Shown: positions 1 to 64,000 of the stretch, piece after piece
Layout: each line of letters opens with the position of its first letter
Position numbering within the stretch: position 1 is the stretch's first letter
Assembly (NCBI GenBank): GCA_026014495.1
Contig: JAOZIF010000131.1
Span: forward strand, 206-64,205
Reading direction: 5' to 3'
Length of the DNA stretch: 64,000 nucleotides
Source of the DNA: Candidatus Bathyarchaeum sp.
GTDB lineage: Archaea; Thermoproteota; Bathyarchaeia; Bathyarchaeales; Bathyarchaeaceae
Notes under the pieces: generated by a model
Told to the model about the DNA's origin: nothing
Databases searched by the model: none
The model's input: the letters and a program-made list of their open reading frames with translations, nothing else
Program-made: the position numbers and the translations under genes

Positions 1-14
1 GGGGAAGTGATTTT

Positions 15-458
15 TTGGCATCAAAAAAGTTGCTTGAGTTAATGAACAGGGGCATAGCGCGGGAGATGCAGGTGTCTATTCAGTACATGTGGCAGCACGT
101 TACGGTTACAGGAATCAAGGGCGCTGTGGTTGAAGACACATTCAAAGAGATTGCCATAACAGAAATGAAGCATGCAGAAGCGATTGCGGAGCGGTTGTCT
201 TCTCTTGGCGGAAACCCAACAATAAAGCATGACCCAATCTTTGTAGGCTCCACTTTAGAGGAGATGCTGCGGCTAGACCAAAAAGCAGAGGAAGAAGCAA
301 TAACGCTCTACAAGCAAACAATCAAAGTAGCAAACGACGAAGGCGACAGCACAACAAGAAGACTCTTTGAACAAATCCTAGCCGAAGAAGAAGAACATGT
401 CGACACGTTCGGAAAACTTTTGGTCGGAATGATTCCGCTCAATGACCCAGAGCTCTAG
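15..458 (+). CDS. Ferritin-like diiron four-helix-bundle protein (bacterioferritin/Dps-like)
   Basis: 147-aa ORF with TTG start after GGGG-rich SD-like sequence; two ExxH motifs (TEMKHAEAIAERL, AEEEEHVDTF) typical of ferritin-like diiron sites. Confidence 0.75.
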   Translation: MASKKLLELMNRGIAREMQVSIQYMWQHVTVTGIKGAVVEDTFKEIAITEMKHAEAIAERLSSLGGNPTIKHDPIFVGSTLEEMLRLDQKAEEEAITLYKQTIKVANDEGDSTTRRLFEQILAEEEEHVDTFGKLLVGMIPLNDPEL

Positions 459-532
459 CCTGCCCTTTTTCTTTCCCTTTTTTTCTTTTTAGTGTCTTGG
501 TTGTTTGTGTATTCGCAAAAAGTTTTTGTGTA

Positions 533-544
533 AAAGCTTATAGA
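533..544 (+). promoter_or_regulatory. BRE/TATA-like promoter for tRNA-Ser (AAAGCTTATAGA)
   Basis: Matches the recurrent AAGCTTATA(T/G)A box seen upstream of several genes in this window; lies about 30 nt upstream of tRNA 5' end. Confidence 0.45.
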
Positions 545-573
545 CTCCAAGTCCATCAAACAAGTTTAGGTTT

Positions 574-660
574 GTCGGGATGGCAGAGCGGATAACGCGC
601 AGGCCTTGAAAGCCTGTGACCCAAAGGGTCGCGTGGGTTCGAATCCCACTCCCGACGCCA
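574..660 (+). tRNA. tRNA-Ser (anticodon UGA), genomically encoded CCA
   Basis: Acceptor GTCGGGA/TCCCGAC, anticodon arm CAGGC-CTTGAAA-GCCTG, long variable arm TGACCCAAAGGGTCGC, T arm GTGGG-TTCGAAT-CCCAC, discriminator G then CCA. Confidence 0.9.
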
Positions 661-837
661 CAAATACACCCACGAAAAAGCAAAGATTATTGCTTTATTG
701 CAATGTGTACCGATTTATTGTCACCGCTTTAAAACAGCTCAAGAATTGGCGTTACTCGTTCGCCCCCATACGAGCGTAAAGGGGGACTCACGTCAAAAGA
801 ATGTCTCAGTTACAAGTGAAGCACTAATATTTGAAAA

Positions 838-1323
838 TTAAATGATTTCTATTCCATGTAAAACATGTATGAGTATCGTCAAGTAGAATGTTAAAGTTAT
901 TGCTTTGTGAAGAAACAATAATGTTCTCTTGTTTTTGTAGGAAATAAATCGAGTGATAAAACCTGTCGCCACTAAGAGAAGCATTGTTGGATAGAGAACA
1001 ACACCAGTAGCTAAATGCGGATAAAATTGTGGAGGTCTGCTGATTTGTTGAGTAAAGTGGATTGATACGAACATAAAGGAAATTAAATTTCCAAAAATAT
1101 GGGCATTTAACAAATTTTTCAGACTTGATGGTTTATTTCTTTTCATCCAATAGTATATTGGAGTGAAAACTGCAACGAAAGTACTTCCAATCCAGCTCAA
1201 CCAATGATGAATATAATATGGGCCAATCAAAACATGAAGTTGAATCCAATCAAAAAACACAGCGAACATCATAAAAACCGTAACAAAAACAACTAAAATC
1301 GCAGCATAAAATGAAACCTTCAA
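838..1323 (-). CDS. Polytopic membrane protein with conserved histidines (possible heme-b/cytochrome-b-like 4-5 TM protein)
   Basis: 161-aa hydrophobic ORF; His in predicted TM segments (IHHWLSWIG, SIHF, LIHVLHG); divergent from Cu-ATPase gene. Confidence 0.55.
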   Translation of the reverse strand: MKVSFYAAILVVFVTVFMMFAVFFDWIQLHVLIGPYYIHHWLSWIGSTFVAVFTPIYYWMKRNKPSSLKNLLNAHIFGNLISFMFVSIHFTQQISRPPQFYPHLATGVVLYPTMLLLVATGFITRFISYKNKRTLLFLHKAITLTFYLTILIHVLHGIEII

Positions 1324-1477
1324 CTTAAAACACCCCTTATAACAATGCTTTGTGTTCCCGTTGTATTTAATCTGTTGGATTCACAGGTCAAGTCTTGTAG
1401 CCAAATTTTAAGTATTTAGCATAACTAACATAGCACATCGATTTTTGTTTTAGTTGGGTTTAGTTTTGGATGAACAC

Positions 1478-3508
1478 ATGAAACATAAAACAGCAGAAAA
1501 AAGTAATCATTCCCATCATATTCAAGACTTCAAAAAGAAATTTTTTGTCTGTCTTTTTCTAACAATTCCCATTTTGGCTCTTTCTGAGATGATACAAAAC
1601 TGGTTCGGTTTCTCACTAACAATTCCATTACAAAAAGAAGTTGTGTTCATTTTATCTATATTCGTTTACACATATGGCGGTCTTCCATTTCTGAAAGGAA
1701 TGTATAAAGAATTACAAAAACACCAACCGGGAATGATGACTTTAATTGGAACGGCAATTTCAGTTGCCTTTTTCTACTCTGCAGCAACAGTGTTTTTTAT
1801 CATTGGAAAAGATTTTTTCTGGGAATTAGCAACTCTAGTAGATGTGATGCTTCTTGGACATTGGGTAGAAGCAAAGAGTGTAATGGGTGCATCAAGAGCT
1901 TTAGAAGAACTTGTTAAAATTATGCCTACAACTGCTCATTTGATTGACAACGGTGAAATTGTTGATGTGCCCGTAGCAGAGTTGAAAAAAACTAACATTG
2001 TATTGGTTCGTCCGGGGGAAAAAATCCCTTCAGATGGAAGTGTTATTGATGGAGAATCATATGTAAATGAATCTTTGTTAACCGGTGAATCAAAACCAGT
2101 TCACAAAGAAACCAAGGATAAGGTAATTGGTGGTTCAATAAATGGAAATGGTTTTCTAAAAATAAGTGTAGAAAAAACCGGAGAAGAGACATATCTTTCA
2201 CAAGTAATTAATATGGTTCAGCTAGCACAAGCTAGTAAATCAAAAACTCAAGACCTTGCAAACCGTGCATCAGCCTTATTGTTTTACGCTGCTTTGTCAG
2301 TTGGAATAATAACATATATCGCTTGGTATTTCTTAGGAAATCCCGAAATTGCACTTGAACGTTCAGTTACGGTTCTTGTAATTGCTTGTCCCCATGCATT
2401 AGGATTAGCTATACCCTTAGTTGTGGCGCTGTCAACATCGATTACTGCTAAAAGTGGGATTTTGATTCGAGACAGGAAAGCATTTGAGACAATAAAAGAC
2501 ATTGATGCTGTTGTCTTTGATAAAACAGGAACATTAACTGAGGGTAAGTTTGGAGTTTCTGATGTTGTTTCATTTATTTCTGAAGATGAATTATTAGAAT
2601 TATCTTCTGCTGTTGAAGTTAACTCTGAACACATTATTGCAAAAGCGATTGTCGATTATGCCAAAGGAAAAAAAATCAAAATACCACAAATTGATGATTT
2701 TAAGGCACTACCTGGAAAAGGAGCACGTGGAAAAGTTAAGGGCAAAATAGTACACATGGGGAGTCCAAGTTTAATTGAAGAACTGAAAATCAAGATTGAT
2801 GATGAACGTATTTTAGAGCTGCAAAAACAGGGTAAAACTGTTGTTTTTTCTGTGGTTAATGGTAAGCTTGCTGGAGCATTTGCTCTTTCTGATAAAATTA
2901 GGGAGGATTCCAGAGAAGCCATTAAAAAATTAAAGAAAAACGGGATTAAAGTTTTCATGCTTACTGGTGATGCAGAAGAAGTAGCCGCTTCTGTTTCTAA
3001 AGAGTTGGGCATTACTGATTATTTTGCTGAGGTTTTACCTAACCAAAAAGCAGAGAAAATTAAGTCATTGAAAGATAAAGGCCTGAAGGTCGCAATGGTT
3101 GGTGATGGAATTAATGATGCGCCTGCTTTGGTTACTGCTGATGTTGGAATAGCTATTGGAGCAGGAACTGATGTGGCAATAGAGAGTGCTGACATTATAC
3201 TCGTAAAAAATGACCCGCGAGATGTGGTAAAGGTTGCAAATCTTTCAAGAAAAACGTATTCAAAAATGGTTCAAAACTTGTGGTGGGCAGCAGGTTATAA
3301 CATATTTGCCATTCCGCTAGCAGCTGGAATATTGTATAATTTTGGCATAATTGTGAGTCCGGCAATAGGTGCTCTATTGATGTCGATAAGTACCGTTATC
3401 GTTGCCATAAACAGTCAGACTCTTAGAAAATATGAGCCGAAAGTGATGAAAACAGGTGAGAGCGAAACCGAATTAAAACCAATGCTTAATCATTCAGCGA
3501 TGCACTAA
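1478..3508 (+). CDS. copB: Copper-translocating P1B-type ATPase, CopB-like (CPH motif, His-rich termini)
   Basis: DKTGTLT phosphorylation motif, GDGINDAP hinge, TM6 CPHALGLAIP, His-rich N-terminus (KSNHSHHIQ), no CxxC HMA domain; ORF opens at TTG 1454, ATG at 1478 chosen. Confidence 0.9.
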   Translation: MKHKTAEKSNHSHHIQDFKKKFFVCLFLTIPILALSEMIQNWFGFSLTIPLQKEVVFILSIFVYTYGGLPFLKGMYKELQKHQPGMMTLIGTAISVAFFYSAATVFFIIGKDFFWELATLVDVMLLGHWVEAKSVMGASRALEELVKIMPTTAHLIDNGEIVDVPVAELKKTNIVLVRPGEKIPSDGSVIDGESYVNESLLTGESKPVHKETKDKVIGGSINGNGFLKISVEKTGEETYLSQVINMVQLAQASKSKTQDLANRASALLFYAALSVGIITYIAWYFLGNPEIALERSVTVLVIACPHALGLAIPLVVALSTSITAKSGILIRDRKAFETIKDIDAVVFDKTGTLTEGKFGVSDVVSFISEDELLELSSAVEVNSEHIIAKAIVDYAKGKKIKIPQIDDFKALPGKGARGKVKGKIVHMGSPSLIEELKIKIDDERILELQKQGKTVVFSVVNGKLAGAFALSDKIREDSREAIKKLKKNGIKVFMLTGDAEEVAASVSKELGITDYFAEVLPNQKAEKIKSLKDKGLKVAMVGDGINDAPALVTADVGIAIGAGTDVAIESADIILVKNDPRDVVKVANLSRKTYSKMVQNLWWAAGYNIFAIPLAAGILYNFGIIVSPAIGALLMSISTVIVAINSQTLRKYEPKVMKTGESETELKPMLNHSAMH

Positions 3509-3818
3509 TCGATAATGCTTAGAAAACTCAAAAATTGGCAAATTTGGTTTACTGAACATTTTTTCAATAAAAACATATAATGATTTATTTTGTTCTCTAT
3601 TATGTACAATAAACCTCCCTGTTTTTTGATGCTTCGTCAAATTAAGAACATTAAAAGGCACAATTCTAACAAAACCAAAAATGAACCCTCTACAGGTTCA
3701 CCAATTAAAATTACTTGCCTTTTCTTATTGGTTTAAGTTATACTTAGTCTGTGTCAAATCGGTGAGAAAAAAAATAAGTTAAAAACAAAAAGTGGGTGTT
3801 GTGGGTTTTGTTTGTGTG

Positions 3819-4280
3819 TTATTCTTGTGTTGTTTTTTTGTGTTTTGTTGTTAGGATTGATTCTGTTAGGAATATGGTCATGGATGCTGCGGTTATGAGT
3901 ATGGAGTACCAGATGCCGAGGCTGATTGTCTGGTGGTTAACAAATATTTGTGTTGCTACTAGGGTTATTTCTGCCAGCAGTATTCCCATAAAAAAGAAGG
4001 AATAAAACACCATACGGGGAACCAAAGTTTTGCCAATCCAAACATGACCTGAAACTCCAGTTTTTTCCCGTACAATGTACTCGCCAAGCTCGTTTTTTTC
4101 GATTAACCCTAAGCCTTCCAGTTTTTGCAGTTGCCTGTAAGCTACGCTTGGGCTGCTCAGATTCGCACCCCGCATAACCTCGCGGGGACCTACGGGTCGG
4201 GATTCTTTGACTACAAATGAGTAAACCTGCAACGTGTTTCCTTCTAGCTCATCAGACAACTGCTTGGTCATTTGTTTCAC
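3819..4280 (-). CDS. Membrane-anchored winged-helix (wHTH) regulator-like protein
   Basis: 153 aa; N-terminal wHTH-like segment (PREVMRGANLSSPSVAYRQLQKLEGLGLIEK) followed by 2-3 predicted TM helices; GTG start overlaps upstream stop (GTGA). Confidence 0.65.
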   Translation of the reverse strand: MKQMTKQLSDELEGNTLQVYSFVVKESRPVGPREVMRGANLSSPSVAYRQLQKLEGLGLIEKNELGEYIVREKTGVSGHVWIGKTLVPRMVFYSFFFMGILLAEITLVATQIFVNHQTISLGIWYSILITAASMTIFLTESILTTKHKKTTQE

Positions 4281-5338
4281 CTTGAGTCAAGAAACACTTC
4301 AGCACCAAATTCATCAACAGCAAACGAGTAATCTTCCAGCAAACGCATGTTATAGATGTACGAGTTATCGATTTTTGTTAACTCTACAGTTTTTAGTTCA
4401 TTAGCTTGTGACCAAGTGTCATTCATTGTATTGTTTTCCATGACGACTTCTATGTCTGCAACGTTAGAGGTCAAAACGTTAATTTTGATGCTGCCTGAAT
4501 TCAGCACTTCAATGGTTTTGTTGTTTCCAAAAACAGAATCAATTTTTCGGACGCCTTCAATCAAGATAATCCGCGATTCACCAGACTCAAAGTACCCATC
4601 GAAGTAACCATCACCTGATGCAATATACATTGTAACTCCATCGTAAACAGAATCATCCTCTGGCATATACTGGTATGGCTGAAAAATTCTCCTTTGCTCA
4701 GCAACAAACGCATCCACGTAATGACCACCCCCCTCTTCTGGCTCCTCCACTTCTATTCTGCCTGTAACATCAGTCCATGTTCCGTTCATGTTCATGTAAA
4801 TCGCAGTAAAGACTCCATTCACGTATCTTCGATACAATTGAACCCCCTCCATCCAGTAACCAGTTTCCTCAGCAACTGGAAACGGAGACTCACACATATT
4901 ACCATCAATATCAAAGAAGGGGTATGAACCATCAGTCCATGTTAGATTGTACCATTTACCATCAACAAACGCGCCCTCAGCTGTCCCGCCAGTTCCACTG
5001 GAACTATTCTCTCCAATCACTGGAAGACCTGAAAAGGGCGTGATTTCTCCTGCCGCTGTGAAATCTGCAAGCAACAAAGTCGCATTTACGTCAGCGGGAT
5101 TAGTCACATTAACCCAAATTTGATACTTAACAGAAAGCTCATCAACACCTGAAGCAACATCGTTAGGGTCTAGAACTGTGAAATTAGCAAATACCGTTTC
5201 AACCTCAAATTCTGCGGTTGGTCCTTGTACATGACTAATATACGGTTTAACATCAAGCTCCGACAACACCAAAGGCCCAGCAAAAGCAATTCCTGAAAGC
5301 AACCCCACTAAGGCGATTGCAACTAAAGTTATTCTCAT
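4277..5338 (-). CDS. Secreted hypothetical protein rich in N-x-S/T sequons
   Basis: Signal peptide MRITLVAIALVGLLSGIAFAG after GGTGA SD; many NxS/T sequons; ORF track opens at 5365, ATG 5338 preferred. Confidence 0.7.
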   Translation of the reverse strand: MRITLVAIALVGLLSGIAFAGPLVLSELDVKPYISHVQGPTAEFEVETVFANFTVLDPNDVASGVDELSVKYQIWVNVTNPADVNATLLLADFTAAGEITPFSGLPVIGENSSSGTGGTAEGAFVDGKWYNLTWTDGSYPFFDIDGNMCESPFPVAEETGYWMEGVQLYRRYVNGVFTAIYMNMNGTWTDVTGRIEVEEPEEGGGHYVDAFVAEQRRIFQPYQYMPEDDSVYDGVTMYIASGDGYFDGYFESGESRIILIEGVRKIDSVFGNNKTIEVLNSGSIKINVLTSNVADIEVVMENNTMNDTWSQANELKTVELTKIDNSYIYNMRLLEDYSFAVDEFGAEVFLDSR

Positions 5339-5472
5339 TTTCAATTTCTTCACCAACCAACACATGCTAAAAATTTATTATTAGCTCTGGCGGAGGAACA
5401 ATTTCGTTCCATGGCGGAACACCAAAAAAATGAATTAACCCAAACACCAACTTGGCACAAATAACCCACAGC

Positions 5473-5529
5473 ATATTTGAATACTAATAGCAGAACATTG
5501 TTGAAAAAAAGGTTTTTTCAGAAAACCTG
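5473..5529 (+). repeat. Two-hairpin intergenic repeat, copy a (subtype CAGAACATTGTT)
   Basis: TATTTG-AATA-CTAATA hairpin (1 mismatch), linker CAGAACATTGTT, hairpin GAAAAAAA-GG-TTTTTTC; 3 other copies in window. Confidence 0.7.
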
Positions 5530-5570
5530 CACCAAAACCAAAAAATGGGACATGCATTATTCGTTTTCGG

Positions 5571-5855
5571 TCACTTTTCTTTGTCAAAAAAATACAGCAT
5601 AACTGACACAACGACAACCATTATTCCCAACCAACAAACAGCGTTCACTGCCAACGCCGACAAATCCACTACCCACAAGTCAACCGCTCCAACAATTGTA
5701 CTCAAAGTCTGCGTAGCCCAAACCAGCGGAAAACCATAATCAACATGAACATTATCTGGCCAATCAAACCGATTTCCCCAAGTCAAAGCCAAAACCGTCA
5801 CAGCAATCCACAAAACCAAGAAACAAATCAAAATCAAAAAACCTTTCTTAGCCAA
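5571..5855 (-). CDS. Small membrane protein, hypothetical
   Basis: 94-aa ORF with 3 hydrophobic segments; co-directional with flanking genes. Confidence 0.5.
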   Translation of the reverse strand: MAKKGFLILICFLVLWIAVTVLALTWGNRFDWPDNVHVDYGFPLVWATQTLSTIVGAVDLWVVDLSALAVNAVCWLGIMVVVVSVMLYFFDKEK

Positions 5856-5931
5856 AACCTGTCCCCATACAACATAGTCTTGAAGCCATATTTAGCCTTA
5901 TTTTAAGCTCAGTTAACGCCGACAACAGTGG

Positions 5932-7314
5932 TTAACCTGTTTGGTTCCAGTAATAAACATGCGAATACTTGCCTTCAACAGGAAACTGCGGATCATCATA
6001 CACTATATCCAAACCCGTGCCATACTGCTCAAGAAGGCTACAGGATAAATCCCATATCTGCTGTGAATTTTCGTCAGCAGCCCACAGCCCCCAAATCTTA
6101 TCATCAATATGCCTCATGCCCCAACCATAGTTTTCGGGCAAAACCAGAACCGCATCTGCCTTTACTGAACCATGCCTTACCTGAGAAGACTGCACCACCT
6201 CATTCCAGAACTGCTCCAAAGCAACAAAATGCTCCTCCTGCAAAGTCCCGTATGGTCCCTGCATGTCTGGAGCATAATTGAAGATGACAACATATTGTGC
6301 CCCATTCTCATACGCCATAACCATCTGCTCGTAAATTGCTTCACCACTGTCCAAATACGGCGGATTATTATACTTCCACGTTATGATGACACCCCATGTC
6401 TTGTTCTGAAGTTCTGCAGCCCCCCTTACTAGCGCTACATCTTTGGCTACCGTTTGGTTCCAACCAACCTGCGCCAACACAGTATCGTAGCCCGACTTGT
6501 AGTCAAACCAAAAAAGAGCATAATCAGACGTAAAATAACTAAAATCACTAGGACCATACCTGTTCAACTCAAAACTGCATTCATCAATGAACCGCTCAGC
6601 AGTTTCATCATAGCTCTGGAACGGACGCACACTCCACAACTCCTCATAAGTGTAAGGCGCATCAACACTTCCCTCCTCTACCGTGTGGACACTGCCTGTT
6701 TCTTCAGTCATAACTGTGACCGTCCCATTAACATAATAAGTGGTAACATAAGATGAGTTTACAGGCGCATTTACTGGCCTTGTCATCACGGTTCCATCCT
6801 GCTTGTAAGTAACAGACGTGTTAGCATCCATCTTATAGCCTGTAATCGTGCCATCAGCCATCTTTCTAACAGAACTTTGCGTCTCCTGTTCATAGACAAA
6901 CATTTCACCATCCAACATTTTTCCCGCATGCTCATCACCAAAATAAATCCCGCCAAACTGGTCGCCCCAATGCCCATCATAGGTGTCCTGCCACATCTTC
7001 ATCAACCATGTACTATCTGTCCCAAAATAGACAACAAACTGCAAACCACAAGAAACAACATAATCCCCTATCTCAGTCACGTTATCTGGACTTTTCTGTA
7101 ACTCGCCAGACTGCAAAAAGAAAACGTTAGTGTAATCCTTCACTTTGTCAACAAGCAGTTTAGCTTCCTCAACAGATTCCCCACAATACGTCACCCCAAC
7201 GTAAAATGGCTCCTGTTCTGAACTAGGACTTGACAGAAAACTAAAAACAACAACCAACAGTAACGACAAAACAAGCAATACAGCAATCACAGCAACTTTC
7301 TTCAAACTATCCAC
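5932..7314 (-). CDS. N-terminally anchored extracellular hypothetical protein
   Basis: 460 aa; N-terminal hydrophobic anchor VAVIAVLLVLSLLLVVVF; alternating beta/alpha-like pattern, no recognised catalytic motif. Confidence 0.65.
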   Translation of the reverse strand: MDSLKKVAVIAVLLVLSLLLVVVFSFLSSPSSEQEPFYVGVTYCGESVEEAKLLVDKVKDYTNVFFLQSGELQKSPDNVTEIGDYVVSCGLQFVVYFGTDSTWLMKMWQDTYDGHWGDQFGGIYFGDEHAGKMLDGEMFVYEQETQSSVRKMADGTITGYKMDANTSVTYKQDGTVMTRPVNAPVNSSYVTTYYVNGTVTVMTEETGSVHTVEEGSVDAPYTYEELWSVRPFQSYDETAERFIDECSFELNRYGPSDFSYFTSDYALFWFDYKSGYDTVLAQVGWNQTVAKDVALVRGAAELQNKTWGVIITWKYNNPPYLDSGEAIYEQMVMAYENGAQYVVIFNYAPDMQGPYGTLQEEHFVALEQFWNEVVQSSQVRHGSVKADAVLVLPENYGWGMRHIDDKIWGLWAADENSQQIWDLSCSLLEQYGTGLDIVYDDPQFPVEGKYSHVYYWNQTG

Positions 7315-7412
7315 TTTCTGTCCTTATGTTTGACATTACTTGAAAAGCATTTTTGTCAAGAAACCTTTACAAGACTGACTTCAAAACCATAACTGGCTCA
7401 AAAAATAAACCC

Positions 7413-7457
7413 CTATTAGACTCCTAATAGAGGTACATTGTTGAAAACAGCCTTTTC
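7413..7457 (+). repeat. Two-hairpin intergenic repeat, copy b (subtype AGGTAYATTGTT)
   Basis: CTATTAG-ACTC-CTAATAG, linker AGGTACATTGTT, GAAAA-CAGCC-TTTTC; ends 1 nt before purE stop codon (7458-7460). Confidence 0.7.
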
Positions 7458-7982
7458 TTAAACTGCCAGCTTGTTAACGTCTTTTTTCTCAGTAACCTTC
7501 TTTACTTCTTCTGCGCCGTCATAGACTGCCTTTGCCATTTTCTGTTTAAACTTGTCCAATTTTTCTTTTAACTCAGGATTATTTAGCGCAAAAATTCTCA
7601 TAGCTACTAATGCAGCATTTTCTGGCTTTGCAACATAGGCAACAGGTATCCCACTAGGCATCGCAGTTGAAGAAAACACCTTCATTCCTCCATGTTTATC
7701 AGAATCTGGAGGACAAGCAATAACAGGGAACCTACTATATCCCGCAACCACCCCAGACAGAGCATCAGACAACCCAGCAACAGTAATGTAAACTATGCTG
7801 GCGGCGCTGTCTTCGTTCTCCTTTAAATCGTTAAGCAGCTTTTCTGGAGTCCTATGAGCAGAAGCAACGTTATACACACAGGAGACTGGAAACTTTTCTT
7901 TTTTCAGAAAACTTTTGACTTTAGCTGCAAAATGCAAATCTCTTGGAGACCCCATAAGAACAACAATCTTCTCTTCTGGCAT
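7458..7982 (-). CDS. purE: AIR carboxylase / N5-CAIR mutase family protein (PurE)
   Basis: 174 aa; MGSPRD, SAHRTPEKL, AGLSDALSGVVAG motifs characteristic of PurE. Confidence 0.85.
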   Translation of the reverse strand: MPEEKIVVLMGSPRDLHFAAKVKSFLKKEKFPVSCVYNVASAHRTPEKLLNDLKENEDSAASIVYITVAGLSDALSGVVAGYSRFPVIACPPDSDKHGGMKVFSSTAMPSGIPVAYVAKPENAALVAMRIFALNNPELKEKLDKFKQKMAKAVYDGAEEVKKVTEKKDVNKLAV

Positions 7983-8027
7983 ACTTACACCTTCGTCAAA
8001 TTATTGGATATACGTTTTGGTTAACAG

Positions 8028-8831
8028 TTACTCCCACTGTTTTCTAATCTTTTCGCTCTTCTTGGTTGCAGCCTCTACAGCACGCATCAAAGCCTGCCTA
8101 ACCTCACTACCCTCAACCTCATAGATAGCCTCAATAGTTGTTCCGCCCGGAGTTGTAACACTATCCCTTATCTGAGCAGGACTCTGCTCCGTTTCCAACA
8201 CAAGCTTCGCAGTTCCAAGAACAGCCTGAGCCGCACAAGTCAACGCCAAATCTCTGGGCAACCCAACCTTCAAGCCCCCATACGCCAGCGCCTCAATTAT
8301 AATCGACAAATATCCCGGACCGCTTCCGCTAACAGCAGTAACCGCATCCATGTAACATTCATCAATCTCCATGGACCTGCCCATAGCGACAAGAATGTGC
8401 TCGATTTTCTTTTTGTCCTCTTTAGTCACGTCATCATCGCAGCAGTAAGCAGTGAAAGACTCCTGAACCATAATCGCAACATTCGGCATAATCCGCACAC
8501 AACGAGCCTTAGGCACCACTCGCTTACAGAACTTAACATTAACCGCAGCAGCCGTAGAAACCACAAGCTTCCCTTCAACCTCTCGGCTTACCTCTTTTAG
8601 AACAGTCTTCAAAACATTCGGCTTCACAGACAAAAAAACAATGTCGGCCTCTCTGGCAGCATCCCTGTTGTTGGTGGTCACTGATACGCCCAACTGTTCT
8701 AGTTCCTTAGTTTTTTCGGGCATTATCTCGGCAACTATAATCTTGCCCTCATACCCGCTCTTCAAAAGGCTCTTAACTACCGAGCCCCCTATCACGCCTG
8801 CGCCAATAATCGCAATAGTATCTTTCATCAC
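8028..8831 (-). CDS. proC: Pyrroline-5-carboxylate reductase
   Basis: N-terminal Rossmann IAIIGAGVIGG, FLSVKP, C-terminal SVTTPGGTTIEAI signature. Confidence 0.9.
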   Translation of the reverse strand: MMKDTIAIIGAGVIGGSVVKSLLKSGYEGKIIVAEIMPEKTKELEQLGVSVTTNNRDAAREADIVFLSVKPNVLKTVLKEVSREVEGKLVVSTAAAVNVKFCKRVVPKARCVRIMPNVAIMVQESFTAYCCDDDVTKEDKKKIEHILVAMGRSMEIDECYMDAVTAVSGSGPGYLSIIIEALAYGGLKVGLPRDLALTCAAQAVLGTAKLVLETEQSPAQIRDSVTTPGGTTIEAIYEVEGSEVRQALMRAVEAATKKSEKIRKQWE

Positions 8832-9151
8832 AGTTCCCTTCTACATGCCTTGACTAACATTTCCAAAGCTACTCACTAATAAAATCTTCTTGAACAACTT
8901 TGCCACAAAACATTAGAATCATAGAAAAAATTCAACATAATAACTCGAAAAAGACACAAAAACTATTCATTAGCTGTTCAAAAATTCTTGCAAACTGATT
9001 CACATGTACATTTTTCACAATATATTCGTTTTCGTAATATGACTTTATCTTTGTTACTATTGTCCTTTCCTTTTCAGGACAGCATAAGCTCTCAACTAAA
9101 AGCCTGTGCAGAGCCTACAAACATAACTAGTCAAAGGTAAGAGGGGCAAAT

Positions 9152-11356
9152 TTGACGTATTTCGGAGACGACCAAGAAACTATCCGCGGTAAGCCATGGG
9201 ACTGGAAAAACTTCGAATCCACCAAGGATTACCCAGTTTCCAACAATCTTCTTGAATGGGTTATCGGACAAGAACGAGCACTAGACGAGTGCTACCTGTG
9301 CCTAAATGAATGGGTTCACAAACTCAAAAACCTCAAAGAAGAAAACTGGTACGAAGCATGGAAAGACCCAAACAAAGAAAAACCACAAATCACCAAATCC
9401 GCTCCACCTGGACCATATCTACTTTTGCTTGGAGACCCCGGAACAGGCAAATCTCTGATTGGACGAGCTCTTTCTGTTCACCTAACTGAACTTTACAAAA
9501 AAGAGGAAATTCATCTTCAAGACGCAATATGCTGGCAAAACGACGTAATCCCCAGCGAACCAAAAATATCCTGCCACGAAGCAGGTGCTGGAAAAAAAAT
9601 CCTGCTAAAACAGAAACTCAAAGAAGAAAAGAAACTGTTTCTTCAAAGACTCGGAGTCAAAGCCATAATCTACATTATGATAATTGTTGCCTCAATTTTC
9701 ATGTTTGCAGGCTTTTACTATCTGTGGCAAGAGAAAGTTGCTTGGGACGTAAATGCTCTGAATGTGCTTGGAGAAACTCTTCAGGACAGCTATAGCGGCA
9801 ACTTTTCGGGATACATGCTTGACCAGTTTGTTTCAATAGGAACCATAACGTTTCTGCCAGCTGGAATGATGCTCATGTTCCTTATCCTAGTGACTGTACT
9901 AGGACGATTTGGAGTGCTTGGAGCCGCAAAAGGTGTAGGCGGAGCAAAAGCATCTAAAGTTCCAAAACTTGTAGTGGACAACTCTAAAAAAGTTGCCCCA
10001 TTCATTGACGCCACAGGACACGGTTCCGCGCAACTGTTCGGAAGCATTGCATGGGACCCATTACAGACTGGTGGACTTGGTACACCTGAGCATCAAAGAG
10101 TATCTGCAGGGGATGTTCACCGTGCACACCTTGGAGTGCTCTATATTGACGAAATCAAGAACATGGCACCAGACGAAGCGATTACCCTGTTGACTGTTCT
10201 GGAAGATGGGCAATTGCCTATCACTATGCGAAGCCGTCTAAGCGGAGCAGGAGGAACAGCAGCCATGGCAGTGTCTACTGAGCCTGTGCCTTGTATGTGC
10301 TTCTTGGTTGGCGCTGGAAACTTTGACAGCATCGGACAGGTTCACCCCGCGCTTATGGACAGAATATACGGTTACGGCAAAGTAGTCCGAATGAACAACG
10401 ACATGCAAAACACTGTTGAAAACCGCCGCAAATATGTCCAGTTTATTGCTCAAGAAGTTTCAAGATTCAGGTTGCTGCACTTCAGCAGAGAAGCATGCGA
10501 AGAAATAGTTGATGAAGGACGAAGAAGAAGCAACAAAAACAATTCGTTATCAACAAAATTCCGTCCCATGATTTCGCTGGTCAAAACAGCCGCCACCTTG
10601 GCAATGAACGAGGGCTTAGAGCTTGTTGAACGAAGACACGTAAAAGACGCAATTGAAAAACATTGCAAAACAATCCAAAAACAAATACTTGAACACCAAA
10701 TGAGCGAAAGAGGAGAACTTCTGGAAATCAGCCCAGAAGGCGCCAAGCTAGGACAAATTTACGGGGTCGCAGTAGTAAAGGATGCATATAGTGGAGAGAT
10801 GACAGGTAATGTTCTTGCAGTCAAGGGCTTTTTGGAAAAACGAGGTAAACGATCAGATAACTCGTTACATGGCTACTATAAGGTCACTGGCGTAGCAAAA
10901 GAGGGCCAAGAACAGTTCATCGCGGATAGCGTAGCGAAAGTAAGAAGCGTTATACTGCAAAAATATGGCGTTGACATTGCACAAGACTTCTTTACTCACA
11001 TAGACTTTGCTCAAGCCTACAGAGTTGATGGACCAAGCGCAGGCGTCACCATGACCATCTTGCTATGTTCCCTGATAGAGGGAAAACCCGTCAGACAAGA
11101 TGTTGCAGTAACAGGAGAAATCAATGTCAGCGTAAACGATGTGATTCCAGTTACAGCAGTTGGCGGATTACATGAAAAAATTAAAGCCGCAGAAATGTGG
11201 GGCTTTAAAAAAGTAATTGTTCCAGCCAAAAACTACAAGCACTCAATTGACCCCAGAGACTATACTATCGAAGTAGTTCCTGGAGAAACTCTGGAAGACT
11301 ACCTAAAAGAATCCCTAGTTGACACAGAAAAAATCGTAAACAAAAAATCACGCTGA
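9152..11356 (+). CDS. lonB: Archaeal membrane-bound Lon protease (LonB type)
   Basis: Walker A GDPGTGKS, two TM helices inserted in the AAA+ module, Walker B LYIDEI, protease Ser motif DGPSAGV; TTG start. Confidence 0.9.
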   Translation: MTYFGDDQETIRGKPWDWKNFESTKDYPVSNNLLEWVIGQERALDECYLCLNEWVHKLKNLKEENWYEAWKDPNKEKPQITKSAPPGPYLLLLGDPGTGKSLIGRALSVHLTELYKKEEIHLQDAICWQNDVIPSEPKISCHEAGAGKKILLKQKLKEEKKLFLQRLGVKAIIYIMIIVASIFMFAGFYYLWQEKVAWDVNALNVLGETLQDSYSGNFSGYMLDQFVSIGTITFLPAGMMLMFLILVTVLGRFGVLGAAKGVGGAKASKVPKLVVDNSKKVAPFIDATGHGSAQLFGSIAWDPLQTGGLGTPEHQRVSAGDVHRAHLGVLYIDEIKNMAPDEAITLLTVLEDGQLPITMRSRLSGAGGTAAMAVSTEPVPCMCFLVGAGNFDSIGQVHPALMDRIYGYGKVVRMNNDMQNTVENRRKYVQFIAQEVSRFRLLHFSREACEEIVDEGRRRSNKNNSLSTKFRPMISLVKTAATLAMNEGLELVERRHVKDAIEKHCKTIQKQILEHQMSERGELLEISPEGAKLGQIYGVAVVKDAYSGEMTGNVLAVKGFLEKRGKRSDNSLHGYYKVTGVAKEGQEQFIADSVAKVRSVILQKYGVDIAQDFFTHIDFAQAYRVDGPSAGVTMTILLCSLIEGKPVRQDVAVTGEINVSVNDVIPVTAVGGLHEKIKAAEMWGFKKVIVPAKNYKHSIDPRDYTIEVVPGETLEDYLKESLVDTEKIVNKKSR

Positions 11357-11371
11357 TGCCGAAACATAATT

Positions 11372-11797
11372 TCACTTTGTTAGAGTCTTTACAATCTTTT
11401 GTATCGGCTCTACAAAATCGTTGTCAGTGAATTCTTTTGCTTTTGCGGAAACACACAAAATAGTGCTGTAGCCCCTCTTTTTCATTTCACCCTTTAATTT
11501 GCCAAAAACTCTGCCTTTCCATAGGCGGTATGTGCAAAACAGAATTGCCTGTTTTCCTTCGCCGTTGGGTAGACGTTTTATGAAAGCAACCGATTCTTTT
11601 GACGGATTAAAACCATGAACTGGTGTTCCCAAAATTATCATGTCAAAGTCTTTAACAGCTGTTGGTTCTGTGGTGGTTATGTCAAAAACTGCTGGGATCT
11701 TTAATTCGTTAGATATGTTTTCTGCAAATTTTCGTGTATTACCTGTTAGGGAAACGTATAGAATACAAGAATTCATGACCATTATTTGGTCAACCAA
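11372..11797 (-). CDS. Flavodoxin-like protein
   Basis: 141 aa; ILYVSLTGNTRKFAE FMN-phosphate loop, ILGTPVHG. Confidence 0.75.
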   Translation of the reverse strand: MVDQIMVMNSCILYVSLTGNTRKFAENISNELKIPAVFDITTTEPTAVKDFDMIILGTPVHGFNPSKESVAFIKRLPNGEGKQAILFCTYRLWKGRVFGKLKGEMKKRGYSTILCVSAKAKEFTDNDFVEPIQKIVKTLTK

Positions 11798-11930
11798 AAA
11801 TATAACATGTTCTATTCTGAAGACTTGAGATTGAACTTGTTTTTATCCACAAATTTTTTGAATGCTGACTTGTGGACATACCTTATGTACATGTAATCCG
11901 ATAACTTGAGCAAGTTAGGGGAAACAAAGA

Positions 11931-12554
11931 ATGAATAACAACATATTCTCTAAATTTTTAGTATTACTTCTCAGTGCACTAATTATCTCAGCAGCTACTG
12001 TATCCTCCAATTCATTCACCGTAATCGCACAATCAGCCACTCTTGAAGATGTCATTGCAGAAATAAACACGCTCAACGACAAACTAGATGACATAGAAGC
12101 AAACATGACCGCCCTGAATTCAGTATTCAACTCATTACAAAACACAATCAGCAACATACAAACCACTTTGACCTCTTTTAGTGCAACTGCAGCAACCGCC
12201 ACAGACGTAGCCCTTCTTTCTTCAGCTTTGGACAACCTAAACACAATAACCACTGACCTACAATCCATCTTAGCTTCGTTTAACGCTACCACAAGCCAAT
12301 CTGATTTAACCTACATCCACTCAACTGTGGACGAACTGAACACAAACCTTAACGAACTTCAAAACAGCTTGAATTCCCTTATCGATTCTTCCATAACCCA
12401 TGAAGAGCTAGACGCCAAAACAAGCGACATGAATGATGACATCAGCCTGCTTGTAATTCTGGTGATTGTAGCCATCGGTTTGGCTCTGATAGCAGCAATA
12501 GCTGCAATAGGCATCTTTTATAATGTGAAAAAACTGGCAAAGACTTCAAACTAA
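11931..12554 (+). CDS. Surface-anchored coiled-coil/low-complexity protein (signal peptide + C-terminal TM)
   Basis: 207 aa; signal peptide, N/S/T/L-rich heptad-like repeats, C-terminal TM LLVILVIVAIGLALIAAIAAIGIF. Confidence 0.6.
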   Translation: MNNNIFSKFLVLLLSALIISAATVSSNSFTVIAQSATLEDVIAEINTLNDKLDDIEANMTALNSVFNSLQNTISNIQTTLTSFSATAATATDVALLSSALDNLNTITTDLQSILASFNATTSQSDLTYIHSTVDELNTNLNELQNSLNSLIDSSITHEELDAKTSDMNDDISLLVILVIVAIGLALIAAIAAIGIFYNVKKLAKTSN

Positions 12555-12665
12555 TCTTTGGGAAACCGCCCTTTCCTTTAATGTTCAAGAATTTGCAGCA
12601 ACATTTTTTCATTAAATTTACGACCTAACATTTAGTTCTAAACAGGTAGCTTTGAAGCAGTCCTT

Positions 12666-12680
12666 GAGAGCTTATATAGA
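12666..12680 (+). promoter_or_regulatory. BRE/TATA-like promoter (GAGAGCTTATATAGA)
   Basis: Recurrent AGCTTATATA box about 37 nt upstream of GTG start at 12717. Confidence 0.45.
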
Positions 12681-12716
12681 ACCGTTACAGTTCGAAATAC
12701 AAAGAGATGAGTTTAC

Positions 12717-13820
12717 GTGTCCAAGAAATATAACATCGTAGTTTTACTCGGAGACGGCATAAGCAAAGAAGTGGTTCCCGAAGCCGTCAAAGCACTAAAA
12801 GCCACAACAGATGTTGTAACGGGTCTTGATTTAAAATTCACAGAATTTGAGTGCGGATTTGAATACTACCAAAAAACAGGGGAACCTTGGCCAGCCGAGG
12901 CATATCCTGCGTGCAAAGAATCTGATGCCATACTATTCGGCGCTGTGGGGATGCCTGGAGTAGCAGGCCTAGAACATATTGTATACATTCACAGAATACT
13001 TCGCCAAAAACTTGACCTCTACGCCAATGTACGACCAGTCAAAATAAGACCCAACATAGAGTGCCCTTTGGCTGGAAAGAAAGCTGGAGACATCGATTTA
13101 GTTGTGGTGCGGGAAGGAACAGAAGACCTTTACACTCCGATCCGTGGAGTCCTAGAACGTGCAGAAAAGAACGAAGTAGCAATAGACGTTAAAATCGTCA
13201 CCCGAAGAGGCTCAGAGAGAATCGTAAAATACGCTTTTGACCTGTGCAAAACAAGAAACAAAGGCGCACCCCTAGACGGAAAGAAACGGGTAACATGTGT
13301 CGACAAAAGCACAGTTCTCAAAAGCTGTGCCTTATTCCGAGAAGTCTTTGATGAGGTGGCTGAAGGATACCCCGAAATCGAAAAAGATTACGCATTGATA
13401 GATGCTTGGGCTCAGTGGGCAATTAGGCGCCCCGAATACTATGATGTTGTTGTCACAACCAACATGTTTGGCGACATAATCTCCGACCTCACATCGCCGT
13501 TTCAGGGCGGCTTAGGCGTAGCACCAAGCGCCGAAGTTGGCGACAGATATGGAATGTTCAGACCCATTCATGGAAGCGCACCAAAATATTATGGCAAAAA
13601 TGTGGCAAATCCTATTGCAACAATTTTGTCCGCTAAAATGCTTATGGACTGGCTTGCCCAAATGCACAATGACCCCGCTGCTAAAGAGGCTGCAGATAGA
13701 ATCGATAGAGCAGTAGATTTAGTTCTTGAAGAAGGCAAAGTGATTCCACGCGACCTTGGAGGCGAAGCTAAAACCACCGAAGTCGGCGAAGAGATAGCCA
13801 AAAAGATACGACGCCAATAA
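12717..13820 (+). CDS. Isopropylmalate/isocitrate/homoisocitrate(tartrate) dehydrogenase family enzyme
   Basis: 367 aa; LLGDGISKEV, NMFGDIISDL, HGSAP...VANPIATILS signatures of beta-decarboxylating dehydrogenases; substrate not assignable by eye. Confidence 0.85.
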   Translation: MSKKYNIVVLLGDGISKEVVPEAVKALKATTDVVTGLDLKFTEFECGFEYYQKTGEPWPAEAYPACKESDAILFGAVGMPGVAGLEHIVYIHRILRQKLDLYANVRPVKIRPNIECPLAGKKAGDIDLVVVREGTEDLYTPIRGVLERAEKNEVAIDVKIVTRRGSERIVKYAFDLCKTRNKGAPLDGKKRVTCVDKSTVLKSCALFREVFDEVAEGYPEIEKDYALIDAWAQWAIRRPEYYDVVVTTNMFGDIISDLTSPFQGGLGVAPSAEVGDRYGMFRPIHGSAPKYYGKNVANPIATILSAKMLMDWLAQMHNDPAAKEAADRIDRAVDLVLEEGKVIPRDLGGEAKTTEVGEEIAKKIRRQ

Positions 13821-13990
13821 ATGGGCTTCCTTTTTTCTCTTTTTTGTTTTTTGTTCCTGTTTTGTTGTGTTCTGTTCTGCAAAAGATAGTTTTTATTAAT
13901 TGTTGAACCCTTTACTAATGTTGGCGGCGTGAATCATGCTGCTGTTTGTCCAGAAATCTTGTTTATGCATAAACGCCCTTCAAATAACGT

Positions 13991-16504
13991 GTGCAAAAGG
14001 ATAAGCATAACATGAACCAAAAAGCCCTTACCTGTTTCGTTTTAACTGCTGTTCTTCTAGTTTTCTTTTCTTCCGTTTTGTTGGCGATTTATTCCGTTGG
14101 TGCTTCTGAAGCCTTTGCAGAATCCTCAGAGTCAACTGACTGGTCTATGTTTCATCAGAATCTAGCACACACAGGCACCTTAGGGTCAACAGCGCCTGAC
14201 ACAAATCAAACCTTATGGAAGTTTAACACTGGCGGTCAGGTGGGTTCTCCTGTTGTAGTTGACGGCGTGGTTTATGTTGGTGCGTATGATAGAAAAATCT
14301 ACGCTTTAGATGCAGTTAATGGAGAGCAAATGTGGAGCTATGTAAGCGGCGGAGTAGTCGTTTCTTGCCCTGCTGTGGTTGATGGCATGGTTTATGTTGG
14401 CTCAGAAGACTACAACGTTTACTGCTTGGATGCGTCCAGCGGCGCTAAAATATGGAACTATACAACAGACTACTTTGTAGACAGCGACCCTGCCTACGCA
14501 AATGGCATCGTTTATGTGGGCTCAGTTGACAGCAAACTTTACGCTTTGAATGCTTCAACAGGAACTCAGGTTTGGAGTTACACAACAGGGGGTAAGATAC
14601 TGATGTCTTCTCCATCCGTAACTGGAGACCTAGTTTATGTTGGCTCACTAGACAACAACGTTTACGCTTTAGATGCCCTAAATGGCAGTGTGGTGTGGAA
14701 CTACGAAACTAGAGATGACGTTGTTTCTTCTCCCGCTGTTGTAAACGGCATGGTCCTTGTAGGCTCATTAGACAGCAATATTTACTGCTTGGATGCAGCT
14801 AATGGCACATTTATCTGGAATTTTACAACTGGTGGACAACTTTTTTCTTCTCCTGCTGTTGCTGATGACAAAGTTTTTGTGGGTTCAGAAGACGGCAAAG
14901 TTTACGCTTTAGACACCTTAACAGGAGATTACCTATGGAGTTACCGCACAGGAGGCGGTGTATCTTCTTCTCCTGTTGTGGATAACGGCTTGGTTTATGT
15001 TGGCTCACAGGACAACATGGTTTACTGTTTAAACGCATCTACTGGCAACTTGATATGGAACTACGCTACAGAAGACCTTGTGATTTCTCGTCCTGCAGTT
15101 GCTGAGGGCATACTTTATGTTGGCGGATGGGACGGCAAACTTTACGCCTTAGATGCCTCTGACGGCGAGATTGTGTGGAAATTCAGAACTGGAGGAAAAG
15201 TAGATTCCTCTGTTGCTGTGGTTGACGGCATCGTTTATGTTGGGTCACATGACAACAAAGTTTACGCATTAAACGCTACCACCGGCATGGTAGGCTACGA
15301 CTTGGAACTACACAACACTGTCCTGTGGAGTTTCACTGCCCAAGACCTGATTCTACTATCGTCTCCTGCTGTAGCTAATGGACTGGTTTATGTTGGCTCA
15401 TATGACCACAACGTGTATGCATTAAATGCTTCAACCGGAAGTCAGGTTTGGAGCTACAAAACTGGTCTTTATGTTGTTTCTTCTCCTGCGGTAGCTGACG
15501 GTTTGGTTTATGTTGGCTCACAAGACAAAAATGTTTACTGTTTGGATGCTTTAACTGGAGACCTAGTGTGGAACTACACAACAGATGACAAGATTATAAC
15601 ATCTTCTCCTGCTGTTGCTAACGGGATACTCTACATTGGTTCATTAGACGGCAAACTTTACGCTTTAGATGCCTTAACAGGAGATTACCTGTGGAGTCAC
15701 AAAACAGATGACCTGATTTTGTCTTCACCTACAGCAACTAACGATTTAGTTTATGTTGGTTCACAGGATGCAATTGTCTATTGTTTGGATGCAACTAATG
15801 GCACACTGGTGTGGAATTTTACAACCGATGGTCCAGTATATTCTTCTCCCGCACTGGCTGACGGAATGCTTTACCTTGGCTCAAGAGACAATAACATCTA
15901 CTGTTTGGATGCTTCAACTGGGACTTTAATATGGAATTACACAACAGGTGGGTATGTGGATTCTTCTCCTGCTGTGGTTGGTGGCACTGTTTTTGTGGGC
16001 TCAGAAGACAAGAAGCTTTACGCATTAGATGCTGCAACAGGAGATTACATTTGGAGCTACACAACAGAGGATATGGTAGTTTCTTCTCCCGCAATTGCAG
16101 ATGGCGTCGTTTATTTTGGTTCATATGACCATCTAGTCTATGCGATAGGAGAATATTCGTCAAGCCCTCACACCTATACAGTGTCTTTTGTTGCGTCAGG
16201 CTTGCCCAAAGAAACAAACTGGGCAGTAACAATAAATGGTCAAACAAAGAACTCCAGTTCCAATACAATAAGTTTTGAACTATGCATTGGAAATTACGTC
16301 TTTTCTGTTGTTGCACCCGATGGTTACGCAGTTACTACTCCGTCTGGGACAATGACCGTTACCTTGTCAAATGTTAGCTCACAACTGTTTTTCACTTCAA
16401 CTTTTCATGATTCTTCGTGGCTTTTTGGTGCTATGCTGCTTGTTGTGGTATCGCTACTTTTTGTTGCATTAGTTGCATACATGCTTTACAAAAGAAAACA
16501 ATAA
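13991..16504 (+). CDS. PQQ-like beta-propeller repeat surface protein (16 blades) with C-terminal Ig-like region and TM anchor
   Basis: Signal/anchor at N-terminus; 16 repeats of VYVGSxDxxVYALDAxTGxxxWxY...SSPAV at 120-nt period; C-terminal TM LFGAMLLVVVSLLFVALVAYMLY; ATG 14012 alternative start. Confidence 0.85.
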   Translation: MQKDKHNMNQKALTCFVLTAVLLVFFSSVLLAIYSVGASEAFAESSESTDWSMFHQNLAHTGTLGSTAPDTNQTLWKFNTGGQVGSPVVVDGVVYVGAYDRKIYALDAVNGEQMWSYVSGGVVVSCPAVVDGMVYVGSEDYNVYCLDASSGAKIWNYTTDYFVDSDPAYANGIVYVGSVDSKLYALNASTGTQVWSYTTGGKILMSSPSVTGDLVYVGSLDNNVYALDALNGSVVWNYETRDDVVSSPAVVNGMVLVGSLDSNIYCLDAANGTFIWNFTTGGQLFSSPAVADDKVFVGSEDGKVYALDTLTGDYLWSYRTGGGVSSSPVVDNGLVYVGSQDNMVYCLNASTGNLIWNYATEDLVISRPAVAEGILYVGGWDGKLYALDASDGEIVWKFRTGGKVDSSVAVVDGIVYVGSHDNKVYALNATTGMVGYDLELHNTVLWSFTAQDLILLSSPAVANGLVYVGSYDHNVYALNASTGSQVWSYKTGLYVVSSPAVADGLVYVGSQDKNVYCLDALTGDLVWNYTTDDKIITSSPAVANGILYIGSLDGKLYALDALTGDYLWSHKTDDLILSSPTATNDLVYVGSQDAIVYCLDATNGTLVWNFTTDGPVYSSPALADGMLYLGSRDNNIYCLDASTGTLIWNYTTGGYVDSSPAVVGGTVFVGSEDKKLYALDAATGDYIWSYTTEDMVVSSPAIADGVVYFGSYDHLVYAIGEYSSSPHTYTVSFVASGLPKETNWAVTINGQTKNSSSNTISFELCIGNYVFSVVAPDGYAVTTPSGTMTVTLSNVSSQLFFTSTFHDSSWLFGAMLLVVVSLLFVALVAYMLYKRKQ

Positions 16505-16802
16505 CCAACTGCTAGTTTAATTAATTCAAAAATGTGTGACCACCATGGATTGCTGTTAACCTTAATGTCTTCTTTTTACTCCATGATGCCCCTAAAGTTT
16601 CTCTCTGGAAAAGCTGTTTTCGATTACAGAAAAGACTTTTCGTTAATTGCCCTTGCCTCAACAGGGTCACTCTTTTTTAGTTGCACACTTAATTCTTCCA
16701 ATGGCGTCTTACTTGGTACTGGGGGGCAACATCAGATTGCCTAGCATTAATCGCCCTAAATAAACTTAGGCAATCACGCTAACTACAAGAATTCTTTTCG
16801 AA

Positions 16803-17156
16803 TTACTTCACGTAGAACATGTCGTTTGGTTCTCGTGGCTTTTTGATGGCTTCTTTTCGCATCTTTTTCTCTATCTTTTTTTCTTGGCTTCCCGTTATTC
16901 TTGCATCGTAGTCTACAAAGGCGCACACAAGGTCAGCAAGATTCTTGTTTATTTCTGTCAGTTCATCTAACGAAAACTGAGCCATAACGTCGGGGTTGTC
17001 AGCCCACTGCATCCACCCCGTCACGCTTCGTTGCAACGCAAGTATTGTGAATCTGATTGTCCGCACCATGTCTAGACGGTCGCTTCCTTCAGTTTTTGTT
17101 GAATTCTTTATTTCTTTCAAAATTTTCTGGCAATCGTTAACCCATCTTCCTTCCAT
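16803..17156 (-). CDS. Hypothetical cytoplasmic protein (archaeal DUF-type)
   Basis: 117-aa ORF, helical, K/E-rich tail; no motif recognised with confidence. Confidence 0.5.
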   Translation of the reverse strand: MEGRWVNDCQKILKEIKNSTKTEGSDRLDMVRTIRFTILALQRSVTGWMQWADNPDVMAQFSLDELTEINKNLADLVCAFVDYDARITGSQEKKIEKKMRKEAIKKPREPNDMFYVK

Positions 17157-17261
17157 GAGCTATGTCCCCAGCATGCCCTATGAATTTCAGGCATAAAAGT
17201 TTTCTTAATTTCAAATATTTTTCATAAAGGAATATAAGAATCGATAAAATCTCCTTTTGGT

Positions 17262-18167
17262 ATGAGCTTAACTGATAAGGAAACAAAAGAGCCGTCATTA
17301 GCTTTTGGCGGGCAAGCTGTGATGGAGGGCGTGATGATGCGCTCCAAAGACAATCTGGTAATCTGTGTGCGGCAGCCCAACAATGAGATAGCAACAAAGA
17401 GGGAAAAAATAAGTTCCCTGTCTAAAAAGTGCAGGCTCCTCATGCTTCCTTTCGTGAGAGGCATACTTGCTCTGTTTGAAACGCTTTATGTGGGAATCAA
17501 GGGCATCTACTTTTCTGCAAACGCCGCTTTTGGAGAAGACGAAAATGAAGAAGAACTTCTAAGCCCAATGCTAATTATCGGAATCATTGCCTTGTCCCTA
17601 TGTTTATCGGTACTCCTGTTTAGCATCACACCGTTTTTCTTAACAACCCTGCTTAATCTAGGCGGAGGACTTCTCTTCAATATTGCTGAAGGAATAGTTC
17701 GTTTAACATTCCTGTTGGCATACCTCGCTGCCGTATCTAGACTTGGAGACTTCAAACGCATACTACAATACCACGGCGCAGAACATGCGTCAATCAATGC
17801 GTACGAGGCTGGAGTTGAATTAAACGTCGAAAACGTCAAAAAATACTCCCGTTTTCATGCTAGGTGCGGAACATCTTTTCTTCTCATAGTTACGTTAGTC
17901 AGCATTCTGTTCTTCTCGCTTATGCCAAGCGGTGACTACTTCACGCGGTTATCCTACAGAGTTATTCTCATTCCAGTCATCAGCTCCGTTTCGTATGAGC
18001 TTTTGAGGCTAAGCGACAGATACAAAGACTCGTTGATTGTCAGAGCATTAGTTGCTCCAGGGTTGCTTCTTCAACGGTTTACAACCAGTCCTCCTGACGA
18101 TGACATGCTAGAAGTTGCCATAAAAGCTGTGAAAGAAGTTGAACTGCTACAGCGAGCATGTGAGTGA
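17262..18167 (+). CDS. DUF1385-family membrane protein
   Basis: AFGGQAVMEGVMMRS N-terminal motif, HGAEH motif and central TM helices as in DUF1385. Confidence 0.7.
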   Translation: MSLTDKETKEPSLAFGGQAVMEGVMMRSKDNLVICVRQPNNEIATKREKISSLSKKCRLLMLPFVRGILALFETLYVGIKGIYFSANAAFGEDENEEELLSPMLIIGIIALSLCLSVLLFSITPFFLTTLLNLGGGLLFNIAEGIVRLTFLLAYLAAVSRLGDFKRILQYHGAEHASINAYEAGVELNVENVKKYSRFHARCGTSFLLIVTLVSILFFSLMPSGDYFTRLSYRVILIPVISSVSYELLRLSDRYKDSLIVRALVAPGLLLQRFTTSPPDDDMLEVAIKAVKEVELLQRACE

Positions 18168-18228
18168 GTCTCGGTTTCGGGTTACTTATAATAGGTAGTT
18201 TGTCTCTTCTCAGAACTAGGCGATTAAC

Positions 18229-18930
18229 ATGGACCCCCTGAAACCTGATTTAAGGTCCTGGAAGCTCCTCTTTACTCTATACAAGTTAGCGGAGTTGGGT
18301 GCAACCAGCCGAACCGTTAAGGTTTCCACCGAATATTTGTCAGAAAAGATTGGGGCGTCCCAGCAGACAGCGTCTCGACACCTCATCAACTTGGAAAAGA
18401 TAGGATGGATAAAACGAACCATAACTCCAGATGGCTGCTTACTAAAAATCACCAGCCAAGGAGTTGCCGAGTTAAAAAAACTGTATTCTGAGTTGCGTTT
18501 GATTTTTGAGTCAGAGTATCCACCATCCATAACTTTGGAAGGCGTTTTGTTTAGCGGATTAGGAGAGGGCGCCTACTACGTGACTAAAGAGGGGTATCGC
18601 AAACAGTTTATGGAAAAGCTTGGTTTTGACCCGTATCCTGGCACCCTTAACATCAAGCTGACAACCGACTATGATGTGCACGCCCTGTCGGAGCTTGAAG
18701 CATATCCTGCTGTAGAGCTTGAAGGTTTCAATGACGAGTCCAGAACTTTTGGTCCAGTAAAATGTTATCCTGCAGTAATAAACAACAAGGCAAAGGGCGC
18801 TGTCATTTATGCCATGAGAAGCCATTATGGAGCTTCTGTGCTGGAGATTGTTTCTCCAACGTTTCTTCGAAGCAACCTAAAACTAAAAGACGGAAACAAA
18901 GTGAAAGTTGAGATTCTAATTCTGCCCTAA
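18229..18930 (+). CDS. ribK: wHTH regulator fused to CTP-dependent riboflavin kinase (RbkR-type RibK)
   Basis: N-terminal wHTH (ISEKIGASQQTASRHLINLEKIGWI), C-terminal archaeal RibK motifs PYPGTLNIKL, TFGPVKCYPA, LEIVSP..LR..L.LKDGNKV. Confidence 0.8.
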   Translation: MDPLKPDLRSWKLLFTLYKLAELGATSRTVKVSTEYLSEKIGASQQTASRHLINLEKIGWIKRTITPDGCLLKITSQGVAELKKLYSELRLIFESEYPPSITLEGVLFSGLGEGAYYVTKEGYRKQFMEKLGFDPYPGTLNIKLTTDYDVHALSELEAYPAVELEGFNDESRTFGPVKCYPAVINNKAKGAVIYAMRSHYGASVLEIVSPTFLRSNLKLKDGNKVKVEILILP

Positions 18931-18940
18931 AGCCTGTCAA

Positions 18941-19396
18941 TTACTTGTTGAATGACTCTATAATCTTTCTCACAATCTTTGAGGAACTATCCAATTCTCT
19001 TTTTCCAAATCTTCCAATCTTAGCAACTTCAATTGTAACTTTCTTTTCTTCTATCGCTTTTTGCACTTCATTTTCTATTCCGTCTTGGTCATGGCCCACA
19101 GCTATTATGTCTGGTTTTATTCTTTCAATTACTTTGTCTATGCTGAAATCTTCCCATCCAAGAATGGCTTCGTCGACAACTTTCAGCGACTCGACAAGTG
19201 CGCGTCGTTGGTCCTCTGGCATGATTGGATTTTTTCCTTTTCTGGCTTTTACCGTGTTGTCTCGGGCAACTATAACTATTAGCTCTGCGTTTTTGCCGCC
19301 TGCCTTTTTTGCCTCCTCCAAAAACTTCACGTGACCTAGGTGAAGCAAATCAAATGTGCCCGAAGCTAAGACAGTTTTTTTGTTTTTTGTTACCAT
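18941..19396 (-). CDS. ribL: Archaeal FAD synthetase (nucleotidyltransferase, RibL type)
   Basis: GTFDLLHLGHVKFLEEAKK, LIVIVARDNTV, IMPEDQRRALVESLKVVDEAILG closely follow the RibL pattern. Confidence 0.8.
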   Translation of the reverse strand: MVTKNKKTVLASGTFDLLHLGHVKFLEEAKKAGGKNAELIVIVARDNTVKARKGKNPIMPEDQRRALVESLKVVDEAILGWEDFSIDKVIERIKPDIIAVGHDQDGIENEVQKAIEEKKVTIEVAKIGRFGKRELDSSSKIVRKIIESFNK

Positions 19397-19650
19397 GAAA
19401 ACTCCACAGCTCCTAACAGCCGCAAGGCATCTAATAGCCCTTCACAGTAGGCGACGGAAGTGAGGCTTGTTTCCAGTTTTCCTTTCTGTTGATAATATTT
19501 TGCGTCTTCCAGATAACGTTTAGCCCAATCAAACACCGTTTCAGTCTCTTCATCTTTGAGGCTTACATCTTCTGGGATTTCTTTGATTTCTTTTATGACG
19601 CGGTCTGCACCTTTGATGTATTTTGTAATCAGTTCTTCAATTGTTGTCAT
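19390..19650 (-). CDS. Small helical protein, DUF357-like (commonly next to ribL)
   Basis: 86-aa ORF overlapping ribL start by 7 nt and dph5 stop by 4 nt; family call from memory of DUF357 context. Confidence 0.5.
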   Translation of the reverse strand: MTTIEELITKYIKGADRVIKEIKEIPEDVSLKDEETETVFDWAKRYLEDAKYYQQKGKLETSLTSVAYCEGLLDALRLLGAVEFSW

Positions 19651-20450
19651 TGTGCCATCTCCAACACTTCTTTGGGTGCATCCGCCAATGCTATGAGCGC
19701 TTCAGCTTCCATGAAGTGCAGTTTGCCCGGAAAGATAAGCGTGTGCGGAGGAGCACCAAAATCATAATTTATCGTATCTTGTATGTAACCTGCTTTCACG
19801 ATTGGCTGCGGTGAACCTGCTCTTGCAACGCCTACAACCAGATTTCTTGGTGCGGCAACCTGTTGTTTCTTTTGTTTCTCCAACTCTAGCAGCGTTTGTA
19901 ATGCCTCATTAACCGTCAAATATCTTTTCTCTACAGCTTTTATGTCCAGATAACACATCGTATGCAGTCCCATTTTCATGTTTTCCCTGATAACATTGTA
20001 TGGCGTTTCATAGACAACACCCTCCTCAGAAAATGGCACCGTAACCGCTTTTCCAAACTTGTAATTCTGCAAACCCGAAATCCCTCTAACAGCAGAAACC
20101 GCAGACGCCCCATGAACCACACGGGTTTTAATTCCCCTTTTCTTTGCACTAATCCGCAAATCCACATGAGTTGTGGCTATCATGGGGTCTCCTTGGACTA
20201 TGAACGCTGTCTTTCCTTTCTTAGCGGCTTCAAAGATTAGTTCTCCACCTTCTTCCTCTAAGACTCTTCGCGAAACAACATTAACCTGCTTTCTTATCAT
20301 CTCTTCCAGTTTCTTGATGGATAGTCCAGGCATCAAGCTGGTGTAAACTTCAGCAAAAACTGTGTCTGCACTTTTTAGTTCCTCAAATCCACGGAGTGAA
20401 ACGTCTTTTTCGTCGTACAATCCCATTCCGATGAAGACAAGTTCGTTCAA
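19647..20450 (-). CDS. dph5: Diphthine synthase
   Basis: FIGMGLYDEKD, VFAEVYTS, GDPMIATTH, PPHTLIFPGKLH; start moved to TTG 20450 (MNELVFIGMGL) because the longer ORF runs into the tRNA gene. Confidence 0.85.
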   Translation of the reverse strand: MNELVFIGMGLYDEKDVSLRGFEELKSADTVFAEVYTSLMPGLSIKKLEEMIRKQVNVVSRRVLEEEGGELIFEAAKKGKTAFIVQGDPMIATTHVDLRISAKKRGIKTRVVHGASAVSAVRGISGLQNYKFGKAVTVPFSEEGVVYETPYNVIRENMKMGLHTMCYLDIKAVEKRYLTVNEALQTLLELEKQKKQQVAAPRNLVVGVARAGSPQPIVKAGYIQDTINYDFGAPPHTLIFPGKLHFMEAEALIALADAPKEVLEMAQ

Positions 20451-20540
20451 AGCCTTGTAGCTCCCATTACATTTACCTTCTGTAATAACAAAAAATATAT
20501 GGGTACCTGTTTTCTCTGTAGTGAGTATGCCTTTATTTGT

Positions 20541-20643
20541 GGGCCCGTAGCTCAGCAAGGCAGAGCGGCGGACTGGTCCCTCTGGGACTAGGCTGAAACT
20601 CTTAATCCGTAGGTCAGGGGTTCAATTCCCCTCGGGCCCGCCA
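20541..20643 (+). tRNA. Intron-containing tRNA, probably tRNA-Lys(CUU); Thr(GGU)/Asn(GUU) not excluded; encoded CCA
   Basis: Acceptor GGGCCCG/CGGGCCC, D arm GCTC-AGCAAGGCA-GAGC, anticodon stem GCGGA/TCCGT enclosing 33 nt (7-nt loop + 26-nt insert), T arm AGGGG-TTCAATT-CCCCT, discriminator G, CCA. Confidence 0.8.
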
Positions 20644-20681
20644 CTTTCATTTTAGTGTATTTTTTGTTGTGCGTAGACCTG

Positions 20682-20936
20682 TTATACTATTTTCTTCTTT
20701 TTTGCCATAACATATGTAATTATGATCATGACAACAAGGATTGCAGTACTTATTGGGGTGAAAGAACAGCCAGCTTTGTATCCTAGCATGCATTCTTTGC
20801 TTACATACGGGAAGGGTATTATGGTCTTTATTGCACAAAGAACCAATGCAACAATTAAAATGTATACTTTAGTTTTGGTTGTAATTTGTGGCGGTTTGGG
20901 TCTGGCGGCTTTGTTTTCGGTTGACTTGTTTTCCAT
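20682..20936 (-). CDS. Small two-TM membrane protein, hypothetical
   Basis: 84-aa ORF with two hydrophobic segments and K-rich tail; weak support. Confidence 0.35.
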   Translation of the reverse strand: MENKSTENKAARPKPPQITTKTKVYILIVALVLCAIKTIIPFPYVSKECMLGYKAGCSFTPISTAILVVMIIITYVMAKKKKIV

Positions 20937-21078
20937 AACCCTTCATTCCTCAGAAGTAGGTTGTTAATTGAATCTTCTTTCTTTTCTTTTAAGTTTATTC
21001 TGTGTGGTCACAATATTCAAGTATCCAGTATGCCTACTTTTATTGGGGTTTGTTTTGGTTGTTTTCAAGTTGCCTAAA

Positions 21079-21531
21079 ATGACTAAACAGGAAATGTGGA
21101 AACTTATTCGCAGACAGCGGCTATGTCGTATTGCCTTCAAAGGAGTAGATTACCCATACATGGCGCCCTTCCAGTATGTAGTGTTGAATGATACCTTGTA
21201 TTTTCATTTTACTGATTACGGAACAAAAATGAAGTTAATCGAGAACGACAAACGTGTCGCTGTCGAAATCGAAGAATACCGAGAAGACCTAAGCGAATAC
21301 AGTTTCATCGTCCTGAGAGGAACCCTAAAAGTTGTGACAAATTCGCAGGAACGAGCAAAAGCGATACAGAATCTTGCGGAAGAGGGTGAACAGAAGCTTT
21401 CGCCAAACTTTCTTCCTGCGCATGGTTTCAAAAAAGAGGACAGTTGGCACTCGCTAACTCCAACAAACAAGTCATTAGTTGCCGTGAAACTAGAAAACAT
21501 AACACAAGAAATCGGGCTAAAGTCTCCATGA
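21079..21531 (+). CDS. Pyridoxamine-5'-phosphate-oxidase-like FMN-binding split-barrel protein
   Basis: MTKQEMWKLIRRQRLCRIAF...YMAPFQYV...LYFHF pattern typical of PNPOx/NimA-like family; ATG 21079 preferred over upstream TTG 20968. Confidence 0.7.
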   Translation: MTKQEMWKLIRRQRLCRIAFKGVDYPYMAPFQYVVLNDTLYFHFTDYGTKMKLIENDKRVAVEIEEYREDLSEYSFIVLRGTLKVVTNSQERAKAIQNLAEEGEQKLSPNFLPAHGFKKEDSWHSLTPTNKSLVAVKLENITQEIGLKSP

Positions 21532-21587
21532 TTTAAGTGCATAAAAAAGGTGAGGGTGCTTCAGTTTCCTGAAGCTTCTTGTTTTTG

Positions 21588-22412
21588 TTAGAATGGTGCG
21601 AATATTCCGACGAATACTAGCCATGATAGTATCGTTTTTGCTACGAAGCTGAGTATGATGTAGAATCTTTCTCCGTAAAGGTAGTCTTTCCAGCGTCCAA
21701 CGCCCTTGTATTGCAGTACCATGTTGATTGCGAAGATGTTAAAGAGGAAGAAGTAAATGAACAAAATCATGTAAACAAATGTTGGTACTTCTACACCAAC
21801 AGAGTTGACAGCGGCGATGAAGTATGCGTAGAGCACAACCCATGGTGTGAATCCAGAAATGCTTCCAAGAATGAATGCTGACCAGCTTGTTTTCTCTGTT
21901 TTCTGGTTAATTACTTCCATTATGTACCCAAACATTATCATCATTGCGTTGAGAACAAAAATCATCACCAGCGACCAAAAGTCCCAGACGCCTAAAAACA
22001 GTGCAATCAAGACAATCATTATCGAACTTGAGAATGCATATTCGTACCATCTGTATGGGTTCATGCCTTTTTTCAGGTTTTCATTGTAGCTATTGTTTTT
22101 TGGATACGCAATCATAAAATGTGCTATCGCAGAAATCAGAGGAAACGCAGCAAGAATTACTCCCAAATATCCAATAGTGAAGAAAACTTGAGCGTCTGGA
22201 ACTGCAGTAATCACTGTTGTGTCTGCGCTGACGATGTTCAATTTCATGTAAAATGTGTATATGTCTCTTGACCACTCAAGCTGAAGCCCCAAAACCAGCA
22301 TTATAGCCCCTTGTACTAGATGCAAAATTCCTGCAGCAATGTTGAATCGCTTCAAGTATTTGAAAGAAATAGGTGACTTTGCAATCAGTCTTTTTCTTTC
22401 TTCAGAATTCAT
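21588..22412 (-). CDS. Heliorhodopsin
   Basis: 274 aa, 7 TM; motifs align with heliorhodopsin 48C12 as recalled: GILHLVQ, AIAHFMI, NPYRWYEYAFSSSIMIVLIA (counterion Glu), QYKGVGRWKDYLYGERFYIILSFVAKTILSW (Schiff-base Lys). Confidence 0.85.
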   Translation of the reverse strand: MNSEERKRLIAKSPISFKYLKRFNIAAGILHLVQGAIMLVLGLQLEWSRDIYTFYMKLNIVSADTTVITAVPDAQVFFTIGYLGVILAAFPLISAIAHFMIAYPKNNSYNENLKKGMNPYRWYEYAFSSSIMIVLIALFLGVWDFWSLVMIFVLNAMMIMFGYIMEVINQKTEKTSWSAFILGSISGFTPWVVLYAYFIAAVNSVGVEVPTFVYMILFIYFFLFNIFAINMVLQYKGVGRWKDYLYGERFYIILSFVAKTILSWLVFVGIFAPF

Positions 22413-22589
22413 GATAACTACTCTACCTGCTAAAATTTAACTTTTACCTGTGCCCTTATAGCCGTCACGCGTTTACAGTTTGTACCCTTCGTGGTTACGC
22501 ACAAATCTGAATTGTAGATTAACAAAACATTACTTTTAGTAACGGCACACTCCACAGAGAGTTTACTTTATCAAACGGGTGTGTTGTTC

Positions 22590-23387
22590 ATGTCTTCGCC
22601 TTTGATTGAAGCATTTGAGCTTACAAAGCAGTTCGGCTCAGTTCAAGCCCTAACGGGACTGAACTTTAAGGTATTTCCCGGAGAAATCTATGGTCTGCTG
22701 GGTCCAAACGGTGCAGGCAAAACCACAACCATCAAAGCTATCATCGGCTTGGTGGATCCAACTTCAGGATGGGTTAAAGTTCAGGGCTGTGACCCAACAA
22801 AGAACTCCGTCAAAGTTAAATCAAAAATAGGGTACGTAGCCGAAAAACCGATACTATATGAATCTCTTTCTGCCCGTGACTTTTTGGAGTTCGTTGCGTC
22901 TATACGAAAAATCGATCAAGCTTCAGTCAACCGTGTAGTAACCCAGTTAGGGGACGCTTTCGACATGGCAGAATATTTTGACGCCCCCATAGCTACATTG
23001 TCGACTGGAATGAAACAAAAAGTTGCACTAATTTCCTCTTTTGTTCATCAGCCTCCAGTTCTTCTTTTGGATGAGCCCCTGAGTGGTCTTGATGCCAAAA
23101 CTAGTCGCATAGTCAAAGACCTGCTTTTGTTGCATACACAAAAAGGTGGAGCAGTCTTGTTTTCTACACACATAATGGAAGTGGCTGAAAGCATCTGCAC
23201 AAGAATTGGAATCATCTATGAAGGCAAAATAGTTGCTGAGGGAACGCTTGACCAGCTGAAAACTAAAACTGGAAATAAAAGCGAAACATTGGAAGAAGTC
23301 TTCTTGAAGTTGACAAACGAAGAACACGAGGTTGCCGACAAGACCCGACTCTTGGGGGAGGCATTCTTCAAGGATGAAGTTGCTTGA
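22590..23387 (+). CDS. ABC transporter ATP-binding protein (ABC-2/exporter-like)
   Basis: Walker A GPNGAGKTT, signature LSTGMKQKV, Walker B LLLDEP. Confidence 0.9.
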   Translation: MSSPLIEAFELTKQFGSVQALTGLNFKVFPGEIYGLLGPNGAGKTTTIKAIIGLVDPTSGWVKVQGCDPTKNSVKVKSKIGYVAEKPILYESLSARDFLEFVASIRKIDQASVNRVVTQLGDAFDMAEYFDAPIATLSTGMKQKVALISSFVHQPPVLLLDEPLSGLDAKTSRIVKDLLLLHTQKGGAVLFSTHIMEVAESICTRIGIIYEGKIVAEGTLDQLKTKTGNKSETLEEVFLKLTNEEHEVADKTRLLGEAFFKDEVA

Positions 23388-25008
23388 GGCATGGCGGTAC
23401 AGTCGTCTGCCCTACAAGGAGGTCGTGTACAAGTCAATAGCCGAGGAAAAAGGTCGTATGTGGTGGGGCGGCTTTGGTAGAGGACAACTTGGAGCAGACG
23501 CACAAAACGATTATGAACTTACCAAGAAAGCATTAAGAATAGCAAAATGGGACAAATCGCTGGTAGCAATATTTAATGTTCTAGCTGCAATTATCCCCTT
23601 TACGGCACAGTTTTTTGGGTCTCCAATCCTTGGATTAACAAGCGCCATCTCATTGAGTTTGGCTGTCACCTTTGGTTTCATGGCGTTGTATGCAATTCAG
23701 ACGCTTTCATCGTTTGTCAGCGCCGAATCCTCATCTCTTCTATCTACTTTGCCCCTTGAACAACGTGACTTCTCACTGATTACCCTGTTCTCTTTTATCC
23801 GATCTGTGGATTACATTGTTGTGGGAGCGATACTAACTCAAGTAGCTTTGGTGGCTTACATTACTGCTTCTCCCTTGGTTGTTCTGGTTATGCTTGTGGC
23901 TTCTGTGATGAATGCGGTGCTTGCTGTAGCGGTTGCTCTTTGGTTCTCAAGGTTATTCACTAAAAACCTGTCTCGTGGAGGACGCTCTAAAGGAACCACT
24001 GTTTTGCGTTTGGTTTTCATTTTAATGTGGGGTTCACTGCTAATGGGTGTGAGCCTTCTGATTAGTTTGCCTTGGTACATCGTGTCCTCTTTAGAAACTA
24101 CGCTTCTTAGCCCAAACCAGTTCTCTAACATACTTTTTTGTTTGTTGCATCCGTTCTCTGCTGGATTAACAATCGCTAACTTGAGCAGTTTTGTTACTGC
24201 TGGTTCTACAGCATTAATTGCGGCTGTGTCTATGGTTGGCTACGTCATTGTTACTTTGTTCGCAGTAAAGTGGACCCTGAAGACAGTTAAGCGCATATCC
24301 ACTGGAGGTGACGTTAAGTTGTCGAGAGTAACAGCAAAAGATTTCTCGATAAAGACGCGTAGTCCTTTGTTTGGGTTTGTTCTAAAAGACCTAAAGATTG
24401 CGTCTAGGAATCCTGCAACTGCTTTCTTTTTTGCTCTTCCTGTTTTAGAGACTGTTATTGTATCGTTTACGATTGCAAACTTTGAGGTTTTGCGGGCTTC
24501 TACTGTGCTTGTTTCAACGTTTATGGGTGCAATCTTTGTTTTGCTTATGCCTCTCGCCTTGCTTGGTGCAGAGGGAACTGGGCTTGAGTACACCAAAACT
24601 TTGCCCTTAGACATTAACCGAATAATAACTTCCAAGACGCTGATATCAACGCTAACTTATCTTCCAGTGCCAATAGTTTTGCTTGTCATGGCATTACTAA
24701 AGCCATTGTCCTCGCCCCTGCTCGTTCTTATTCCATTTTTTGTTATGCTCGCGATAGCCTCAGCAAGCATCTTTGAGATTCAACTTTTCTTAAGTTCTGT
24801 AACCAAAGGAAAAATTTCGGCACTAATTCATGATTTAAAAAAGCTGGTCATTGGAGTAACAACACTACTTATTCCATTGGTTGGCTATTCTACAGTTTAC
24901 CTCGCTTCTTTCAGTCACTTTTTTGCAGTTTTGAGTATGGCTTGGGTGTCAGTTTTAGAGTTGGTTTTGGCGTTTTATTTGCTTAGGCGCAACAAGAAAA
25001 TTGTCTAG
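23374..25008 (+). CDS. Large polytopic ABC-associated permease, hypothetical
   Basis: About 545 aa with >=10 hydrophobic segments; ATG 23374 overlaps ATPase stop by 14 nt. Confidence 0.65.
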   Translation: MKLLEAWRYSRLPYKEVVYKSIAEEKGRMWWGGFGRGQLGADAQNDYELTKKALRIAKWDKSLVAIFNVLAAIIPFTAQFFGSPILGLTSAISLSLAVTFGFMALYAIQTLSSFVSAESSSLLSTLPLEQRDFSLITLFSFIRSVDYIVVGAILTQVALVAYITASPLVVLVMLVASVMNAVLAVAVALWFSRLFTKNLSRGGRSKGTTVLRLVFILMWGSLLMGVSLLISLPWYIVSSLETTLLSPNQFSNILFCLLHPFSAGLTIANLSSFVTAGSTALIAAVSMVGYVIVTLFAVKWTLKTVKRISTGGDVKLSRVTAKDFSIKTRSPLFGFVLKDLKIASRNPATAFFFALPVLETVIVSFTIANFEVLRASTVLVSTFMGAIFVLLMPLALLGAEGTGLEYTKTLPLDINRIITSKTLISTLTYLPVPIVLLVMALLKPLSSPLLVLIPFFVMLAIASASIFEIQLFLSSVTKGKISALIHDLKKLVIGVTTLLIPLVGYSTVYLASFSHFFAVLSMAWVSVLELVLAFYLLRRNKKIV

Positions 25009-25059
25009 TTGTTACTCTATGAATTTAAATGGCTTCTATCTATTCTTTTATGATTAGCC

Positions 25060-26127
25060 GTGCCAGAAGCAGTGTGCCTGAAGGTTCCCAAAAAGCTGGG
25101 TGAACTAGCAATTCGTCTAGTTGCCGAGCTTGACCTGTTTAATCGTAACCTGCAGATTCATCAAACAGAAGGCTCGCTTTACATACCATTAACCGTTGAC
25201 CTTTCTTATGATGCTTTTAGTGTATTTGAGAAGAGTTTGTCCAAATACGAATTGTCTGTTCATAACTTTGTTGAGCGGGAGAAACGTCATTTAGTTCCAG
25301 CTGATTTTTTGGCAGACACCTTGCCCCCTGACCTTTTAGTTCTGATTCCAAGAGCCATCGATTTTGTGGGTGACATTGCCATAGTCGAGATTCCCGCAGA
25401 GCTTATAGACTATAAAAATGCTATTGGCGAGGCCATACTAAAGGCACACAAACATGTATCCACTGTTCTAGCCAAGTCTGGTGCCGTTGAGGGCATCTAC
25501 CGCATAAGAGACTTTGAAGTCATAGCTGGAGACAACAAAACCGCTACTTTATACCGAGAGTATGGTTGCACCTACTATGTTGATGTTGCCAAAGCCTATT
25601 TTTCTCCAAGACTTTCTACTGAACACAACAGAGTTGCCTTAGCGGTTAAAGCTGGCGAAACTGTGGTTGACCTGTTCGCTGGTGTCGGTCCCTTTGTTGT
25701 TCCAATAGCAAAAAAGCACCCAAATGTGAAGATTTATGCTGTAGACGTTAACCCCGATGCTGTAGCGTTTCTGAAAAGAAATGTTGCATTGAACCGTGCT
25801 GAAAAACAGGTTGTGCCTATCGTCGGTGATGCTAGGCAAATTGTCCAAGAGCAACTGTTGGGTAAGGCTGACCGTGTAATCATGAATCTGCCTGAAACGT
25901 CGTTAGAGTTCGTGGATGTTGCCTGCAAAGCCCTCAAGCCGGAGGGTGGAATTATTCATTATTACTGTTTCGTGAATGATTCTGGTCCACTAAAAACAGC
26001 GAAAACTCAGTTAACACAAGCTGTAACCCAAAATAAGCGGCAAGTCAAAGAGTTTTTGTTGGCAAAATCGGTGCGAGAGGTTGCACCTTACACTTGGCAG
26101 GTGGTTTTGGACGCCAAAATTCAGTAA
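25060..26127 (+). CDS. trm5: tRNA (guanine37-N1)-methyltransferase, Trm5/Taw22 (Met-10+) family
   Basis: Class I SAM fold VVDLFAGVGPF, DVNP, VIMNLPETS; length and N-terminal D1/D2 region fit archaeal Trm5. Confidence 0.8.
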   Translation: MPEAVCLKVPKKLGELAIRLVAELDLFNRNLQIHQTEGSLYIPLTVDLSYDAFSVFEKSLSKYELSVHNFVEREKRHLVPADFLADTLPPDLLVLIPRAIDFVGDIAIVEIPAELIDYKNAIGEAILKAHKHVSTVLAKSGAVEGIYRIRDFEVIAGDNKTATLYREYGCTYYVDVAKAYFSPRLSTEHNRVALAVKAGETVVDLFAGVGPFVVPIAKKHPNVKIYAVDVNPDAVAFLKRNVALNRAEKQVVPIVGDARQIVQEQLLGKADRVIMNLPETSLEFVDVACKALKPEGGIIHYYCFVNDSGPLKTAKTQLTQAVTQNKRQVKEFLLAKSVREVAPYTWQVVLDAKIQ

Positions 26128-26552
26128 TGTTCAACTGTCAACGTGATTTTTGCTGTTTGGTTTGGGTCTGTTAGTTTTTCTACGAGCTTTCTTGAAAAGT
26201 CAACCGCTGCCTTGTCTGCCCTAATCGCCAAAGTTCTTTCACATGTATAATCGCTTTTTCGTACCACCAAATCTGTGGGGTGAGTAAACTGCAACTTCGG
26301 GTTTCCCTTTGCTTTAACTGTCTCTTTTAGTTCGTCAACCTCAATTGTTATCGTTATTTGTGCATCATCTTTTTTGGCAGCTTTCTTAAATTCAACTGGC
26401 AAATCAATTGCAGTTTTTGTTGATTTTACTGCTAGTATGCAGTCGCCCTGCTTTGAGAGTGTTTCCTCTTTTGTAACTTCAAATGTTGTTTTATGGGTTG
26501 CAAGTACGTTTTTGTGTCCATGTGCAAAAAAGACAACAGTTATCGTGTTCAT
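26121..26552 (-). CDS. DUF371-like small protein
   Basis: HGHKNVLATHKTTFEVTKEE..GDCILAV resembles archaeal DUF371; start ATG 26552 preferred (ORF opens 26600). Confidence 0.55.
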   Translation of the reverse strand: MNTITVVFFAHGHKNVLATHKTTFEVTKEETLSKQGDCILAVKSTKTAIDLPVEFKKAAKKDDAQITITIEVDELKETVKAKGNPKLQFTHPTDLVVRKSDYTCERTLAIRADKAAVDFSRKLVEKLTDPNQTAKITLTVEHY

Positions 26553-26621
26553 GTTACACAAAATACCGTGAGCCTTCAGATATTCCTTTGGCATAATCAT
26601 TTCGTGATTGGTGCAATTAGG

Positions 26622-27581
26622 TTATTCAAGGACTTCTGTGGAGTCAACCTTTCCGTCGCCGTCAAGGTCAAATCCCTGAATTATAACCGCAAATTTTTTT
26701 CCATTAAACTTCTTTAATGTCTTATCCCCGAATTTTGTGAGCGCAAGAACACATGCCTTTGTTCCTACCGCCTTGTTGCCAGCAAGAACAATTACTGTCT
26801 TTTCTTTGTTCCATGGGTTAGATATTTGTGCTATTACTCCCATGCTGTCGGCAGTGTAAACTTTTTTGGTCTTTTCTGAGACCAGTCCTCCTAAAAGAAA
26901 ACCATGTTCAGAGGGTATCATGTTAAAACGTATAGGCAAAAACTCGTTAACTTCCTGCGTAATGAGGTTGGTTCCGGGTCCACCCATCAAAATTAGATTG
27001 TTGCTTTCCTCTTTTTCTGCTTTCACGTCAACATCCAATTTTATGGCAAAATCTTCGGGCAACTTCACGAATTGCCCCAAAAAGAATGTTAAATACGCCG
27101 CATAATGACCATCTCTGGCTTTTGCCTTGAATGGCCCATGAGGGTCAGGGCTTCCCACAACAATTTTTCCATCAAAATTTCCATCTTTAATAAAAGGACC
27201 TGTAAACTGCTGCATTTTCTCGTCTATGTTGCCCTCTGGAAACCTGCTCATTTTGTGATAACCAAAAGGCAGTTCCACGCCCATGGCTGGAAATGTTGCT
27301 TTGTAGTATTTTGCAATTGCGCCCTTCTTTTCCTCTTCTCTGACAACCTTAATTGCGCCAGCTTTGGTCAACTTTCTAATGTGATAATACACTTTTTGTT
27401 CATGCACTTCTAGTTTCCTTGCAACTTGCAGAGGATACATCTCTTTTTCGCTAAGGAGTTGAAGAATCTTCCAGCTGAGTTTGTTCAAGACTGACTTGAG
27501 TTTCTGTGGGTCTTCAAAAACTGCGATATCTTTAGCCATTAATTGTCTGCTTGTGTCGCTGAGCAACAGCTTTTTTTTCAT
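26622..27581 (-). CDS. ArsR-like wHTH protein with large C-terminal domain of unknown function
   Basis: N-terminal WKILQLLSEKEMYPLQVARKLEVHEQKVYYHIRKLTKAGAI; 220-aa C-terminal domain ending DLDGDGKVD (Ca-binding-like). Confidence 0.65.
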   Translation of the reverse strand: MKKKLLLSDTSRQLMAKDIAVFEDPQKLKSVLNKLSWKILQLLSEKEMYPLQVARKLEVHEQKVYYHIRKLTKAGAIKVVREEEKKGAIAKYYKATFPAMGVELPFGYHKMSRFPEGNIDEKMQQFTGPFIKDGNFDGKIVVGSPDPHGPFKAKARDGHYAAYLTFFLGQFVKLPEDFAIKLDVDVKAEKEESNNLILMGGPGTNLITQEVNEFLPIRFNMIPSEHGFLLGGLVSEKTKKVYTADSMGVIAQISNPWNKEKTVIVLAGNKAVGTKACVLALTKFGDKTLKKFNGKKFAVIIQGFDLDGDGKVDSTEVLE

Positions 27582-27923
27582 GCTTGAAATTATGACTAAC
27601 TATATTATAAATATTTTTTTAATGGTTGATGGCTGTAATGAATGCAAATGAGACTTGCTCCTTGATGGGCTGCAGATTTGACGCTGCTGAACACGCATGC
27701 CTTTGCTGTTGACTTTTATTTTATAGTTAATTGTGCAACAAGTTTCTGCGGAATGTGTTTCTTTCTTTTGAATATTATACGTTAAACGTGTTCAATTTTT
27801 TGTTTTCATCTATGCATTAATAAGAAATAATATATGCTTCAGATTATATGAATGTCGCCTGAAATTTTACCCGATTCACTTAATGGTTAATTTTATTAAC
27901 TGCGCGAGTGTAGAAAAAATACG

Positions 27924-28244
27924 ATGCTAAACCTCACACTTGGCGAGTCGCTTGTTCCTGTCCTTTTCCAGATTGCAATAGGTGTAATCGGCGGATTTTT
28001 AGTAGGTTACACCATGAGAAAAGTACTCAAAGTTGCACTTATTATTTTGGCAATAATCTTTTCTCTGATATTTTTGGCATACCTGAATGTGATTGGCATA
28101 GATTACAGTGGGCTATCCGAGTTGGCATCAAACTTTGTTAACACTATTGATCCCGCGTTGAGCCTGTTCACTCCTCTGTTTGAGCACATTCCTTTCATAG
28201 TGAGCTTCGTGATTGGTTTGGTTCTTGGCTTTAGAAGAGCCTAA
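27924..28244 (+). CDS. Small membrane protein (FUN14-like?)
   Basis: 106 aa, 3 TM segments, GGFLVGYTMRK; family call tentative. Confidence 0.45.
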   Translation: MLNLTLGESLVPVLFQIAIGVIGGFLVGYTMRKVLKVALIILAIIFSLIFLAYLNVIGIDYSGLSELASNFVNTIDPALSLFTPLFEHIPFIVSFVIGLVLGFRRA

Positions 28245-28289
28245 TTTCTATATTCGCTGCTTTATGTGTTTTATGTGATTGAGCCCTGT

Positions 28290-28628
28290 TTAGCAAGCTG
28301 GAGGGTCTTTTCTGATGTATTTTTGCATTTCTTTCCAGATTGCTTTGATGTCTGGTACTTTTCCTACGATTGGCTCCATTTTTTTGCTGTATGTTTCGAT
28401 GCACAAAATACCCTTCTTTCGTAGTATCCCCATTTCACCGTATTTCATTGTGCTGATGTTTTCGATTCTTTCTGATATTACTCTGTCTTTTTTGAACAAG
28501 ACTCCGCGTCGTCTGTAAAGCAGTATTCGCTGGTCAGTGATGAAAAAGAAGAAACTGTCGTTGAGACTTTCGATCTTCCTGCTCTGGAATATGATTGTTT
28601 CTCCAGGATAAAGGAAGTCTGTAAGCAC
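28290..28628 (-). CDS. Small cytoplasmic protein, bacterial-PH-domain-like
   Basis: 112 aa; pattern GETIIF...FFFITDQRILLY resembles bPH/YokE-like domains; tentative. Confidence 0.45.
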   Translation of the reverse strand: MLTDFLYPGETIIFQSRKIESLNDSFFFFITDQRILLYRRRGVLFKKDRVISERIENISTMKYGEMGILRKKGILCIETYSKKMEPIVGKVPDIKAIWKEMQKYIRKDPPAC

Positions 28629-28814
28629 TACTACTCTCTCCTTGTTTTTGTTGAGTTTTTTGATTCATATTTCTTGTGGTAAACGTGTCGGAAGCATGAA
28701 GTCTTGTGAAATAACTTCGGCTTTATGACAAAATTTATAACGCTATGTAGACGGTATTTATACTGTACTCTAAAACCATTACAATTTCCATTATAGTTCT
28801 AAAACAAGATTCCT

Positions 28815-28829
28815 AAAAATGCTTATAGA
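28815..28829 (+). promoter_or_regulatory. BRE/TATA-like promoter (AAAAATGCTTATAGA) upstream of glmS
   Basis: Same box as tRNA-Ser promoter; about 88 nt upstream of glmS ATG, implying a 5' UTR of roughly 60 nt. Confidence 0.4.
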
Positions 28830-28916
28830 CGCTCTTTCCGTTTACCTAAAGTATGCACAACCTGACTGCTGTAATGGTCTAAACCTGCAAAAGTTACAAA
28901 AAATGAGGACCTCTTG

Positions 28917-30740
28917 ATGTGTGGAATATTTGGATGTATCCTAAAAAAGGGTGAAGCTGCCCCAATAATTCATGGCGGCTTAAAAAAGCTAGAATACCGT
29001 GGTTATGACTCAGTGGGTATAGCAACAATTGACCGTGGTCATCTTTTCATAAAAAAGGACAGTGGAAAAATTGATGACGTTCATGAAATGCATGACCTTG
29101 ACGACCTTCCTGGACGAATAGGTGTAGGTCACACGCGATGGGCAACACACGGTGCACCATATCAAGTTAACGCGCATCCACATACAGACTGCAACAAGCA
29201 AATTGCAGTCGTTCACAATGGGATTATCGAAAACTTTGCGGAACTTAAAACTGAACTTGAAGATTTGGGTCACACTTTCAAATCAAAGACTGACACAGAA
29301 GTTATCGCGCACCTTATTGAAGAAGTGATGAAAAAAGAGGTTCTTTTTGTTGATGCTGTTCGTGAGGCTATGAAGCGCATAGACGGCTCATATGCTGTAG
29401 CTGTAATCTCAGTTAAAGCACCTGACCAGATTGTTTGTGCACGCAAAGAAAGTCCCCTTGTTCTCGGAGTAGCCAAAGACAGTATATATGTTGCATCTGA
29501 CATTCCAGCTTTTCTTCCAAAAACAAACAAGTCTGTAGTAATTGAGGACGGAGAACTTGTTGTTCTGAGTGATAAAGGATACGAAATCCGCAGTATCGCT
29601 GATTGGAATCTGGTGACGCGTGAACCTGAGCTTATAGACTGGGCTCCCGAGGCGGCTGAAAAACAGGGTTATCCTCACTTTATGCTAAAAGAGATTCATG
29701 AACAGCCTTTGCGTTTAAGAAACACCCTCAGGATACAGGACCAATACTTGGATTTGATGACTACATTTCTTGATCGTGCCGGCGAAGTATTCTTGGTTGC
29801 ATGTGGGACATCATATCATGCATGCCTAGCCGCGTCATATTTGTTCTCTAAGCTGTCCTTTTTGGCAACTCATCCTGTGATTGCTTCTGAGTTTGTTGAG
29901 CAACACGGAAAATCAGTTAACATCGACAGTACTCTTTTAGTTGTTAGTCAGTCAGGGGAAACCGCAGACACTCTAGAAGCTGTTGAAAGCGCTAGGTTGC
30001 GTGCTGCTACAGTTTTAGGGCTTACGAATATTGTTGGCTCCACTTTGACTAGAGTTGCTCGGGTCTATATTGTTCAGCAGTCAGGTCCAGAAATTGGAGT
30101 TGCTGCAACTAAGACGTTCACTTCTCAGCTTTCTGTGCTTTCTCAACTCGCCATAAAGCTTGCTAAAAAGCGAGGAAAGGTTTCTCATGTGGAAATTGAG
30201 GATTTGGAAGAGAGTCTTGAGCGGATACCCGACATTGTTGAGGAAATTATTTCAAGTGAAGAAGAGAAAGTGAAACAGTTAGCTAAAAAATATGCTGACC
30301 GGCAGACCTTTTTCTTTTTGGGGCGGGGAATGGGTTCTGCTGTTGCTCTTGAGGGTAAACTGAAACTTATGGAAATTTCATACATTCCTTCGTTGGCTTA
30401 TCCTGCGGGAGAAAGTAAGCATGGTCCCATTAGTTTGATTGAATCAGGATTTCCTGTGATTTTCATATGTCCAAAAGATTCGACGCACAGAAGCATCATC
30501 GGAAATATTATGGAAATGAAGGCACGTGGAGCCTCTATAATTGCAATTATTGAGAAAGACGATGAGGAAATAAAAGAGTTGGCTGACGATTATATTGAAA
30601 TAGACACAGGCTTGCCTGAAGTTCTCTCGCCAATACCTTTTGTTATTCCATTGCAGCTCTTTGCTTACTACATGTCGCTTGAGCGCGGCAATGACCCTGA
30701 TATGCCCAGAAATTTAGCAAAATCTGTTACTGTAAAATAA
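28917..30740 (+). CDS. glmS: Glutamine--fructose-6-phosphate aminotransferase
   Basis: MCGIFG Ntn nucleophile, two SIS domains, C-terminal NLAKSVTVK. Confidence 0.95.
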   Translation: MCGIFGCILKKGEAAPIIHGGLKKLEYRGYDSVGIATIDRGHLFIKKDSGKIDDVHEMHDLDDLPGRIGVGHTRWATHGAPYQVNAHPHTDCNKQIAVVHNGIIENFAELKTELEDLGHTFKSKTDTEVIAHLIEEVMKKEVLFVDAVREAMKRIDGSYAVAVISVKAPDQIVCARKESPLVLGVAKDSIYVASDIPAFLPKTNKSVVIEDGELVVLSDKGYEIRSIADWNLVTREPELIDWAPEAAEKQGYPHFMLKEIHEQPLRLRNTLRIQDQYLDLMTTFLDRAGEVFLVACGTSYHACLAASYLFSKLSFLATHPVIASEFVEQHGKSVNIDSTLLVVSQSGETADTLEAVESARLRAATVLGLTNIVGSTLTRVARVYIVQQSGPEIGVAATKTFTSQLSVLSQLAIKLAKKRGKVSHVEIEDLEESLERIPDIVEEIISSEEEKVKQLAKKYADRQTFFFLGRGMGSAVALEGKLKLMEISYIPSLAYPAGESKHGPISLIESGFPVIFICPKDSTHRSIIGNIMEMKARGASIIAIIEKDDEEIKELADDYIEIDTGLPEVLSPIPFVIPLQLFAYYMSLERGNDPDMPRNLAKSVTVK

Positions 30741-30757
30741 AAACAGTTTCAATCTAG

Positions 30758-30776
30758 CAAACATGCTGCATGTTGG
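30758..30776. promoter_or_regulatory. 19-bp near-perfect palindrome CAAACATGC-T-GCATGTTGG
   Basis: 8/9 matched arms; between glmS stop and first BtuF-like gene; no T-run follows. Confidence 0.35.
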
Positions 30777-30848
30777 TGTGAAGAAAAAGTTCTAAAGTCA
30801 CCTGTTGTCTCTACCTTTTATCCAGTTAGACACGGAACGGCATTACAG

Positions 30849-31721
30849 ATGGTAGACGTTAATAGTCAAGTTCATCCACAACGGATTGTTTCTCTCTCTC
30901 CCAGCAACACGGAGATATTGTTTGCTGTGGGTGCTGGCGCCAAAGTTGTGGGCGTAACAGACTACTGTAACTATCCTCCTGAGCTAGAATCACGGATTAA
31001 AGAAAACGAAATACTGAAGGTGGGCGGTTACTGGGACCCCTCAGTTGAAACCATTGTGGACTTGAAGCCTGACTTAGTTGTGGTTTCTACTGCACAGTGT
31101 ACAGTAAAATCAAACAATTGCAAAACGAGTTGTAGCCGTAAATGTGAACTAACAATAAACGCTGCAAACCAGCTAAAAAGTTTGGGACTACACGTTTTGA
31201 CTTTGGCTCCACACAGCATGGACGATGTTCTTAATAACATATTGATTGTGGGAACGGCAACTGGAAACAGTTCCCAAGCCAGAACTCTTGTGGATGACCT
31301 CAGACAACGAATAGATAATGTAGTTTCGAGGACAAACGCCGTTTCTAATAGACCACGGGTGTACTTTGAGGTCTGGAACAATCCTTACATTAGTGTTAAT
31401 TCTGCAACATGGATTGGTAACCTAATCGACTTGGTTGGAGGAACAAATGTTTTCGGAGAATCAGTTTCAGAATGGCCAATAATTTGCCCCGAAGACATTA
31501 TCCAACAGGACCCTGACGTAATGGTTTTTCCAGTTATTCCTGATGTTCCAAGATTTTGGGGAAGTTTTGAGGCTGTGAAGAAACGGCAAGGGTGGTCGCA
31601 AATAAGCGCTGTTAAAACTGGTAGACTATACGAGGTTCAAAGAGACTGCATCTCCCGACCCGGACCTAGGCTGGTGGAGACCCTAGAACAACTGGAGACA
31701 CTGATTCACACAAGTTCTTAA
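30849..31721 (+). CDS. BtuF/FhuD-type (cluster A) binding protein paralog lacking signal peptide, with 4-Cys insertion
   Basis: RIVSLSPSNTEILFAVGAGAKVVGVTDYCNYP core shared with 32487..33515; no N-terminal hydrophobic segment; insert CTVKSNNCKTSCSRKC. Confidence 0.75.
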   Translation: MVDVNSQVHPQRIVSLSPSNTEILFAVGAGAKVVGVTDYCNYPPELESRIKENEILKVGGYWDPSVETIVDLKPDLVVVSTAQCTVKSNNCKTSCSRKCELTINAANQLKSLGLHVLTLAPHSMDDVLNNILIVGTATGNSSQARTLVDDLRQRIDNVVSRTNAVSNRPRVYFEVWNNPYISVNSATWIGNLIDLVGGTNVFGESVSEWPIICPEDIIQQDPDVMVFPVIPDVPRFWGSFEAVKKRQGWSQISAVKTGRLYEVQRDCISRPGPRLVETLEQLETLIHTSS

Positions 31722-31767
31722 ATACGTCTTAATTGTTGATTTGCAACGTCTATGAGGTTGTTTAAGC

Positions 31768-32400
31768 ATGAATGCTGCTGCTCTATTTTCTGGTGGCAAA
31801 GACTCCCTTTATGCCCTATATCTTGCCGAAAGGCAAGGCGTTACTGTTGACCATCTAATTACTTTGCTTCCAACTCTTCCTTGGCCTTCTCCACATGCAG
31901 AAAACATAGAAGCTCTGAAACTTTTGGCAAAATCCATGGGTAAACAGTTAACAATTGTTGATTTTCAAAAAGAAGGAGCATTTACTGAGACCCTCAAAAG
32001 CCTTGAAGTCGATGCATTAATTGCAGGTGACATTAATGTTGAGGCACATTTGGCGGGTCTAACAGATGTTTGTACTAAAACTGGTTTGGAGTTGCTTGAG
32101 CCAATTTATGGCAAGAATACCTCTGAGCTTTTTGATGAAATCTTTGGTTTAGGCTTTAAGGCGTTGATTACTGGTGTGGACTTACGTTATATGAGTGAAG
32201 AGTGGCTGGGTTTTGTTATCAGCGAAGAATCTGGTGACGATTTTTTGTCGAAGATTGGAAGTGTTGACCCTTTGGGTGAACATGGGGAGTTCCATACTTT
32301 GGTTCTTGAGTGCCCGTTGTATTCAAAACCGTTCAGTGTGGCATCTGTTGTGAAGAAAACTGTGAATAACATGGCTTATGTTAATGTGACTGTTGTGTAG
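31768..32400 (+). CDS. PP-loop ATP pyrophosphatase, Dph6/MJ0570-like (diphthine-ammonia ligase family)
   Basis: N-terminal ALFSGGKDS PP-loop, about 210 aa, EFHT motif near C-terminus. Confidence 0.7.
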   Translation: MNAAALFSGGKDSLYALYLAERQGVTVDHLITLLPTLPWPSPHAENIEALKLLAKSMGKQLTIVDFQKEGAFTETLKSLEVDALIAGDINVEAHLAGLTDVCTKTGLELLEPIYGKNTSELFDEIFGLGFKALITGVDLRYMSEEWLGFVISEESGDDFLSKIGSVDPLGEHGEFHTLVLECPLYSKPFSVASVVKKTVNNMAYVNVTVV

Positions 32401-32451
32401 CCCTTTTTTGTTGGGTTTGTTTGTTTTTGTCGGAACTTTTATATACCTGTT

Positions 32452-32470
32452 AGGATGGATTATCCATCCT
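32452..32470. promoter_or_regulatory. Perfect 19-bp palindrome AGGATGGAT-T-ATCCATCCT between TATA-like box and start codon
   Basis: 9-bp perfect arms; TTTTATATA at 32437-32445; ATG at 32487; predicted TSS falls at palindrome edge. Confidence 0.45.
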
Positions 32471-32486
32471 AAAGGGTGTAACTTAA

Positions 32487-33515
32487 ATGGATAAAAACGT
32501 CACATATATCGTAGCAATTTTAGCCGTAGTCTCATTAGTTGTCGCAGCTTACGGACTCGTCACTTTTCAAGGCCAAATCGATGACTTGAACAGTTCCGTA
32601 GACGACATCCAACAAACACTAACTACAATCCAAGACCAAATCGATAACTATCAACCCAGCAGCGAAGATCAAGAAATAACACTAGTTGACTCCATGGGCA
32701 ACGTAGTAACTTTAACTTCAATTCCAGAAAGAATAGTATCTTTGGCGCCAAGCAACACAGAAATCCTGTTTGCAATTGGAGCAGGAGAAAATGTTGTGGG
32801 TGTAACAGACTTTTGTGATTACCCCTACAACTTCACGGCATGGATCGAGTCAGGCAACTTGACCAGCATAGGAAACTATTATGGGCCCTCTGTAGAGCCA
32901 ATCGTTGCTTTGAATCCTGATTTGGTTCTTGCAAGCAGTGGAAGCCTAGAAGCCGCTGCGACTCTAGCAGACCTAGGCTATAACGTCTTGGTGGTAGAAG
33001 GCCACACCGTTGACGACATTTTGCAGGACATACTTTTGGTGGGACGAGCAACCGGTAACAACGCTGAAGCTAGTGCTCTTGTTACACAAATGAGAGCAAG
33101 ACTAGATGCTGTAGCCGCTCAACTAGCAGACGCAACTACTACTCCAAAAGTTTACTATGAAGTTTGGTACGAGCCTCTACAAAGTGTGGGACCAGAAACA
33201 TTCATTGACGAAATCATAACTTTGGCGGGTGGAGAAAACATCTTCAACGACGCAACTACAAGCTGGCCAACTGCGAGCTCCGAAGAAATTATTGAAAAAA
33301 ATCCTGACGTACTAGTATTTCCTGACACGTATATGTCTCAAAACTACTACGACATAGATGCTGTGGATGACCGTCCTGGATGGACCACAATAACTGCAGT
33401 TCAAAACGGTGCAATTTACGAGATTGACGAAAACCTGCTGGTTAGGTCTGGTCCTCGGGTTGTCGATGGGGTAGAAACGATGGCAGCGCTGATTCATCCA
33501 GAAATTTTTGGATAA
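32487..33515 (+). CDS. Membrane-anchored BtuF/FhuD-type substrate-binding protein
   Basis: N-terminal TM anchor, coiled linker, RIVSLAPSNTEILFAIGAGENVVGVTDFCDYP core. Confidence 0.8.
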   Translation: MDKNVTYIVAILAVVSLVVAAYGLVTFQGQIDDLNSSVDDIQQTLTTIQDQIDNYQPSSEDQEITLVDSMGNVVTLTSIPERIVSLAPSNTEILFAIGAGENVVGVTDFCDYPYNFTAWIESGNLTSIGNYYGPSVEPIVALNPDLVLASSGSLEAAATLADLGYNVLVVEGHTVDDILQDILLVGRATGNNAEASALVTQMRARLDAVAAQLADATTTPKVYYEVWYEPLQSVGPETFIDEIITLAGGENIFNDATTSWPTASSEEIIEKNPDVLVFPDTYMSQNYYDIDAVDDRPGWTTITAVQNGAIYEIDENLLVRSGPRVVDGVETMAALIHPEIFG

Positions 33516-33557
33516 TCCTAAAATAACCCCCCCTTTTTTATACCCGAAAGACAAATT

Positions 33558-34646
33558 GTGAGAGTTATGAAACAAGACGCTGAAACCTCTCATTTAAAGC
33601 ATGTTTCTCACTGGAAGCTATATCTGGTTATTCTGTTAATTTTGTTTGGAATAGTTTTTGTTTTGTCACTTAACTTAGGTTATGCTCACATTCCATTCAG
33701 CGACATTTTGAAGATATTGTCCAAACAAGTTCCTTTTCTAAATGATTTGGTGGATTCTTCTGGCATCAGCAATACCTCTGAAGTTATAATAACTCAACTT
33801 AGGCTTCCGCGTGTAATCTGTGGAGCACTAGTTGGTGCATCTCTTGCAACTGCAGGTGTAATTTATCAGGGAATCTTCAGAAATCCAATGGCTGATCCTT
33901 ATGTGATAGGGTCCATGTCTGGTGCATCGTTAGGTGCAGCACTTGTGTTGGTTCTAGGAGTTGGTGTATCCTTTCTTGGGGTTAATACGCTCCAGATTTT
34001 TGCTTTTGTTTGCTCTTTTGCTACTGTTCTTGCTGTTTATTCTATATCAAAAACTGGCTCTAGGGTTCCAGTTACGATGTTGCTTCTAACTGGAATAGCA
34101 ATTACCTACTTCCAAAGTGCAATAGTTACTTTTTTGCAAACTGTTGCTACCGACAAAGTTCATCGTGGACTGGCTTTTTGGCTCATTGGAAGCCTTTCAT
34201 CTACTGAAACTTGGAGTGATGTTTGGTCGGTTTTTCCATTTCTGGTTCTTGGTTTTGTTGCTGCTTATCTTTACTCGCGTGACCTGAACGTTCTTGCGTT
34301 AGGAGAAGATCAGGCTCAGCACTTGGGTGTTGAAATAGAAAAACTAAAACGGATTTTGCTTATTTGCGCAACTCTCATGACTGCTGCAGCAGTTTCCATC
34401 AGCGGTTTAATCGGTTTTGTTGGCTTGATTATTCCTCATTTGACTAGGCTTATTGTTGGTCCAGATCACCGTATTCTTCTTCCAACATCTGCTGTTGTGG
34501 GAGCATCTTTTCTTATGATAAGTGATTCCATAGCAAGGGTTATAATGGGTTCAGGTGAAGCTCCTGTTGGTGTTATAACTGCGCTTGCTGGTGGACCGTT
34601 TTTCATTTATCTTCTGCGCAGGAAAAAACGAGGATACACAATGTGA
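33558..34646 (+). CDS. FecCD/BtuC-family ABC permease
   Basis: About 10 TM; LRLPRV, GxxLAxAG, IGFVGLIIPH motifs of FecCD family; ATG 33567 alternative start. Confidence 0.9.
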   Translation: MRVMKQDAETSHLKHVSHWKLYLVILLILFGIVFVLSLNLGYAHIPFSDILKILSKQVPFLNDLVDSSGISNTSEVIITQLRLPRVICGALVGASLATAGVIYQGIFRNPMADPYVIGSMSGASLGAALVLVLGVGVSFLGVNTLQIFAFVCSFATVLAVYSISKTGSRVPVTMLLLTGIAITYFQSAIVTFLQTVATDKVHRGLAFWLIGSLSSTETWSDVWSVFPFLVLGFVAAYLYSRDLNVLALGEDQAQHLGVEIEKLKRILLICATLMTAAAVSISGLIGFVGLIIPHLTRLIVGPDHRILLPTSAVVGASFLMISDSIARVIMGSGEAPVGVITALAGGPFFIYLLRRKKRGYTM

Positions 34647-34658
34647 GATGACAACTGA

Positions 34659-35939
34659 ATGGTGACCTTATCGATTGATGGAATAGAGTGTTCGTATGGT
34701 TCTGTAGATGTCTTGAAGGATATTAATTTCAATGTGAAGAGTGGCGAGTTTTTAGGAATTCTTGGTCCAAATGGTTCAGGAAAAACAACTTTACTCAAAA
34801 GCATCAGTAGGGTACTCAAACCCAAGAAAGGTGCAATTCTCATAGGTACCGAAAACATATACAACATGAAAACTGTGGATGTTGCCAAACAAATGGCTGT
34901 AGTTCCCCAGAGTACCCCTGTCTCTTTTGATTTCACTGCTCTGGAAGTTGTTCTCATGGGTCGCAATCCTCACATGGCTCGATTCAAGATGGAGGGCAAA
35001 AAGGACTTGGAGATAGCAAAAAAGTCCATGGAACTAACCCGCACTTGGGAGTTCGCCGACAGACCTGTAACCGAGCTTAGTGGCGGAGAAATACAGCGTG
35101 TTATAATTGCTCGTGCCCTGACTCAGGAACCTCAAATTCTTTTACTTGACGAGCCAACAACGCACCTTGACATAAGCAATCAATTGGAAATAATGGACCT
35201 CATTAAGCACTTATGTGAAACACAAAAGTTGCTGATTGTAGCGGTTTTTCACGATTTCAACTTGGCTGCCCGATATTGTGACTCAATTATTCTGTTGAAG
35301 GACGGCAAAATTGTTGCTGCTGGAAAATCGAATGACACTCTCACAAGCGAAAACGTCAAAAAAGTTTTCAGTGTTAATACCATCGTGAAGAATCACCCTA
35401 TTACTGGACAGCTTCATGTTATTCCCATTTCACGACCCATAATTCTGCAACCAAAAAGCCTCATTGTTCACTTGATATGTGGAGGTGGCACTGGCAGTCC
35501 AATTATGAAGACGCTTCTTGATGAGGGATACCGCGTAACTGCGGGGGTTCTCAACCTGTTAGATACTGACCAAGAGACTGCTCAGCTACTGTCGATTCCA
35601 ACAACAAATGAGGCACCGTTCTCTCCGATAACCACTGAAGCCCACAAAGCGAACCTGCAGATGATTAGCAAAGCGAACGTTCTTGTTGTAACGCCGACCC
35701 AGTTTGGTGATGGTAACCTGCGTAACCTAGATGCTGCAGAAACGGCTCTGAAACAGGGAATACCGACAGTTCTACTAGAGAATGGACCAATGGGGGAGAG
35801 AGACTTTACCAACGGCAAAGCTACAGAATATCTAAAGCGCCTCAAAACCAAAGGCGCTACGACCGTGAAGAGTACTAGTGAACTGGTACAGTTTCTTGAT
35901 AATTTGGAACTAAAAAATAACAAAGAAAATAATCATTAA
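34659..35939 (+). CDS. FecE/BtuD-type ABC ATPase fused to a ~170-aa C-terminal domain of unknown function
   Basis: Walker A GPNGSGKTT, LSGGEIQRV, LLLDEPTTHLD, H-loop FHD in the first ~255 aa; extra Rossmann-like tail LICGGGTGSPIMK...LVVTPTQFGDGN. Confidence 0.85.
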   Translation: MVTLSIDGIECSYGSVDVLKDINFNVKSGEFLGILGPNGSGKTTLLKSISRVLKPKKGAILIGTENIYNMKTVDVAKQMAVVPQSTPVSFDFTALEVVLMGRNPHMARFKMEGKKDLEIAKKSMELTRTWEFADRPVTELSGGEIQRVIIARALTQEPQILLLDEPTTHLDISNQLEIMDLIKHLCETQKLLIVAVFHDFNLAARYCDSIILLKDGKIVAAGKSNDTLTSENVKKVFSVNTIVKNHPITGQLHVIPISRPIILQPKSLIVHLICGGGTGSPIMKTLLDEGYRVTAGVLNLLDTDQETAQLLSIPTTNEAPFSPITTEAHKANLQMISKANVLVVTPTQFGDGNLRNLDAAETALKQGIPTVLLENGPMGERDFTNGKATEYLKRLKTKGATTVKSTSELVQFLDNLELKNNKENNH

Positions 35940-35960
35940 ATGAAGCCTTGATTTAATTAA

Positions 35961-37043
35961 ATGGTGACTATTTTGAGAGGTAAAGGACCCTTATTCATTC
36001 TGCCTTGGAGATGTACTCCAGCATGCACCAGCAACTGTCTACACTGCGGTTTCGCATCAACTTCTCCTGCTCCTGACGCTCTTGGAACTGAAGAGACAAA
36101 ACGCATTGTAGACAAAATACACGATTTTGGGGCAACCTATTTTGGAATAAGCGGAGGAGAACCCCTTCTGAGAGAAGACCTCCCCGAAATAATAGCCTAT
36201 GCCAAGAGCACTGGCATGAATGTTAGCTTAATAACAAACGGCTATTTTCTTAACGACAAAAACTTAGACACCCTAGTCAGGTATGGGGTCCGTGTCTCAT
36301 TAAGTGTTGATGGGCCAGAAGAAATTAATGATGCATTACGCGGCAAGGGTGCATACGAAAAAGCTGTTTTAGCCATGGAAAAAACATCCAAAGCTGGACT
36401 TTTGGATTGCCTTGTGGCAACCCTCGCCAATGTTGACTCTACACGAAATAACGTAAGCTCCGACGATATGGAGCATGTCATCAAACTAGCTGAAAAATAC
36501 GGAGCCCGATGGGTGGTAATTCACGGTTTTATTCCCTTCAACAAAACAAAAGAGCATCTTGCTCGTGCCCCCTCCCCACAGCAGTATGAGAAAATTTGGA
36601 ACGAGGTTTATGAACTAAGGCTAAAGTATAACGGAACACCTGAAGTCAACGTCTATTGTCCCTTCTTTGCTCGAATTGCTAAACAGCGAGGATTGCCCAA
36701 CTTTGACGACTGGTTCAACAACTTTTTCCTTGGCAAATGCTCTCTGGCTGGGAAGTACATGAGTGTAATCGAAAACGGGGATGTTATTCCATGCAGCTTC
36801 AATGATAGAATCAGGCTAGGAAATGTCCAAGACAAATCGCTAAAGCAAATCTGGGATGAGCTGCAAACATCTGAATTAACCGTTAAACTTAGTGACCGTA
36901 GTAACTTGAAGGGTAAATGTGGTGTTTGTGAGTATCGCGAGATTTGTGGTGGCTGCAGAACCCGAGCGGAAATCTATACTGGAGACTTTCTTGGTTCTGA
37001 CCCTGCATGTGGGTATATTCCTAAAGTGTTGCGCGAAAAATAG
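35961..37043 (+). CDS. Radical SAM/SPASM-domain enzyme, AhbC/AhbD/NirJ-like (paralog 1)
   Basis: CTSNCLHC (Cx3Cx2C), GGEPLL, C-terminal KGKCGVCEYREICGGCRTRAE auxiliary-cluster motif; 21 nt after the ABC ATPase stop. Confidence 0.85.
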   Translation: MVTILRGKGPLFILPWRCTPACTSNCLHCGFASTSPAPDALGTEETKRIVDKIHDFGATYFGISGGEPLLREDLPEIIAYAKSTGMNVSLITNGYFLNDKNLDTLVRYGVRVSLSVDGPEEINDALRGKGAYEKAVLAMEKTSKAGLLDCLVATLANVDSTRNNVSSDDMEHVIKLAEKYGARWVVIHGFIPFNKTKEHLARAPSPQQYEKIWNEVYELRLKYNGTPEVNVYCPFFARIAKQRGLPNFDDWFNNFFLGKCSLAGKYMSVIENGDVIPCSFNDRIRLGNVQDKSLKQIWDELQTSELTVKLSDRSNLKGKCGVCEYREICGGCRTRAEIYTGDFLGSDPACGYIPKVLREK

Positions 37044-37086
37044 CTCACAATCAAGTATACTGTAATGTTGTTAAATTTCATGACAA

Positions 37087-37114
37087 TTGTTAGTCAATAA
37101 ATCTTGACTAACAA
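37087..37114. promoter_or_regulatory. Inverted repeat TTGTTAGTCAA-N6-TTGACTAACAA (candidate operator)
   Basis: 11-bp perfect arms; half-site TAGTCAAnAAATCTT repeated at 37136-37150. Confidence 0.45.
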
Positions 37115-37189
37115 ATTTGTACCTAATTTTTTTCATAGTCAAGAAATCTTTACAAAAATCCTTTTATCCGCTCTAAAGCATAAAATATT

Positions 37190-37208
37190 ATGTTGGAGCC
37201 TCCAACAT
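37190..37208. promoter_or_regulatory. Perfect 19-bp palindrome ATGTTGGAG-C-CTCCAACAT
   Basis: 9-bp perfect arms; followed by tandem TCATCACGTT x2 at 37219-37238. Confidence 0.45.
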
Positions 37209-37412
37209 GAAACAAGACTCATCACGTTTCATCACGTTATAACCTCTTCGAAAAATCGCCAAACAAGAACCGAGCCGAAAACCAATACCGTTCCTGCGCT
37301 GATGCACAAAAGCAGCGACTGGACGTAAACTGGCTTAACATATGATGTGGCTCCAACGCTTAGAGCGTTTAAGCTTAAGGTAGGCGTTGATGTGAAGGCA
37401 AGTTTGCAAACC

Positions 37413-38462
37413 GTGAAGGAAAGGCCACTGTTGTACATGATGACTTGGCGCTGTACTCGAGCCTGCAACTATAACTGTTTGTATTGCAGTTTTGGTTCGA
37501 ATCCTTATCCTATAAATGAAATTGACACCAAGGGTGGAATGCGCATAGTTGACGAGCTTTATGAGATGGGCGCAAAATGGTTTGGGCTAAGTGGTGGAGA
37601 GCCCCTTGTCCGTAAAGACATTTTCGAAATTATTGCACACGCTAAAGACCTTGGGATGAATGTGAGCCTCATTTCTAACGGCTACTACGTTAAAGGGGAC
37701 ATCCTTGATCAGCTAATAAAAAACGAGGTCATGACTGCCATAAGCGTTGACGGAACAGAAGCAACAAACGATCTTACACGCGGAAAAGGCTCCTACAAGA
37801 CAGCCCTTAAAGCTATGGAAAAGCTGTCCGATTCCGGAATCTTTGATTGCATTGTAACAACATTGAACAAACGTAACTGCTCCGAAGTGGACCATATTGC
37901 CGAGCTTGGATACAAGTATAATGCTACACGTGTAGTTTATCATAATTATATTCCAGTTGGCAGAGCTCAGGAACATCTGGAACTGGCTCCTACTCCACAG
38001 CAGTATGAGGTTGTTTGGAACAGAATCTACGACCTAATGCAGGAGTATCAGGGAAAACTTAGCATCAATGTGTACTGTCCATTCTTTGCGCGAATCGCTA
38101 AACAAAGAGGCATGCCCAACTTTGAGTACTGGTTTAACAATGTTTTTCTTGGTCAGTGCTTTATTGGCGGCAGGTACATGGGGCTTCTAGAAAACGGTGA
38201 CATCAGGCCTTGTGGTTTTAACGAAGGCTACCGCATGGGAAACATAAAAAACAAGTCGATGACGGACATTTGGACTGAAATGCAAACCTCTGATTTTACT
38301 CTCAAACTCAAGGACAGAAGTAACCTAAAAGGCAAATGTGGTGTTTGTGAGTATCGCGAGATTTGTGGTGGCTGCAGAACCCGTGCAGAAATCTATACTG
38401 GAGACCTGTTTGCTTCTGATCCAGCATGTGCCTATATCCCCAAATGTTTACGTGAAAAATAG
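37413..38462 (+). CDS. Radical SAM/SPASM-domain enzyme, AhbC/AhbD/NirJ-like (paralog 2)
   Basis: CNYNCLYC, GGEPLV, KGKCGVCEYREICGGCRTRAE; start uncertain (GTG 37347, GTG 37413, ATG 37434); 37413 chosen by alignment with paralog 3 N-terminus. Confidence 0.85.
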   Translation: MKERPLLYMMTWRCTRACNYNCLYCSFGSNPYPINEIDTKGGMRIVDELYEMGAKWFGLSGGEPLVRKDIFEIIAHAKDLGMNVSLISNGYYVKGDILDQLIKNEVMTAISVDGTEATNDLTRGKGSYKTALKAMEKLSDSGIFDCIVTTLNKRNCSEVDHIAELGYKYNATRVVYHNYIPVGRAQEHLELAPTPQQYEVVWNRIYDLMQEYQGKLSINVYCPFFARIAKQRGMPNFEYWFNNVFLGQCFIGGRYMGLLENGDIRPCGFNEGYRMGNIKNKSMTDIWTEMQTSDFTLKLKDRSNLKGKCGVCEYREICGGCRTRAEIYTGDLFASDPACAYIPKCLREK

Positions 38463-38491
38463 TGTTGATTGTGCTGCCTCGATTGCTGATG

Positions 38492-40777
38492 TTACCTTTT
38501 TGTTGTGTATACTGTGGCTCTGCCGTTGTCGTAGATTTTGTCTAAAGCAGGTGTTGCTTGGATGTTTGATACGACTTGTTGAGTGTCGATGGCTACGAAT
38601 TTAATGTCATATTCTTCGATGTATGTGAGAAAGTCTCTTCCTTGAACTGTGAGGCCAGTTTGTGCTTCAAGCTGTTGTTTCAATTCTGAGATTGTCCAGT
38701 ATTCAATTTCTTCATTCTCAAAAGCGTGAACAAATACAGAATACGAAACGTCGGCGTAGTTCCACTGGTTTAGATAACCAAGTTCATAGCGGGCTCTTAA
38801 CGCGTCTATCCTTTGATCATCTAAGGCACCTAAGATGGTCCAGTCTGGTTTTTCATCAAATTCAAATGCTGCAACAACACCGTTTTGTGCATCAATTATT
38901 GCTGTAACATTTTCGGACAAAATATCTGAGCCCTCTACTACTGCCCAATCTCCTTCTTGATTAGTGGCGTTGTCCCATGGATTTTTCCATTCAAGAACTC
39001 CGGGCACAAGCGCCTCCTTAAAATCCAAAGATGGCTCCAAGTAATTGGTGACTACAAGTTTGACGCTTTCCAAGTCTTTGTAAGTTTGAACATGCCAATT
39101 AATGTCGACTAGAGCGCTTTTGTTTGACATTGTGACCGTTTTTGTTATTGTAAATAGTTCGTGGTTGTATTCCGTAATCAGTTGTGTTGTGTCAGTGGCG
39201 TTTTGGGTCCAGTAAGTTGTTGCAGCCGTTTCAGAGAGTGGAAATTCTATCCATTCGCCAAGAGGGTCAACGTAAATAAAGTTGACTTGCTCGTTGGGTA
39301 TGCTTACGACTTTAGTCCAAATGTTAAAAATTGAAGCGTATATTGCTTGACCTGCGCTTAGGCTTACTGGGTCAAATTCTCGGGTGAGTGTAACAGAGTT
39401 TTCTATTTCGTAAAAGCTGTAAATTACTGACTCTGCTACGGCACTTCTTGAGGAAAGTGGATCGGTTTCTTGTATTGTTCTTATGTCTGAAAAAATGTAA
39501 AACCAAGAGCCAGGGCTTCTTGAGGTAATCACTATGCCGTCTTGGGTTGCGTGTTGTTTTAGCCACAGTCCCGAGTTGTAGTTGGAGATTGAGGCTCTTT
39601 CGTAATGTTGTGGGTAAGTTTCAATTCTTTGAATAAAAGTGGACGCTTGGACGGCAAACAATGAAAAGGTTAGTGTCCAAACAAGAATTTTGAGCACGAT
39701 GATTGGTTTGATGTTTTTTGTGATTTTTGGAACTAGTGATTGTATTAATGTGGGTGTTTTTGAGATTCCAAAGTATGTTGCTACGCCGCAAAGGATTGTG
39801 ATTGGTGTGGCAAAAAAGTAGACGAATCTGGGGTATGGCAAGCTGATTCCAAACACGTATGATTCTGCTAAAATTAATGGAACTACGAGCCAAAAAATAA
39901 TCAGCGTTGATTCTTTTAACATTTTTTTCTTTTTTGCTATGAGTAACATCAAGGGGATTGCTGCTGCTGTTATGAACAGTGTTGCGCCAAGGTTTTTGAT
40001 TAGGGCGTCGACGCCAACTAGGGGTATGTGGTAGATGTTTTCTTGCATTGTGTAGAAGATGTGCTCGATTATGATGTCCGCGTAGTCGATTATGATTCTT
40101 GCGTACCAAGCCAGCACGGCTAAGCCACCTCCCACGATTACTGCGAGAAACGTCAGGAATTTTCTTTTTGACCCAACAGAGTTAATCAAGAAAACTGGGA
40201 CAAACATTATAACAAAAACAAAAGCGGTAAGCTGGTGGATTAATATGAGCGTGAATGTTCCCGAAAAAAGAAGGAACGTTTTTACTTTAAATCCCAAGTC
40301 CTTGTTCATTACGTAAAAAATGAAAGCAATATATGCTAAGCCCATGAAGTTTGCATAGCCTCCCCAAAATATCATCTCGAAAAGCGGAACTGACATAATC
40401 GTGAAGAGTGCTGAGGCAACTGCTGTGCCTGTTCCAAAAAGTTTTCGGCTCAGCAAATACGTAGCGAGCATGAGCATCACGTTGAGTGTTGCAATCATAA
40501 TTTTCAGTATGAATGCTGCAGCCATGGTTTCGGTGGTTCCTGCGAAAATTTGTAGTATCGCTAAGATTGTGTGGAAAAATGGGGGATACCACGATACTTC
40601 GTTGTAGCTAACTCTTTCGTCTATTATGATTTGTTTTGCTTTTGCCAGGTGTACTGAGGGGTCGTTTCCGGGGAGAACTCCTGCTGTCGACATCTGGTGA
40701 AATGTAATAACAAAGAGGGACGATGCGGCGATTAGGATGAAAACCAGTTCGATGGTGGATAGTTTTGGTTTTTGCAT
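38492..40777 (-). CDS. Large polytopic membrane protein with extracytoplasmic C-terminal domain, GT-C-fold glycosyltransferase-like (PMT/ArnT/STT3 superfamily?)
   Basis: 761 aa; about 13 TM in the first ~400 aa; acidic loop-1 motif GNDPSVH after TM1; soluble C-terminal half; paralog of 41417..43645. Confidence 0.55.
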   Translation of the reverse strand: MQKPKLSTIELVFILIAASSLFVITFHQMSTAGVLPGNDPSVHLAKAKQIIIDERVSYNEVSWYPPFFHTILAILQIFAGTTETMAAAFILKIMIATLNVMLMLATYLLSRKLFGTGTAVASALFTIMSVPLFEMIFWGGYANFMGLAYIAFIFYVMNKDLGFKVKTFLLFSGTFTLILIHQLTAFVFVIMFVPVFLINSVGSKRKFLTFLAVIVGGGLAVLAWYARIIIDYADIIIEHIFYTMQENIYHIPLVGVDALIKNLGATLFITAAAIPLMLLIAKKKKMLKESTLIIFWLVVPLILAESYVFGISLPYPRFVYFFATPITILCGVATYFGISKTPTLIQSLVPKITKNIKPIIVLKILVWTLTFSLFAVQASTFIQRIETYPQHYERASISNYNSGLWLKQHATQDGIVITSRSPGSWFYIFSDIRTIQETDPLSSRSAVAESVIYSFYEIENSVTLTREFDPVSLSAGQAIYASIFNIWTKVVSIPNEQVNFIYVDPLGEWIEFPLSETAATTYWTQNATDTTQLITEYNHELFTITKTVTMSNKSALVDINWHVQTYKDLESVKLVVTNYLEPSLDFKEALVPGVLEWKNPWDNATNQEGDWAVVEGSDILSENVTAIIDAQNGVVAAFEFDEKPDWTILGALDDQRIDALRARYELGYLNQWNYADVSYSVFVHAFENEEIEYWTISELKQQLEAQTGLTVQGRDFLTYIEEYDIKFVAIDTQQVVSNIQATPALDKIYDNGRATVYTTKR

Positions 40778-40949
40778 CCAATCGGTTCCTCCAACGTTGC
40801 TGTGTAAGAGTATATCTTTAGTGATGTTATCTTAATTAAAATATCCAATATTTTTTGATGTTTTTGGACTTGCTGTTTGTGTTGTAATATGTCGGTTATG
40901 TAATACATCGGGTTTTCTATCATTTTGGTGTAAGAAACTTTCCTTTTTA

Positions 40950-41207
40950 ATGTTTAGTCATATCTTGCTTCTTAAGGTTGAAGTCATGACGAATCTGTTT
41001 TGTGATTGTTGCGGAGACGCAGTTACTGCGGTGTATCCTTGCAAGTTTGTTTTTCATGACAATTTAACCTGTGAGTTTAACATTTGTTTGGATTGTATGG
41101 AAACCGGAACCCTGCAGATTAACCTCAAGCGTAAGAGGTTGGTTTCTAAGATTCTTCTTAGGTTATCAAAAAGAAATGGTGATGTTTCACAGAAGAGGGG
41201 CATATAA
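40950..41207 (+). CDS. Small Cys-rich protein, hypothetical (possible zinc-binding)
   Basis: ORF with CDCC..C..C..C..C pattern then K/R-rich tail; likely start ATG 40986; weak support. Confidence 0.3.
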   Translation: MFSHILLLKVEVMTNLFCDCCGDAVTAVYPCKFVFHDNLTCEFNICLDCMETGTLQINLKRKRLVSKILLRLSKRNGDVSQKRGI

Positions 41208-41416
41208 GCAAAATTTGTTCGGGGATCAGAACAGTCTGTTCTAATCTATGGAACTAAATTGCTCCTTAGCTTTAGAGTATATGTATGGGGTGACCTAGAG
41301 CGGTGTATTCAGTAAAACATGTAACTGTCAACGAATTAAGTGAGTTAGTTGAAACTATTGCTAGTGTGAATTCAAAAAGCTGCAGTTCATAGTATGCATG
41401 TTTTTTTTGTTGTGCC

Positions 41417-43645
41417 TCATTTTGTTACTTGGAAAACTGCTACGTTTTTGCAGTTGAACACGAGCCGAAAGTTTGGATCTTGCGCGAATTTCATGTAGAC
41501 ATCTTGGTCTCTGCATACAACATATGCGACGTCATAGTCTTCTATCATGTCCATGTAATTCCATGTTGTGATTGGTTTAGCTTCTGCTTTTTGTAGGGGT
41601 GATAATGCACGTTCACCGTACCTTGATGTGCTTTCGTTTGGGTTGTTTAGGTCTTCTGGGTCAAAGATGGTGACTATCATTTCGATGTTTATGCTGCTGT
41701 TTTGTGTGTTGTATATGATTTCTGCGCAGTTTGTGGTGTTCTCCTGTTGCTGTATTAGCGGGTAGCCTTGTGTGAAAAATACTTGACCATTTATTTTCTG
41801 GTAAGAATTGTATGCCCCAATCGAATATGCTGACTGGTCTATTGTTATGTTTTGATCTGCTGTTGTGTGAAGCGTAAACTGGACATCAAACTTGCTGGTT
41901 TGGCTGCTTTGTATTTGGTATGATAACTCAGCAAATCTTACTGCCTGCTGGACTTGAAGCGTTTTTGTAACCGTAAACTGTTCGTTTTCGTATGTGGTTG
42001 TCAGGGTTGTCGAGTCTTCGTTTTGCAGTATTGTGTTTTGGGTTACTTGCATTTCTGTTAAATTGATGGTTTGCTGGTTGTACTCAATTATTGTTTCGTT
42101 GTTCTGGAAATACATCAGAGCAAATGATTCTCCGCTCCATGTTTCTATGCTGAACTCGGGGTTGTGTCGCGACAGGTATGGTCCGTCGTCTCTGACTTGG
42201 ATGTAACCGTTGTCAATGTAGTAGTTTGTGTCTAGAAGAAGTTGCGCATTTTTGGCGACCTCTAGCTCATGAGAATATATCAGAAATTCTAGCCCTGCCG
42301 CGCTGAGTGTGGGTCGTTGTGCGATTCCAGAGAGCCACCATCCATACAGGTGGTCGGCGACTAGAACTGAGCCTTCTGGGGTGTTATTTGTTATCCATTT
42401 TATTGCTGTGTCTTCGGGTTGCTGTATTGTTGTGTAATAGTTTGCTCGTTGCATGGCTTCGTGTGGGTAGATTGACCATAGTGAGGCGGTGATGAATATG
42501 AATGTGGCTGCAGTGAAGACTATTGTTGGAAGTATTTTTTTGATTTTGTTCCATCTGATTTTTGGAAGCATGTTTATGCCAATTGTTGTGTAGCGGCAAA
42601 GATACAGTAAGCCTGCGGAGATTATTATGATTCCAGGAAATTCAATGAAGTACATGAATCTTGAATAATCCGTGTATATCCCAAAGATGTATGCTTGAGT
42701 CATCACCACTGGCACAACAAACCATGCCATAAGCAGCAAACTTGACCTATCGAAGTAACTTTTTCGGGATGTTTTAAGCATTAAAACTGCAGGTATGACA
42801 ACCACTAGTAGTGTCAAAAGTATGGGTTCAACGGTGCGGTTTGCGAGTATCAGGTTCTTGTTGTCCAGTCCTCCAGTGAGGGCTCCTTGCGTTGAAGCGC
42901 CGATGTAAAAGTCAAAGACGCGCAGTATCCACGGCGACACTAATAATATTCCTGCTGCTGCTGAAACCGTAAAGAAGCGCAGCATGTTTGGGATTTTCAT
43001 TTCTTTTAGTTTGCCAAGTTTTCCTATAATCAGAAAAACAAGATAAACTGCAACAATCGGCAAAACCACGGATAGGCTAAAGGTGTGAGTTATGATGAGT
43101 GCTCCAAAAAGCAGCGAGCCTATAACAAGATGAAGGCGGCTTGGTTTGTCGTTGTCTCTGAGGAACAAGTAAAAAATTATTACAATCAAGGAAAGAGACA
43201 CGATGTTGGTGTATCCGCCCCAGCTTATCATCTCGATGCTCAAGGCTGAGATTGAAGCAAAAAATGCTGCGATTATGCCTGCGTTTGGGTTTTTCCACAT
43301 TCTTTTGGCTACACTGTATGCTGGAAAAACTATGATTGAGCTATAAAATGCGGCGGTTATTAGTTCTGCGAGGACTACGGGCATTTGTGTGAACAGGATT
43401 ACGATGGATACAAAGAAGTGGAATCCTGGAGGCGTTGCGAGTTGTTCGCCTCCCATGTGGTATGGGTTCCATGTTGGCAGGGTTCCTTGGTCTAAGATTA
43501 GGTTTATGATGCTACCGTGCAAGCCAATGTCTGAGCTTGGCGGATACGCGTTATGGAAGATGACTGCTGCCCTATACAGGAACGAAAAACAGAAAATCGC
43601 AGCAAGCAACAACAGTCTCTTATTTTTCATCGCAACAACCATCAC
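41417..43645 (-). CDS. Large polytopic membrane protein, GT-C-fold glycosyltransferase-like (paralog)
   Basis: 742 aa; same architecture as 38492..40777; loop-1 motif PPSSDIGLH; ATG 43630 alternative start. Confidence 0.55.
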   Translation of the reverse strand: MMVVAMKNKRLLLLAAIFCFSFLYRAAVIFHNAYPPSSDIGLHGSIINLILDQGTLPTWNPYHMGGEQLATPPGFHFFVSIVILFTQMPVVLAELITAAFYSSIIVFPAYSVAKRMWKNPNAGIIAAFFASISALSIEMISWGGYTNIVSLSLIVIIFYLFLRDNDKPSRLHLVIGSLLFGALIITHTFSLSVVLPIVAVYLVFLIIGKLGKLKEMKIPNMLRFFTVSAAAGILLVSPWILRVFDFYIGASTQGALTGGLDNKNLILANRTVEPILLTLLVVVIPAVLMLKTSRKSYFDRSSLLLMAWFVVPVVMTQAYIFGIYTDYSRFMYFIEFPGIIIISAGLLYLCRYTTIGINMLPKIRWNKIKKILPTIVFTAATFIFITASLWSIYPHEAMQRANYYTTIQQPEDTAIKWITNNTPEGSVLVADHLYGWWLSGIAQRPTLSAAGLEFLIYSHELEVAKNAQLLLDTNYYIDNGYIQVRDDGPYLSRHNPEFSIETWSGESFALMYFQNNETIIEYNQQTINLTEMQVTQNTILQNEDSTTLTTTYENEQFTVTKTLQVQQAVRFAELSYQIQSSQTSKFDVQFTLHTTADQNITIDQSAYSIGAYNSYQKINGQVFFTQGYPLIQQQENTTNCAEIIYNTQNSSINIEMIVTIFDPEDLNNPNESTSRYGERALSPLQKAEAKPITTWNYMDMIEDYDVAYVVCRDQDVYMKFAQDPNFRLVFNCKNVAVFQVTK

Positions 43646-44005
43646 GTAACTATGACTACCTTCTTTTCCAATGAAAACAATTTATTGCTTTCCCAAAACA
43701 CAACCATCTCACCATTCAGATGTAAGATAAATTCAAGGTAAAAACAAAATTTATTAATCAAGATTATTTTTTCGGTAACAGAGTGTCAAGTAAAATTCTG
43801 AATTAACCATTTTTAGGTGGAGACTTATTTCTAATCCTTGTTGTACAACCAAATTCACCGATTAAGACAAAAAGGAGAAACGAGAATTCTAGTAATAGAC
43901 TTGGCAACAAGTGGCGAATCAAATGACACAACATGGCATAACTTACATCTGTAAAATAGTCTCCACGTTGAAACGTGAGAAAATTTGCTATGACTGTGAG
44001 ATATA

Positions 44006-44491
44006 ATGGTAAAACAAAATTGGCGTTACCTCTTATTTCTGATACTGTCACATCACCCCCCAGAAAGATTACATAGAACAATCCGAATAGGATTTAGAAG
44101 AAAACACATCTACCTTTGTTCAAGATGCACTGGAAAAGTTTTAGGAATAATAACGATTTTTTCAGCTAATGCATTTGGACTAAAATTGCCAATCGATTTC
44201 TGTCTTCTTCTTATTTCACTTTTGCCTTTGGTTGCTACCCTTGATTGGTTTACGCAGAGTGCAAAGTTAAGGGAAAGCAAAAACTGGTTACGTATTAGTT
44301 CTGGATTCTTGTTAGGTAATTCTGAAGCATTATTTTTATTGTTAGTAATTGATGGTTTTTTCTTATACGTTTTAGTTGCTTTAGGAATAGCCTCAATTTA
44401 CGCAGTTTTACTATACTTGATTGCAGCTAAAACCAAATGTTTAGATTCATATCTTACTGAAATCAGTCAAATTCAAAATAACTCTGATTAA
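44006..44491 (+). CDS. DUF2085-like membrane protein
   Basis: CSRCTGKVLG motif followed by 3-4 TM helices. Confidence 0.55.
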   Translation: MVKQNWRYLLFLILSHHPPERLHRTIRIGFRRKHIYLCSRCTGKVLGIITIFSANAFGLKLPIDFCLLLISLLPLVATLDWFTQSAKLRESKNWLRISSGFLLGNSEALFLLLVIDGFFLYVLVALGIASIYAVLLYLIAAKTKCLDSYLTEISQIQNNSD

Positions 44492-44593
44492 AAATCTTGA
44501 GCTTTTTACAATACAAAACTTGTGCTAATTGCTGTTCTTAATGATTCTTGGCTTAATTGTTAAGACGTTTAATTGGCATGCATATTAAGTTTT

Positions 44594-44609
44594 GAAAAAG
44601 CTTATATTA
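44594..44609 (+). promoter_or_regulatory. BRE/TATA-like promoter (GAAAAAGCTTATATTA)
   Basis: Recurrent AAGCTTATA box about 41 nt upstream of TTG start 44650. Confidence 0.45.
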
Positions 44610-44649
44610 TTACAACTTTAAACATCTTAATAATCATGGGGGTAAATAG

Positions 44650-44859
44650 TTGACTCAAATCGAAACTAGGCGCTATAGCCTTGCGCTATTAATATGTTTA
44701 GTACTTTTCTGTTGGCCTGCAGCCATCCTCTATTATTTTACTAGACCCAAAATAATTAAACAAATTAATCCACAATTCAATAGAGTTTGCCCTAAATGTG
44801 GACGGATGTTATCTGACAACGTCAAATTCTGTCCCAGTTGTGGTAATGAATTAAGTTAA
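44650..44859 (+). CDS. Small TM protein with C-terminal zinc ribbon
   Basis: 69 aa; one TM then CPKCG...CPSCG; own promoter-like box and GGGG SD. Confidence 0.55.
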   Translation: MTQIETRRYSLALLICLVLFCWPAAILYYFTRPKIIKQINPQFNRVCPKCGRMLSDNVKFCPSCGNELS

Positions 44860-45014
44860 ATCTAAACATACCTTTTTTATTTCGTGACTCGCCGCAGAAT
44901 TAATCGAGTTACACCTTAGGATTCATCACATCACTATTTGTTTCCAAAAAGCCCAAAATCCAGTCGCCGTAGAGGTTGTATTGATCAGACATCAACTAAA
45001 CAAAACGGGCATTC

Positions 45015-45060
45015 ATATTAGGATACTAATAGCAGAACATTGTTGAAAACTAGGTTTTTT
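45015..45060 (+). repeat. Two-hairpin intergenic repeat, copy c (subtype CAGAACATTGTT)
   Basis: TATTAG-GATA-CTAATA, linker CAGAACATTGTT, GAAAAC-TAG-GTTTTT; 33 nt from cobS stop. Confidence 0.7.
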
Positions 45061-45092
45061 CTGTTTTCTTTTGATGCTGCACTTTGCGTTTG

Positions 45093-45836
45093 TTATGCCA
45101 TGATTGCAAGCATTATGATGAGTGCGATTACCCTGTTGATTTCGTTTGTTGCTCCCATAACATCGCCTGTAACACTCTCTAAGGTTTTGTTAGAGTGACT
45201 CGTTAAAACCGCTACCCCCAAGGCCATGCCCACAAGAACAAAGACAAACAATGCCCCAACCAAAACAAAGCCAACCACAGAACATAAAACCACAGACGCC
45301 AACATCTTAGCATCCTTGTTCTCCATAGCCTCAACCACATAATACCCTGAACCCTTGTAAGACGGCTTCTTCCCAAAATACGCCGTCAAAACCATGCTCT
45401 CTTTAGCTATAACCTCAGCAACCACCGCAGCCTTCAAAATATCCAAGCCACCAAAACTTCCAAACGCCAAACCCGTCAAAGCCAAAACAATAACCCCAGA
45501 CGCCACAGCTGCCGCACCAGTAAACATGTCATGCATAACCTCCAGCCTACGCTTCGTGTCGCCCCTAGCCATGGCAGCGTCACTAAAATCCAAAAGTCCA
45601 TCTAAATGATGAAAACCCGTCAACAACTGAAGAACAACCAAAACAAGAAAACCACAAATCAACTCAGGCAAAACAAAACTTGCGCCAAAACCCACAGCCC
45701 CCGCAACGGCTCCAAGAACCAAACCCACAACTGGGCACAAAAAAAAGTACTTAGACAAAGCCTCCATAGACTCCATGCCAATGGGCAAAATCGTCAAGAA
45801 CCCAAACAAACCCTTCAAGCCCTTAATTATCAACAA
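45093..45836 (-). CDS. cobS: Adenosylcobinamide-GDP ribazoletransferase (cobalamin synthase)
   Basis: 247 aa polytopic; FGFLTILPIG, HHLDGLLDFSDA motifs of the CobS family. Confidence 0.85.
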   Translation of the reverse strand: MLIIKGLKGLFGFLTILPIGMESMEALSKYFFLCPVVGLVLGAVAGAVGFGASFVLPELICGFLVLVVLQLLTGFHHLDGLLDFSDAAMARGDTKRRLEVMHDMFTGAAAVASGVIVLALTGLAFGSFGGLDILKAAVVAEVIAKESMVLTAYFGKKPSYKGSGYYVVEAMENKDAKMLASVVLCSVVGFVLVGALFVFVLVGMALGVAVLTSHSNKTLESVTGDVMGATNEINRVIALIIMLAIMA

Positions 45837-45943
45837 GCAACACCTTCAATGGACACATTTCGACTTGAACAAACTATTTCATAAGGCTCTTTTAAGCTTG
45901 CCCAACAAAAAACCCCAAAAAACTATCAGTATATACTGTTTCG

Positions 45944-45958
45944 ACAAAAAGCTTATAC
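45944..45958 (+). promoter_or_regulatory. BRE/TATA-like promoter (ACAAAAAGCTTATAC) for the corrinoid protein/mtrH-like pair
   Basis: Recurrent box about 53 nt upstream of ATG 46011; 12-bp palindrome CAGTATATACTG at 45927-45938 immediately upstream. Confidence 0.45.
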
Positions 45959-46010
45959 GCACGTCTCGCCATAAAGCCCACAGTTATTCAATAAAAAGGA
46001 TGGAATCTTA

Positions 46011-46436
46011 ATGTCTTGGTTAAAATCCATGATGGAAAAAGAACCGCCTGAACCAGAAAACCCCATAGGAATCGTTGTAATTGGCACCCTAGACCCCGAC
46101 GTACACCTAACCCCCAAAGAAATGGTCCGCAAATCACTAACAAAAGCACAATTCAAATGCTACGACGTAGGCAAAAAAGCTCCAGCAGCAGACTTCGCAT
46201 CAAAAGCCAAAGAAGTCAACGCAGACATCATCGCCGTATCAATAAACACAGCACCAGCAAAAAACAACATACCAGCCTTAATGTCAGCAATCGAAGCTGC
46301 AGGCCTAAAAGGCAAAGTCACCATAATGATCGGTGGCGCAGCAGTAGACGAAGATGACGCTAAGGAAATCGGTGCACTATTCGGCGAGACTAGGGAAGAA
46401 GCTGTAGCCCTCGCAAAGAAGGCACTAGGCAAATAA
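46011..46436 (+). CDS. Minimal corrinoid (B12)-binding domain protein
   Basis: 141 aa Rossmann-like B12-binding domain: DVHLTPK (DxH present, Gly of DxHxxG missing), IIAVSIN, IMIGGAAV; no N-terminal helical cap domain. Confidence 0.7.
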   Translation: MSWLKSMMEKEPPEPENPIGIVVIGTLDPDVHLTPKEMVRKSLTKAQFKCYDVGKKAPAADFASKAKEVNADIIAVSINTAPAKNNIPALMSAIEAAGLKGKVTIMIGGAAVDEDDAKEIGALFGETREEAVALAKKALGK

Positions 46437-46480
46437 GTTCAGCGGTTAGTATTCCGCAAAAAAATGAAAAGTGAGCTAGA

Positions 46481-47398
46481 ATGTTTAGATTCGAAAAGGA
46501 ACAAAAAATAATTAACGCTGGCGGCATCAAACTCGGAGGCCAACCTGGAGAATGCCCAACCGCTCTTACTGCAACAATCTTTTACATAGGTCACAAGATT
46601 GTCACAGATAAGAAGGAAGGAAAATTCGACAAGGCACGCGCAGAGACTCTCATCAACAGGATGGACGAGCTCTCTGACATGACAACAAACCCATTCATCT
46701 TGGATGTTGTAGGCACTTCCGTACCCGCATTCCAAAGCTACATCAGCTTTATCGCAGAAGTAACCCAAGCACCCATACAAGTAGACGCTATAAGCCCAAA
46801 ACTCAGAATGGAAACACTCAAATGGGCACACGAAGTTGGGCTGTCCGAAAGGCTCGTTAACAACTCAATCTACAGAGGCGTCAAAGAAACAGAGCTACAA
46901 AACCTAAAGGACTGCGGCGTAAAAGCATCCATTATCCTATGTGACAACCCAACAGACGACACCGTCCAAGGCAAACTCGATGTTTTGCCCGGAATCCTAG
47001 AAATGGGAGACCAAGCAGGAATCGAAGGCGCTCTAATCGACACAGCCATGCCCTCATGGGGTATCGGCGTAGGCGCAGGCCTCAGGTCCATATATGTCAT
47101 CAAAGAAATGTATGGTGACCGCGGAGCCGTCGGAACTGGAATCGGAAATGTATCCGATACACTAGGATGGGTCAAAGGCAACTTCTCAAAAGACGTCAAA
47201 AAAGCAACTGACGCAGCACAGAACGCCATACTGCCAATGATCGGATGCGACTGGATCATGTTTGGTCCAATTGAATTCGCAGAATTCGTCTTCCCCGCAG
47301 TTGCAGTAGTTGACACGTACATACTAACTGCGACCGCAGAGCTTGGTACACGACCAGCAGAAGAAGGCAAGCATCCTCTCTTCAAGCTAGTTGGCTAA
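46481..47398 (+). CDS. mtrH: MtrH-family (pterin-binding) methyltransferase
   Basis: MFRFEKEQKIINAGGIKLGGQPGECPTALTATIFYIGHKIVTDKKEGKFDK closely follows the MtrH N-terminus as recalled; 305 aa. Confidence 0.8.
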   Translation: MFRFEKEQKIINAGGIKLGGQPGECPTALTATIFYIGHKIVTDKKEGKFDKARAETLINRMDELSDMTTNPFILDVVGTSVPAFQSYISFIAEVTQAPIQVDAISPKLRMETLKWAHEVGLSERLVNNSIYRGVKETELQNLKDCGVKASIILCDNPTDDTVQGKLDVLPGILEMGDQAGIEGALIDTAMPSWGIGVGAGLRSIYVIKEMYGDRGAVGTGIGNVSDTLGWVKGNFSKDVKKATDAAQNAILPMIGCDWIMFGPIEFAEFVFPAVAVVDTYILTATAELGTRPAEEGKHPLFKLVG

Positions 47399-47575
47399 AA
47401 CCCTCTAAACATACCCGAAAATTTGGGCTATGTGCCCATCTTTATTTTTTTCTTTAATTCTCTAGTTTTATTATTGCATGTTCTTGCCTCAAAACTAGTT
47501 CTGTTGCACAACCAAATAGGCAATTGAAGAACTACGCTTTTATGTAAAACTGTCAATAAGAAAACTGGTGCACAC

Positions 47576-48145
47576 ATGTCCTCATTAGAAACAGTTATCC
47601 TAGACGTTCTAGAGACAAAGCAACCCAAGAACGTGAAAGAGCTAATTCACTTAGTTCAACAACAAGTTGACGCTACCTTAGATGAAATAGAACAAGAAAT
47701 AAAGAAACTTCACAAAAAGGAACTGGTGGCGCTTGAAGAACCAACACTCCAAAAACAAGACTTCATTAGCTTTGTGTCTCCAAGAAACAGCCGCTGGTTC
47801 TGGCTCCTCATTGGCATTTCTCTTCTTTCGTTCGTTTCAATCCTTTTTCTTCCAGAAACACAAATCCCAGTGTCCTATTTACGTTACATCTTCGGATTTG
47901 TTCTTGTAGCCTTTTTACCTGGATACTGCCTAACAGAAACCCTGTTCCCAATACAAACTGCACTGGACCTAATAGAAAGAATAACTTTTTCAATAGGACT
48001 AAGCTTTGCCATCACCGCCCTAGTGGGTCTATTCTTAAGCTTCACACCCATCGGCTTAACCTTGGCCACAGCACTTCCAGCTTTAGGCTCGATAGTAATC
48101 ATTTTGGCTATGGTGGCTTTAACTCGAAAATACAAACTCCAGTAA
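47576..48145 (+). CDS. DUF1616-like protein (N-terminal wHTH-like, C-terminal TM region)
   Basis: RYIFGFVLVAFLPGYCLTETLFP motif and 4 TM; N-terminal helical domain. Confidence 0.55.
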   Translation: MSSLETVILDVLETKQPKNVKELIHLVQQQVDATLDEIEQEIKKLHKKELVALEEPTLQKQDFISFVSPRNSRWFWLLIGISLLSFVSILFLPETQIPVSYLRYIFGFVLVAFLPGYCLTETLFPIQTALDLIERITFSIGLSFAITALVGLFLSFTPIGLTLATALPALGSIVIILAMVALTRKYKLQ

Positions 48146-48195
48146 CAATCTAGTCTGCAAAATCAACAGAATAAACACTGCTTAATTTTTATATT

Positions 48196-48222
48196 AAAAA
48201 AAGAGAAAAAAGGCCGAAGCCT
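48196..48222 (-). terminator. Hairpin + oligo-T terminator downstream of paralog P1
   Basis: Minus strand reads AGGC-TTCG-GCCT followed by TTTTTTCTCTTTTTTT. Confidence 0.5.
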
Positions 48223-48245
48223 AATGGTCAAAAAAGGTGGGTACT

Positions 48246-49148
48246 CTAAAAGAGTTTATCCCATCTGTTGAACAGATCGAGCGCTGGTTGACCGCCGTAG
48301 TCGCTTAGGGAATCTCTGTATTCGCCCATTTGGGTTACTGTTTTCTGGAACTTTATCATGTTGTCTGCAACGTCTGCAAGGTAAATTATGCCGTCGATGC
48401 CTGTTCTCATAACACGAACTGAAACTCTGATTAGCTGGTCAACTGGTGGGCAGTGGGCTGGGTCGTCTCCTGGACCGCAAACGTAAATGTTAGAATACAC
48501 TGGCTTCTCTGGGAATATTCTCCTGAATGCTCGTGCAATCATTTCCCAGTACCATGAAGTTGCGTAGTTCTGAGAGAACATGACGATATTGAATGCATCA
48601 CATATCTTGTAGAGTTCAGGGAAGTCCATACCGAAACGTTGGTCTGCGTTTGCTGGATCGGGCAAAACTGCCAATACCAATTTGGTTTTTACACGTTCTT
48701 TTACATCTTTGATGAACTGCGTGATGGTCTGGTTGCGCCATTCAAACCAGTCTAATCCACTCTCTTTCCATAGTTTGGTGCATCTCTCGCAGGTGCAGTG
48801 TCCGTGGTCAGCAAAGTGCCAGCTGTTCAAGAATATTGGTTGGCCTGTTTGGTCAACTGCGTTTTCAATGTAATTCAATTGTTCTTCTCTGAATTCTGGA
48901 ACTGTTGGGCAGAGAACGTCCCAGTGCAAGTTGAACTGGTTGTTTCCTCTTACCGCACGGCCCCTCTTTGATTCAGAGACCCATTCTGGGTGTGCACGGC
49001 CAGATACGTTGTCTCCAAAAACTGCAATGTTGTTCCACATGTCATCTTGTGGTGTTCCGCGTCTTCCTGTCTCTGGTTTCAGTCGATAAACGTCAAAGTC
49101 AAATCCTGCAACCTTCTTTGCTTGAAAAAGGTAATTTCCGAATTCCAT
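48246..49148 (-). CDS. Uncharacterised Cys4 (C...CxCxxC) TIM-barrel-like protein, paralog P1
   Basis: 300 aa from ATG 49148 (aligned with P2/P3 starts); conserved WDVLCP, HFADHGHCTCERC, SGLDWFEWRNQT, LPDP, RTGIDG. Confidence 0.8.
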   Translation of the reverse strand: MEFGNYLFQAKKVAGFDFDVYRLKPETGRRGTPQDDMWNNIAVFGDNVSGRAHPEWVSESKRGRAVRGNNQFNLHWDVLCPTVPEFREEQLNYIENAVDQTGQPIFLNSWHFADHGHCTCERCTKLWKESGLDWFEWRNQTITQFIKDVKERVKTKLVLAVLPDPANADQRFGMDFPELYKICDAFNIVMFSQNYATSWYWEMIARAFRRIFPEKPVYSNIYVCGPGDDPAHCPPVDQLIRVSVRVMRTGIDGIIYLADVADNMIKFQKTVTQMGEYRDSLSDYGGQPALDLFNRWDKLF

Positions 49149-49190
49149 GCTTATTCCTCGCTTTGAAACTGCAAAATACATCGATGCAGA

Positions 49191-49203
49191 TTATATAAGC
49201 TTT
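49191..49203 (-). promoter_or_regulatory. BRE/TATA-like promoter for P1 (minus strand AAAGCTTATATAA)
   Basis: About 45 nt upstream of ATG 49148; SD GAGGAA 5 nt before the start codon (GAGGAATAAGC-ATG). Confidence 0.45.
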
Positions 49204-49331
49204 GCTTCATTACCCAAAAATTTTTCAATATAAAAATCCTGACCCGAAATAGAAACCGATTTCTAATCTAGCCACAAAAAAGCGAAAAACGGGTTTTTTC
49301 TCTAAAAAGTGACTTACAATAATTGTGTTTG

Positions 49332-49367
49332 ACAAAAATAAAAAATGGGGTGCGCAAAAAGGCGCAC
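49332..49367 (-). terminator. Hairpin + oligo-T terminator downstream of paralog P2
   Basis: Minus strand: GTGCGC-CTTTTT-GCGCAC then CCCATTTTTTATTTTTG, starting 9 nt after the P2 stop. Confidence 0.6.
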
Positions 49368-49376
49368 TCTATGATG

Positions 49377-50279
49377 TTACTTGAGTATGCTTTCCCACTT
49401 GTCGACAAGGTCTAAGACAGGTTTTCCGCCGTAGCCTTCCAGATCTTCGCGGAGTTTAACATCTTCGACACACGCTTTCTGGAAATCTTTCATGATTTGA
49501 GCGTTTGCTGCTAGGAATATGAGTCCGTCTACTCCAGTTCTTGCTATACGGCATGCCGTCTTTAGTATCTGTGTATGGTTTTCAAGCTCGCTGGGGTCGT
49601 CGCCTGGTCCACGTATGTATAGACCTGGATATACTGGTTTCTTCAGCAATTTTTTGAATCCACGAGAAAGTGATTCAAAGTACCATGGGCTTGCATAAGT
49701 TTTAGACCAGTGTGGAACAACAAAGGCTGTTGCATATTCTGCTAGTGCATCTAAGTCTAGACCGAACCTTTCATAGCAGTTAACTGGGTCAGGAAGCAGT
49801 CCAACATAGAATGGTTTGTTTTTGACGCGTTCTTTTGCGGCTCCGATAAAGTCTGTGACTGTCTGGGCTCTCCACTCTAGCAGCTCCATTCCGCTTTTTG
49901 CGTGGGCTGCTTTGCATCTGGGGCATGTGCAGAATCCGTGGTCTGCGACGTGCATGCTGCTGACGGTTATTCCTTTGGTGCTATCAGCTGTTTTTTCGAT
50001 TAGGTCAAGCATGTAGTCTATCATTTGTTTTTCTTGGTTGCAAACAATGTCCCATCTAAGATTGTATTTTTTGTTTGTTCGCAGTGCAGGTCCGTTGGCG
50101 GATTGTGCAACCCAGTCAGGATGCTTGCTAGCCATGTTGTTGTCGCCGAAGCAGGCGATGTTAGTTGTCATTTCTGGATTTGGAGTTCCAACGATTCCTC
50201 GTTCTGATTTAAGGCGGTATACTTGTAGGTCGAATCCTTCAACAGGTGTAGGTTCATAAATGAACATTCCAAACTTCAA
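49377..50279 (-). CDS. Uncharacterised Cys4 (C...CxCxxC) TIM-barrel-like protein, paralog P2
   Basis: 300 aa, TTG start after GAGGAA; WDIVCN, HVADHGFCTCPRC, SGMELLEWRAQT, LPDP, RTGVDG. Confidence 0.8.
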   Translation of the reverse strand: MKFGMFIYEPTPVEGFDLQVYRLKSERGIVGTPNPEMTTNIACFGDNNMASKHPDWVAQSANGPALRTNKKYNLRWDIVCNQEKQMIDYMLDLIEKTADSTKGITVSSMHVADHGFCTCPRCKAAHAKSGMELLEWRAQTVTDFIGAAKERVKNKPFYVGLLPDPVNCYERFGLDLDALAEYATAFVVPHWSKTYASPWYFESLSRGFKKLLKKPVYPGLYIRGPGDDPSELENHTQILKTACRIARTGVDGLIFLAANAQIMKDFQKACVEDVKLREDLEGYGGKPVLDLVDKWESILK

Positions 50280-50396
50280 AGCTAATTCCTCTTTTCAGAA
50301 TCGAGAACTTACCTAAAGTAAGCTATAAGGATTGCTACTAATTCAAAGAAAGCGAATCAAAAGTATTTTCGATGTGCAGTGTCAGCTTTTGTCTTT

Positions 50397-51548
50397 CTAT
50401 GTTTCAGACTGGTCTGCGGCGACCTTTGAATACACATAATACATTACCGCAGAAAGTACGCTTCTGGTAAACCAGCCTATTTCATCCGAAAATGTTGAGC
50501 TAAGATAGTCCGGTCTCACGTATTTTGATTGTGTTTCTTCTTTTGAGAGGTAATCTGTTACTGCTTTTTGGAGTATCTTATGAAGCACAAAGCTTCTACC
50601 ATACTCGTTGGCTGGGTTCTCTGGAATCAAGTTCACTTTTGCGTCTTCATCAAGTCTGAGTCCAGCAATAATCAGAGCTGCAATATTTTGGTCGGACAAC
50701 ACTTGTTTTAGTTCTGTCGTGAACTGTTTCCTTTTTTCATTATCTTCGCGAAGGATAGGTCGAATTTGTGAGAAGAGAGTCGTCAAGTTTTCAATTGTGA
50801 TTCCTCTTTCTGCGAGCCTCTTTGTTAGTGGTCTGTTGGGAACCAATTTTTCTTGTTTGAATATTGCCTTTTTGAGTGCTGCCTTAACTGATTTGCCGAT
50901 CATTTCTCCTATTGCTGTTCCGCTACCCGCATACTGTATTGTGCGCCCCTGTTTTGTGCACGCTATTACAACGCTGTCTGTTACCGTTCCAGTTGCTATT
51001 TCACCTGAAAAACGACTTCTAACATCTAGTTCTCTTAATGCTGCTGCTTTTGCTTCAGTTGCTGTAGCTACCGCATTTATCATACAGCTGTCCGTTAGAT
51101 TTCCTTCAACCAGCACGATAGTGTTGATTGTGCCCCATTTCTTGAAGGGAAAAGCGCTCTGCTTTGAGGCTATTTCATCGCCTGGGGTGGCTGCGAAGTA
51201 TGCGCCTGCAGTAACAAAGGCTGTTATGGTTATGTCCTCAAATTTTTTGGTTACTTTTTCTACGTTTTTCATTCTAGCTGCGGTCATTATTGCTACAACT
51301 TGGTCTTGAGAAACACCCAGTTGTGATGTTTCTTCTGTGAGAAAGTCTTTGGCATCTTTGTGAACTTCATCGTCCATGTCGCTTCCTGCGTCTTCTTCAA
51401 CTTGGACGTTTACTATACAGTTTGCTTCTTTTGAACCACCATTCAGAACCGCAGAGCTTACGATTTTCAGCGGGGTCTTTGACCTTAAAATAAGCTTATT
51501 TCCTTGTATTTCAGCTTCAACGGAACTGATATCGGTTTCCAGTTTCAT
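50397..51548 (-). CDS. cbiZ: Adenosylcobinamide amidohydrolase (CbiZ) with ~150-aa C-terminal extension
   Basis: GTINTIVLVEGNL, AVATATEAKAAALREL, ATGTVTDSVVIA match CbiZ; residues from about 235 to 383 form an extra helical domain. Confidence 0.8.
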   Translation of the reverse strand: MKLETDISSVEAEIQGNKLILRSKTPLKIVSSAVLNGGSKEANCIVNVQVEEDAGSDMDDEVHKDAKDFLTEETSQLGVSQDQVVAIMTAARMKNVEKVTKKFEDITITAFVTAGAYFAATPGDEIASKQSAFPFKKWGTINTIVLVEGNLTDSCMINAVATATEAKAAALRELDVRSRFSGEIATGTVTDSVVIACTKQGRTIQYAGSGTAIGEMIGKSVKAALKKAIFKQEKLVPNRPLTKRLAERGITIENLTTLFSQIRPILREDNEKRKQFTTELKQVLSDQNIAALIIAGLRLDEDAKVNLIPENPANEYGRSFVLHKILQKAVTDYLSKEETQSKYVRPDYLSSTFSDEIGWFTRSVLSAVMYYVYSKVAADQSET

Positions 51549-51716
51549 CTATATTTTCCTTCTATCTGCTTGACAGAAATGATGTGCCAAATATCTGGTT
51601 TTTGGTTATCATTTCGCCGTTGCGGAGTGATTTCTAGGGTCGTTCTCCCTTTTGTTGTTTATGCCTCAAATGGAATATTTACACTTTTAGTGATTATTAT
51701 AAAAGCTGTTTTGCGA

Positions 51717-51902
51717 CTACCCTTCGATTTTTATTGCCTTTTTTGGGCACAGGTCTTCGCAGATTCCGCATAGTGTGCATGAGTCAAAATCAACTATCAC
51801 TGGCTTGTTTTCTTGGAGGCTAAAGACTGCCATTGCACAACAGTCAACACATGTGTATGATTGGCAATCTTTGCATTTGACGTAATCAATTTCAATCTTC
51901 AT
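51717..51902 (-). CDS. Small 2x[4Fe-4S] ferredoxin
   Basis: 61 aa from ATG 51902; CKDCQSYTCVDCC (atypical spacing) and CTLCGICEDLCP (canonical). Confidence 0.7.
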   Translation of the reverse strand: MKIEIDYVKCKDCQSYTCVDCCAMAVFSLQENKPVIVDFDSCTLCGICEDLCPKKAIKIEG

Positions 51903-51992
51903 AGAGGGGCACCAGCAACATTTAATGTCAAAACTAATTAACGTCATTAGATTTAAATTTAAAGATAATAATTCCGTCAGAGGTCAAATGCG

Positions 51993-52883
51993 ATGAAGAT
52001 TGGAACCGTAATCTATGAGCCTGCAATAGTGGATGGCTTTGATATTTCCGTTTACTACTCAAAACGTGTCGATGGTGTGCTAGGAAAACCCGCAAAAGGC
52101 ATGTACAACGACATCACCTGTTTTGTCGACGCTAAAGCCATACGAGAAAAACCAGAACTGGTGGCACTTTCACCAAACGGTCCTGCAACAAGAACAAACA
52201 AAGCCTTCACTCTACCATGGGACTTTGTGTGCCCAACAAACGAGGAATATCAAACCCAAGTTCTTCAATTCATCAAAGACACCGCAAAAGAAGACGTAGA
52301 AGGAGTAACTCTGAACCTCTACCACTTCCCCGAAGAGAGCTTTTGTACCTGCGAGCGCTGCACAAAACAACACAAACAAAGTGGATTAGATTGGTTGGAC
52401 TGGCGTGCACAAACAGTTACAGACTTTATTCGAAGAGCCAAAAAGTTGGTTACGCAGCCCTTTGGCATCGAAATATGGCCTGACCCAGTTTTGGCTAAAG
52501 AACGGTTTGGTTTAGACTTTGAAGCCCTTGCAGAGTATGTGGACTTTTTCCATGTTCCTTTGTCTTCACACAATTACGTGACAATGTATTGGGTAGACAC
52601 GCTAACGCGGGACTTTGTGAAGCTTCTCAAAAAACCAATCTTCATAGAATTAAGTGCAGAAATTCCCAGAGCAGTAGAAACAAAGGCTCTTCTAAGAACA
52701 GTCGCATACATCTCTAGCCATAACGTTGAAGCAGTTCTGCTTCTGGTTCATGATGCAGAGCGCGCAAAAGAACTATGCACCACCGCAATAAATGACACTA
52801 ACTACCGAAGCTGGCTAGACAAGTTCGGCTTTGAGAACATGAACAAAATTATCGAAAAGTGGGAAAAAATCTACGGGAGCTAG
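51993..52883 (+). CDS. Uncharacterised Cys4 (C...CxCxxC) TIM-barrel-like protein, paralog P3
   Basis: 296 aa; WDFVCP, HFPEESFCTCERC, SGLDWLDWRAQT, WPDP; C-terminal third diverged from P1/P2. Confidence 0.8.
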   Translation: MKIGTVIYEPAIVDGFDISVYYSKRVDGVLGKPAKGMYNDITCFVDAKAIREKPELVALSPNGPATRTNKAFTLPWDFVCPTNEEYQTQVLQFIKDTAKEDVEGVTLNLYHFPEESFCTCERCTKQHKQSGLDWLDWRAQTVTDFIRRAKKLVTQPFGIEIWPDPVLAKERFGLDFEALAEYVDFFHVPLSSHNYVTMYWVDTLTRDFVKLLKKPIFIELSAEIPRAVETKALLRTVAYISSHNVEAVLLLVHDAERAKELCTTAINDTNYRSWLDKFGFENMNKIIEKWEKIYGS

Positions 52884-52900
52884 TTAGTTCCTGCTACTTT

Positions 52901-53671
52901 CTATTTGGCATTTAGCCTGTGTTTTCGCAGTTTGGTTATATCCAAGTCTGCGGAGATGATTTTTGTGTTCATTTCATCTTTTGCCTGATTTAGTATGCCC
53001 CATGGCGATATTATTGCGCTGTTTCCGCCTCTAGAGTTTGATCTAGTGTTCCCGTTTTTCAAGATGAAAACCCTGTTGTCCTCTGCCCTCTTTGTTGTAA
53101 GAGGATGTCCCTGCACTGGCGGATGAGTTCTCGACGCAGACACAGGCAAGAAAATAACTTCAGCACCCAATGAAGCTAATCTTCTAACGGTTCTTGGATA
53201 AAACACGTCAGCGCATATCAGAATTCCAGCCCTGCAGTGTTCTGTTTCAAAAATTTTGAAGGTGCTTCCAACATTTAGTCCCACCTTTTTCTCCCAGTCG
53301 GTGAGATGCATTTTCCTAAATTTTCCCAGAATCTTTCCGTTCTTAAGAAACATACATGTGTTGTAATATTTTCCTCTGAACATTTCAAAGATAGTGCCTC
53401 CGACAATGTATGCATCAACATCCTTTGAAACCCTCTTCAGAAGATTAACAGCGGGCTTGCGGGTCTGTTCAGCTATGTCTTCAATTTTATTCCTATCTTC
53501 TACACTAGCTGGGAACGCAAAATATTCTGGAAGACAAATAAATTTGGAGCCTGAATCAGCTGCTCTATACAGCATTTGCTCTGCAGTCTCCAAATTCTTT
53601 TCTGGAGATTCGCTGATTTGCATGTGAATTAAACTGACCTGCATGTTTTTCCCTGCTGCCCTTTTTGTCAT
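52901..53671 (-). CDS. Carbon-nitrogen hydrolase (nitrilase superfamily amidase)
   Basis: Glu-Lys-Cys triad contexts CLPEYF, FRKMHL, GILICADVFYP. Confidence 0.85.
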   Translation of the reverse strand: MTKRAAGKNMQVSLIHMQISESPEKNLETAEQMLYRAADSGSKFICLPEYFAFPASVEDRNKIEDIAEQTRKPAVNLLKRVSKDVDAYIVGGTIFEMFRGKYYNTCMFLKNGKILGKFRKMHLTDWEKKVGLNVGSTFKIFETEHCRAGILICADVFYPRTVRRLASLGAEVIFLPVSASRTHPPVQGHPLTTKRAEDNRVFILKNGNTRSNSRGGNSAIISPWGILNQAKDEMNTKIISADLDITKLRKHRLNAK

Positions 53672-53732
53672 ATTGCCCTGTTAAAGTTGCTAATAAACCT
53701 TAAATCTGTATCATTCTTTTGTAACTTACATT

Positions 53733-54719
53733 TTGAGGGAATCTGCCTTGAATTCAATAGAACGCATTTGTTCAGAGCTTCGTCAACTCACAGACAAAGT
53801 TGTGCAAAAAAATCTGACAGATGGTATCCTGTTTTCAGGAGGCTTAGACACAAGCATCGTCGCATTTGTTGCATCAAAATACACTAAACTAGAAGCATTC
53901 ACCGTTGCCTTCGAAGACTCACCTGCCTTAGACCTCAAGTACGCAAAGTTGATGGCAGACCTGCTGAATATGAACCAAACAGTTCATGTTTTTGGCGACG
54001 AGGAGATGCACTCAGCCATACAAGATGTCATTAAAGTCTTGAAAGTTTTTGACCCCATGGACATCAGAAACAGCGTAGCAGCCTACGTAGGTTTGAAAGC
54101 TGCAAAAGAAAACGGAATCAAAGGCGTCATGACTGGCGATGGTTTGGATGAGCTACTAGGAGGTTACAGTTGGCTCTTTAAGTTCAATGAAGAAGAACTA
54201 AAAGAATACCTGTCAAACATGTGGCAAGTAATGCAGTTCACTTCAGTTCCCATGGCAAAATCGCTTGGAATTGTATCCAAGCCGCCCTTCATTGACCTCG
54301 AATTCAAATCATACGCCTACAATGTTGACCCAAAACTGATGATTAGAAGTGAACACGGCAAAATCTGGGGAAAATGGATAATGCGTAAAGCCTATGAGGG
54401 TCACCTTCCCGACGAGATTGTGTGGCGACTAAAGACTCCCCTAGAATTTGGCTCTGGAACTAGCATTTTCCCAAAAGTTTTTAGCAAAAAACTTTCCGAC
54501 GAATACTTCCAAAAGAAAACAAAAAAGTATCTGGACGTTGATCAAGTCACGATAAGAGATAAAGAACACCTGTTCTATTACGAGGTTTTCAGGTCTCAGT
54601 TTGGTGTCCCCTCTGGAGTCTTCAAAGACGCTGAAGGTAAACAGTGCCCCTACTGTAAATCCAAAGGCGGCAACCTCAAACGCAACTTCTGTAAAGTATG
54701 CGGAGCTTACCCTATCTAG
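53733..54719 (+). CDS. Asparagine-synthase-like PP-loop amidotransferase domain without glutaminase domain, C-terminal zinc ribbon
   Basis: ILFSGGLDTS PP-loop, GDGLDELLGGY; no N-terminal Cys2 Ntn domain; CPYCKS...CKVCG at C-terminus; TTG start. Confidence 0.8.
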   Translation: MRESALNSIERICSELRQLTDKVVQKNLTDGILFSGGLDTSIVAFVASKYTKLEAFTVAFEDSPALDLKYAKLMADLLNMNQTVHVFGDEEMHSAIQDVIKVLKVFDPMDIRNSVAAYVGLKAAKENGIKGVMTGDGLDELLGGYSWLFKFNEEELKEYLSNMWQVMQFTSVPMAKSLGIVSKPPFIDLEFKSYAYNVDPKLMIRSEHGKIWGKWIMRKAYEGHLPDEIVWRLKTPLEFGSGTSIFPKVFSKKLSDEYFQKKTKKYLDVDQVTIRDKEHLFYYEVFRSQFGVPSGVFKDAEGKQCPYCKSKGGNLKRNFCKVCGAYPI

Positions 54720-54790
54720 TGCCATTTTAATACTTAATGCTCACAAAGAATGGCATGGAATAAACGCTTCAAACCTAGAGGCACAAATCC

Positions 54791-55981
54791 ATGAACCAGA
54801 AGCTGAAGCTAGCCATCTTTAACACGCAGCCGCCTCACCTTTACTTTGGAGGCGTTGAACGCCGAATACTAGAGACCACCAAACGATTATCAAACGAATT
54901 TGACATAACAATTTACAGTGGAACAAAAAAGGGCTTCAACAAAACAATTGCACTCAACGGAACAACATTTGTCCCCTGCCACTCCACAGACATGCTTTAT
55001 CCCTTAGACAACTTGGTCTTCAACAGAACCCTCTCTAAAATGGCAAACTCCATAACAGCAGACATCTATGAAGCACACACTGTCAGCGGCTACAAGCTCC
55101 TAAAGACACTAAAAAAGAAGGGCATCAACAAGCCTTTCATACAGACCATTCATGGCGTTCTGGCAGATGAGTATATTCAATCCTCAAAAAGTGTGTCTCC
55201 CTCCCTGCGGCTAAAATTCTCTAACCTTTTCATGCGACATCTTGGGACACTCGAAAAACAAGCAGCCAGAGACGCAAACCTCATAGTTACTGTCAGCAGA
55301 TATTCAGCCGAAAAAATAGTTCAACTCTACACCGTTCCCGAGAAAAAAATACGGATAGTTCCAAACGGTGTGGACCTCCAAAAATTCAAGCCTAAAAAAG
55401 ACTGTGAAAGCATCAAGGATAAAATCGGTGTAAAAGGCAGTAATGTTGTGCTCTTTGTTGGTAACCTAATCCCCAGAAAGGGATTGCATTTTCTAATTGA
55501 AGCTGCTAAACGTGTTATCAAGGAAAATAAAGAAACAAAGTTTGTGATAGTTGGAGACGGACCACTCAAAAACAACTTGGTTTCATACTCAAAACAGCAG
55601 GGTGTTTTGGACAAGTTTGTCTTTTTGGATAACATTTCTGATGATTTGCTTCCTGACCTATACGTTTGTGCTGATGTTTTTGCTTCACCATCTGTACAGG
55701 AGGGCCAAGGTATCTCACTGTTGGAAGCTCAAGCTACAGCTAAACCAGTGGTCGCTTTCAACGTTACTGCTATAAAGGAAGTCGTAAAAAACAAAGAAAC
55801 TGGATTACTAGTTGAACCTGACAGTTACGAGCTATCCAATGCTATTTTGTCTCTTCTTTCAAACAAATCTTTAAGGGAAAAGATGGGGCATTCTGGTCGA
55901 GAATTCATTAGCAAAAACTTTTCTTGGGATATTTGTGCCCAAAAAATGTCTCAAGTTTACTCTGAAGCATCGGCTACTTGA
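54791..55981 (+). CDS. GT4-family (GT-B) glycosyltransferase
   Basis: C-terminal EGQGISLLEAQATAKPVVA E(x7)E-type motif, FVGNLIPRKG. Confidence 0.85.
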   Translation: MNQKLKLAIFNTQPPHLYFGGVERRILETTKRLSNEFDITIYSGTKKGFNKTIALNGTTFVPCHSTDMLYPLDNLVFNRTLSKMANSITADIYEAHTVSGYKLLKTLKKKGINKPFIQTIHGVLADEYIQSSKSVSPSLRLKFSNLFMRHLGTLEKQAARDANLIVTVSRYSAEKIVQLYTVPEKKIRIVPNGVDLQKFKPKKDCESIKDKIGVKGSNVVLFVGNLIPRKGLHFLIEAAKRVIKENKETKFVIVGDGPLKNNLVSYSKQQGVLDKFVFLDNISDDLLPDLYVCADVFASPSVQEGQGISLLEAQATAKPVVAFNVTAIKEVVKNKETGLLVEPDSYELSNAILSLLSNKSLREKMGHSGREFISKNFSWDICAQKMSQVYSEASAT

Positions 55982-55999
55982 CCTATTAGCCCGTCAAGC

Positions 56000-58897
56000 T
56001 CAGCTAATCAAAACTTGTGCGCTTTTGTTTCGTTTCTTAATGAAAAGATATGCCGCCACAACAATTACTGCTATAATTAGTATGACGCCTGCAGCTGTGG
56101 CGTAGTCTGTTTGCTGTTCAGATGTCAATTGTTGCGACCCAACCACCTTTAGGGTCATGTCTGCGCTGTCCATAATGTATGAAGCGCCCGAACACCAAAC
56201 AGAGACATGGCACTCTCCAGTCACATCAGGGACATACGTAAAGCTGAATGCTCCATCATTTCTGGCTGTAACCTCTATGCAGTCCACAACTCCATCAGAT
56301 TTTGTGAAAAACACTGTTATGGGCACATAGCCAATTTCAGGAGTAATTTGGCCACTCCCTGTAACTGATTCGCCCTGTTTAACTTCATACTTGTTTAGTT
56401 CAACAGAAATCTGACCATAAGTCACTTGAGTATCGTCAAGGCAGTAAACGTTCCAGTCATTATTTCCAACATACACTCTTCCCTCGTATATTGTTGGAGC
56501 AGACCACGTGTTAGAGCTGGTACCAAAGTACCCAAGTTTCTCGCCATTTGTGGCATTAAGAACATATATTGATCTTTGATCAGTCGCAACATATAACTTG
56601 CCGTCAGCATAAGATGGCGAAACATAAAGCTCGTCTCCTAGATACGTTGACCATATTGCGTTACCGTTTTTAGCGTCAACACACACTATGGAAAATTTGT
56701 CGATTAAAAACAGATTGCCCTCATTATAGATTGTGGAACATAGTATAAACTCCTCTGCACCCACGCATGTGTATATCCATTCTGTTTCACTTGTTGTTGC
56801 ATTTATTCCATAATATTCCTTTGAATTAGAAGACGCAAAAACCATGCCCTCTGCAACTGTTGGGGATGCATGCACATCAGTGCCCCCCATAAATAACACC
56901 TGATAAGGAATCGATTTTTTCCAGATGACATTACCGTTGTTTGCATCCAGTTTGTACAGGCCACCTGAAGATGACTCCTGTGAAACAATGTAAACTGCTC
57001 CATCAACAACAGACGGCGAAGACGTGATTACTCCATCAGTTTTAGTCTTCCATTTGACCTCACCGCTTTCAGCATCTAAGCAATATACGTTAGTGTCTAG
57101 TGACCCCACGTACACATTGCCGTCAACTACCGCAGGAGATGACCGCAGTAACACCGTGGCAGCAAAGTTTGCTTCGATGTAACCGCCTGCATAAGTCTTC
57201 CAGATGAGGCTGCCGTTGTATGCGTCAAGGCAGTAAATGTATCCGTCATCAGGACCAATGTAGACTTTTCCATTAACCACGGCTGGGGTTGACTTGAGTC
57301 GAGCCTCAGTCGTGAACTTCCAAATAAGCCTGCTATTTCGTGCATCTATACAGTAAACATTTTTGTCTTGGGAACCAAAATATGCTCTTCCATCTACAAT
57401 AGTTGGTGATGAAACAACAGACCCGCCTGTTGTGAATTTCCACCTTAACGTTAACTCCGCTGGACCCGACTGTCCAGCCGCGGTGTGCTCTGCATCGTGA
57501 CGCCACATCGACCATGAGTCACTGCGTATAGCCCACACTTCATCTATTGTTGTGTATTCATCACCTGAAATCGAGTCAACCGCCGTTGTCACGTTACCCG
57601 GAATAAAATACAATGTACCATATGCTATGACAACTGACTCTCTCGGAGCAAAAGACTCCATCTCAAGCTTCCATATGACTTCTCCAGTATAAGCGTCCAA
57701 GCATGCAAACTCTGACTCGCCATACTCTGTAGTATACGATTCTGCTTGACCCGTTGTGGCGTAAACTTTTCCGTCAGCAACTGTTGGGCTTCCAGGAAAC
57801 ATCAATGACCCTGGACCCTTATACTTCCACACTACATCACCAGTGTATACATCAAGGGCATACAGATGCCCGTCTTTGTTGAGCATGTAAACCATTCCAT
57901 ATGCAACTGCGGGACCTACACAGAAGTATCCATCTTCTGTATTTGCATTATATGTCCACAGAATCTCGCCATCAGTGGCATTGAAACAGTATAAGCTGTT
58001 ATCATGAGTGCCTCCCCTGAAGAACATTCCTTCATAATATGCGCCAGAGAAAAGCATGGCCCCTTTTGTTTCTGTATCCCAGATGACATCACCTGTTTTG
58101 GCGTCTAATGCAATCTGGTGAGACTCAAACGATCCCGGAAATACCTTGCCTTCCCCGTACTGTATTCCAGACCCAACAGCTCCGCCCCCCGGAACATATG
58201 TTGTCCATTCCAGTGTTGGCAAGACTGACGGGTCAGAAAAGTTCCAACCTTGAATGTACGACTCGACTTTGGTGTAAAACATTTTTTCTTCTTCACTATA
58301 GCAGTTGATGACAAAAAGAGGTGCTGAACTGGAAGCAAATTCGTTGCTGGTCCATATGATGTTTCCTGTTTCTATGTCAAAGCAGCTGCTCCCTACAACT
58401 AGGTGGATTTCATCGATTTTGTATATTTCTGGCCAGTTCTGGCTCTCAGGGAAGCTGGTGTTCCAGATTACTGCTCCTGTATCTTTGTCGAGGGCGATGA
58501 CATTTGTTTTTGTTGTAACCAAGACTTTGCCGTTGAATGCTGTTAAGTAACTTTTTATGCCCTTTACAGTCGCTTTCCAAAGGATGTCTGCGGCTTCTGG
58601 GGCTGGGCCTTCTGCATAACGTGTAAATCCTGAATCGCCGTGGATTTGTGTCCATTCGTACTGGAGCAAATCGTCGTATTCGTCTACTGTATTACTTGCG
58701 TTTGCAATTACACTCAGAGGGTTTGATATCATAATAAAAGACGATAAAATTAGTAATGAAACCAAGAGCAATGCAACGATTGCATGATGGTGCTCTGTTT
58801 TTTTCATGTTTTTCACTTCAAAGAGTCTATGTGGTAGACCGAAATCGCTATTTTTTGTGTATGATGTCTGTGACTTTGCTCGAGGTGATTTTACCAT
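56000..58897 (-). CDS. Large PQQ-like beta-propeller surface protein with Ig-like region and C-terminal TM anchor
   Basis: Many VYVG/IYCLDAxNG/WKF repeats; C-terminal TM GVILIIAVIVVAAYLFI; likely start ATG 58807 (MKKTEHHHAIVALLL). Confidence 0.85.
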   Translation of the reverse strand: MVKSPRAKSQTSYTKNSDFGLPHRLFEVKNMKKTEHHHAIVALLLVSLLILSSFIMISNPLSVIANASNTVDEYDDLLQYEWTQIHGDSGFTRYAEGPAPEAADILWKATVKGIKSYLTAFNGKVLVTTKTNVIALDKDTGAVIWNTSFPESQNWPEIYKIDEIHLVVGSSCFDIETGNIIWTSNEFASSSAPLFVINCYSEEEKMFYTKVESYIQGWNFSDPSVLPTLEWTTYVPGGGAVGSGIQYGEGKVFPGSFESHQIALDAKTGDVIWDTETKGAMLFSGAYYEGMFFRGGTHDNSLYCFNATDGEILWTYNANTEDGYFCVGPAVAYGMVYMLNKDGHLYALDVYTGDVVWKYKGPGSLMFPGSPTVADGKVYATTGQAESYTTEYGESEFACLDAYTGEVIWKLEMESFAPRESVVIAYGTLYFIPGNVTTAVDSISGDEYTTIDEVWAIRSDSWSMWRHDAEHTAAGQSGPAELTLRWKFTTGGSVVSSPTIVDGRAYFGSQDKNVYCIDARNSRLIWKFTTEARLKSTPAVVNGKVYIGPDDGYIYCLDAYNGSLIWKTYAGGYIEANFAATVLLRSSPAVVDGNVYVGSLDTNVYCLDAESGEVKWKTKTDGVITSSPSVVDGAVYIVSQESSSGGLYKLDANNGNVIWKKSIPYQVLFMGGTDVHASPTVAEGMVFASSNSKEYYGINATTSETEWIYTCVGAEEFILCSTIYNEGNLFLIDKFSIVCVDAKNGNAIWSTYLGDELYVSPSYADGKLYVATDQRSIYVLNATNGEKLGYFGTSSNTWSAPTIYEGRVYVGNNDWNVYCLDDTQVTYGQISVELNKYEVKQGESVTGSGQITPEIGYVPITVFFTKSDGVVDCIEVTARNDGAFSFTYVPDVTGECHVSVWCSGASYIMDSADMTLKVVGSQQLTSEQQTDYATAAGVILIIAVIVVAAYLFIKKRNKSAQVLIS

Positions 58898-58959
58898 ACA
58901 CTTGGTTTTTAGTATGTATTATGAATTAAAGGTTTCTAGAAGAATACCCAAATTCAGGC

Positions 58960-60444
58960 TTATTTTGATTGCAAGTTTTTGATGAATTTTCCAACAAGAT
59001 TTGGTTGATTCATTACAGACTTCAATGTTTTCCTAGGATACTTAATGTAGTTGATTATGGATATCTTTCTATACTCCTTTATTGCCCACATTGCTATCTC
59101 TTTTACATCTGTAGCTGTGAAATTTTCGGTCTCTATAAGCGGCAATCCCCAAGTTTGTCTAACTTCAGCAAAAGCCCGTGGCGTCAATTCACCTCGAACA
59201 TACCCTTTATTTGTGCACTCTTCGTGGAGTCTAGTGCCGTATGATGGCGTTGCAAAAAGAAGATGCATTCCAACGTCATATTTTCTTTTCAGCATAAGAG
59301 CAAATTTGACGGTGTTCATCATTGTTTCTTTAGTTTCACCAGGGAAACCAATGATGTAAAATGCCCCTGTTTTTAGTCCTATCTTCTTGCATCGTTTAGC
59401 AAATTTGATTACTTTCTTTAATTTTAGGTCTTTGTGGATTATGTTATCTAGAACATACTGGTCTCCAGATTCGATGCCAACAAAGACGCTTTGGCATCCT
59501 GTTTTCTTCATTTTCTTTAGAAGCTCTAACGTCAAGTAGTCTGCTCTTACGCCATTTGGTGTTTCCCACTGGAATTTGATGTTTTTTTCAATTATTTTGT
59601 CGCAAATTGCTTCAAATCTTTTTATGTCAAATGTGAGGTTGTCATCCTCAAAGTATATTGTCTTAACGTGGTATTTGTTGACCAAATACTCTATGTGACC
59701 TACAACATATTCTACTGAATGTGCTCTGAATGTCTTTCCCATGTGCAGGTGAACCGCACAGAAAACACAATTGAATGGGCAGCCCCTGCTGGTTATCATA
59801 GATAATGCGTTGCTTTGAAAGCTGCGATACTCTATTGTTGTTGGATTAAGATACTTTTCCATGTCAATTAAATGGTAAGCAGGGTAGGGTAACTCGTCCA
59901 GATTTTTGTTGAAAGGTCTTGGAGCGTTTAGCTTCACCTTTTTGTTTATACGCTGGGCTACTCCTTGTACATCGTCTATCTTCTTTTTTCCCTCAAAGAA
60001 CTTGACAATGTCTAGCATAGTGTATTCTCCCTCGCCAATTGCTACAATGTCGACGTTCTTTGTCTCTTCCAAAAATTCTGTTGGCACAACTGTTACATGT
60101 GGACCTCCAACAACAGTCAAAATACTCTGGTCTACTTCTTTGACAATGTCCGCAACTCTAATAGCGTGTTCAATTTGAGTTGTGAATGGATTTGCTATGC
60201 CTACAATGTCTGGTTTTCTTTTCTGGATTTCCTCTTTTATCATTTCATATGGCATGCCAACTTCTGTAGTGTCTCCATTTTTTCGGAATGGCACATCAGT
60301 CATGAATGCATCCAAAATTTCCGTTTCGTATCCTGCTTTGTCTAGCACCGCGGCTATATACATCAAACCTAAGGGAAGATTTGCAGCTGGCGGGTCTGAA
60401 CCTGGAAAAAACGTTTGCGGTGGATTGATGAGTAGTATCTTCAT
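58960..60444 (-). CDS. B12-binding-domain radical SAM enzyme (class B type)
   Basis: N-terminal MKILLINPP...LGLMYIAAVL B12-like domain, CPFNCVFC radical SAM triad. Confidence 0.85.
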   Translation of the reverse strand: MKILLINPPQTFFPGSDPPAANLPLGLMYIAAVLDKAGYETEILDAFMTDVPFRKNGDTTEVGMPYEMIKEEIQKRKPDIVGIANPFTTQIEHAIRVADIVKEVDQSILTVVGGPHVTVVPTEFLEETKNVDIVAIGEGEYTMLDIVKFFEGKKKIDDVQGVAQRINKKVKLNAPRPFNKNLDELPYPAYHLIDMEKYLNPTTIEYRSFQSNALSMITSRGCPFNCVFCAVHLHMGKTFRAHSVEYVVGHIEYLVNKYHVKTIYFEDDNLTFDIKRFEAICDKIIEKNIKFQWETPNGVRADYLTLELLKKMKKTGCQSVFVGIESGDQYVLDNIIHKDLKLKKVIKFAKRCKKIGLKTGAFYIIGFPGETKETMMNTVKFALMLKRKYDVGMHLLFATPSYGTRLHEECTNKGYVRGELTPRAFAEVRQTWGLPLIETENFTATDVKEIAMWAIKEYRKISIINYIKYPRKTLKSVMNQPNLVGKFIKNLQSK

Positions 60445-60661
60445 TGTGGCATCTTTAGAGATGGTGTCTTAGGATGCTTTTATCATTTTGTTGGTTTGTT
60501 AACGTATTTTTTCGTAGACCAATGGTATTTTTGTCAATCTGTGTTTCCGTTCTATTTTCTGTGCGCCTTAGACTCCATGAATTCTTGGTTACGATGCTGC
60601 TTTAAACGGAAAAGTTAAATATAATCTTGAATCCCTAAATCACTCCGGATGGTTATTATTA

Positions 60662-61723
60662 ATGGTAAAAACCGCGAGGAACAGGCCCCTTTTGTATATG
60701 ATGACTTGGCGATGTACACGGGCTTGTAATTACAATTGTGTAAATTGCAGCTTTGGTTCAAATCCTTACCCTATTAATGAGATTGATACCAAGGGTGGAA
60801 TGCGAATAGTTGATGAACTTCATGCGATGGGCGCGAAATGGTTCGGGTTGAGTGGTGGAGAGCCCCTTGTCCGTAAAGACATTTTCGAAATTATTGCACA
60901 CGCTAAAGACCTTGGGATGAATGTGAGCCTCATTTCTAACGGCTACTACGTTAAAGGGGACATCCTTGATCAGCTAATAAAAAACGAGGTCATGACTGCC
61001 ATAAGCGTTGACGGAACAGAAGCAACAAATGATATTACGCGCGGAAAAGGCTCCTATGCAACAGCGCTAAAAGCTATGGAGAAGCTGTCTGATGGCGGAA
61101 TTTTTGATTGCATCGTATCAACTCTAAATAAAAATAATTGTTCAGAAGTAGATCACGTTGCTAAGTTGGGTTACAAGTATAATGCTACGCGTGTTGTTTA
61201 TCATAATTATATTCCAGTTGGCAGAGCTCAGCATCATCTGGAGTTGGCTCCTACGCCACAGCAGTATGAAGTGGTTATGAACCGAATCTACGATTTGATG
61301 ATGGAATACAAAGATAAAATGAGTATTAACGTGTATTGTCCATTCTTTGCTAGAATCGCCAAGCAACGAGGTATGCCTGACTTTGATTATTGGTTTAACA
61401 ACGTTTTCCTTGGACAATGTTTCATTGGCGGCAGATACATGGGGCTTTTGGAGAATGGTGACATTCGACCTTGTGGCTTTAATGAAGGTTACCGTATGGG
61501 AAACATCAAAGACAAGTCAATGACCGCGCTTTGGAATGAAATGCAGACCTCAGAGTTCACAACTAAGCTCAGAGACAGAAGTAATTTGAAGGGCAAATGT
61601 GGTGTTTGTGAGTACCGCGAAATTTGTGGTGGCTGCAGAACCCGTGCAGAAACCTACACTGGAGACCTGTTTGCTTCTGACCCCGCGTGTGCGTATGTGC
61701 CTAAACTGTTGCGCGAAAAATAG
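60662..61723 (+). CDS. Radical SAM/SPASM-domain enzyme, AhbC/AhbD/NirJ-like (paralog 3)
   Basis: CNYNCVNC, GGEPLV, KGKCGVCEYREICGGCRTRAE; high identity to paralog 2 by eye (not counted). Confidence 0.85.
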   Translation: MVKTARNRPLLYMMTWRCTRACNYNCVNCSFGSNPYPINEIDTKGGMRIVDELHAMGAKWFGLSGGEPLVRKDIFEIIAHAKDLGMNVSLISNGYYVKGDILDQLIKNEVMTAISVDGTEATNDITRGKGSYATALKAMEKLSDGGIFDCIVSTLNKNNCSEVDHVAKLGYKYNATRVVYHNYIPVGRAQHHLELAPTPQQYEVVMNRIYDLMMEYKDKMSINVYCPFFARIAKQRGMPDFDYWFNNVFLGQCFIGGRYMGLLENGDIRPCGFNEGYRMGNIKDKSMTALWNEMQTSEFTTKLRDRSNLKGKCGVCEYREICGGCRTRAETYTGDLFASDPACAYVPKLLREK

Positions 61724-61741
61724 AAGGAGCTAATAAAAAAG

Positions 61742-63028
61742 TTATTTGTCAGCGAACTCCCATGCGATGTTCGCTTTCCAAAGGTCTCCCATTTTGGTTA
61801 TTTTTATCTCTTTTTCGTTTATTTCGATTAGACCCTTGTTTTGCAGTCTTTTCAGTTGCTCGGGATACACATCTTCTGGGAGCTTTCCAAATTTTTCTTG
61901 GAAATCAAGTTTATCCACTGGCAAGCGCAGGTAAAGTTTTGTCATTACTTTGCGCATCATTTCTTTTTGTGTAGATTCTGAAAGTTTTGCGATTGGGAAT
62001 TTTCCCTCGTTGACGGCTGCTATGTAATCTTGTGCGTTTTCGATGTTAGAGTACGAAAATCTTTGAAGATATCCCATGAAACATCCTGCTCCTGTTGTTA
62101 GGATGCCTGCCCATGGCCATCCGTTTAAGCAGTTTTCTTTGGCGTGCCATTCATCTCGGGAGTAACGGTCGTGACCTATTGGTTTGTAGCCTGCTTCTGT
62201 GAAAAGTTCGTATCCTGCGACGTACATTTGTTTCTCTAATTCTTTGTCACATTGCGGCGGAACTTTTCCTTCTTTGAGTTGTTTATCTAGCATTGTTCCT
62301 GGGCTGACTTCAAGGCAGTATGCGTCAACTTCTGCGTCTAGTTCGATTGCTTTCTTTACTGAGTCTGTCCAGCTTTCCAATGTTTGTCCTGGAATGTTGT
62401 ACATTATGTCGATGCATACGCACAGTCCAAGTTTTCGGGCAAGTTTTATTTCGTTTGCTACATGTTCTGCACTGTCTGGGAGGTTTAGCATTTTTCTGAG
62501 TTTGTCGTCGAAAGTTTGTGCTCCCATGTCTACTTGATAGACGCCATATTCTGCGGCTGCAACTAGTTTTTCTTCTGAAAAGCTTCTGGAGGAGCCTGTG
62601 ATTTTGATAAAATAATCATCTGTTGTGGTGAAGTTGTCTTCACAGAATTTTATGAGCCCAAACATCTGCTCTTTAGTCATGAGGCTTGGGGTTCCTCCGC
62701 CTAGAACTATTTCGTCAAATTCGCTGGTTTGGACGTACTTTGTTTTGGCGTACATCATTAGCTCTTTTCTTAGTGCCTCAAGATACGGTTCCATCATGCT
62801 GCTAGAGTATGGGTTGTTTGGGTAGTAACAAAATGTGCATCTGGAATCGCAGAATGATATCCATGGCTGGAGCTCCATCACTTTGTTTGATGTGTTCTCG
62901 GTTGCCAAGAACTCCATGAACGCGTTATATGTTTCAGGTGCGATATCCGCGTAATCCCTGTATGTGTACGGAGGCCAGCTCTCTCTTGAGTTGTATGTAT
63001 TTTCTTTTTCTGGGATGGACCCTTTCAT
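61742..63028 (-). CDS. HemN-like (coproporphyrinogen-dehydrogenase family) radical SAM enzyme
   Basis: CDSRCTFCYY triad, GGGTPS, HemN_C-like tail; ATG 63028 preferred over upstream TTG 63169. Confidence 0.8.
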   Translation of the reverse strand: MKGSIPEKENTYNSRESWPPYTYRDYADIAPETYNAFMEFLATENTSNKVMELQPWISFCDSRCTFCYYPNNPYSSSMMEPYLEALRKELMMYAKTKYVQTSEFDEIVLGGGTPSLMTKEQMFGLIKFCEDNFTTTDDYFIKITGSSRSFSEEKLVAAAEYGVYQVDMGAQTFDDKLRKMLNLPDSAEHVANEIKLARKLGLCVCIDIMYNIPGQTLESWTDSVKKAIELDAEVDAYCLEVSPGTMLDKQLKEGKVPPQCDKELEKQMYVAGYELFTEAGYKPIGHDRYSRDEWHAKENCLNGWPWAGILTTGAGCFMGYLQRFSYSNIENAQDYIAAVNEGKFPIAKLSESTQKEMMRKVMTKLYLRLPVDKLDFQEKFGKLPEDVYPEQLKRLQNKGLIEINEKEIKITKMGDLWKANIAWEFADK

Positions 63029-63192
63029 GTTAATTTCCCCAGATGGTGGTTTAATACAATATTTACGGATAATATAAACTTGCGTTTTTGATTGTGCTAT
63101 GTTGTTTTTCAGAAAAACTTGTTCTGTTACTATTGCGTTACTAATGTGCGTGTGAACTTTTGGAAGCAAATGTGTGTTGTGCTGAAATTTTC

Positions 63193-63241
63193 AGAAAAAA
63201 AGCTGTTTTTCAACAATATACCTCTATTAGGAGACTAATAT
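63193..63241 (-). repeat. Two-hairpin intergenic repeat, copy d (subtype AGGTAYATTGTT), opposite orientation
   Basis: Minus strand: TATTAG-TCTC-CTAATA, AGGTATATTGTT, GAAAAA-CAGC-TTTTTTTC. Confidence 0.7.
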
Positions 63242-63329
63242 GCTGCACAAACGTGTGAATAAAGTATGTCAATAACGTGCGCCTGTTCTGTTACATATTG
63301 GCCTGATTGTGTTGCTCTGTTTTGTTGTG

Positions 63330-64000
63330 TTATATGTATTTGACGCTCTTTTTTAGGACACTTATGATTCCGTCTTCTCTGATTTTTCGTAGTATCCTCT
63401 TTGGTGACCTGTTAAATGTCATGTGGAATCTTTGCTGAATCTCAGACACCATTTCGTAGTCAAACTCTTTGGTCTTAACGTAAGTCACAAAGTCTTCAAC
63501 ACGGTCATAGAGTCCATTCTCTATCACTTCATCATACAATTTGCTGCCCGGAACCGCGACGTATGTATTGAACTGGCACCAGTCAGGGTCCAGTTTTCTT
63601 GCAAACTTGAATGAGGCTTTCATGTCGTTGACTGTTTCTCCAGGTATTCCCAGCATGAATGAGCATGCTGTTCGTATTCCTTCTTCTTTACATAACTTGA
63701 ATGTTTGAGTGATTTGTTCGATGGTGATTTTTTTGTTGAGTTTTTCTAAAATGCGTGGAACCCCTGACTCTACTCCCAGCCATATTGTCTGGCATCCAGC
63801 AGTCTTCATTTCTCGTAGCAGTTCTCGCGAAATCTGGTCGACTCTGGCGTCGCATCCCCATTTGATGTCCAGTTTCTCCTTTTTTATTAGGCTGCATAGT
63901 TCTGCTGTTCTTTTCTTGTTTATGGTGAAGTTATCGCCTACAAAATATACTCCGTTTGAGCCAAAGTTCTGTGTTAGGTGTTTGATTTCTTCTACAACTC
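63330..64000 (-). CDS. B12-binding-type radical SAM enzyme, C-terminal part (5' end beyond window)
   Basis: My extension of the reading frame upstream of 63809 stays open to position 64000 (…GDNFTINKKRTAELCSLIKKEKLDIKWGCDARVDQISRELLREMKTAGCQTIWLGVESG), typical class-B radical SAM barrel. Confidence 0.75.
   Translation of the reverse strand, partial: VVEEIKHLTQNFGSNGVYFVGDNFTINKKRTAELCSLIKKEKLDIKWGCDARVDQISRELLREMKTAGCQTIWLGVESGVPRILEKLNKKITIEQITQTFKLCKEEGIRTACSFMLGIPGETVNDMKASFKFARKLDPDWCQFNTYVAVPGSKLYDEVIENGLYDRVEDFVTYVKTKEFDYEMVSEIQQRFHMTFNRSPKRILRKIREDGIISVLKKSVKYI

Follow-up and report, generated by a model that had tools for sequence, protein, structure and literature searches.

The intergenic element that occurs four times in the 64,000-nucleotide stretch of Candidatus Bathyarchaeum DNA analysed here (the window) is a previously undescribed dispersed gene-end repeat, about 60 nt long, of Bathyarchaeia and some of their viruses. 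It is present in about one hundred copies per genome (as an order of magnitude) in one clade of Bathyarchaeales-type archaea, and its conserved feature is an asymmetric bipartite sequence with fixed spacing, not a structure. The original prediction that no equivalent had been described has held, none being found in Rfam, among GenBank phages and PLSDB plasmids, or in the literature searched. As to its nature, we favour, with a little less than even confidence, a REP-like recombining dispersed repeat that would act both as a bidirectional oligo-T terminator and as a protein-binding module.

The four copies (a to d, in the order of the window) all lie where they had been predicted, with spans that we refined to 5472-5526(+), 7412-7457(+), 45014-45068(+) and 63188-63242(-). 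Their 24-nt core, CTAATAGNNGNAYATTGTTGAAAA, has exactly four matches in the window (against 0.00 expected from 100 dinucleotide-preserving shuffles), and when the whole window was searched, filters off, with a covariance model made from 72 diverse relatives, the same four copies came out at 57-74 bits (E<=3e-10); everything else scored at most about 22 bits, that is, there is no fifth strong copy. The palindrome TATTAG-N4-CTAATA by itself also matches four times, against 2.5 expected in the window, which is not significant: the statistical significance of the copies stems from the supposed "linker" and the A/T block, not from the palindrome. This palindrome had been taken as the architecture common to all four copies, but in copy a the first arm reads TATTTG and hairpin 1 is mismatched. 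The two subtypes that had been distinguished are real within the window; in the wider family, more than 20 linker variants, which combine with loops at will, form a continuum.

Each copy lies past the stop codon of a minus-strand gene, as had been noticed. Copy a (5472-5526, plus strand; 74.2 bits) reads CATATTTG-AATA-CTAATA-GCAGAAC-ATTGTTGAAAAAAA-GG-TTTTTT-CAGAAAACC; it follows the minus-strand ORF 5571-5855, whose stop is 44 nt away, and precedes ORF 4277-5365(-), which starts about 105 nt downstream. Copy b (7412-7457, plus strand; 57.1 bits), CCTATTAG-ACTC-CTAATA-GAGGTAC-ATTGTTGAAAA-CAGCC-TTTTC, directly adjoins (0 nt) the stop codon (7458-7460) of purE (7458-7982, minus strand). On the minus strand, the oligo-T tract TTTATTTTTT (7400-7409) comes directly after hairpin 1 of this copy and, together with the extended stem CCCCTATTAG/CTAATAGGGG, has the hairpin-plus-T-run form of a predicted terminator for purE transcripts; a weak mirrored match to the covariance model (7374-7433, minus strand, 22.4 bits) covers the same region. 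Copy c (45014-45068, plus strand; 71.7 bits), CATATTAG-GATA-CTAATA-GCAGAAC-ATTGTTGAAAA-CTAGG-TTTTTT-CTGTTTTC, is located between convergent genes, beyond cobS (45093-45836, minus strand), whose stop is 24 nt away. Finally, copy d (63188-63242, minus strand; 68.5 bits), CATATTAG-TCTC-CTAATA-GAGGTAT-ATTGTTGAAAAA-CAGC-TTTTTTT-CTGAAAA, lies 87 nt beyond the stop of ORF 63330-63809(-) and upstream of a radical-SAM/HemN-like gene (61742-63169, minus strand). Exact-protein look-ups of the window genes returned no record.

Copy d is followed in tandem by a degenerate second unit at 63104-63146(-), CATTAG-TAAC-GCAATAG-TAACAGAACAAG-TTTTTCTGAAAAAC, which has no ATTGTTGAAAA block and scores 8.7 bits (E about 8). 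It may be a member of the family, a weak suggestion made mainly by the presence of the same composite of copy d and degenerate unit in ten other loci (L001, L007, L019, L021, L033, L038, L043, L065, L090 and L091). A TTCACAC motif (63253-63259, minus strand) stands about 10 nt before copy d and a second one (63150-63156, minus strand) precedes the degenerate unit, while GCACAACAC (63175-63183, minus strand) follows copy d; this flank signature (TTCACAC and GCACAACAC) is peculiar to one subfamily.

The family extends well beyond these four copies. At least 111 loci match the core pattern in about 14 species (one genome per species was scanned, and counts are from the matches listed), almost all of them Bathyarchaeia MAGs, including a Candidatus Bathyarchaeum, and a profile search of the DNA fetched gave at least 148 copies at E<1e-5 in about 15 genomes, about 30 of them outside the strict pattern. 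Two bacterially labelled loci among the matches listed are short contigs, which are probably mis-binned (the flanks of one, L028, are the same as those of the Bathyarchaeia contig L039). Several contigs terminate at the element, which is expected where assemblies break at repeats. The density is one copy per 16 kb in the window. Around 43 metagenomic purE loci of the close clade (PurE at least 79% identical) we counted 32 copies in 161 kb, as opposed to none in 132 kb around 37 loci with distant purE genes (PurE about 55% identical); the element is therefore restricted to one clade.

In general layout, the element runs from CA, just outside a sharp 5' edge, through TATTAG-N4-CTAATA-N7-ATTGTTGAAAA-loop-T6-C(T/A)G to a terminal A or T run. 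Its consensus, again with CA before the edge, is CATATTAG-GAG(A/C)-CTAATA-G-AGGTAC-ATTGTTGAAAA-CAGT(A/C)-TTTTTT-C(T/A)G-AAAA(A)/TTTT(T). The information profile rises abruptly at this edge (position -12), stays high over about 50 nt and fades after the T-run (about +40), the edge being sharp on one side only. CTAATA itself is unchanged in 137 of 138 copies, and it is separated from ATTGTTG by 7 nt, free to vary in sequence, in 71 of a set of 72 diverse copies; the loop of hairpin 1 is always 4 nt in the same 72. The 5' arm occurs as TATTAG (99 of 138 copies), TATTTG (24) or TAGTAG (7). As for the T-run, it is T6 in 70% of copies and T5-7 in 134 of 142 (94%), with complementary A-runs that supply T4-T6 on the opposite strand, and the A and T tracts are about 10 bp apart. 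The 25-30 nt upstream of the element display no sequence conservation and are A/C-rich and G/T-poor on the element strand in every context.

Two other readings of this anatomy were discarded. One is that hairpin 2 is a generic pre-existing terminator into which a shorter element was received: 166 of 195 such motifs are inside elements, the orphans numbering about 20 against about 6 expected. The other is that the element codes for tiny ORFs (MLKTVFF...): changes in T-run and loop length shift the frame, which stays open only in the viral TATTTG copies, and copies overlap the ends of other genes.

It had been argued that hairpin 2 changes in length and loop while keeping its pairing, which would testify to selection on structure. 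This argument does not stand. None of the 11 proposed pairs changes on both sides across 72 distinct copies, the covariation score (0.034) equals the shuffle mean, and hairpin 2 pairs trivially because an A-run faces a T-run. Mismatches in hairpin 1 affect 28% of 138 copies (including nearly all copies in the JBAZEV and JAOZIC genomes) and are never compensated. A structured small RNA or cis-acting RNA motif, with two hairpins and a single-stranded linker, had also been proposed; we consider it very improbable, since covariation is lacking, the mismatches are uncompensated and the folds are no better than those of shuffled sequences (z from -0.12 to -1.97). One can, indeed, draw both hairpins (92% of cells pair in the 72 copies), the unit ends in a U-run, as many small RNAs do, and the A/C-rich, G-poor 25-30 nt upstream could reflect transcription of the element strand. 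On the other hand, the variants that break pairs are all in one arm, no conserved promoter is found upstream (the real promoters in these genomes are TTATAA/TTTATAT boxes), the orientation relative to flanking genes is random (17 sense versus 14 antisense in tandem contexts), and Rfam gave no family match at either gathering or E<=10 thresholds. We think that the asymmetric conservation at fixed spacing probably reflects reading by a protein, not an RNA fold.

The copies were predicted to form an intergenic family at gene 3' ends, in either orientation, behaving like REP/BIME elements or as a bidirectional terminator module, and the distances to neighbouring genes obtained with a simple (naive) ORF caller for 142 copies agree with this. 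The stop codon of an upstream co-directional gene is at a median of 28 nt from the element (quartiles 7-98), and the T-run at a median of 50 nt (32-128) from the stop codon of a downstream convergent gene; the medians to start codons are 150 nt (98-205) for the element and an upstream divergent gene and 155 nt (71-260) for the T-run and a downstream co-directional gene. Only 2 of 118 copies lie inside long ORFs, both orientations are equally common in tandem gene contexts, and several copies are located about 30 nt beyond the 3' ends of tRNA genes, with the tRNA on the other strand. A called 3' end is present within 60-80 nt for only about half of the copies, and 23 of 78 are in spacers that appear divergent to the naive ORF caller; these spacers are long, and small genes or RNAs may have gone unrecognised in them. 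Whether the tail is an A-run or a T-run has no association with the presence of a convergent gene, so that we abandoned the idea of an adaptation to convergent genes.

A promoter, on either strand, was also rejected: gene starts are 100-350 nt away with a broad spread, the real promoters nearby are TTATAA/TTTATAT boxes, and at one purE orthologue (L169) the element is absent while the promoter of the next gene is kept. The element is no better explained as a transcription-factor site defining a regulon for one gene family, the neighbouring genes being functionally unrelated (purE, cobS, radical-SAM enzymes, secreted proteins, tRNAs), and an abundant family of 460-aa secreted proteins has no fixed relation to it.

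In the reading that we favour, of a terminator combined with a protein-binding module, the A-run, short loop and T6, often followed by C(T/A)G and an A5/T5 run, would provide an oligo-T tract on both strands, and transcription entering from either side would stop there. The archaeal RNA polymerase terminates at oligo-T, and we infer termination from this knowledge together with the conservation of T6 and the placement of the copies. CTAATA-N7-ATTGTTGAAAA, preceded by the looser mirror arm TATTAG-N4, would be read as sequence by a putative protein, probably on double-stranded DNA, as suggested by the asymmetric invariance, the fixed spacing and the independence of orientation. The copies would be kept uniform in each genome by copying or recombination, as proposed for REP elements, and the element would also be exchanged with resident viruses. 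Some observations do not favour termination. The viral copies lie in an open frame, so that read-through would be needed there, the form of the tail does not track its context, and copies are dispensable. In these loci, a T5+ run occurs within 60 nt of 33% of stop codons and an A5+ run of 28%; oligo-T as a general terminator in these genomes is not demonstrable from such data, and the T5 enrichment gives no independent support.

The protein could be more central than this. A dedicated Bathyarchaeales protein might enforce the boundaries of transcription units from both directions with the help of the adjacent oligo-T tracts, making the element a factor-dependent terminator/insulator of the Reb1/mTERF type, but we would regard this as distinctly unlikely. 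To our knowledge, no system of this kind has been described in Archaea. If it existed, about one hundred sites would owe their uniformity to this protein itself or to a recombinase acting as its partner, and resident head-tailed viruses would have borrowed the site at the edge of their packaging operon.

We would grant an equally low probability to the idea that a host or viral protein binds the element, as double-stranded DNA, in some process that is not termination: the element might be an uptake "dialect", a site of chromosome organisation or insulation, or a pac-like signal for the small terminase of the resident viruses. An asymmetric, invariant bipartite motif at fixed spacing that is independent of orientation would suit such a site, as would the lineage-specific variants and the conservation at orthologous positions; A/T tracts about 10 bp apart suggest bent DNA, and the viral copy is at the 5' edge of an ORF in the small-terminase position, beside the large terminase. 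Furthermore, the uptake sequences of Neisseria and Haemophilus also occupy terminators. However, known uptake sequences are far denser than the element (about one per 16-30 kb), no protein of uptake, segregation or packaging is linked to it, a provirus (L081) keeps the viral arrangement, so that it is not an integration site there, and termination explains the conservation of T6 and the placement at gene ends more simply.

The comparison of orthologous loci tells us how the element evolves. About 26 of 40 close orthologues of purE carry it in antisense directly after the stop codon, as copy b does, and its constant positions have a pairwise identity above 0.9 at this locus, against 0.71 at the 4-fold sites of purE; there is variation in the linker and loop, and the intergenic DNA around the element is not alignable. 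Taken alone, this would indicate constraint, but conservation at orthologous sites could also come from gene conversion or re-insertion instead of selection at the level of the host. Copy c has orthologues in three loci (L089, L032 and L055) and copy d in one (L093), and only the element can be aligned within the spacers of these other species. Variants of the 5' arm and loop are genome-specific, and a copy beside an orthologous tRNA gene bears the variant typical of its own genome: the family evolves in concert within genomes. This pattern is observed directly, while the machinery that would homogenise the copies is deduced from it.

The sites also copy from, or recombine with, each other. 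About 20 tandem direct pairs have a period of 91-93 nt (100-103 nt in JBAZEV), with at most three copies in tandem and adjacent units that differ in subtype, and one head-to-head composite (L055) has a hairpin 1 common to both units. In close relatives without the purE copy, which is thus dispensable, the break of synteny begins inside hairpin 2 (for instance L170 compared with L171, whose purE genes are 95.8% identical, and L187 compared with L185). The window segment 45.0-49.3 kb is inverted in L055, L089 is without 1.3 kb adjoining copy c, copies are found at rearrangement junctions, and truncated copies occur.

Such behaviour raises the question of a purely selfish, non-autonomous mobile element (REP/RAYT, IS200/IS605 or another hairpin-guided single-stranded DNA type), with terminator activity being incidental. 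The preference for gene ends would then arise because insertions elsewhere are lethal, and the conserved bases would be signals for recognition and cleavage by a transposase. We find this proposal, in both its parts, somewhat unlikely, while recognising how much of the evidence fits it: copy number, genome-specific variants, tandem arrays, contigs that break at the element, copies at rearrangement junctions and truncated ones, host-like variants in viruses, dispensability, and stop codons in all three frames of TATTAG copies. HUH enzymes (IS608, RAYT) recognise one strand next to a hairpin, so the one-strand conservation beside hairpin 1 would suit them, and there is a possible long-range concordance of orientation on contigs (P about 0.02, for the matches listed). 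Against this, neighbours within 8 kb are six in the same and six in opposite orientation, the position is kept across species, and the constant parts change less rapidly than 4-fold sites. The relatives that seem "empty" are rearrangements, and we found no cleanly empty site. In the 1.45 Mb examined there was no credible IS200/RAYT-like ORF (by tblastn with the IS200 TnpA and a motif scan), ORF clustering gave no recurrent transposase-like family beside the copies, and we saw no terminal inverted repeats, target-site duplication or target motif (upstream information at most 0.4 bit).

The viral copies are informative in several respects. Ten IMG/VR contigs of head-tailed viruses and one provirus (L081, in a 265-kb host contig) carry the element at one conserved site: the TGA of a gene for an 84-aa membrane protein immediately precedes it, and a 111-aa ORF and the large terminase (phrog_2, E 1e-41) follow. 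This site is a module (typical operon) boundary, where phages commonly put terminators. All eleven copies have TATTTG and thereby lose the in-frame TAG; the reading frame is open across the element and in phase with the upstream gene, the length of the element is constant, and there is no room for a promoter, so that read-through, or a start codon inside the element, must be considered as possibilities at this site. Viral copies at this one site differ from each other at 7-10 of 50 nt, yet are only 1-2 nt from different paralogous copies of JBAZEV, from which we infer that the element has probably been exchanged between resident viruses and their hosts. We disfavour a viral attachment site: in the provirus the element is internal, and the viral arrangement is intact across it.

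Bathyarchaeia are among the most abundant archaea of sediments, and almost nothing is known of their gene punctuation or genome rearrangement. A motif of about 60 nt at about one hundred gene ends per genome offers a handle for annotating transcript ends and small genes. The same motif could serve as bait for a sequence-specific binding protein, and its variants (1-2 nt from host copies) could be used to assign viruses to hosts. More generally, archaea too have REP-like repeats of "genome punctuation", built differently and, in the 1.45 Mb examined, showing no RAYT signature of the bacterial kind, which raises the question of the agent that copies and homogenises them.

How does this element compare with known systems? 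Some can be dismissed rapidly. The dispersion of copies in both orientations beside housekeeping genes (purE, cobS, tRNA) argues against integron attC sites (RYYYAAC...GTTRRRY), which stand in one orientation after promoterless cassettes beside intI, and K-turns are also rejected, in both cases on reading the anatomy; a CRISPR array does not fit either, the copies being mostly solitary or at most three in tandem, with adjacent units of differing subtype. The two ends do not suggest a MITE: they are unrelated (CATATTAG... versus ...TTTTTTCTGAAAA), and neither a flanking duplication nor a parent IS was seen. Unlike MITEs, then, the element has neither terminal inverted repeats nor target-site duplication, nor a recurrent transposase beside its copies. 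It also differs from IS200/IS605 elements in having hairpin 1 at its very edge, no fixed 5' target (at most 0.4 bit) and no TnpA/TnpB seen nearby. The Correia/NEMIS repeats of Neisseria and the ERIC, RUP and BOX repeats are closer, in that they are dispersed, intergenic and modular, with protein sites and subtypes, and known repeats of this sort affect transcript ends; the mixing of subtypes in tandem even recalls the modules of BOX. The present element is, however, much shorter (about 60 nt), with no terminal inverted repeats, TA duplication or parent IS.

With the uptake sequences of Neisseriaceae and Pasteurellaceae (DUS/USS) the element has in common a sequence motif that is independent of orientation, often in terminators, with "dialects" and conservation at orthologous sites, but it is five times longer and 10-30 times rarer, with no known link to competence; we know of no DNA uptake sequence described in archaea. 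The likeness to the sites of Reb1/TTF-I (for Pol I) and mTERF, where a T-rich release tract stands beside a sequence-specific site (with bidirectional action in the case of mTERF), is one of architecture alone: such a factor is not known in archaea, and we identified none here. Like archaeal oligo-T terminators, the element has T5-T7 within tens of nucleotides of a stop codon, and on both strands, but ordinary archaeal terminators have no conserved flank, whereas here an invariant block of about 40 nt accompanies the T-run at about one hundred sites and in many species.

The REP/BIME elements of Enterobacteria and Pseudomonas provide, finally, the most extended comparison. The present element differs from them in having archaeal and also viral hosts, and palindrome arms of 6 bp that are A+T-rich and not the conserved feature (the REP core is G+C-rich, 20-40 nt). 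It has no GTAG/CGTC at either edge (the consensus begins with CA before TATTAG), its strongest conservation is in the one-sided, supposedly "single-stranded" block ATTGTTGAAAA, oligo-T is built in, its pairs are tandem and direct (91-93 nt) rather than alternating, with only one head-to-head case (L055), and no RAYT gene was seen in the 1.45 Mb examined. With no tag, no G+C-rich palindrome and no alternating BIME pairs, the element is not formally a REP. Nevertheless, both are short extragenic repeats present in about one hundred copies or more, after genes and in either orientation, with regularly spaced composites, lineage-specific classes, concerted evolution and rearrangements, and roles in termination, in protection of mRNA 3' ends and in protein binding have been proposed for both.

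On the strand that carries the element, the dispersed repeat of about 60 nt found near gene 3' ends in Bathyarchaeia, the 25-30 nt upstream of every copy are rich in A and C and poor in G and T, whatever the context (in the window, for example, at 5445-5471 and 44985-45013). The composition of this flank is A.35, C.26, G.15 and T.24, as against.31/.19/.19/.31 in the spacer background; it is the composition that is constrained here, not the sequence. On the other side, in two loci outside the window (L033 and L021), a canonical-looking promoter (AAAGCTTTATATTT) lies about 150-250 nt downstream of the element. After it comes a G+C-rich stretch that is conserved (GGTGTCGTGGATGAGCGGTGACCGCG...) and for which Rfam gave no match; an RNA without annotation or the beginning of a gene may lie here.

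Several rearrangements have the element at their borders. The segment running from copy c to the spacer at 49.2-49.4 kb (45014-49376) is inverted with respect to the outside locus L055, whose inversion junction (2040-2300) holds a head-to-head double element with one hairpin 1 (TATTAG-N4-CTAATA) common to both, and the window spacer itself contains an orphan A5-CGGG-T6 hairpin (49284-49300). The orthologous region of another locus, L089, lacks about 1.3 kb adjoining copy c (window 43701-45015), encoding two membrane proteins, one of the DUF2085 family and one of zinc-ribbon type, and has two tandem element copies in its place. Tandem arrangement is also seen at copy d (63188-63242, minus strand, as are all features of this composite), beyond which a second, degenerate unit lies at 63104-63146. 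Each unit is preceded by TTCACAC (63253-63259 and 63150-63156), and GCACAACAC comes after the first (63175-63183). This composite, with its two units, TTCACAC and GCACAACAC, recurs in at least ten loci of other species, where long divergent spacers are a frequent site for it. Just upstream of copy d, a 159-aa ORF (63330-63809, minus strand) matches the radical-SAM domain only in the C-terminal part of that domain (positions 97-166); the gene may be truncated, or its start may be wrongly called.

As for the other neighbours in the window, two minus-strand genes (4277-5365 and 5932-7314) encode secreted or membrane-anchored proteins without a Pfam match. ORFs similar to the 460-aa one of these two form the largest ORF family among the fetched loci (18 members), and in these loci the family has no fixed relation to the element. 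Rfam reports a 100-nt tRNA at 20541-20640 on the plus strand (57.6 bits) where ARAGORN makes no call; this is probably an intron-containing archaeal tRNA.

On a larger scale, copies that share a contig and are separated by 20-100 kb have the same orientation in seven of eight contigs (chance about 0.02), the loci concerned being L004/L009, L025/L059, L052/L061/L083, L031/L042 and L036/L057 on contigs 1, 4, 5, 7 and 11 of the Bathyarchaeia MAG CAZEBS, and L010/L019 and L032/L081 on contigs 2 and 3 of the MAG JASFHP. Neighbours within 8 kb are evenly divided, six in the same orientation and six opposite. On the evidence of these contigs, there may be an orientation bias at replichore scale.

The element also occurs on two short contigs of bacterial MAGs, L028 (CAZWTK, labelled Gaiellales) and L053 (DATKTE, labelled Alphaproteobacteria). 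The former shares its flanks with L039, a Bathyarchaeia contig, the latter bears an archaeal-looking tRNA, and both are probably binning errors.

Finally, the element is carried by a family of head-tailed Bathyarchaeia viruses (L144, at 12486-14406, L117, L121, L122, L127, L132, L133, L137, L140 and L153) and by the provirus in the host contig L081. Because the viral variants in L144, L132, L153 and L122 differ by only 1-2 of 50 nt from particular copies of the MAG JBAZEV (L003, L037, L045), the sequences point to JBAZEV-like organisms as hosts of these viruses, and to patchwise exchange of viral and host copies. In all eleven the length of the element is constant, and one open frame runs from an 84-aa gene through a single TGA and the element into the following ORF, which could reflect read-through of the stop codon or a start codon within the element. 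The viral element lies upstream of the terminase genes, a plausible position for a pac site.

Follow-up and report, generated by a model that had tools for sequence, protein, structure and literature searches.

What does a heliorhodopsin (HeR) do in an archaeon of anaerobic type, and which of the genes around it, if any, encodes its partner? The question is raised by a 64,000-nucleotide stretch of the genome of a Candidatus Bathyarchaeum sp. (here called the window), in which a heliorhodopsin gene had been predicted from the sequence alone, next to genes for a flavoprotein related to pyridoxamine phosphate oxidases (PNPOx-like) and for an ABC transporter. We examined the identity and conservation of this protein, the constancy of its gene neighborhood among relatives, and the functions that it could plausibly serve.

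Identity, conservation, and clade of the heliorhodopsin

The protein matched the Pfam Heliorhodopsin model (PF18761) with an E value of 8.9e-90 and 300.7 bits (threshold, 26.7), its residues 20 to 270 covering profile positions 1 to 241 of 242, and the NCBIfam equivalog NF038020 ("HeR") with 339 bits (cutoff, 100) over positions 1 to 244 of 244. In a PDB sequence search, residues 14 to 273 aligned with TaHeR (6is6; E = 4.9e-55), and 48C12 was also retrieved (6su3; E = 5.7e-44). Sequence comparison thus confirmed that the open reading frame encodes a genuine, intact, full-length heliorhodopsin, as the original prediction had claimed. The four motif blocks on which this claim relied were all found, namely, GILHLVQ (residues 28 to 34), AIAHFMI (residues 95 to 101), RWYEYAFSSSIMIVLIA, which begins at residue 121, and QYKGVGRWKDYLYGERFYIILSFVAK, which ends at K259, and they fell on the key residues of TaHeR and 48C12.

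H31, H98, E124, and K259 aligned with H23, H82, E108, and K238 of TaHeR (native numbering, from which that of the PDB chain differs by 6) and with H23, H80, E107, and K241 of 48C12. The retinal Schiff base lysine of TM7, K259, lies in SFVAKT, compared with SLVAKS in both solved structures, and the counterion glutamate of TM3, E124, lies in RWYEY, compared with RWFEY and RWVEY, so that the homology of both residues to those of 48C12 and TaHeR, which was critical to the prediction, held. The pair of histidines was present as well (H31 and H98), the first in TM1 as proposed but the second in TM2 rather than in "TM2/3," and S255 was a further key residue. Among 201 sequences of the clade, H98, E124, and S255 were kept in all, K259 was a lysine in 200 with a gap in the remaining one, and H31, retained here, was found in 191, the other 10 having glutamine. 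As judged from these alignments, every residue for holding a protonated retinal Schiff base was shown to be present, with lysine K259, counterion E124, S255, and the H31/H98 pair. Lysine and arginine residues are distributed unevenly around the seven hydrophobic segments, 16 on the N terminus and loops 2, 4, and 6 versus 2 on loops 1, 3, and 5, a charge bias showing that the predicted topology is inverted (N-in).

The best match among proteins of solved structure, TaHeR from the Thermoplasmatales archaeon SG8-52-1 (PDB 6IS6, 7CLJ, and 7U55), has the same H/H/E/S/K constellation and is likewise archaeal and without a retinal pathway (for the window, among 55 open reading frames). The two proteins differ in the phylum of the host, Thermoproteota (Bathyarchaeia) versus Thermoplasmatota, and in the longer TM1-TM2 and TM5-TM6 loops of the window protein, which has 13 extra residues over the matched span. 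Kornilov et al. (2025) have defined a lateral fenestration, a putative carotenoid site, by an aromatic pair (162 and 206 in 48C12 numbering), two small residues (166 and 210), and a glycine (169). Mapped by hand via the TaHeR alignment, the predicted fenestration residues of the window protein (F180, S184, G187, F224, N225, and A228) agree with this definition as a match of motif only, F180 and F224 being aromatic, S184 and A228 small, G187 the glycine, and N225 at the position of N207; the TaHeR equivalents are Y164/F, G171, F203, N204, and A207.

Compared with six relatives, the gene had a dN/dS of 0.05 to 0.11, with synonymous sites near saturation, showing that it is under strong purifying selection. 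Intact genes of 269 to 283 codons occurred in hundreds of Bathyarchaeia contigs, and intact homologues were also found in 80 species-level genomes. Nevertheless, the gene is dispensable: it was absent or reduced to a TM6-TM7 stub in the close relatives L084, L085, and L097. One further copy (L025) carried an in-frame stop.

The protein is identical to NCBI entry MCW4016123.1, "heliorhodopsin HeR [Candidatus Bathyarchaeum sp.]." Of the 80 top-ranking relatives in genomes, at 65 to 87% identity, almost all came from Bathyarchaeia and the others from Methanobacteriaceae. Bathyarchaeota heliorhodopsins were published in 2020, when mangrove sediment was found to contain transcripts of the Bathy-6 and Bathy-8 HeRs (Pan et al. 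2020, PMC7110647), and the clade of anaerobe HeRs from Bathyarchaeia and Methanobacteria was described as cluster C10 by Bulzu et al. (2021). Cluster C10, whose hosts are anaerobic sediment organisms lacking the retinal pathway, and the Bathy-6 and Bathy-8 proteins represent the clade of the window HeR, from which it does not differ substantively. The novelty implied by the original prediction was therefore not borne out; the find is correct but ordinary and carries little weight as a discovery, since GenBank already lists the protein by name and its clade has been published. Thermoplasmata, and not Bathyarchaeia, are the source of archaeal clone HULAa36F11 (Chazan et al.), and our literature search found no characterized Bathyarchaeia HeR.

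The host is of the anaerobic type that had been proposed. The closest complete genome, that of Ca. Bathyarchaeum tardum M17C-01, encodes a HeR of 87% identity at the same locus (L001), and this organism is a strict anaerobe, inhibited by O2, whose growth needs sterile sediment (PMC10477458); the description of strain M17C makes no mention of rhodopsin. A related HeR is also encoded by the cultured Methanobacterium ferruginis NBRC 105197 (L079).

Organization of the locus

Table 1. Features of the heliorhodopsin locus, in window coordinates
Feature	Position	Strand	Remarks
Diphthine synthase dph5	19647-20558	-	NCBIfam TIGR00522, 302 bits; homologue alignments start ~30 codons in
Conserved membrane protein, 84 aa	20682-20936	-	Synteny
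PNPOx-like (Pyridox_ox_2, NimA-like) split-barrel flavoprotein	21079..21531 (ORF extends upstream to 20968)	+	PF12900, E = 1.5e-20
Heliorhodopsin (HeR) gene	21588..22412	-	274 aa, ATG start, 7 TM, N terminus predicted cytoplasmic
Divergent intergenic region, HeR/ABC ATPase	22413..22589	.	Sequence read
ABC transporter ATP-binding subunit, DrrA/ABC-2-exporter-like	22590..23387 (ORF opens at GTG 22581)	+	PF00005, E = 3.9e-30
Polytopic permease, 558 aa, 12TM_1	23332..25008	+	PF09847, E = 1.3e-11; translationally overlaps ATPase
Trm5/TYW2 tRNA methyltransferase	25060..26127	+	PF02475, E = 3.3e-48

The HeR gene lies in a variable slot between conserved genes (Table 1). On the left, dph5 and the gene for the 84-residue membrane protein form the conserved backbone flanking the PNPOx-like gene, with synteny in L081, L086, L094, and L103; the right-hand border is trm5, which directly abuts HeR in relatives without the ABC pair, at a gap of 183 to 444 bp in L002, L003, and L004. 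The neighbors originally described, a convergent PNPOx-like gene and a divergent ATPase and permease, were found as stated, except that the permease, though large, is not giant. HeR and the ATPase gene share a divergent upstream region of 168 to 177 nucleotides, depending on whether GTG or ATG is taken as the ATPase start; alignments of ATPase homologues begin at the ATG. A+T-rich, TATA-like boxes, noted by eye some 20 to 30 nucleotides upstream of both start codons, suggest two separate, back-to-back archaeal promoters. The best NCBIfam match of the ATPase was TIGR01188 (drrA), with 211 bits, below the cutoff, and the permease presumably serves as the membrane subunit of this transporter.

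The PNPOx-like gene and HeR are separated by 56 nucleotides and, being convergent in the window, are not cotranscribed. The conserved core of the flavoprotein comprises 150 residues, its homologues being mostly called at 158; it scored 74 bits versus 27 with PF12900, and an alignment of 18 sequences revealed invariant motifs. Its AF2 model (pLDDT, 73.7) had flavin-binding split barrels as top Foldseek matches (2hti, 2hq9, 2fg9, and 6eci; probability, 1.00), and the structural neighbors bind FMN, FAD, F420, or heme, while the PDB sequence search yielded weak matches only. Equivalence to NimABCDEF was ruled out, as the score of 30.7 bits lies far below the NCBIfam cutoff of 260.

Neighbors of heliorhodopsin genes among relatives

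The neighbors of the window gene were compared by tblastn with 80 HeR-centered genome loci and 80 PNPOx-centered metagenome loci (160 in total). Unbiased clustering of the neighbors in the 80 genome loci placed SOUL heme-binding and PNPOx-like proteins on top. Counted as loci, which are not phylogenetically independent events, SOUL was near HeR in 26 of 80 and was the commonest neighbor in sister lineages, while a PNPOx-like protein was near HeR in 15 to 19 of 80, in at least three arrangements, and was the most conserved neighbor in the lineage of the window. The window itself has no SOUL gene. One or the other was located within 500 bp of HeR in 23 of 65 eligible loci, and 10 of 18 PNPOx matches lay at most 300 bp from HeR, although flanks of 8 kb were searched. 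The pairs formed by the PNPOx-like gene and HeR were convergent, codirectional, or divergent, in unrelated flanking contexts, and the PNPOx-like gene also adjoined HeRs only 41 to 46% identical to that of the window. Peroxiredoxin, MsrA, catalase, and nitroreductase recurred near related HeRs as well, matching the oxidative-stress theme of HeR neighborhoods reported by Chazan et al. (2021) and Bulzu et al. (2021).

The PNPOx-like gene is, however, not an obligate partner of HeR. It belongs to the conserved backbone in the window lineage and persisted without HeR in L081 and L103, and in the reverse test, when the surroundings of more distantly related PNPOx homologues were examined, just 2 of the 15 eligible loci contained a HeR. 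Obligate partnership was rejected on the grounds that the gene persists where HeR has been lost and that the majority of its distant homologues lack a nearby HeR. Conservation of the neighborhood, which the original prediction had proposed to examine, thus spoke in part for the PNPOx-like gene and against the ABC pair (see below). The SOUL and PNPOx families were, moreover, already on the list of frequent HeR neighbors, along with AhpC/TSA, photolyase, ABC/MFS, and tRNA-modifying enzymes (Chazan et al. 2021). Three of these classes occur together in the window (PNPOx-like, ABC, and the tRNA methyltransferase Trm5); that survey was made at the level of Pfam families across phyla, whereas the present analysis resolves lineages.

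Retinal supply and function

As the original prediction had noted for blh and crt genes, no carotenoid or retinal biosynthesis family of Pfam matched any of the 55 open reading frames of at least 90 codons in the window. Heliorhodopsin-only genomes are usually in this position and generally have no blh (Chazan et al. 2021; Bulzu et al. 2021). Retinal would not be made by the cell: since the window holds no pathway and a strict anaerobe can hardly be expected to cleave carotenoids with O2, it would be scavenged from the sediment, possibly along with a xanthophyll via the conserved lateral fenestration. TaHeR is reported to capture exogenous retinal efficiently (cited in Bulzu et al. 2021).

On balance, the gene probably encodes a functional HeR of the anaerobe-associated archaeal clade of Bathyarchaeia and Methanobacteria, that is, a nonpumping light sensor that uses exogenous retinal and serves in protection against photo-oxidative stress. 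By analogy with TaHeR and 48C12, the protein would bind all-trans-retinal, undergo a slow photocycle without pumping ions, and act as a light-dependent switch whose cytoplasmic face modulates a partner protein; for pigment, photocycle, and absence of transport, this extrapolates from proteins that match at an E value of 5e-55 or weaker. The gene neighborhoods point to protection against light-associated oxidative or photosensitizer stress as the most likely output, for which the adjacent NimA-like flavoprotein or, in sister lineages, the SOUL heme-binding protein would be the best candidate for a downstream or coregulated component. Light may signal the oxic sediment surface to an O2-sensitive cell rich in flavins and cobamides. 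This ecological rationale is a conjecture, anoxic sediment being rarely reached by light, a doubt also raised by Pan et al. (2020; PMC7110647).

A bolder version of this reading, speculative and rather unlikely, is that HeR and the NimA-like flavoprotein and/or the SOUL tetrapyrrole-binding protein constitute a dedicated light-alarm module in archaea that are strict anaerobes and depend on cobamides and flavins (Bathyarchaeia and Methanobacteriaceae). Photoactivated HeR would directly bind and switch these soluble proteins, which would either quench or sequester photosensitizing flavins and tetrapyrroles or reduce photo-oxidation products.

Regulation of the divergent ABC exporter (ATPase plus 12TM_1 permease) by HeR in a light-dependent manner is a still weaker candidate and has little probability. 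It has an experimental precedent in OcHeR-OmrDE (Cho et al. 2024), since the HeR of Ornithinimicrobium cerasi binds and upregulates OmrDE, a heterodimeric multidrug resistance ABC transporter whose genes lie in the operon of the HeR (PMC11109279), and ABC transporters are among the frequent HeR neighbors (Chazan et al. 2021). In the window, too, heliorhodopsin and ABC genes adjoin each other, with a common upstream region of 168 to 177 nucleotides, an arrangement also found in Ca. B. tardum (L001) and in metagenome contigs L088, L092, L096, and L098. However, the genes of the window are on opposite strands and divergent, not in a single operon, their host is an archaeon and not an actinobacterium, the ABC system, unlike OmrDE, has its DrrA-like NBD on a protein separate from the 12-TM permease, and it is not conserved along with HeR. 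All four combinations of presence and absence of HeR and the ABC pair were observed in the same syntenic slot among close relatives with the same flanking genes: HeR occurred without the pair in L002 to L004, L083, L087, L090, L100, L105, and L124, the pair without HeR in L081, and neither in L103. ATPase and permease were found together in L001, L081, L088, L092, L096, and L098, and among the 80 genome loci, the orthologous pair adjoined HeR in one only (L001). Because its presence was independent of that of HeR across the 160 loci, the ABC exporter was rejected as a conserved partner, and we infer that it was inserted separately as an accessory system. The presence of the ABC pair and Trm5 beside HeR reflects accessory insertion and synteny background, whereas PNPOx-like and SOUL genes are found there again in rearranged loci.

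It is very unlikely that the protein, instead of acting as a sensor, transports ions (protons) driven by light or contributes energy by harvesting light with a carotenoid antenna. Its closest characterized relatives by sequence are TaHeR and 48C12, and transport was reportedly detected for neither, in the work of Pushkarev in 2018 and of Shihoya in 2019. Some viral heliorhodopsins do transport protons (V2HeR3, as cited in PMC12873467), and the fenestration motif proposed for a xanthophyll antenna is intact in the window HeR, but transporting HeRs belong to the virus-dominated subfamily 2, which lacks this motif (Kornilov et al. 2025). HeR pumping is unconfirmed according to the Thermoprofundales paper, and harvesting of light energy is implausible in dark, anoxic sediment.

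Least probable is that the gene is an evolutionary leftover or a recently transferred passenger, functionless in an anaerobe that has neither chromophore nor light: retinal genes are missing from the window, relatives of the host are strict anaerobes, presence of the gene is polymorphic, with truncated remnants (L081, L084, L085, L097, and L103) and the in-frame stop in L025, and the clade is common to Bathyarchaeia and Methanobacteriaceae at 65 to 70% identity, which suggests horizontal transfer, but the low dN/dS (0.05 to 0.11 at near-saturated synonymous sites) and the retention of the Schiff base lysine, counterion glutamate, S255, and TM2 histidine in 200 to 201 of 201 sequences led us to reject a pseudogene or relic, and intact homologues in hundreds of contigs and 80 species-level genomes, transcripts reported in situ (PMC7110647), and recurrent, rearranged linkage to the SOUL and PNPOx-like families, unexpected for a passenger, further argue against it.

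As to the function of HeR in anaerobes, the adjacent ABC exporter is now ruled out as a conserved partner. The neighbors that survive genome rearrangement, the NimA-like flavoprotein and, in sister lineages, SOUL, are better partner candidates. The same locus in cultured Ca. B. tardum M17C and the related HeR of Methanobacterium ferruginis NBRC 105197 offer an experimental handle on light responses. If a light-alarm module did exist, it would give heliorhodopsin its first testable physiological role in an obligate anaerobe, because Ca. B. tardum has the same locus and is in culture.

Identity of the heliorhodopsin and its host

The ORF that the original prediction had read as a heliorhodopsin (HeR) covered the full length of the Pfam profile PF18761 (Heliorhodopsin; E = 8.9e-90; 300.7 bits; gathering score, 26.7) and reached 339 bits against the NCBIfam equivalog NF038020, "heliorhodopsin HeR" (cutoff, 100). 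A search of PDB sequences returned archaeal TaHeR (6is6) as the top match (E = 4.9e-55) and also actinobacterial 48C12 (6su3; E = 5.7e-44). The four predicted motif blocks were all found and aligned exactly on functional residues of these two proteins, namely, the TM1 histidine H31 (H23 in both), the TM2 histidine H98 (TaHeR H82, 48C12 H80), the counterion E124 (E108, E107), S255 near the Schiff base (S234, S237), and the Schiff-base lysine K259 (K238, K241); the 6is6 chain numbering is the native one offset by 6, as checked on H23, E108, and K238. An inverted, N-in topology is a defining trait of heliorhodopsins. The window protein has seven hydrophobic segments, with 16 Lys and Arg residues on the N terminus and loops 2, 4, and 6 versus 2 on loops 1, 3, and 5, a bias that reads as the positive-inside signature of this predicted topology. 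Since the profile, PDB, residue, and topology matches go far beyond chance, the identification and its residue-level reasoning hold, and we regard the ORF as a heliorhodopsin with near certainty.

Features of the window
Feature	Position	Strand	Remark
Heliorhodopsin ORF	21588..22412	-	274 aa, ATG start
PNPOx-like flavoprotein, conserved core	21079-21531		150 aa
CTP-dependent riboflavin kinase (N-terminal HTH) and RibL-type FAD synthetase	18229-19396		
Cobamide uptake/salvage neighborhood	30849-37043 and 45093-51548		
ORF without Pfam match	38492-40777	-	761 aa; none even at E<=0.01
ORF without Pfam match	41417-43645	-	742 aa; none at E<=1e-4
ORF without Pfam match	4277-5365	-	362 aa; none even at E<=0.01
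ORF without Pfam match	5932-7314	-	460 aa; none even at E<=0.01

The call of a heliorhodopsin in this anaerobe is thus correct but previously known: the protein is annotated (the identical MCW4016123.1, "heliorhodopsin HeR [Candidatus Bathyarchaeum sp.]," comes from a contig of 65.4 kb), and earlier publications cover the clade, its presence in anaerobes, and the neighbor families. Pan et al. (2020; PMC7110647) reported HeRs with transcripts, without a retinal pathway, in Bathy-6 and Bathy-8 MAGs, and cluster C10 of Bulzu et al. (2021) unites Bathyarchaeia and Methanobacteria HeRs inside an anaerobe-dominated group. More than 5000 proteins matched the window HeR at E<1e-20, and the best 80 species-level genome matches (loci L001 to L080; 65 to 87% identity) were nearly all from Bathyarchaeia, together with a group of Methanobacteriaceae. 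The nearest complete genome is that of cultured Ca. Bathyarchaeum tardum M17C-01 (L001, CP122380.1, 399969-416793; HeR 87% identical), which has the same PNPOx-HeR-ABC-Trm5 locus. This archaeon of the Bathy-8/B26-1 order is strictly anaerobic, O2 inhibited, and demethoxylating, and the word "rhodopsin" was not found in its species description (PMC10477458). The MtrH, B12-binding, CobS, CbiZ, BtuFCD-like, and radical-SAM genes of the window fit such a lifestyle; likewise, the cobamide neighborhood, with two BtuF-like binding proteins, a FecCD permease, an ABC ATPase, SPASM radical-SAM enzymes, CobS, CbiZ, and a B12-binding protein adjoining an MtrH-family methyltransferase, is in keeping with Bathyarchaeum's O-demethylase lifestyle.

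HeRs of cultured and uncultured Methanobacterium (L079, L050, L065, L067, and L077) were 65 to 70% identical to that of Bathyarchaeum, which suggests interphylum transfer among strict anaerobes. SAG AM-311-L02 (L006 and L011) and MAG 8_1_Jan_SF_Bin48 (L017 and L026) each had two distinct paralogues (74 to 78% identity to the query), so some Bathyarchaeia carry more than one HeR. Near-identical HeRs were also filed under Promethearchaeati, Hadarchaeota, Nitrososphaeria, Patescibacteria, and Methanosuratincola MAGs (L028, L031, L037, L054, and L069), through either contamination of the bins or additional horizontal transfer.

Gene neighborhoods

We compared the window's neighbors with the 80 genome loci and, in a reverse scan, with metagenome contigs centered on the PNPOx-like gene (L081 to L160). 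The ABC ATPase and permease had been proposed as a possible HeR partner, and the HeR-regulated exporter OcHeR-OmrDE (PMC11109279) is a precedent for such coupling. However, an orthologous ABC ATPase-12TM_1 permease pair adjoined HeR in only one of the 80 genome loci (L001), and in L002 to L004 the gene for the tRNA methyltransferase Trm5 directly abuts HeR. The reverse scan gave a backbone order of dph5, an 84-aa protein, the PNPOx-like gene, a variable slot, Trm5, and DUF371, with the slot in all four states: HeR with ABC (window, L001, L088, L092, L096, and L098), HeR only (L002 to L004, L083, L087, L090, L100, L105, and L124), ABC only (L081), and neither (L103). Together with contigs retaining only a HeR stub, these states indicate that HeR and the ABC pair are independent accessory insertions, and the pair was rejected as a conserved partner. 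Because the genes are divergent, with no shared operon, and combine a DrrA-like NBD with a separate permease, the precedent does not transfer; regulation of the exporter by HeR is improbable.

When all ORFs lying up to 3 kb from HeR were clustered in an unbiased way, the SOUL heme-binding protein (PF04832) came first, as the single most frequent immediate neighbor of the clade (26/80 loci, Methanobacteriaceae included), followed by the PNPOx-like Pyridox_ox_2 protein (15 to 19/80), with lower counts for DUF6512, nitroreductase, DUF523/DUF1722, Bcp peroxiredoxin, MsrA, catalase, fasciclin, and alpha/beta-hydrolase genes; these locus counts are not independent evolutionary events. One of the two leading families lay within 500 bp of HeR in 23 of the 65 loci with adequate flanks. 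SOUL, which has no gene in the window, lay within about 300 bp in L007, L010, L018, L019, L022, L029, L034, L039, L050, L056, L064, L067, L068, L071 to L073, and L078, often co-directionally with a gap of 46 to 90 bp, Methanobacteriaceae included, an arrangement that looks like an operon.

With 8-kb flanks searched, 10 of 18 PNPOx matches lay within 300 bp of HeR. The two genes are convergent in the window, L001, and L003 to L005, co-directional in L020 and L030, and divergent in L006, L036, L042, L045, L048, and L059; the latter two groups share none of the window's other neighbors, and in L042, L045, L048, and L059 the PNPOx-like and SOUL genes appear to share an operon. PNPOx-like genes also adjoin HeRs only 41 to 46% identical to ours (L125, L149, L152 to L154, and L160). 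Such recurrence, in three orientations and unrelated contexts, is what a functional link would be expected to produce and favors the flavoprotein as a candidate partner, but the Bathyarchaeum lineage keeps it even without HeR, and of the 15 eligible loci centered on more distant homologues, just 2 had HeR. A specific link stays tentative. Chazan et al. listed PNPOx, SOUL, ABC transporters, and tRNA-modifying enzymes as frequent HeR neighbors and favored an "oxidative stress" interpretation, and Bulzu et al. concluded similarly.

Alignment of 18 HeR-linked orthologues of the flavoprotein showed invariant LCRIAF, PFQY, YFHFT-YG, NFL-AHGF, and C-terminal GLKSP motifs. Its AlphaFold2 model (pLDDT 73.7) best resembled flavin-binding split beta-barrels (BH0577, 2hti; Mll6688, 2hq9; NimA-like, 2fg9; MSMEG_5243, 6eci), with F420- and heme-binding barrels ranking lower, pointing to a putative flavin-binding fold. 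Assignment to the nitroimidazole reductase equivalog was rejected (30.7 bits; cutoff, 260). The riboflavin kinase/FAD synthetase pair lies 1.7 to 2.9 kb from the flavoprotein and HeR and is syntenic in L001, L003, L081, and L094; this proximity is probably a matter of backbone synteny, not of function.

Chromophore supply, selection, and function

As predicted, no retinal biosynthesis gene was detected: Pfam scans of all 55 window ORFs of at least 90 aa returned no phytoene synthase/desaturase, lycopene cyclase, Blh, or RPE65-type oxygenase. Retinal formation by carotenoid cleavage (Blh and CCD enzymes) requires O2. Because the host lineage is O2 sensitive, the simplest inference is that it takes up exogenous retinal. 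The lack of such genes in the window is typical for HeR-only genomes, from which blh is mostly missing (Chazan et al.; Bulzu et al.). F180, S184, G187, F224, N225, and A228, mapped by hand via the PDB alignment onto the definitions of Kornilov et al. (2025), make up all residues of the lateral fenestration proposed there as an entry for retinal or a xanthophyll antenna.

The window HeR is intact, under selection, and equipped with all chromophore-binding residues and the N-in topology. By homology to TaHeR and 48C12, it would bind retinal and undergo a slow photocycle without pumping, signaling through protein-protein contact on its cytoplasmic face, and we consider a nonpumping sensor using exogenous retinal likely; a role as ion transporter or light harvester is very unlikely. 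The retinal may be scavenged from sediment, the output may be tied to protection from light-associated oxidative or photosensitizer stress, and the NimA-like flavoprotein, or SOUL elsewhere, would be the leading candidate for an effector or a co-regulated partner. The composite of heliorhodopsin, exogenous-retinal sensor, and flavoprotein link is the explanation we somewhat favor.

HeR is an accessory gene in the Bathyarchaeum lineage, polymorphic in presence among close relatives: it is cleanly missing from L081 (6450-7364) and L103 (1445-1554), cut down to a TM6-TM7 stub in L084 (6512-6796), L085, and L097, where the new N terminus is similar to the beginning of the diphthine synthase ORF, and matched with an interruption in L094 (6511-7268; query residues 210 to 230 missing). 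The in-frame stop codon in L025 (8001-8822) may mark a pseudogene or a sequencing error. A functionless passenger is nevertheless the least probable reading for the window gene, since H98, E124, and S255 are invariant in 201/201 clade sequences, K259 is kept in 200 (the remaining one has a gap), and dN/dS against six relatives was 0.05 to 0.11 (Nei-Gojobori; synonymous sites near saturation), which rules out that the gene of this genome is a decaying relic; 10 of the 201 sequences have Q in place of H31.

Useful additions to what was known are the support, resolved by lineage, for the PNPOx-like and SOUL associations, the negative result for the ABC pair, and the pointer to cultured hosts. Two cultured anaerobes carry members of the clade, Ca. 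B. tardum M17C and Methanobacterium ferruginis NBRC 105197 (L079, NZ_AP027738.1, 1252689-1269507), the latter a pure-culture test system, and both are usable for tests of HeR function.

Follow-up and report, generated by a model that had tools for sequence, protein, structure and literature searches.

Four adjacent radical SAM genes

The window, i.e., the whole stretch of 64,000 nucleotides that was analyzed, derives from an uncultured Bathyarchaeia archaeon from sediment. Bathyarchaeia genomes carry dozens of radical SAM (rSAM) genes. Four adjacent rSAM open reading frames of three classes occupy positions 58960 to 64000, in the order class B, SPASM/NirJ-like, HemN-like, and a fourth cut by the window edge. 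The features of this region and two further rSAM genes of the window are as follows.

58960-60444, minus strand: class-B (B12-binding) rSAM, 494 aa (B12_1); Pfam PF02310 B12-binding (80 bits) and PF04055 Radical_SAM (84 bits), above cut-offs
60662-61723, plus strand: NirJ/AhbD-like SPASM rSAM, 353 aa (SPASM_C); Pfam Radical_SAM (69 bits) and SPASM (36 bits)
61742-63028, minus strand: HemN-like class-C-type rSAM, 428 aa (HemNl); Pfam Radical_SAM (67 bits) and HemN_C (34 bits)
63071-63088, minus strand: BRE/TATA promoter of HemNl (AAAACGCAAGTTTATATT), near-invariant in 12 aligned loci, with diverging flanks
63180-63240, minus strand: conserved element of ~55 nt between the class-B stop and the HemNl promoter; palindrome TATTAG-N4-CTAATA, then ATTGTTGAAAA, then a T-run
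63330->64000, minus strand: second class-B rSAM (B12_2), C-terminal 222 codons, cut by the window edge; Radical_SAM Pfam positions 33-166 only
35961-37043, plus strand: NirJ/AhbD-like SPASM rSAM (SPASM_A); Pfam, NCBIfam
37347-38462, plus strand: NirJ/AhbD-like SPASM rSAM (SPASM_B); Pfam, NCBIfam

The open reading frame coordinates and Pfam matches demonstrate the identities and superfamily classes of these genes and confirm the run of four rSAM genes in three classes described in a first-pass annotation of this DNA, with the class of the fourth taken from an ortholog. The class-B label of B12_2, which is not readable from the window, is predicted from orthology: the gene was 76-79% identical to full-length orthologs of 447-453 aa in loci L001 and L030, and the 447-aa ortholog of L001 (76% identity) matched PF02310 and PF04055, with BchE as its top NCBIfam model (221 vs 481). 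The annotation's inventory was accurate for the four genes and missed SPASM_A and SPASM_B. The gaps among the four genes contained no intervening gene and no credible small peptide open reading frame, in agreement with the reported absence of a precursor peptide, lipid-synthesis, or heme gene between them. In one published Bathyarchaeia genome, class-B genes total 11 and SPASM-type genes 17 (PMC11697101); we estimate from these counts that such genes make up ~1% of all genes, which makes four in a row very improbable by chance.

The four genes differ in orientation and form three transcription units rather than a single operon, and a TATA-like box of its own precedes each of them, demonstrating separate promoters. 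The adjacency claimed for the four-gene cluster is thus real, but its mixed orientation and the TATA-like box of each gene argue against one unit. SPASM_C and HemNl are convergent, with an 18-bp gap, and B12_1 is followed in the same direction, 62 bp away, by a PQQ-propeller gene. The true start of HemNl is the ATG at 63028, because homologs are 428-431 aa long and the conserved BRE/TATA and a Shine-Dalgarno sequence lie just upstream; the latter (GGGGA) is located between BRE/TATA and ATG, closer to the ATG. The BRE/TATA sequence occurred once in the window. The ~55-nt palindromic element was present in four copies (0.13 expected), with sites upstream of HemNl, upstream of a window homolog of a HemNl-adjacent 385-aa gene, and beside CobS, and in relatives it keeps its position upstream of HemNl. 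RNA folding of the element gave no significant structure, and an Rfam search returned no meaningful match for it, with one sub-threshold match elsewhere in the stretch.

The four rSAM genes are uncharacterized, and none of them reached a curated NCBIfam equivalog cut-off. Tetrapyrrole-acting families were among the best-scoring characterized ones for all three rSAM types, i.e., ChuW/HutW for HemNl, AhbD/NirJ for SPASM, and BchE for class B, all below cut-off. The best models for HemNl were ChuW/HutW (203 vs 400), HemW (157 vs 205), and HemN (137 vs 325); SPASM_C scored 202 vs 500 for AhbD, 188 vs 395 for TIGR04053, and 177 vs 500 for NirJ2. B12_1, for which a 100% identical NCBI protein is encoded on a 65,400-bp contig of a Bathyarchaeota MAG, scored far under the cut-offs of its best models, the Sden_1168 P-methyltransferase (200 vs 575), HpnJ (189 vs 578), BchE (156 vs 481), and BzaD (121 vs 450). 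BchE ranked fourth for B12_1, first for the class-B proteins x_B12_447 and x_B12_464, and 1 bit behind HpnJ for x_B12_484. The protein identity of SPASM_B and SPASM_C was 90% and their DNA identity 84.5%, with 105 synonymous and 35 nonsynonymous codon differences and a likeness that ends at the limits of the coding sequence.

HemNl was similar to HemN of PDB entry 1OLT in both sequence (E value, 1e-22) and fold (TM, 0.71). Its clade is tight and restricted to Bathyarchaeia, with at least 63% identity within it and no more than 36% to the closest full-length outgroup; ChuW/HutW is the best-scoring named model both for HemNl and for its nearest outgroups. An N-terminal WPPYTYRD and five extra cysteines (C129, C203, C205, C300, and C316) are invariant and specific to the family.

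Cobamide, methyl transfer, and accessory genes of the window

30849-35939, plus strand: corrinoid-type ABC importer with two BtuF-like proteins, a BtuC-like permease, and a long 426-aa BtuD-like ATPase; Pfam Peripla_BP_2, FecCD, ABC_tran
between the two BtuF-like genes, plus strand: Dph6-like PP-loop ATPase gene; PAB0415 family, 188 vs 250
45093-45836, minus strand: CobS; 141 vs cut-off 110
46011-46436, plus strand: corrinoid protein
46481-47398, plus strand: MtrH/MtgA-like protein; MtrH 283.5 vs 271
48246-49181, 49377-50279, and 51993-52883: three paralogs of ~300 aa, mutual identity 42%
50397-51548, minus strand: CbiZ-CobZ fusion; CbiZ Pfam 186 bits, CbiS-like 158 vs 250
within the 45093-52883 block: DUF1616 membrane protein
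52901-53671, minus strand: CN_hydrolase; Pfam
53733-54719, plus strand: Asn-synthase-like PP-loop enzyme; Pfam
54791-55981, plus strand: GT4 glycosyltransferase; Pfam
56000-58897, minus strand: membrane-anchored PQQ-type beta-propeller; Pfam

The BtuFCD-like importer, a CobS above its cut-off, and the CbiZ-CobZ fusion bear out the proposal that cobamide uptake and salvage are encoded nearby. The top NCBIfam models of the importer, all under cut-off, were BtuC (329 bits), the corrinoid ABC ATPase PRK09536 (337 bits), and BtuF, which scored above IsdE. The start of SPASM_A lies 21 bp past the transporter ATPase gene, both in the window and in at least seven relatives. The three ~300-aa paralogs fit the published description of Bathyarchaeia MtgB, which is ~300 aa long and occurs in two copies, ~45% similar, beside mtgC/mtgA and a membrane protein (PMC10989822). 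The only "tetrapyrrole methylase" open reading frame of the window is the diphthine synthase Dph5.

Conservation of the neighborhood in relatives

Neighbors within 10 kb of HemNl were scored in 31 nonidentical HemNl loci flanked by 5 kb or more on each side. At least one other rSAM gene was near HemNl in 30 of the 31 loci, with SPASM rSAM genes in 29, class-B rSAM genes in 23, the PQQ propeller in 20, Amidohydro_3 in 15, and CbiB in 12; the loci are phylogenetically related, and these counts are not independent events. Across Bathyarchaeia, HemNl thus clusters in a conserved manner with rSAM genes of the SPASM and class-B types, and this clustering persists in at least six gene orders, at HemNl identities of 64-91%. 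HemNl forms its conserved core. Recurrent neighbors other than rSAM genes were BtuFCD; CbiB, CobD, CobS, and CbiZ; an Amidohydro_3 amidohydrolase; and the MtgC/MtgA corrinoid methyltransferase pair. CbiB and CobS were each missing within 10 kb of HemNl in ~60% or more of the loci.

These comparisons demonstrate a conserved neighborhood with changing arrangements. Five loci (L013, L046, L058, L061, and L067) share the order GlmS-BtuF-Dph6like-BtuF-BtuC-BtuD-SPASM_A-SPASM_B-HemNl. CobD (274 vs 290.6) abuts HemNl in L022, with a CobY-like NTP transferase and CobS close by. Lineages at 65-68% identity have the order class-B, HemNl, u227, RnfD/FrhB fusion, SPASM_B, a pair of large membrane proteins, corrinoid protein, and MtrH; the window keeps SPASM_B, both large membrane proteins (big1 and big2), CobS, the corrinoid protein, and MtrH. 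The block of CN_hydrolase, Asn-synthase-like, GT4, and PQQ-propeller genes also adjoins the SPASM/HemNl pair in seven loci (L001, L004, L011, L035, L043, L069, and L071). In L002, L003, and L066, HemNl stands alone between SufBD and FeoAB (in L066, the SufBD/ABC part of the arrangement). The cluster was predicted to continue past the window, and close relatives do carry class-B (484 aa), SPASM (363 aa), Amidohydro_3, CbiB, and class-B (464 aa) genes beyond the position of the edge; the trio SPASM363-Amidohydro_3-CbiB lies beside HemNl again in Bathy-8-type loci and Bathycorpusculum.

The cluster was found in "Candidatus Bathyarchaeum tardum" (L007), a cultured cobalamin auxotroph (PMC10477458), and in the Bathy-6 MAG Bathy6-F112_MillA (L020), whose source study reported that most of its Bathy-6 MAGs have a nearly complete B12 pathway and that BzaCDE-like genes occur at a Bathy-6 B12 locus (PMC11697101). 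The presence of the cluster in both suggests a part in late steps or in handling, not in the synthesis of the ring.

Possible functions of the cluster

Taken together, these results indicate that the four rSAM genes are part of a larger conserved, uncharacterized enzyme set that lies amid genes for B12 uptake, salvage, and B12-dependent methyl transfer and that probably serves B12-related chemistry. The four-gene run would be a lineage-specific juxtaposition inside a "corrinoid island" conserved throughout Bathyarchaeia, with a core of HemNl (ChuW/HutW-like, class C, with its five extra invariant cysteines) and NirJ/AhbD-like SPASM enzymes and with variable, putatively cobamide-dependent BchE-like class-B enzymes at its flanks. 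The surrounding genes would provide corrinoid import (BtuFCD), stripping and rebuilding of the nucleotide loop (CbiZ/CobZ, CbiB, CobD, and CobS), and corrinoid use (MtgC/MtgA/MtgB). We tentatively favor, at slightly less than an even chance, cobamide-linked radical chemistry by the core enzymes, and we infer its substrate and reaction from this context: reductive, SAM-dependent radical chemistry that may tailor the imported corrinoid or its lower ligand or service corrinoid cofactors, with electrons possibly supplied by the dedicated membrane Fe-S proteins found in relatives. To our knowledge, none of the known cobamide steps requires HemN-like or NirJ-like enzymes.

The earlier suggestion that the four genes carry out multistep tailoring of one substrate does not fit the three transcription units or the occurrence of the exact four-ortholog set and order in just 3 of 42 eligible loci of relatives. 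B12_1 travels with GT4, Asn-synthase-like, and PQQ-propeller genes rather than with HemNl, adjoining GT4/Asn-synthase-like genes in L037 and SufBD/Dph6-like genes in L036, and it can occur without HemNl or SPASM genes. It is only ~30% identical to B12_2 and belongs to a different subfamily; at least four distinct class-B subfamilies (~30-49% mutual identity) rotate through the slot beside HemNl. The variable membership, the divergent class-B pair, the separate units, and the occurrence of B12_1 away from HemNl would also be expected if independent enzymes of an rSAM-rich genome, e.g., acting on lignin-derived aromatics, were simply co-located near B12 genes through the cobamide need or shared regulation of the class-B enzymes. 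Each Bathyarchaeia genome contains 7-20 class-B genes and ~17 of the SPASM type, for which lignin chemistry with PQQ-domain proteins has been proposed (PMC11697101), and the PQQ propeller near HemNl in 20 of 31 loci agrees with this. We nevertheless consider co-location without a common substrate unlikely: the HemN-like and SPASM enzymes are the most conserved members of the cluster, although they do not use cobamide, SPASM_A directly follows the transporter ATPase gene, and the association outlasts rearrangement into six or more architectures.

RiPP clusters can combine rSAM enzymes of the SPASM, class-B, and class-C types, SPASM_C has PqqE and SkfB as its best matches by sequence in the PDB, and a PQQ-propeller gene adjoins. 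All of this would suit an rSAM trio with a ribosomal peptide as its substrate, or one that takes part in the maturation of a protein, e.g., the secreted propeller or the corrinoid proteins. Such a role is improbable, since a conserved small open reading frame was not found in the intergenic gaps, whose conserved blocks are readable in several frames on both strands and are thus noncoding, neither protease nor exporter genes were noted, and the class-wide conservation (at least 63% for HemNl) is atypically high for secondary metabolism.

Anaerobic breakdown of heme or another tetrapyrrole for iron, with HemNl acting like ChuW/HutW on imported heme and the SPASM enzymes trimming side chains, is more doubtful still. 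ChuW/HutW is the best-scoring named family for HemNl and for its nearest outgroups, and in L002 and L003 HemNl between SufBD and FeoAB lies near a DtxR-type repressor, flavodoxin, and a BtuFCD-like importer. Conversely, the ChuW score was half of its cut-off, an invariant QPW replaces the HemN-type YxH motif before the cluster cysteines, the transporter components best match the corrinoid type, and most loci contain CbiB, CobD, CobS, or CbiZ, not iron genes. Least probable is methylation, cyclization, or desaturation of GDGT-type membrane lipids. Archaea do depend on rSAM enzymes, also those of class B, to modify their lipids, one of them being a proven Bathyarchaeal class-B tetraether desaturase (bioRxiv 10.1101/2025.10.20.683597), and a class-B ortholog reached 164 vs 360 with a B12 rSAM model of the lipid type. 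However, HemN-like and SPASM terms do not occur in that study, and none of the Pfam-annotated neighborhoods contained a gene for lipid synthesis (Tes, Grs, prenyltransferase, or reductase families). Of the substrates first put forward, a tetrapyrrole/cobamide or a membrane lipid, the tetrapyrrole/cobamide has the best-supported context.

Comparison with known systems

HemNl shares with the ChuW/HutW enzymes of the HemN/HemW/HemZ family the HemN fold, the CxxxCxxC motif, and the HemN_C domain. It differs from them in its score (203 vs 400), its separate Bathyarchaeia-only clade (at most 36% identity to the nearest full-length relative), its extra cysteines and WPPYTYRD, and a context of cobamide genes, not heme uptake; it differs from HemN in lacking the fourth cysteine and having QPW for YxH. 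The SPASM genes resemble AhbC, AhbD, and NirJ of alternative heme and heme d1 synthesis in their rSAM core and SPASM auxiliary-cluster domain, and AhbD, TIGR04053, and NirJ2 were the top-scoring models for all four SPASM paralog types. However, their scores were about 200-235 against cut-offs between 395 and 650, AhbA/B and siroheme genes do not lie near them, SPASM_A follows a corrinoid importer gene by 21 bp, and another paralog adjoins CbiB. The class-B enzymes resemble BchE and BzaD/BzaE in having N-terminal B12-binding and rSAM domains, with BchE best or near best for the HemNl-adjacent subfamilies, but they scored 156-251 vs 481 for BchE and 120-146 vs 450 for BzaD, and the Bathyarchaeia genomes here are not phototrophic. 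In the window as in relatives, the rSAM cluster is surrounded by the genes of archaeal corrinoid salvage (BtuFCD, CbiZ, CbiB, CobY, CobS, and CobZ). We know of no radical SAM step in that pathway, whereas here HemN-like, NirJ-like, and class-B rSAM genes, together with Amidohydro_3 and PP-loop amidating-type genes, are interleaved with it.

Identity and class of the four radical SAM genes

Four consecutive genes of the radical SAM (rSAM) superfamily, each matching PF04055 at 67 to 84 bits (cut-off, 29.5), occupy the end of the window and are referred to here by the following names.

58960-60444 (-), B12_1: class-B (B12-binding) rSAM gene, 494 aa
60662-61723 (+), SPASM_C: SPASM rSAM gene, 353 aa
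61742-63169/63028 (-), HemNl: HemN-like rSAM gene, 428 aa from the inner start
63330->64000 (-), B12_2: class-B rSAM gene running off the window end, 222 codons of in-frame translation within the window

The CxxxCxxC [4Fe-4S] motifs read in the window sequences were CPFNCVFC, CNYNCVNC, and CDSRCTFC; that of B12_2 falls outside the window, and its ortholog in a relative (locus L001) has CPYNCAYC. The three classes proposed by the first-pass annotation agreed with the Pfam domains. B12_1 combines B12-binding and Radical_SAM domains (PF02310, 80 bits; cut-off, 32) and is thus class B, SPASM_C combines Radical_SAM and SPASM (PF13186, 35.8 bits; cut-off, 21.5) as expected of the SPASM/twitch group and has the cysteine-rich auxiliary-cluster sequence CGVCEYREICGGCRTRA at its C-terminus, and HemNl combines Radical_SAM and HemN_C (PF06969, 33.8 bits; cut-off, 24), placing it in the HemN-like class C. 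The in-window part of B12_2 covers the C-terminal two thirds of the Radical_SAM domain and is 76 to 79% identical to full-length 447- to 453-aa proteins of relatives. Because the L001 ortholog (76%) carries PF02310, the domain that lies beyond the window edge in B12_2, the proposed class B assignment of this gene holds by orthology.

None of the four genes reached any NCBIfam equivalog cut-off. The best matches of B12_1 were the Sden_1168 P-methyltransferase (200 bits; cut-off, 575), HpnJ (189; 578), BchE (TIGR02026, 156; 481), and BzaD (121; 450). On BchE, partial B12_2 scored 79 bits and full-length orthologs of neighbouring subfamilies scored 221 to 251, about half of the cut-off; BchE was the top NCBIfam match of two full-length class-B proteins from relatives (447 and 464 aa) and was 1 bit behind HpnJ in a third (484 aa). 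On the model of the BzaD/BzaE lower-ligand methyltransferases (TIGR04385; cut-off, 450), the scores were 120.7 for B12_1, 49.7 for partial B12_2, and 141 to 146 for full-length proteins, and no class-B protein was a BzaD. SPASM_C scored 201.6 bits on AhbD heme b synthase (TIGR04545; 500), and 188 on TIGR04053 (395); on the NirJ group of models (TIGR04051, TIGR04054, TIGR04055; cut-offs, 500 to 650) it reached 176.5 for NirJ2, 151.3 for NirJ1, and 147.6 for NirJ. For HemNl the values were 203.1 bits on ChuW/HutW (TIGR04107; 400), 156.5 on HemW (TIGR00539; 205.4), and 136.9 on HemN coproporphyrinogen dehydrogenase (TIGR00538; 325). Sequence searches found only remote PDB relatives, namely, AprD4, TokK, and OxsB for the class-B gene, PqqE and SkfB for the SPASM gene, and HemN and NocN for HemNl. 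By these scores the genes belong to known superfamilies, yet none falls in a characterised family.

Two further NirJ-like SPASM rSAM genes at 35961-38462, SPASM_A (35961-37043, +) and SPASM_B (37347-38462, +), directly follow an ABC importer. SPASM_B and SPASM_C show 90% protein and 84.5% DNA identity, their likeness ends exactly at the CDS ends, and their codons differ by 105 synonymous versus 35 non-synonymous changes. Purifying selection seems to act on each of them. With the likeness confined to the CDS and synonymous changes in 3:1 excess, the two are retained paralogs, not an assembly artefact.

Conservation of the neighbourhood in relatives

A total of 117 loci were collected from relatives, two of them (L036 and L037) fetched via the B12_1 protein and not HemNl, and were annotated by BLASTP against the window genes and the genes of relatives. 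They included 102 non-identical HemNl loci, and the 31 with 5 kb or more flanking them on each side were the basis of the 10-kb counts. At least one other rSAM gene lay within 10 kb of HemNl in 30 of these 31 loci, and at least two did so in 28.

Table. Loci (of 31) with the gene within 10 kb of HemNl
SPASM rSAM: 29
Class-B rSAM: 23
PQQ propeller: 20
GT4: 16
Amidohydro_3: 15
CbiB: 12
CobD: 6 (that of L022 scores 274 bits against a cut-off of 290.6)
BtuC-like: 5
CobS: 4
CbiZ: 4

At the core of the cluster stands HemNl, its most distinctive member; the neighbourhood of HemNl is cobamide associated, by a linkage that is recurrent but not universal. The rSAM association was kept through at least six distinct gene orders; in a seventh (F), HemNl stands without partners.

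A: GlmS-BtuF-Dph6like-BtuF-BtuC-BtuD-SPASM_A-SPASM_B, convergent with HemNl
B (the window's): CbiB-Amidohydro_3-SPASM363-classB484-classB447-(Fer4_5)-HemNl-SPASM-classB494-PQQ-GT4-AsnS-like-CN_hydrolase-MtgB-like-CbiZ
C: Amidohydro_3-CbiB-classB484-classB464-HemNl-SPASM, including the complete Ca. Bathyarchaeum tardum genome
D: PQQ-SPASM363-classB468-HemNl-u227-RnfD/FrhB fusion-SPASM_B-two large membrane proteins-corrinoid protein-MtrH
E (Bathycorpusculum and related lineages): CbiB-classB464-Amidohydro_3-SPASM363-...-HemNl-CobD-...-SPASM472-CobY-like-CobS
F: HemNl between SufBD and FeoAB
G: classB474-methyltransferase-classB462-HemNl

The positions adjoining HemNl are filled across lineages by at least four class-B subfamilies with mutual identities of about 30 to 49%, and the B12_1 family (classB494) is also found where neither HemNl nor SPASM genes are nearby. 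Of 42 eligible loci, only 3, all from close relatives, had the exact window set (classB447, HemNl, SPASM_B/C, and classB494). Many relatives have just one SPASM_B-type gene, which joins the BtuFCD-SPASM transporter block straight to HemNl, and the window arrangement looks like this transporter-SPASM_B-HemNl order split by about 22 kb.

Two genes for membrane Fe-S electron transfer adjoin HemNl in relatives. One (L001, 8554-9720) encodes a NapH/RdhC-like Fer4_5 protein of 388 aa and the other (L032, 12590-14773) a protein of 728 aa in which RnfD-like and FrhB-like domains are fused; neither is in the window.

Transcription units and a repeated element

The four genes lie on strands -, +, -, and -. 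B12_1 and SPASM_C diverge over 217 bp, SPASM_C and HemNl converge with an 18-bp gap, and B12_2 is 301 bp upstream of HemNl. Each of the three gaps contains a TATA-like box. In 12 relatives the promoter of HemNl (AAAACGCARGTTTATATT) and the Shine-Dalgarno sequence of the gene hardly vary. The mixed strands, the gaps, and the separate TATA-like boxes make these three transcription units and no operon. Together with the rarity of the four-ortholog set, this speaks against treating the four genes as a single operon or one-pathway cassette.

Upstream of HemNl is a copy of an element of about 55 nt, in which the palindrome TATTAG-N4-CTAATA is followed by ATTGTTGAAAA and a T-run. The window contains four copies versus 0.13 expected.

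5474-5530 (+): upstream of ORF 4277-5365, a neighbouring 362-aa ORF
7414-7470 (+): upstream of ORF 5932-7314, a homolog of the HemNl-abutting gene of other lineages
45016-45075 (+): adjoins CobS
63180-63240 (-): upstream of HemNl

Both ORFs are unannotated and membrane or secreted. In relatives the element is conserved in position, either upstream of HemNl or between the classB447 and Fer4_5 genes. Its RNA folding z-scores were about -1, for which reason a structured RNA was dropped as a reading and a DNA/protein-binding or terminator-like site is favoured. The element may be a regulator site or resemble a terminator; a regulatory role would tie HemNl to both CobS and the 385/460-aa gene family. 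A relaxed Rfam scan upstream of HemNl gave no riboswitch-type match, and the sole sub-threshold match there was to a CRISPR direct-repeat family (63088-63118, 21 versus 50 bits, E = 0.056).

Corrinoid genes and other features of the window

The heavy investment in cobamide uptake and salvage noted at first pass was confirmed, as the window encodes an importer, a CobS above its cut-off, a CbiZ-CobZ fusion, a corrinoid protein, and an MtrH/MtgA-type methyltransferase.

30849-35939 (+): corrinoid-type ABC importer; best NCBIfam matches BtuC, long "corrinoid ABC transporter ATPase," and BtuF
50397-51548 (-): CbiS-like fusion (158 bits; cut-off, 250) joining CbiZ to a CobZ-like alpha-ribazole phosphatase domain

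The transporter ATPase (34659-35939, +) has 426 aa, about 170 more than a typical BtuD, and aligns to positions 2 to 351 of the 402 in the long ATPase model. A gene for a 76-aa 2x[4Fe-4S] ferredoxin (51717-51947) adjoins the CbiZ-CobZ fusion and is kept in relatives. The segments 46011-50279 and 51993-52883 encode the corrinoid protein, the MtrH/MtgA-like protein, a DUF1616 membrane protein, and three paralogs of about 300 aa that have only a weak DUF4838 match, fit the description in PMC10989822 of MtgB, an O-demethylase specific to Bathyarchaeia, and are probable MtgB groups. Together these segments look like the Bathyarchaeia O-demethylase cluster of that study; no activating-enzyme gene is evident in the window cluster, as in the literature. 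A Dph6-like PP-loop ATPase (31768-32400, +; PAB0415 family, below cut-off) lies between two BtuF-like genes, and a divergent pair of CN_hydrolase and GATase-less Asn-synthase-like genes (52901-54719) resembles a split glutamine-dependent amidotransferase, so that enzymes of the carboxylate-amidating type are found inside the corrinoid island.

Proteins of 761 aa (38492-40777, -) and 742 aa (41417-43645, -) gave no Pfam or NCBIfam matches and have hydrophobic N-termini, suggesting membrane proteins; their homologs directly follow SPASM_B in seven distant relatives (L026, L032, L078, L090, L108, L110, and L115). Elsewhere, the window of this anaerobic sediment archaeon carries a heliorhodopsin gene (21588-22412, -; Pfam, 301 bits) and a 100-nt tRNA (20541-20640, +; Rfam, 57.6 bits) that was missed by ARAGORN, fits an archaeal intron-containing tRNA, and overlaps a diphthine synthase ORF, called on the opposite strand, at the latter's 5' end. 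That ORF, the only TP_methylase of the window, was considered as tetrapyrrole support and rejected, being the diphthine synthase Dph5 (302 bits; cut-off, 114).

Interpretation of the module

The neighbourhood is consistently corrinoid centred, with genes for import, for loop chemistry (CbiZ/CbiB/CobD/CobS), and for methyl transfer via corrinoids, and tetrapyrrole-acting enzymes are among the best-scoring characterised families of every rSAM type found here. We tentatively favour cobamide-linked radical chemistry, at somewhat short of even odds, on a putative substrate. The module is present both in the cobalamin auxotroph Ca. Bathyarchaeum tardum and in a Bathy-6 MAG (L020) from a study in which most Bathy-6 MAGs were reported to have a nearly complete B12 pathway (PMC11697101); since both carry it, its role would be late stage, in tailoring or handling, not in ring synthesis or simple scavenging.

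That the genes encode independent enzymes, for example, of lignin chemistry, is the rather unlikely alternative that survives best. It meets the difficulty that HemN-like and SPASM enzymes need no B12, so that cofactor economy alone cannot explain their being the conserved core, and for this reason cobamide-linked chemistry is preferred. Peptide or protein maturation is improbable: the three gaps between the four genes hold no plausible small ORF, in keeping with the first-pass statement that no precursor peptide lies between them, and across the gaps and the 117 loci no adjacent precursor gene of a RiPP cluster was found. The sole conserved small protein over those loci was the 2x[4Fe-4S] ferredoxin; other apparent conserved small ORFs were non-coding blocks readable in several frames. 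ChuW-like heme-iron acquisition, for which the SufBD/FeoAB loci are the sole support, is quite improbable. Lipid tailoring is very improbable; no lipid gene lies nearby, although a class-B lipid desaturase exists in Bathyarchaeia (bioRxiv 10.1101/2025.10.20.683597).

A more specific and distinctly unlikely proposal is that this module of HemN-like, NirJ-like SPASM, and BchE-like class-B enzymes fills either of two recognised gaps in the corrinoid metabolism of Bathyarchaeia. One possibility is a new anaerobic route by which the lower ligand of the cobamide, or the side chains of the corrinoid, would be made or tailored. For Bathy-6, genes resembling BzaCDE were reported but none for BzaAB/F (PMC11697101), and PP-loop amidating enzymes and amidohydrolases are interspersed among the genes of the cluster. 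Alternatively, the module could activate or load the O-demethylase corrinoid protein of Bathyarchaeia, for which such a system is missing; in both cultivation papers (PMC10989822, PMC10477458) the activating enzyme was absent or unidentified. The NapH-like Fer4_5 protein and the RnfD/FrhB fusion beside HemNl in relatives would supply low-potential electrons, and these membrane Fe-S proteins may be dedicated electron donors.

We found no paper describing the module or tying HemN-like or NirJ-like enzymes to corrinoid salvage; earlier work noted only rSAM gene abundance and the BzaCDE-like genes at a B12 locus (PMC11697101). Bathyarchaeia are among the most abundant archaea of anoxic sediments, and their proposed lignin O-demethylation needs cobamides, which many members are unable to synthesise (PMC10989822, PMC10477458, PMC11697101). 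A class-wide, highly conserved rSAM module tied into corrinoid import, remodelling, and use would suggest new cobamide chemistry or handling and would offer candidate genes for the origin or tailoring of lower ligands and for the missing activating enzyme. Since Ca. Bathyarchaeum tardum, which grows in enrichment culture, carries the cluster, the question is experimentally approachable.

Comparison of the HemN-like protein with HemN

Across hundreds of public contigs, HemNl relatives have identities of 64% or more. Homologs carry Bathyarchaeia/Bathyarchaeota names. A library clustered at 50% contains a single full-length representative of the family (63%), and the next full-length matches, at 33 to 36%, are themselves ChuW/HutW-like at sub-threshold scores. 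HemNl aligns with HemN (1OLT) across residues 36 to 423 (phmmer E = 1e-22), and its AlphaFold model (mean pLDDT, 74; unreliable in residues 284 to 321, which are specific to the family) matches HemN by Foldseek with a TM score of 0.71. The HemN fold is thus retained, but two hallmarks of HemN are missing: the fourth cysteine of CxxxCxxCxC (C71 of 1OLT) is Y69, and the YxH motif before the cluster (Y56/H58) is Q54/W56, both invariant across the HemNl family, as is an N-terminal WPPYTYRD motif. Conversely, beyond CxxxCxxC the family has five invariant cysteines that E. coli HemN lacks (C129, C203, C205, C300, and C316), which may form an auxiliary cluster or a metal/substrate ligand set, the last two lying in the unreliable part of the model.
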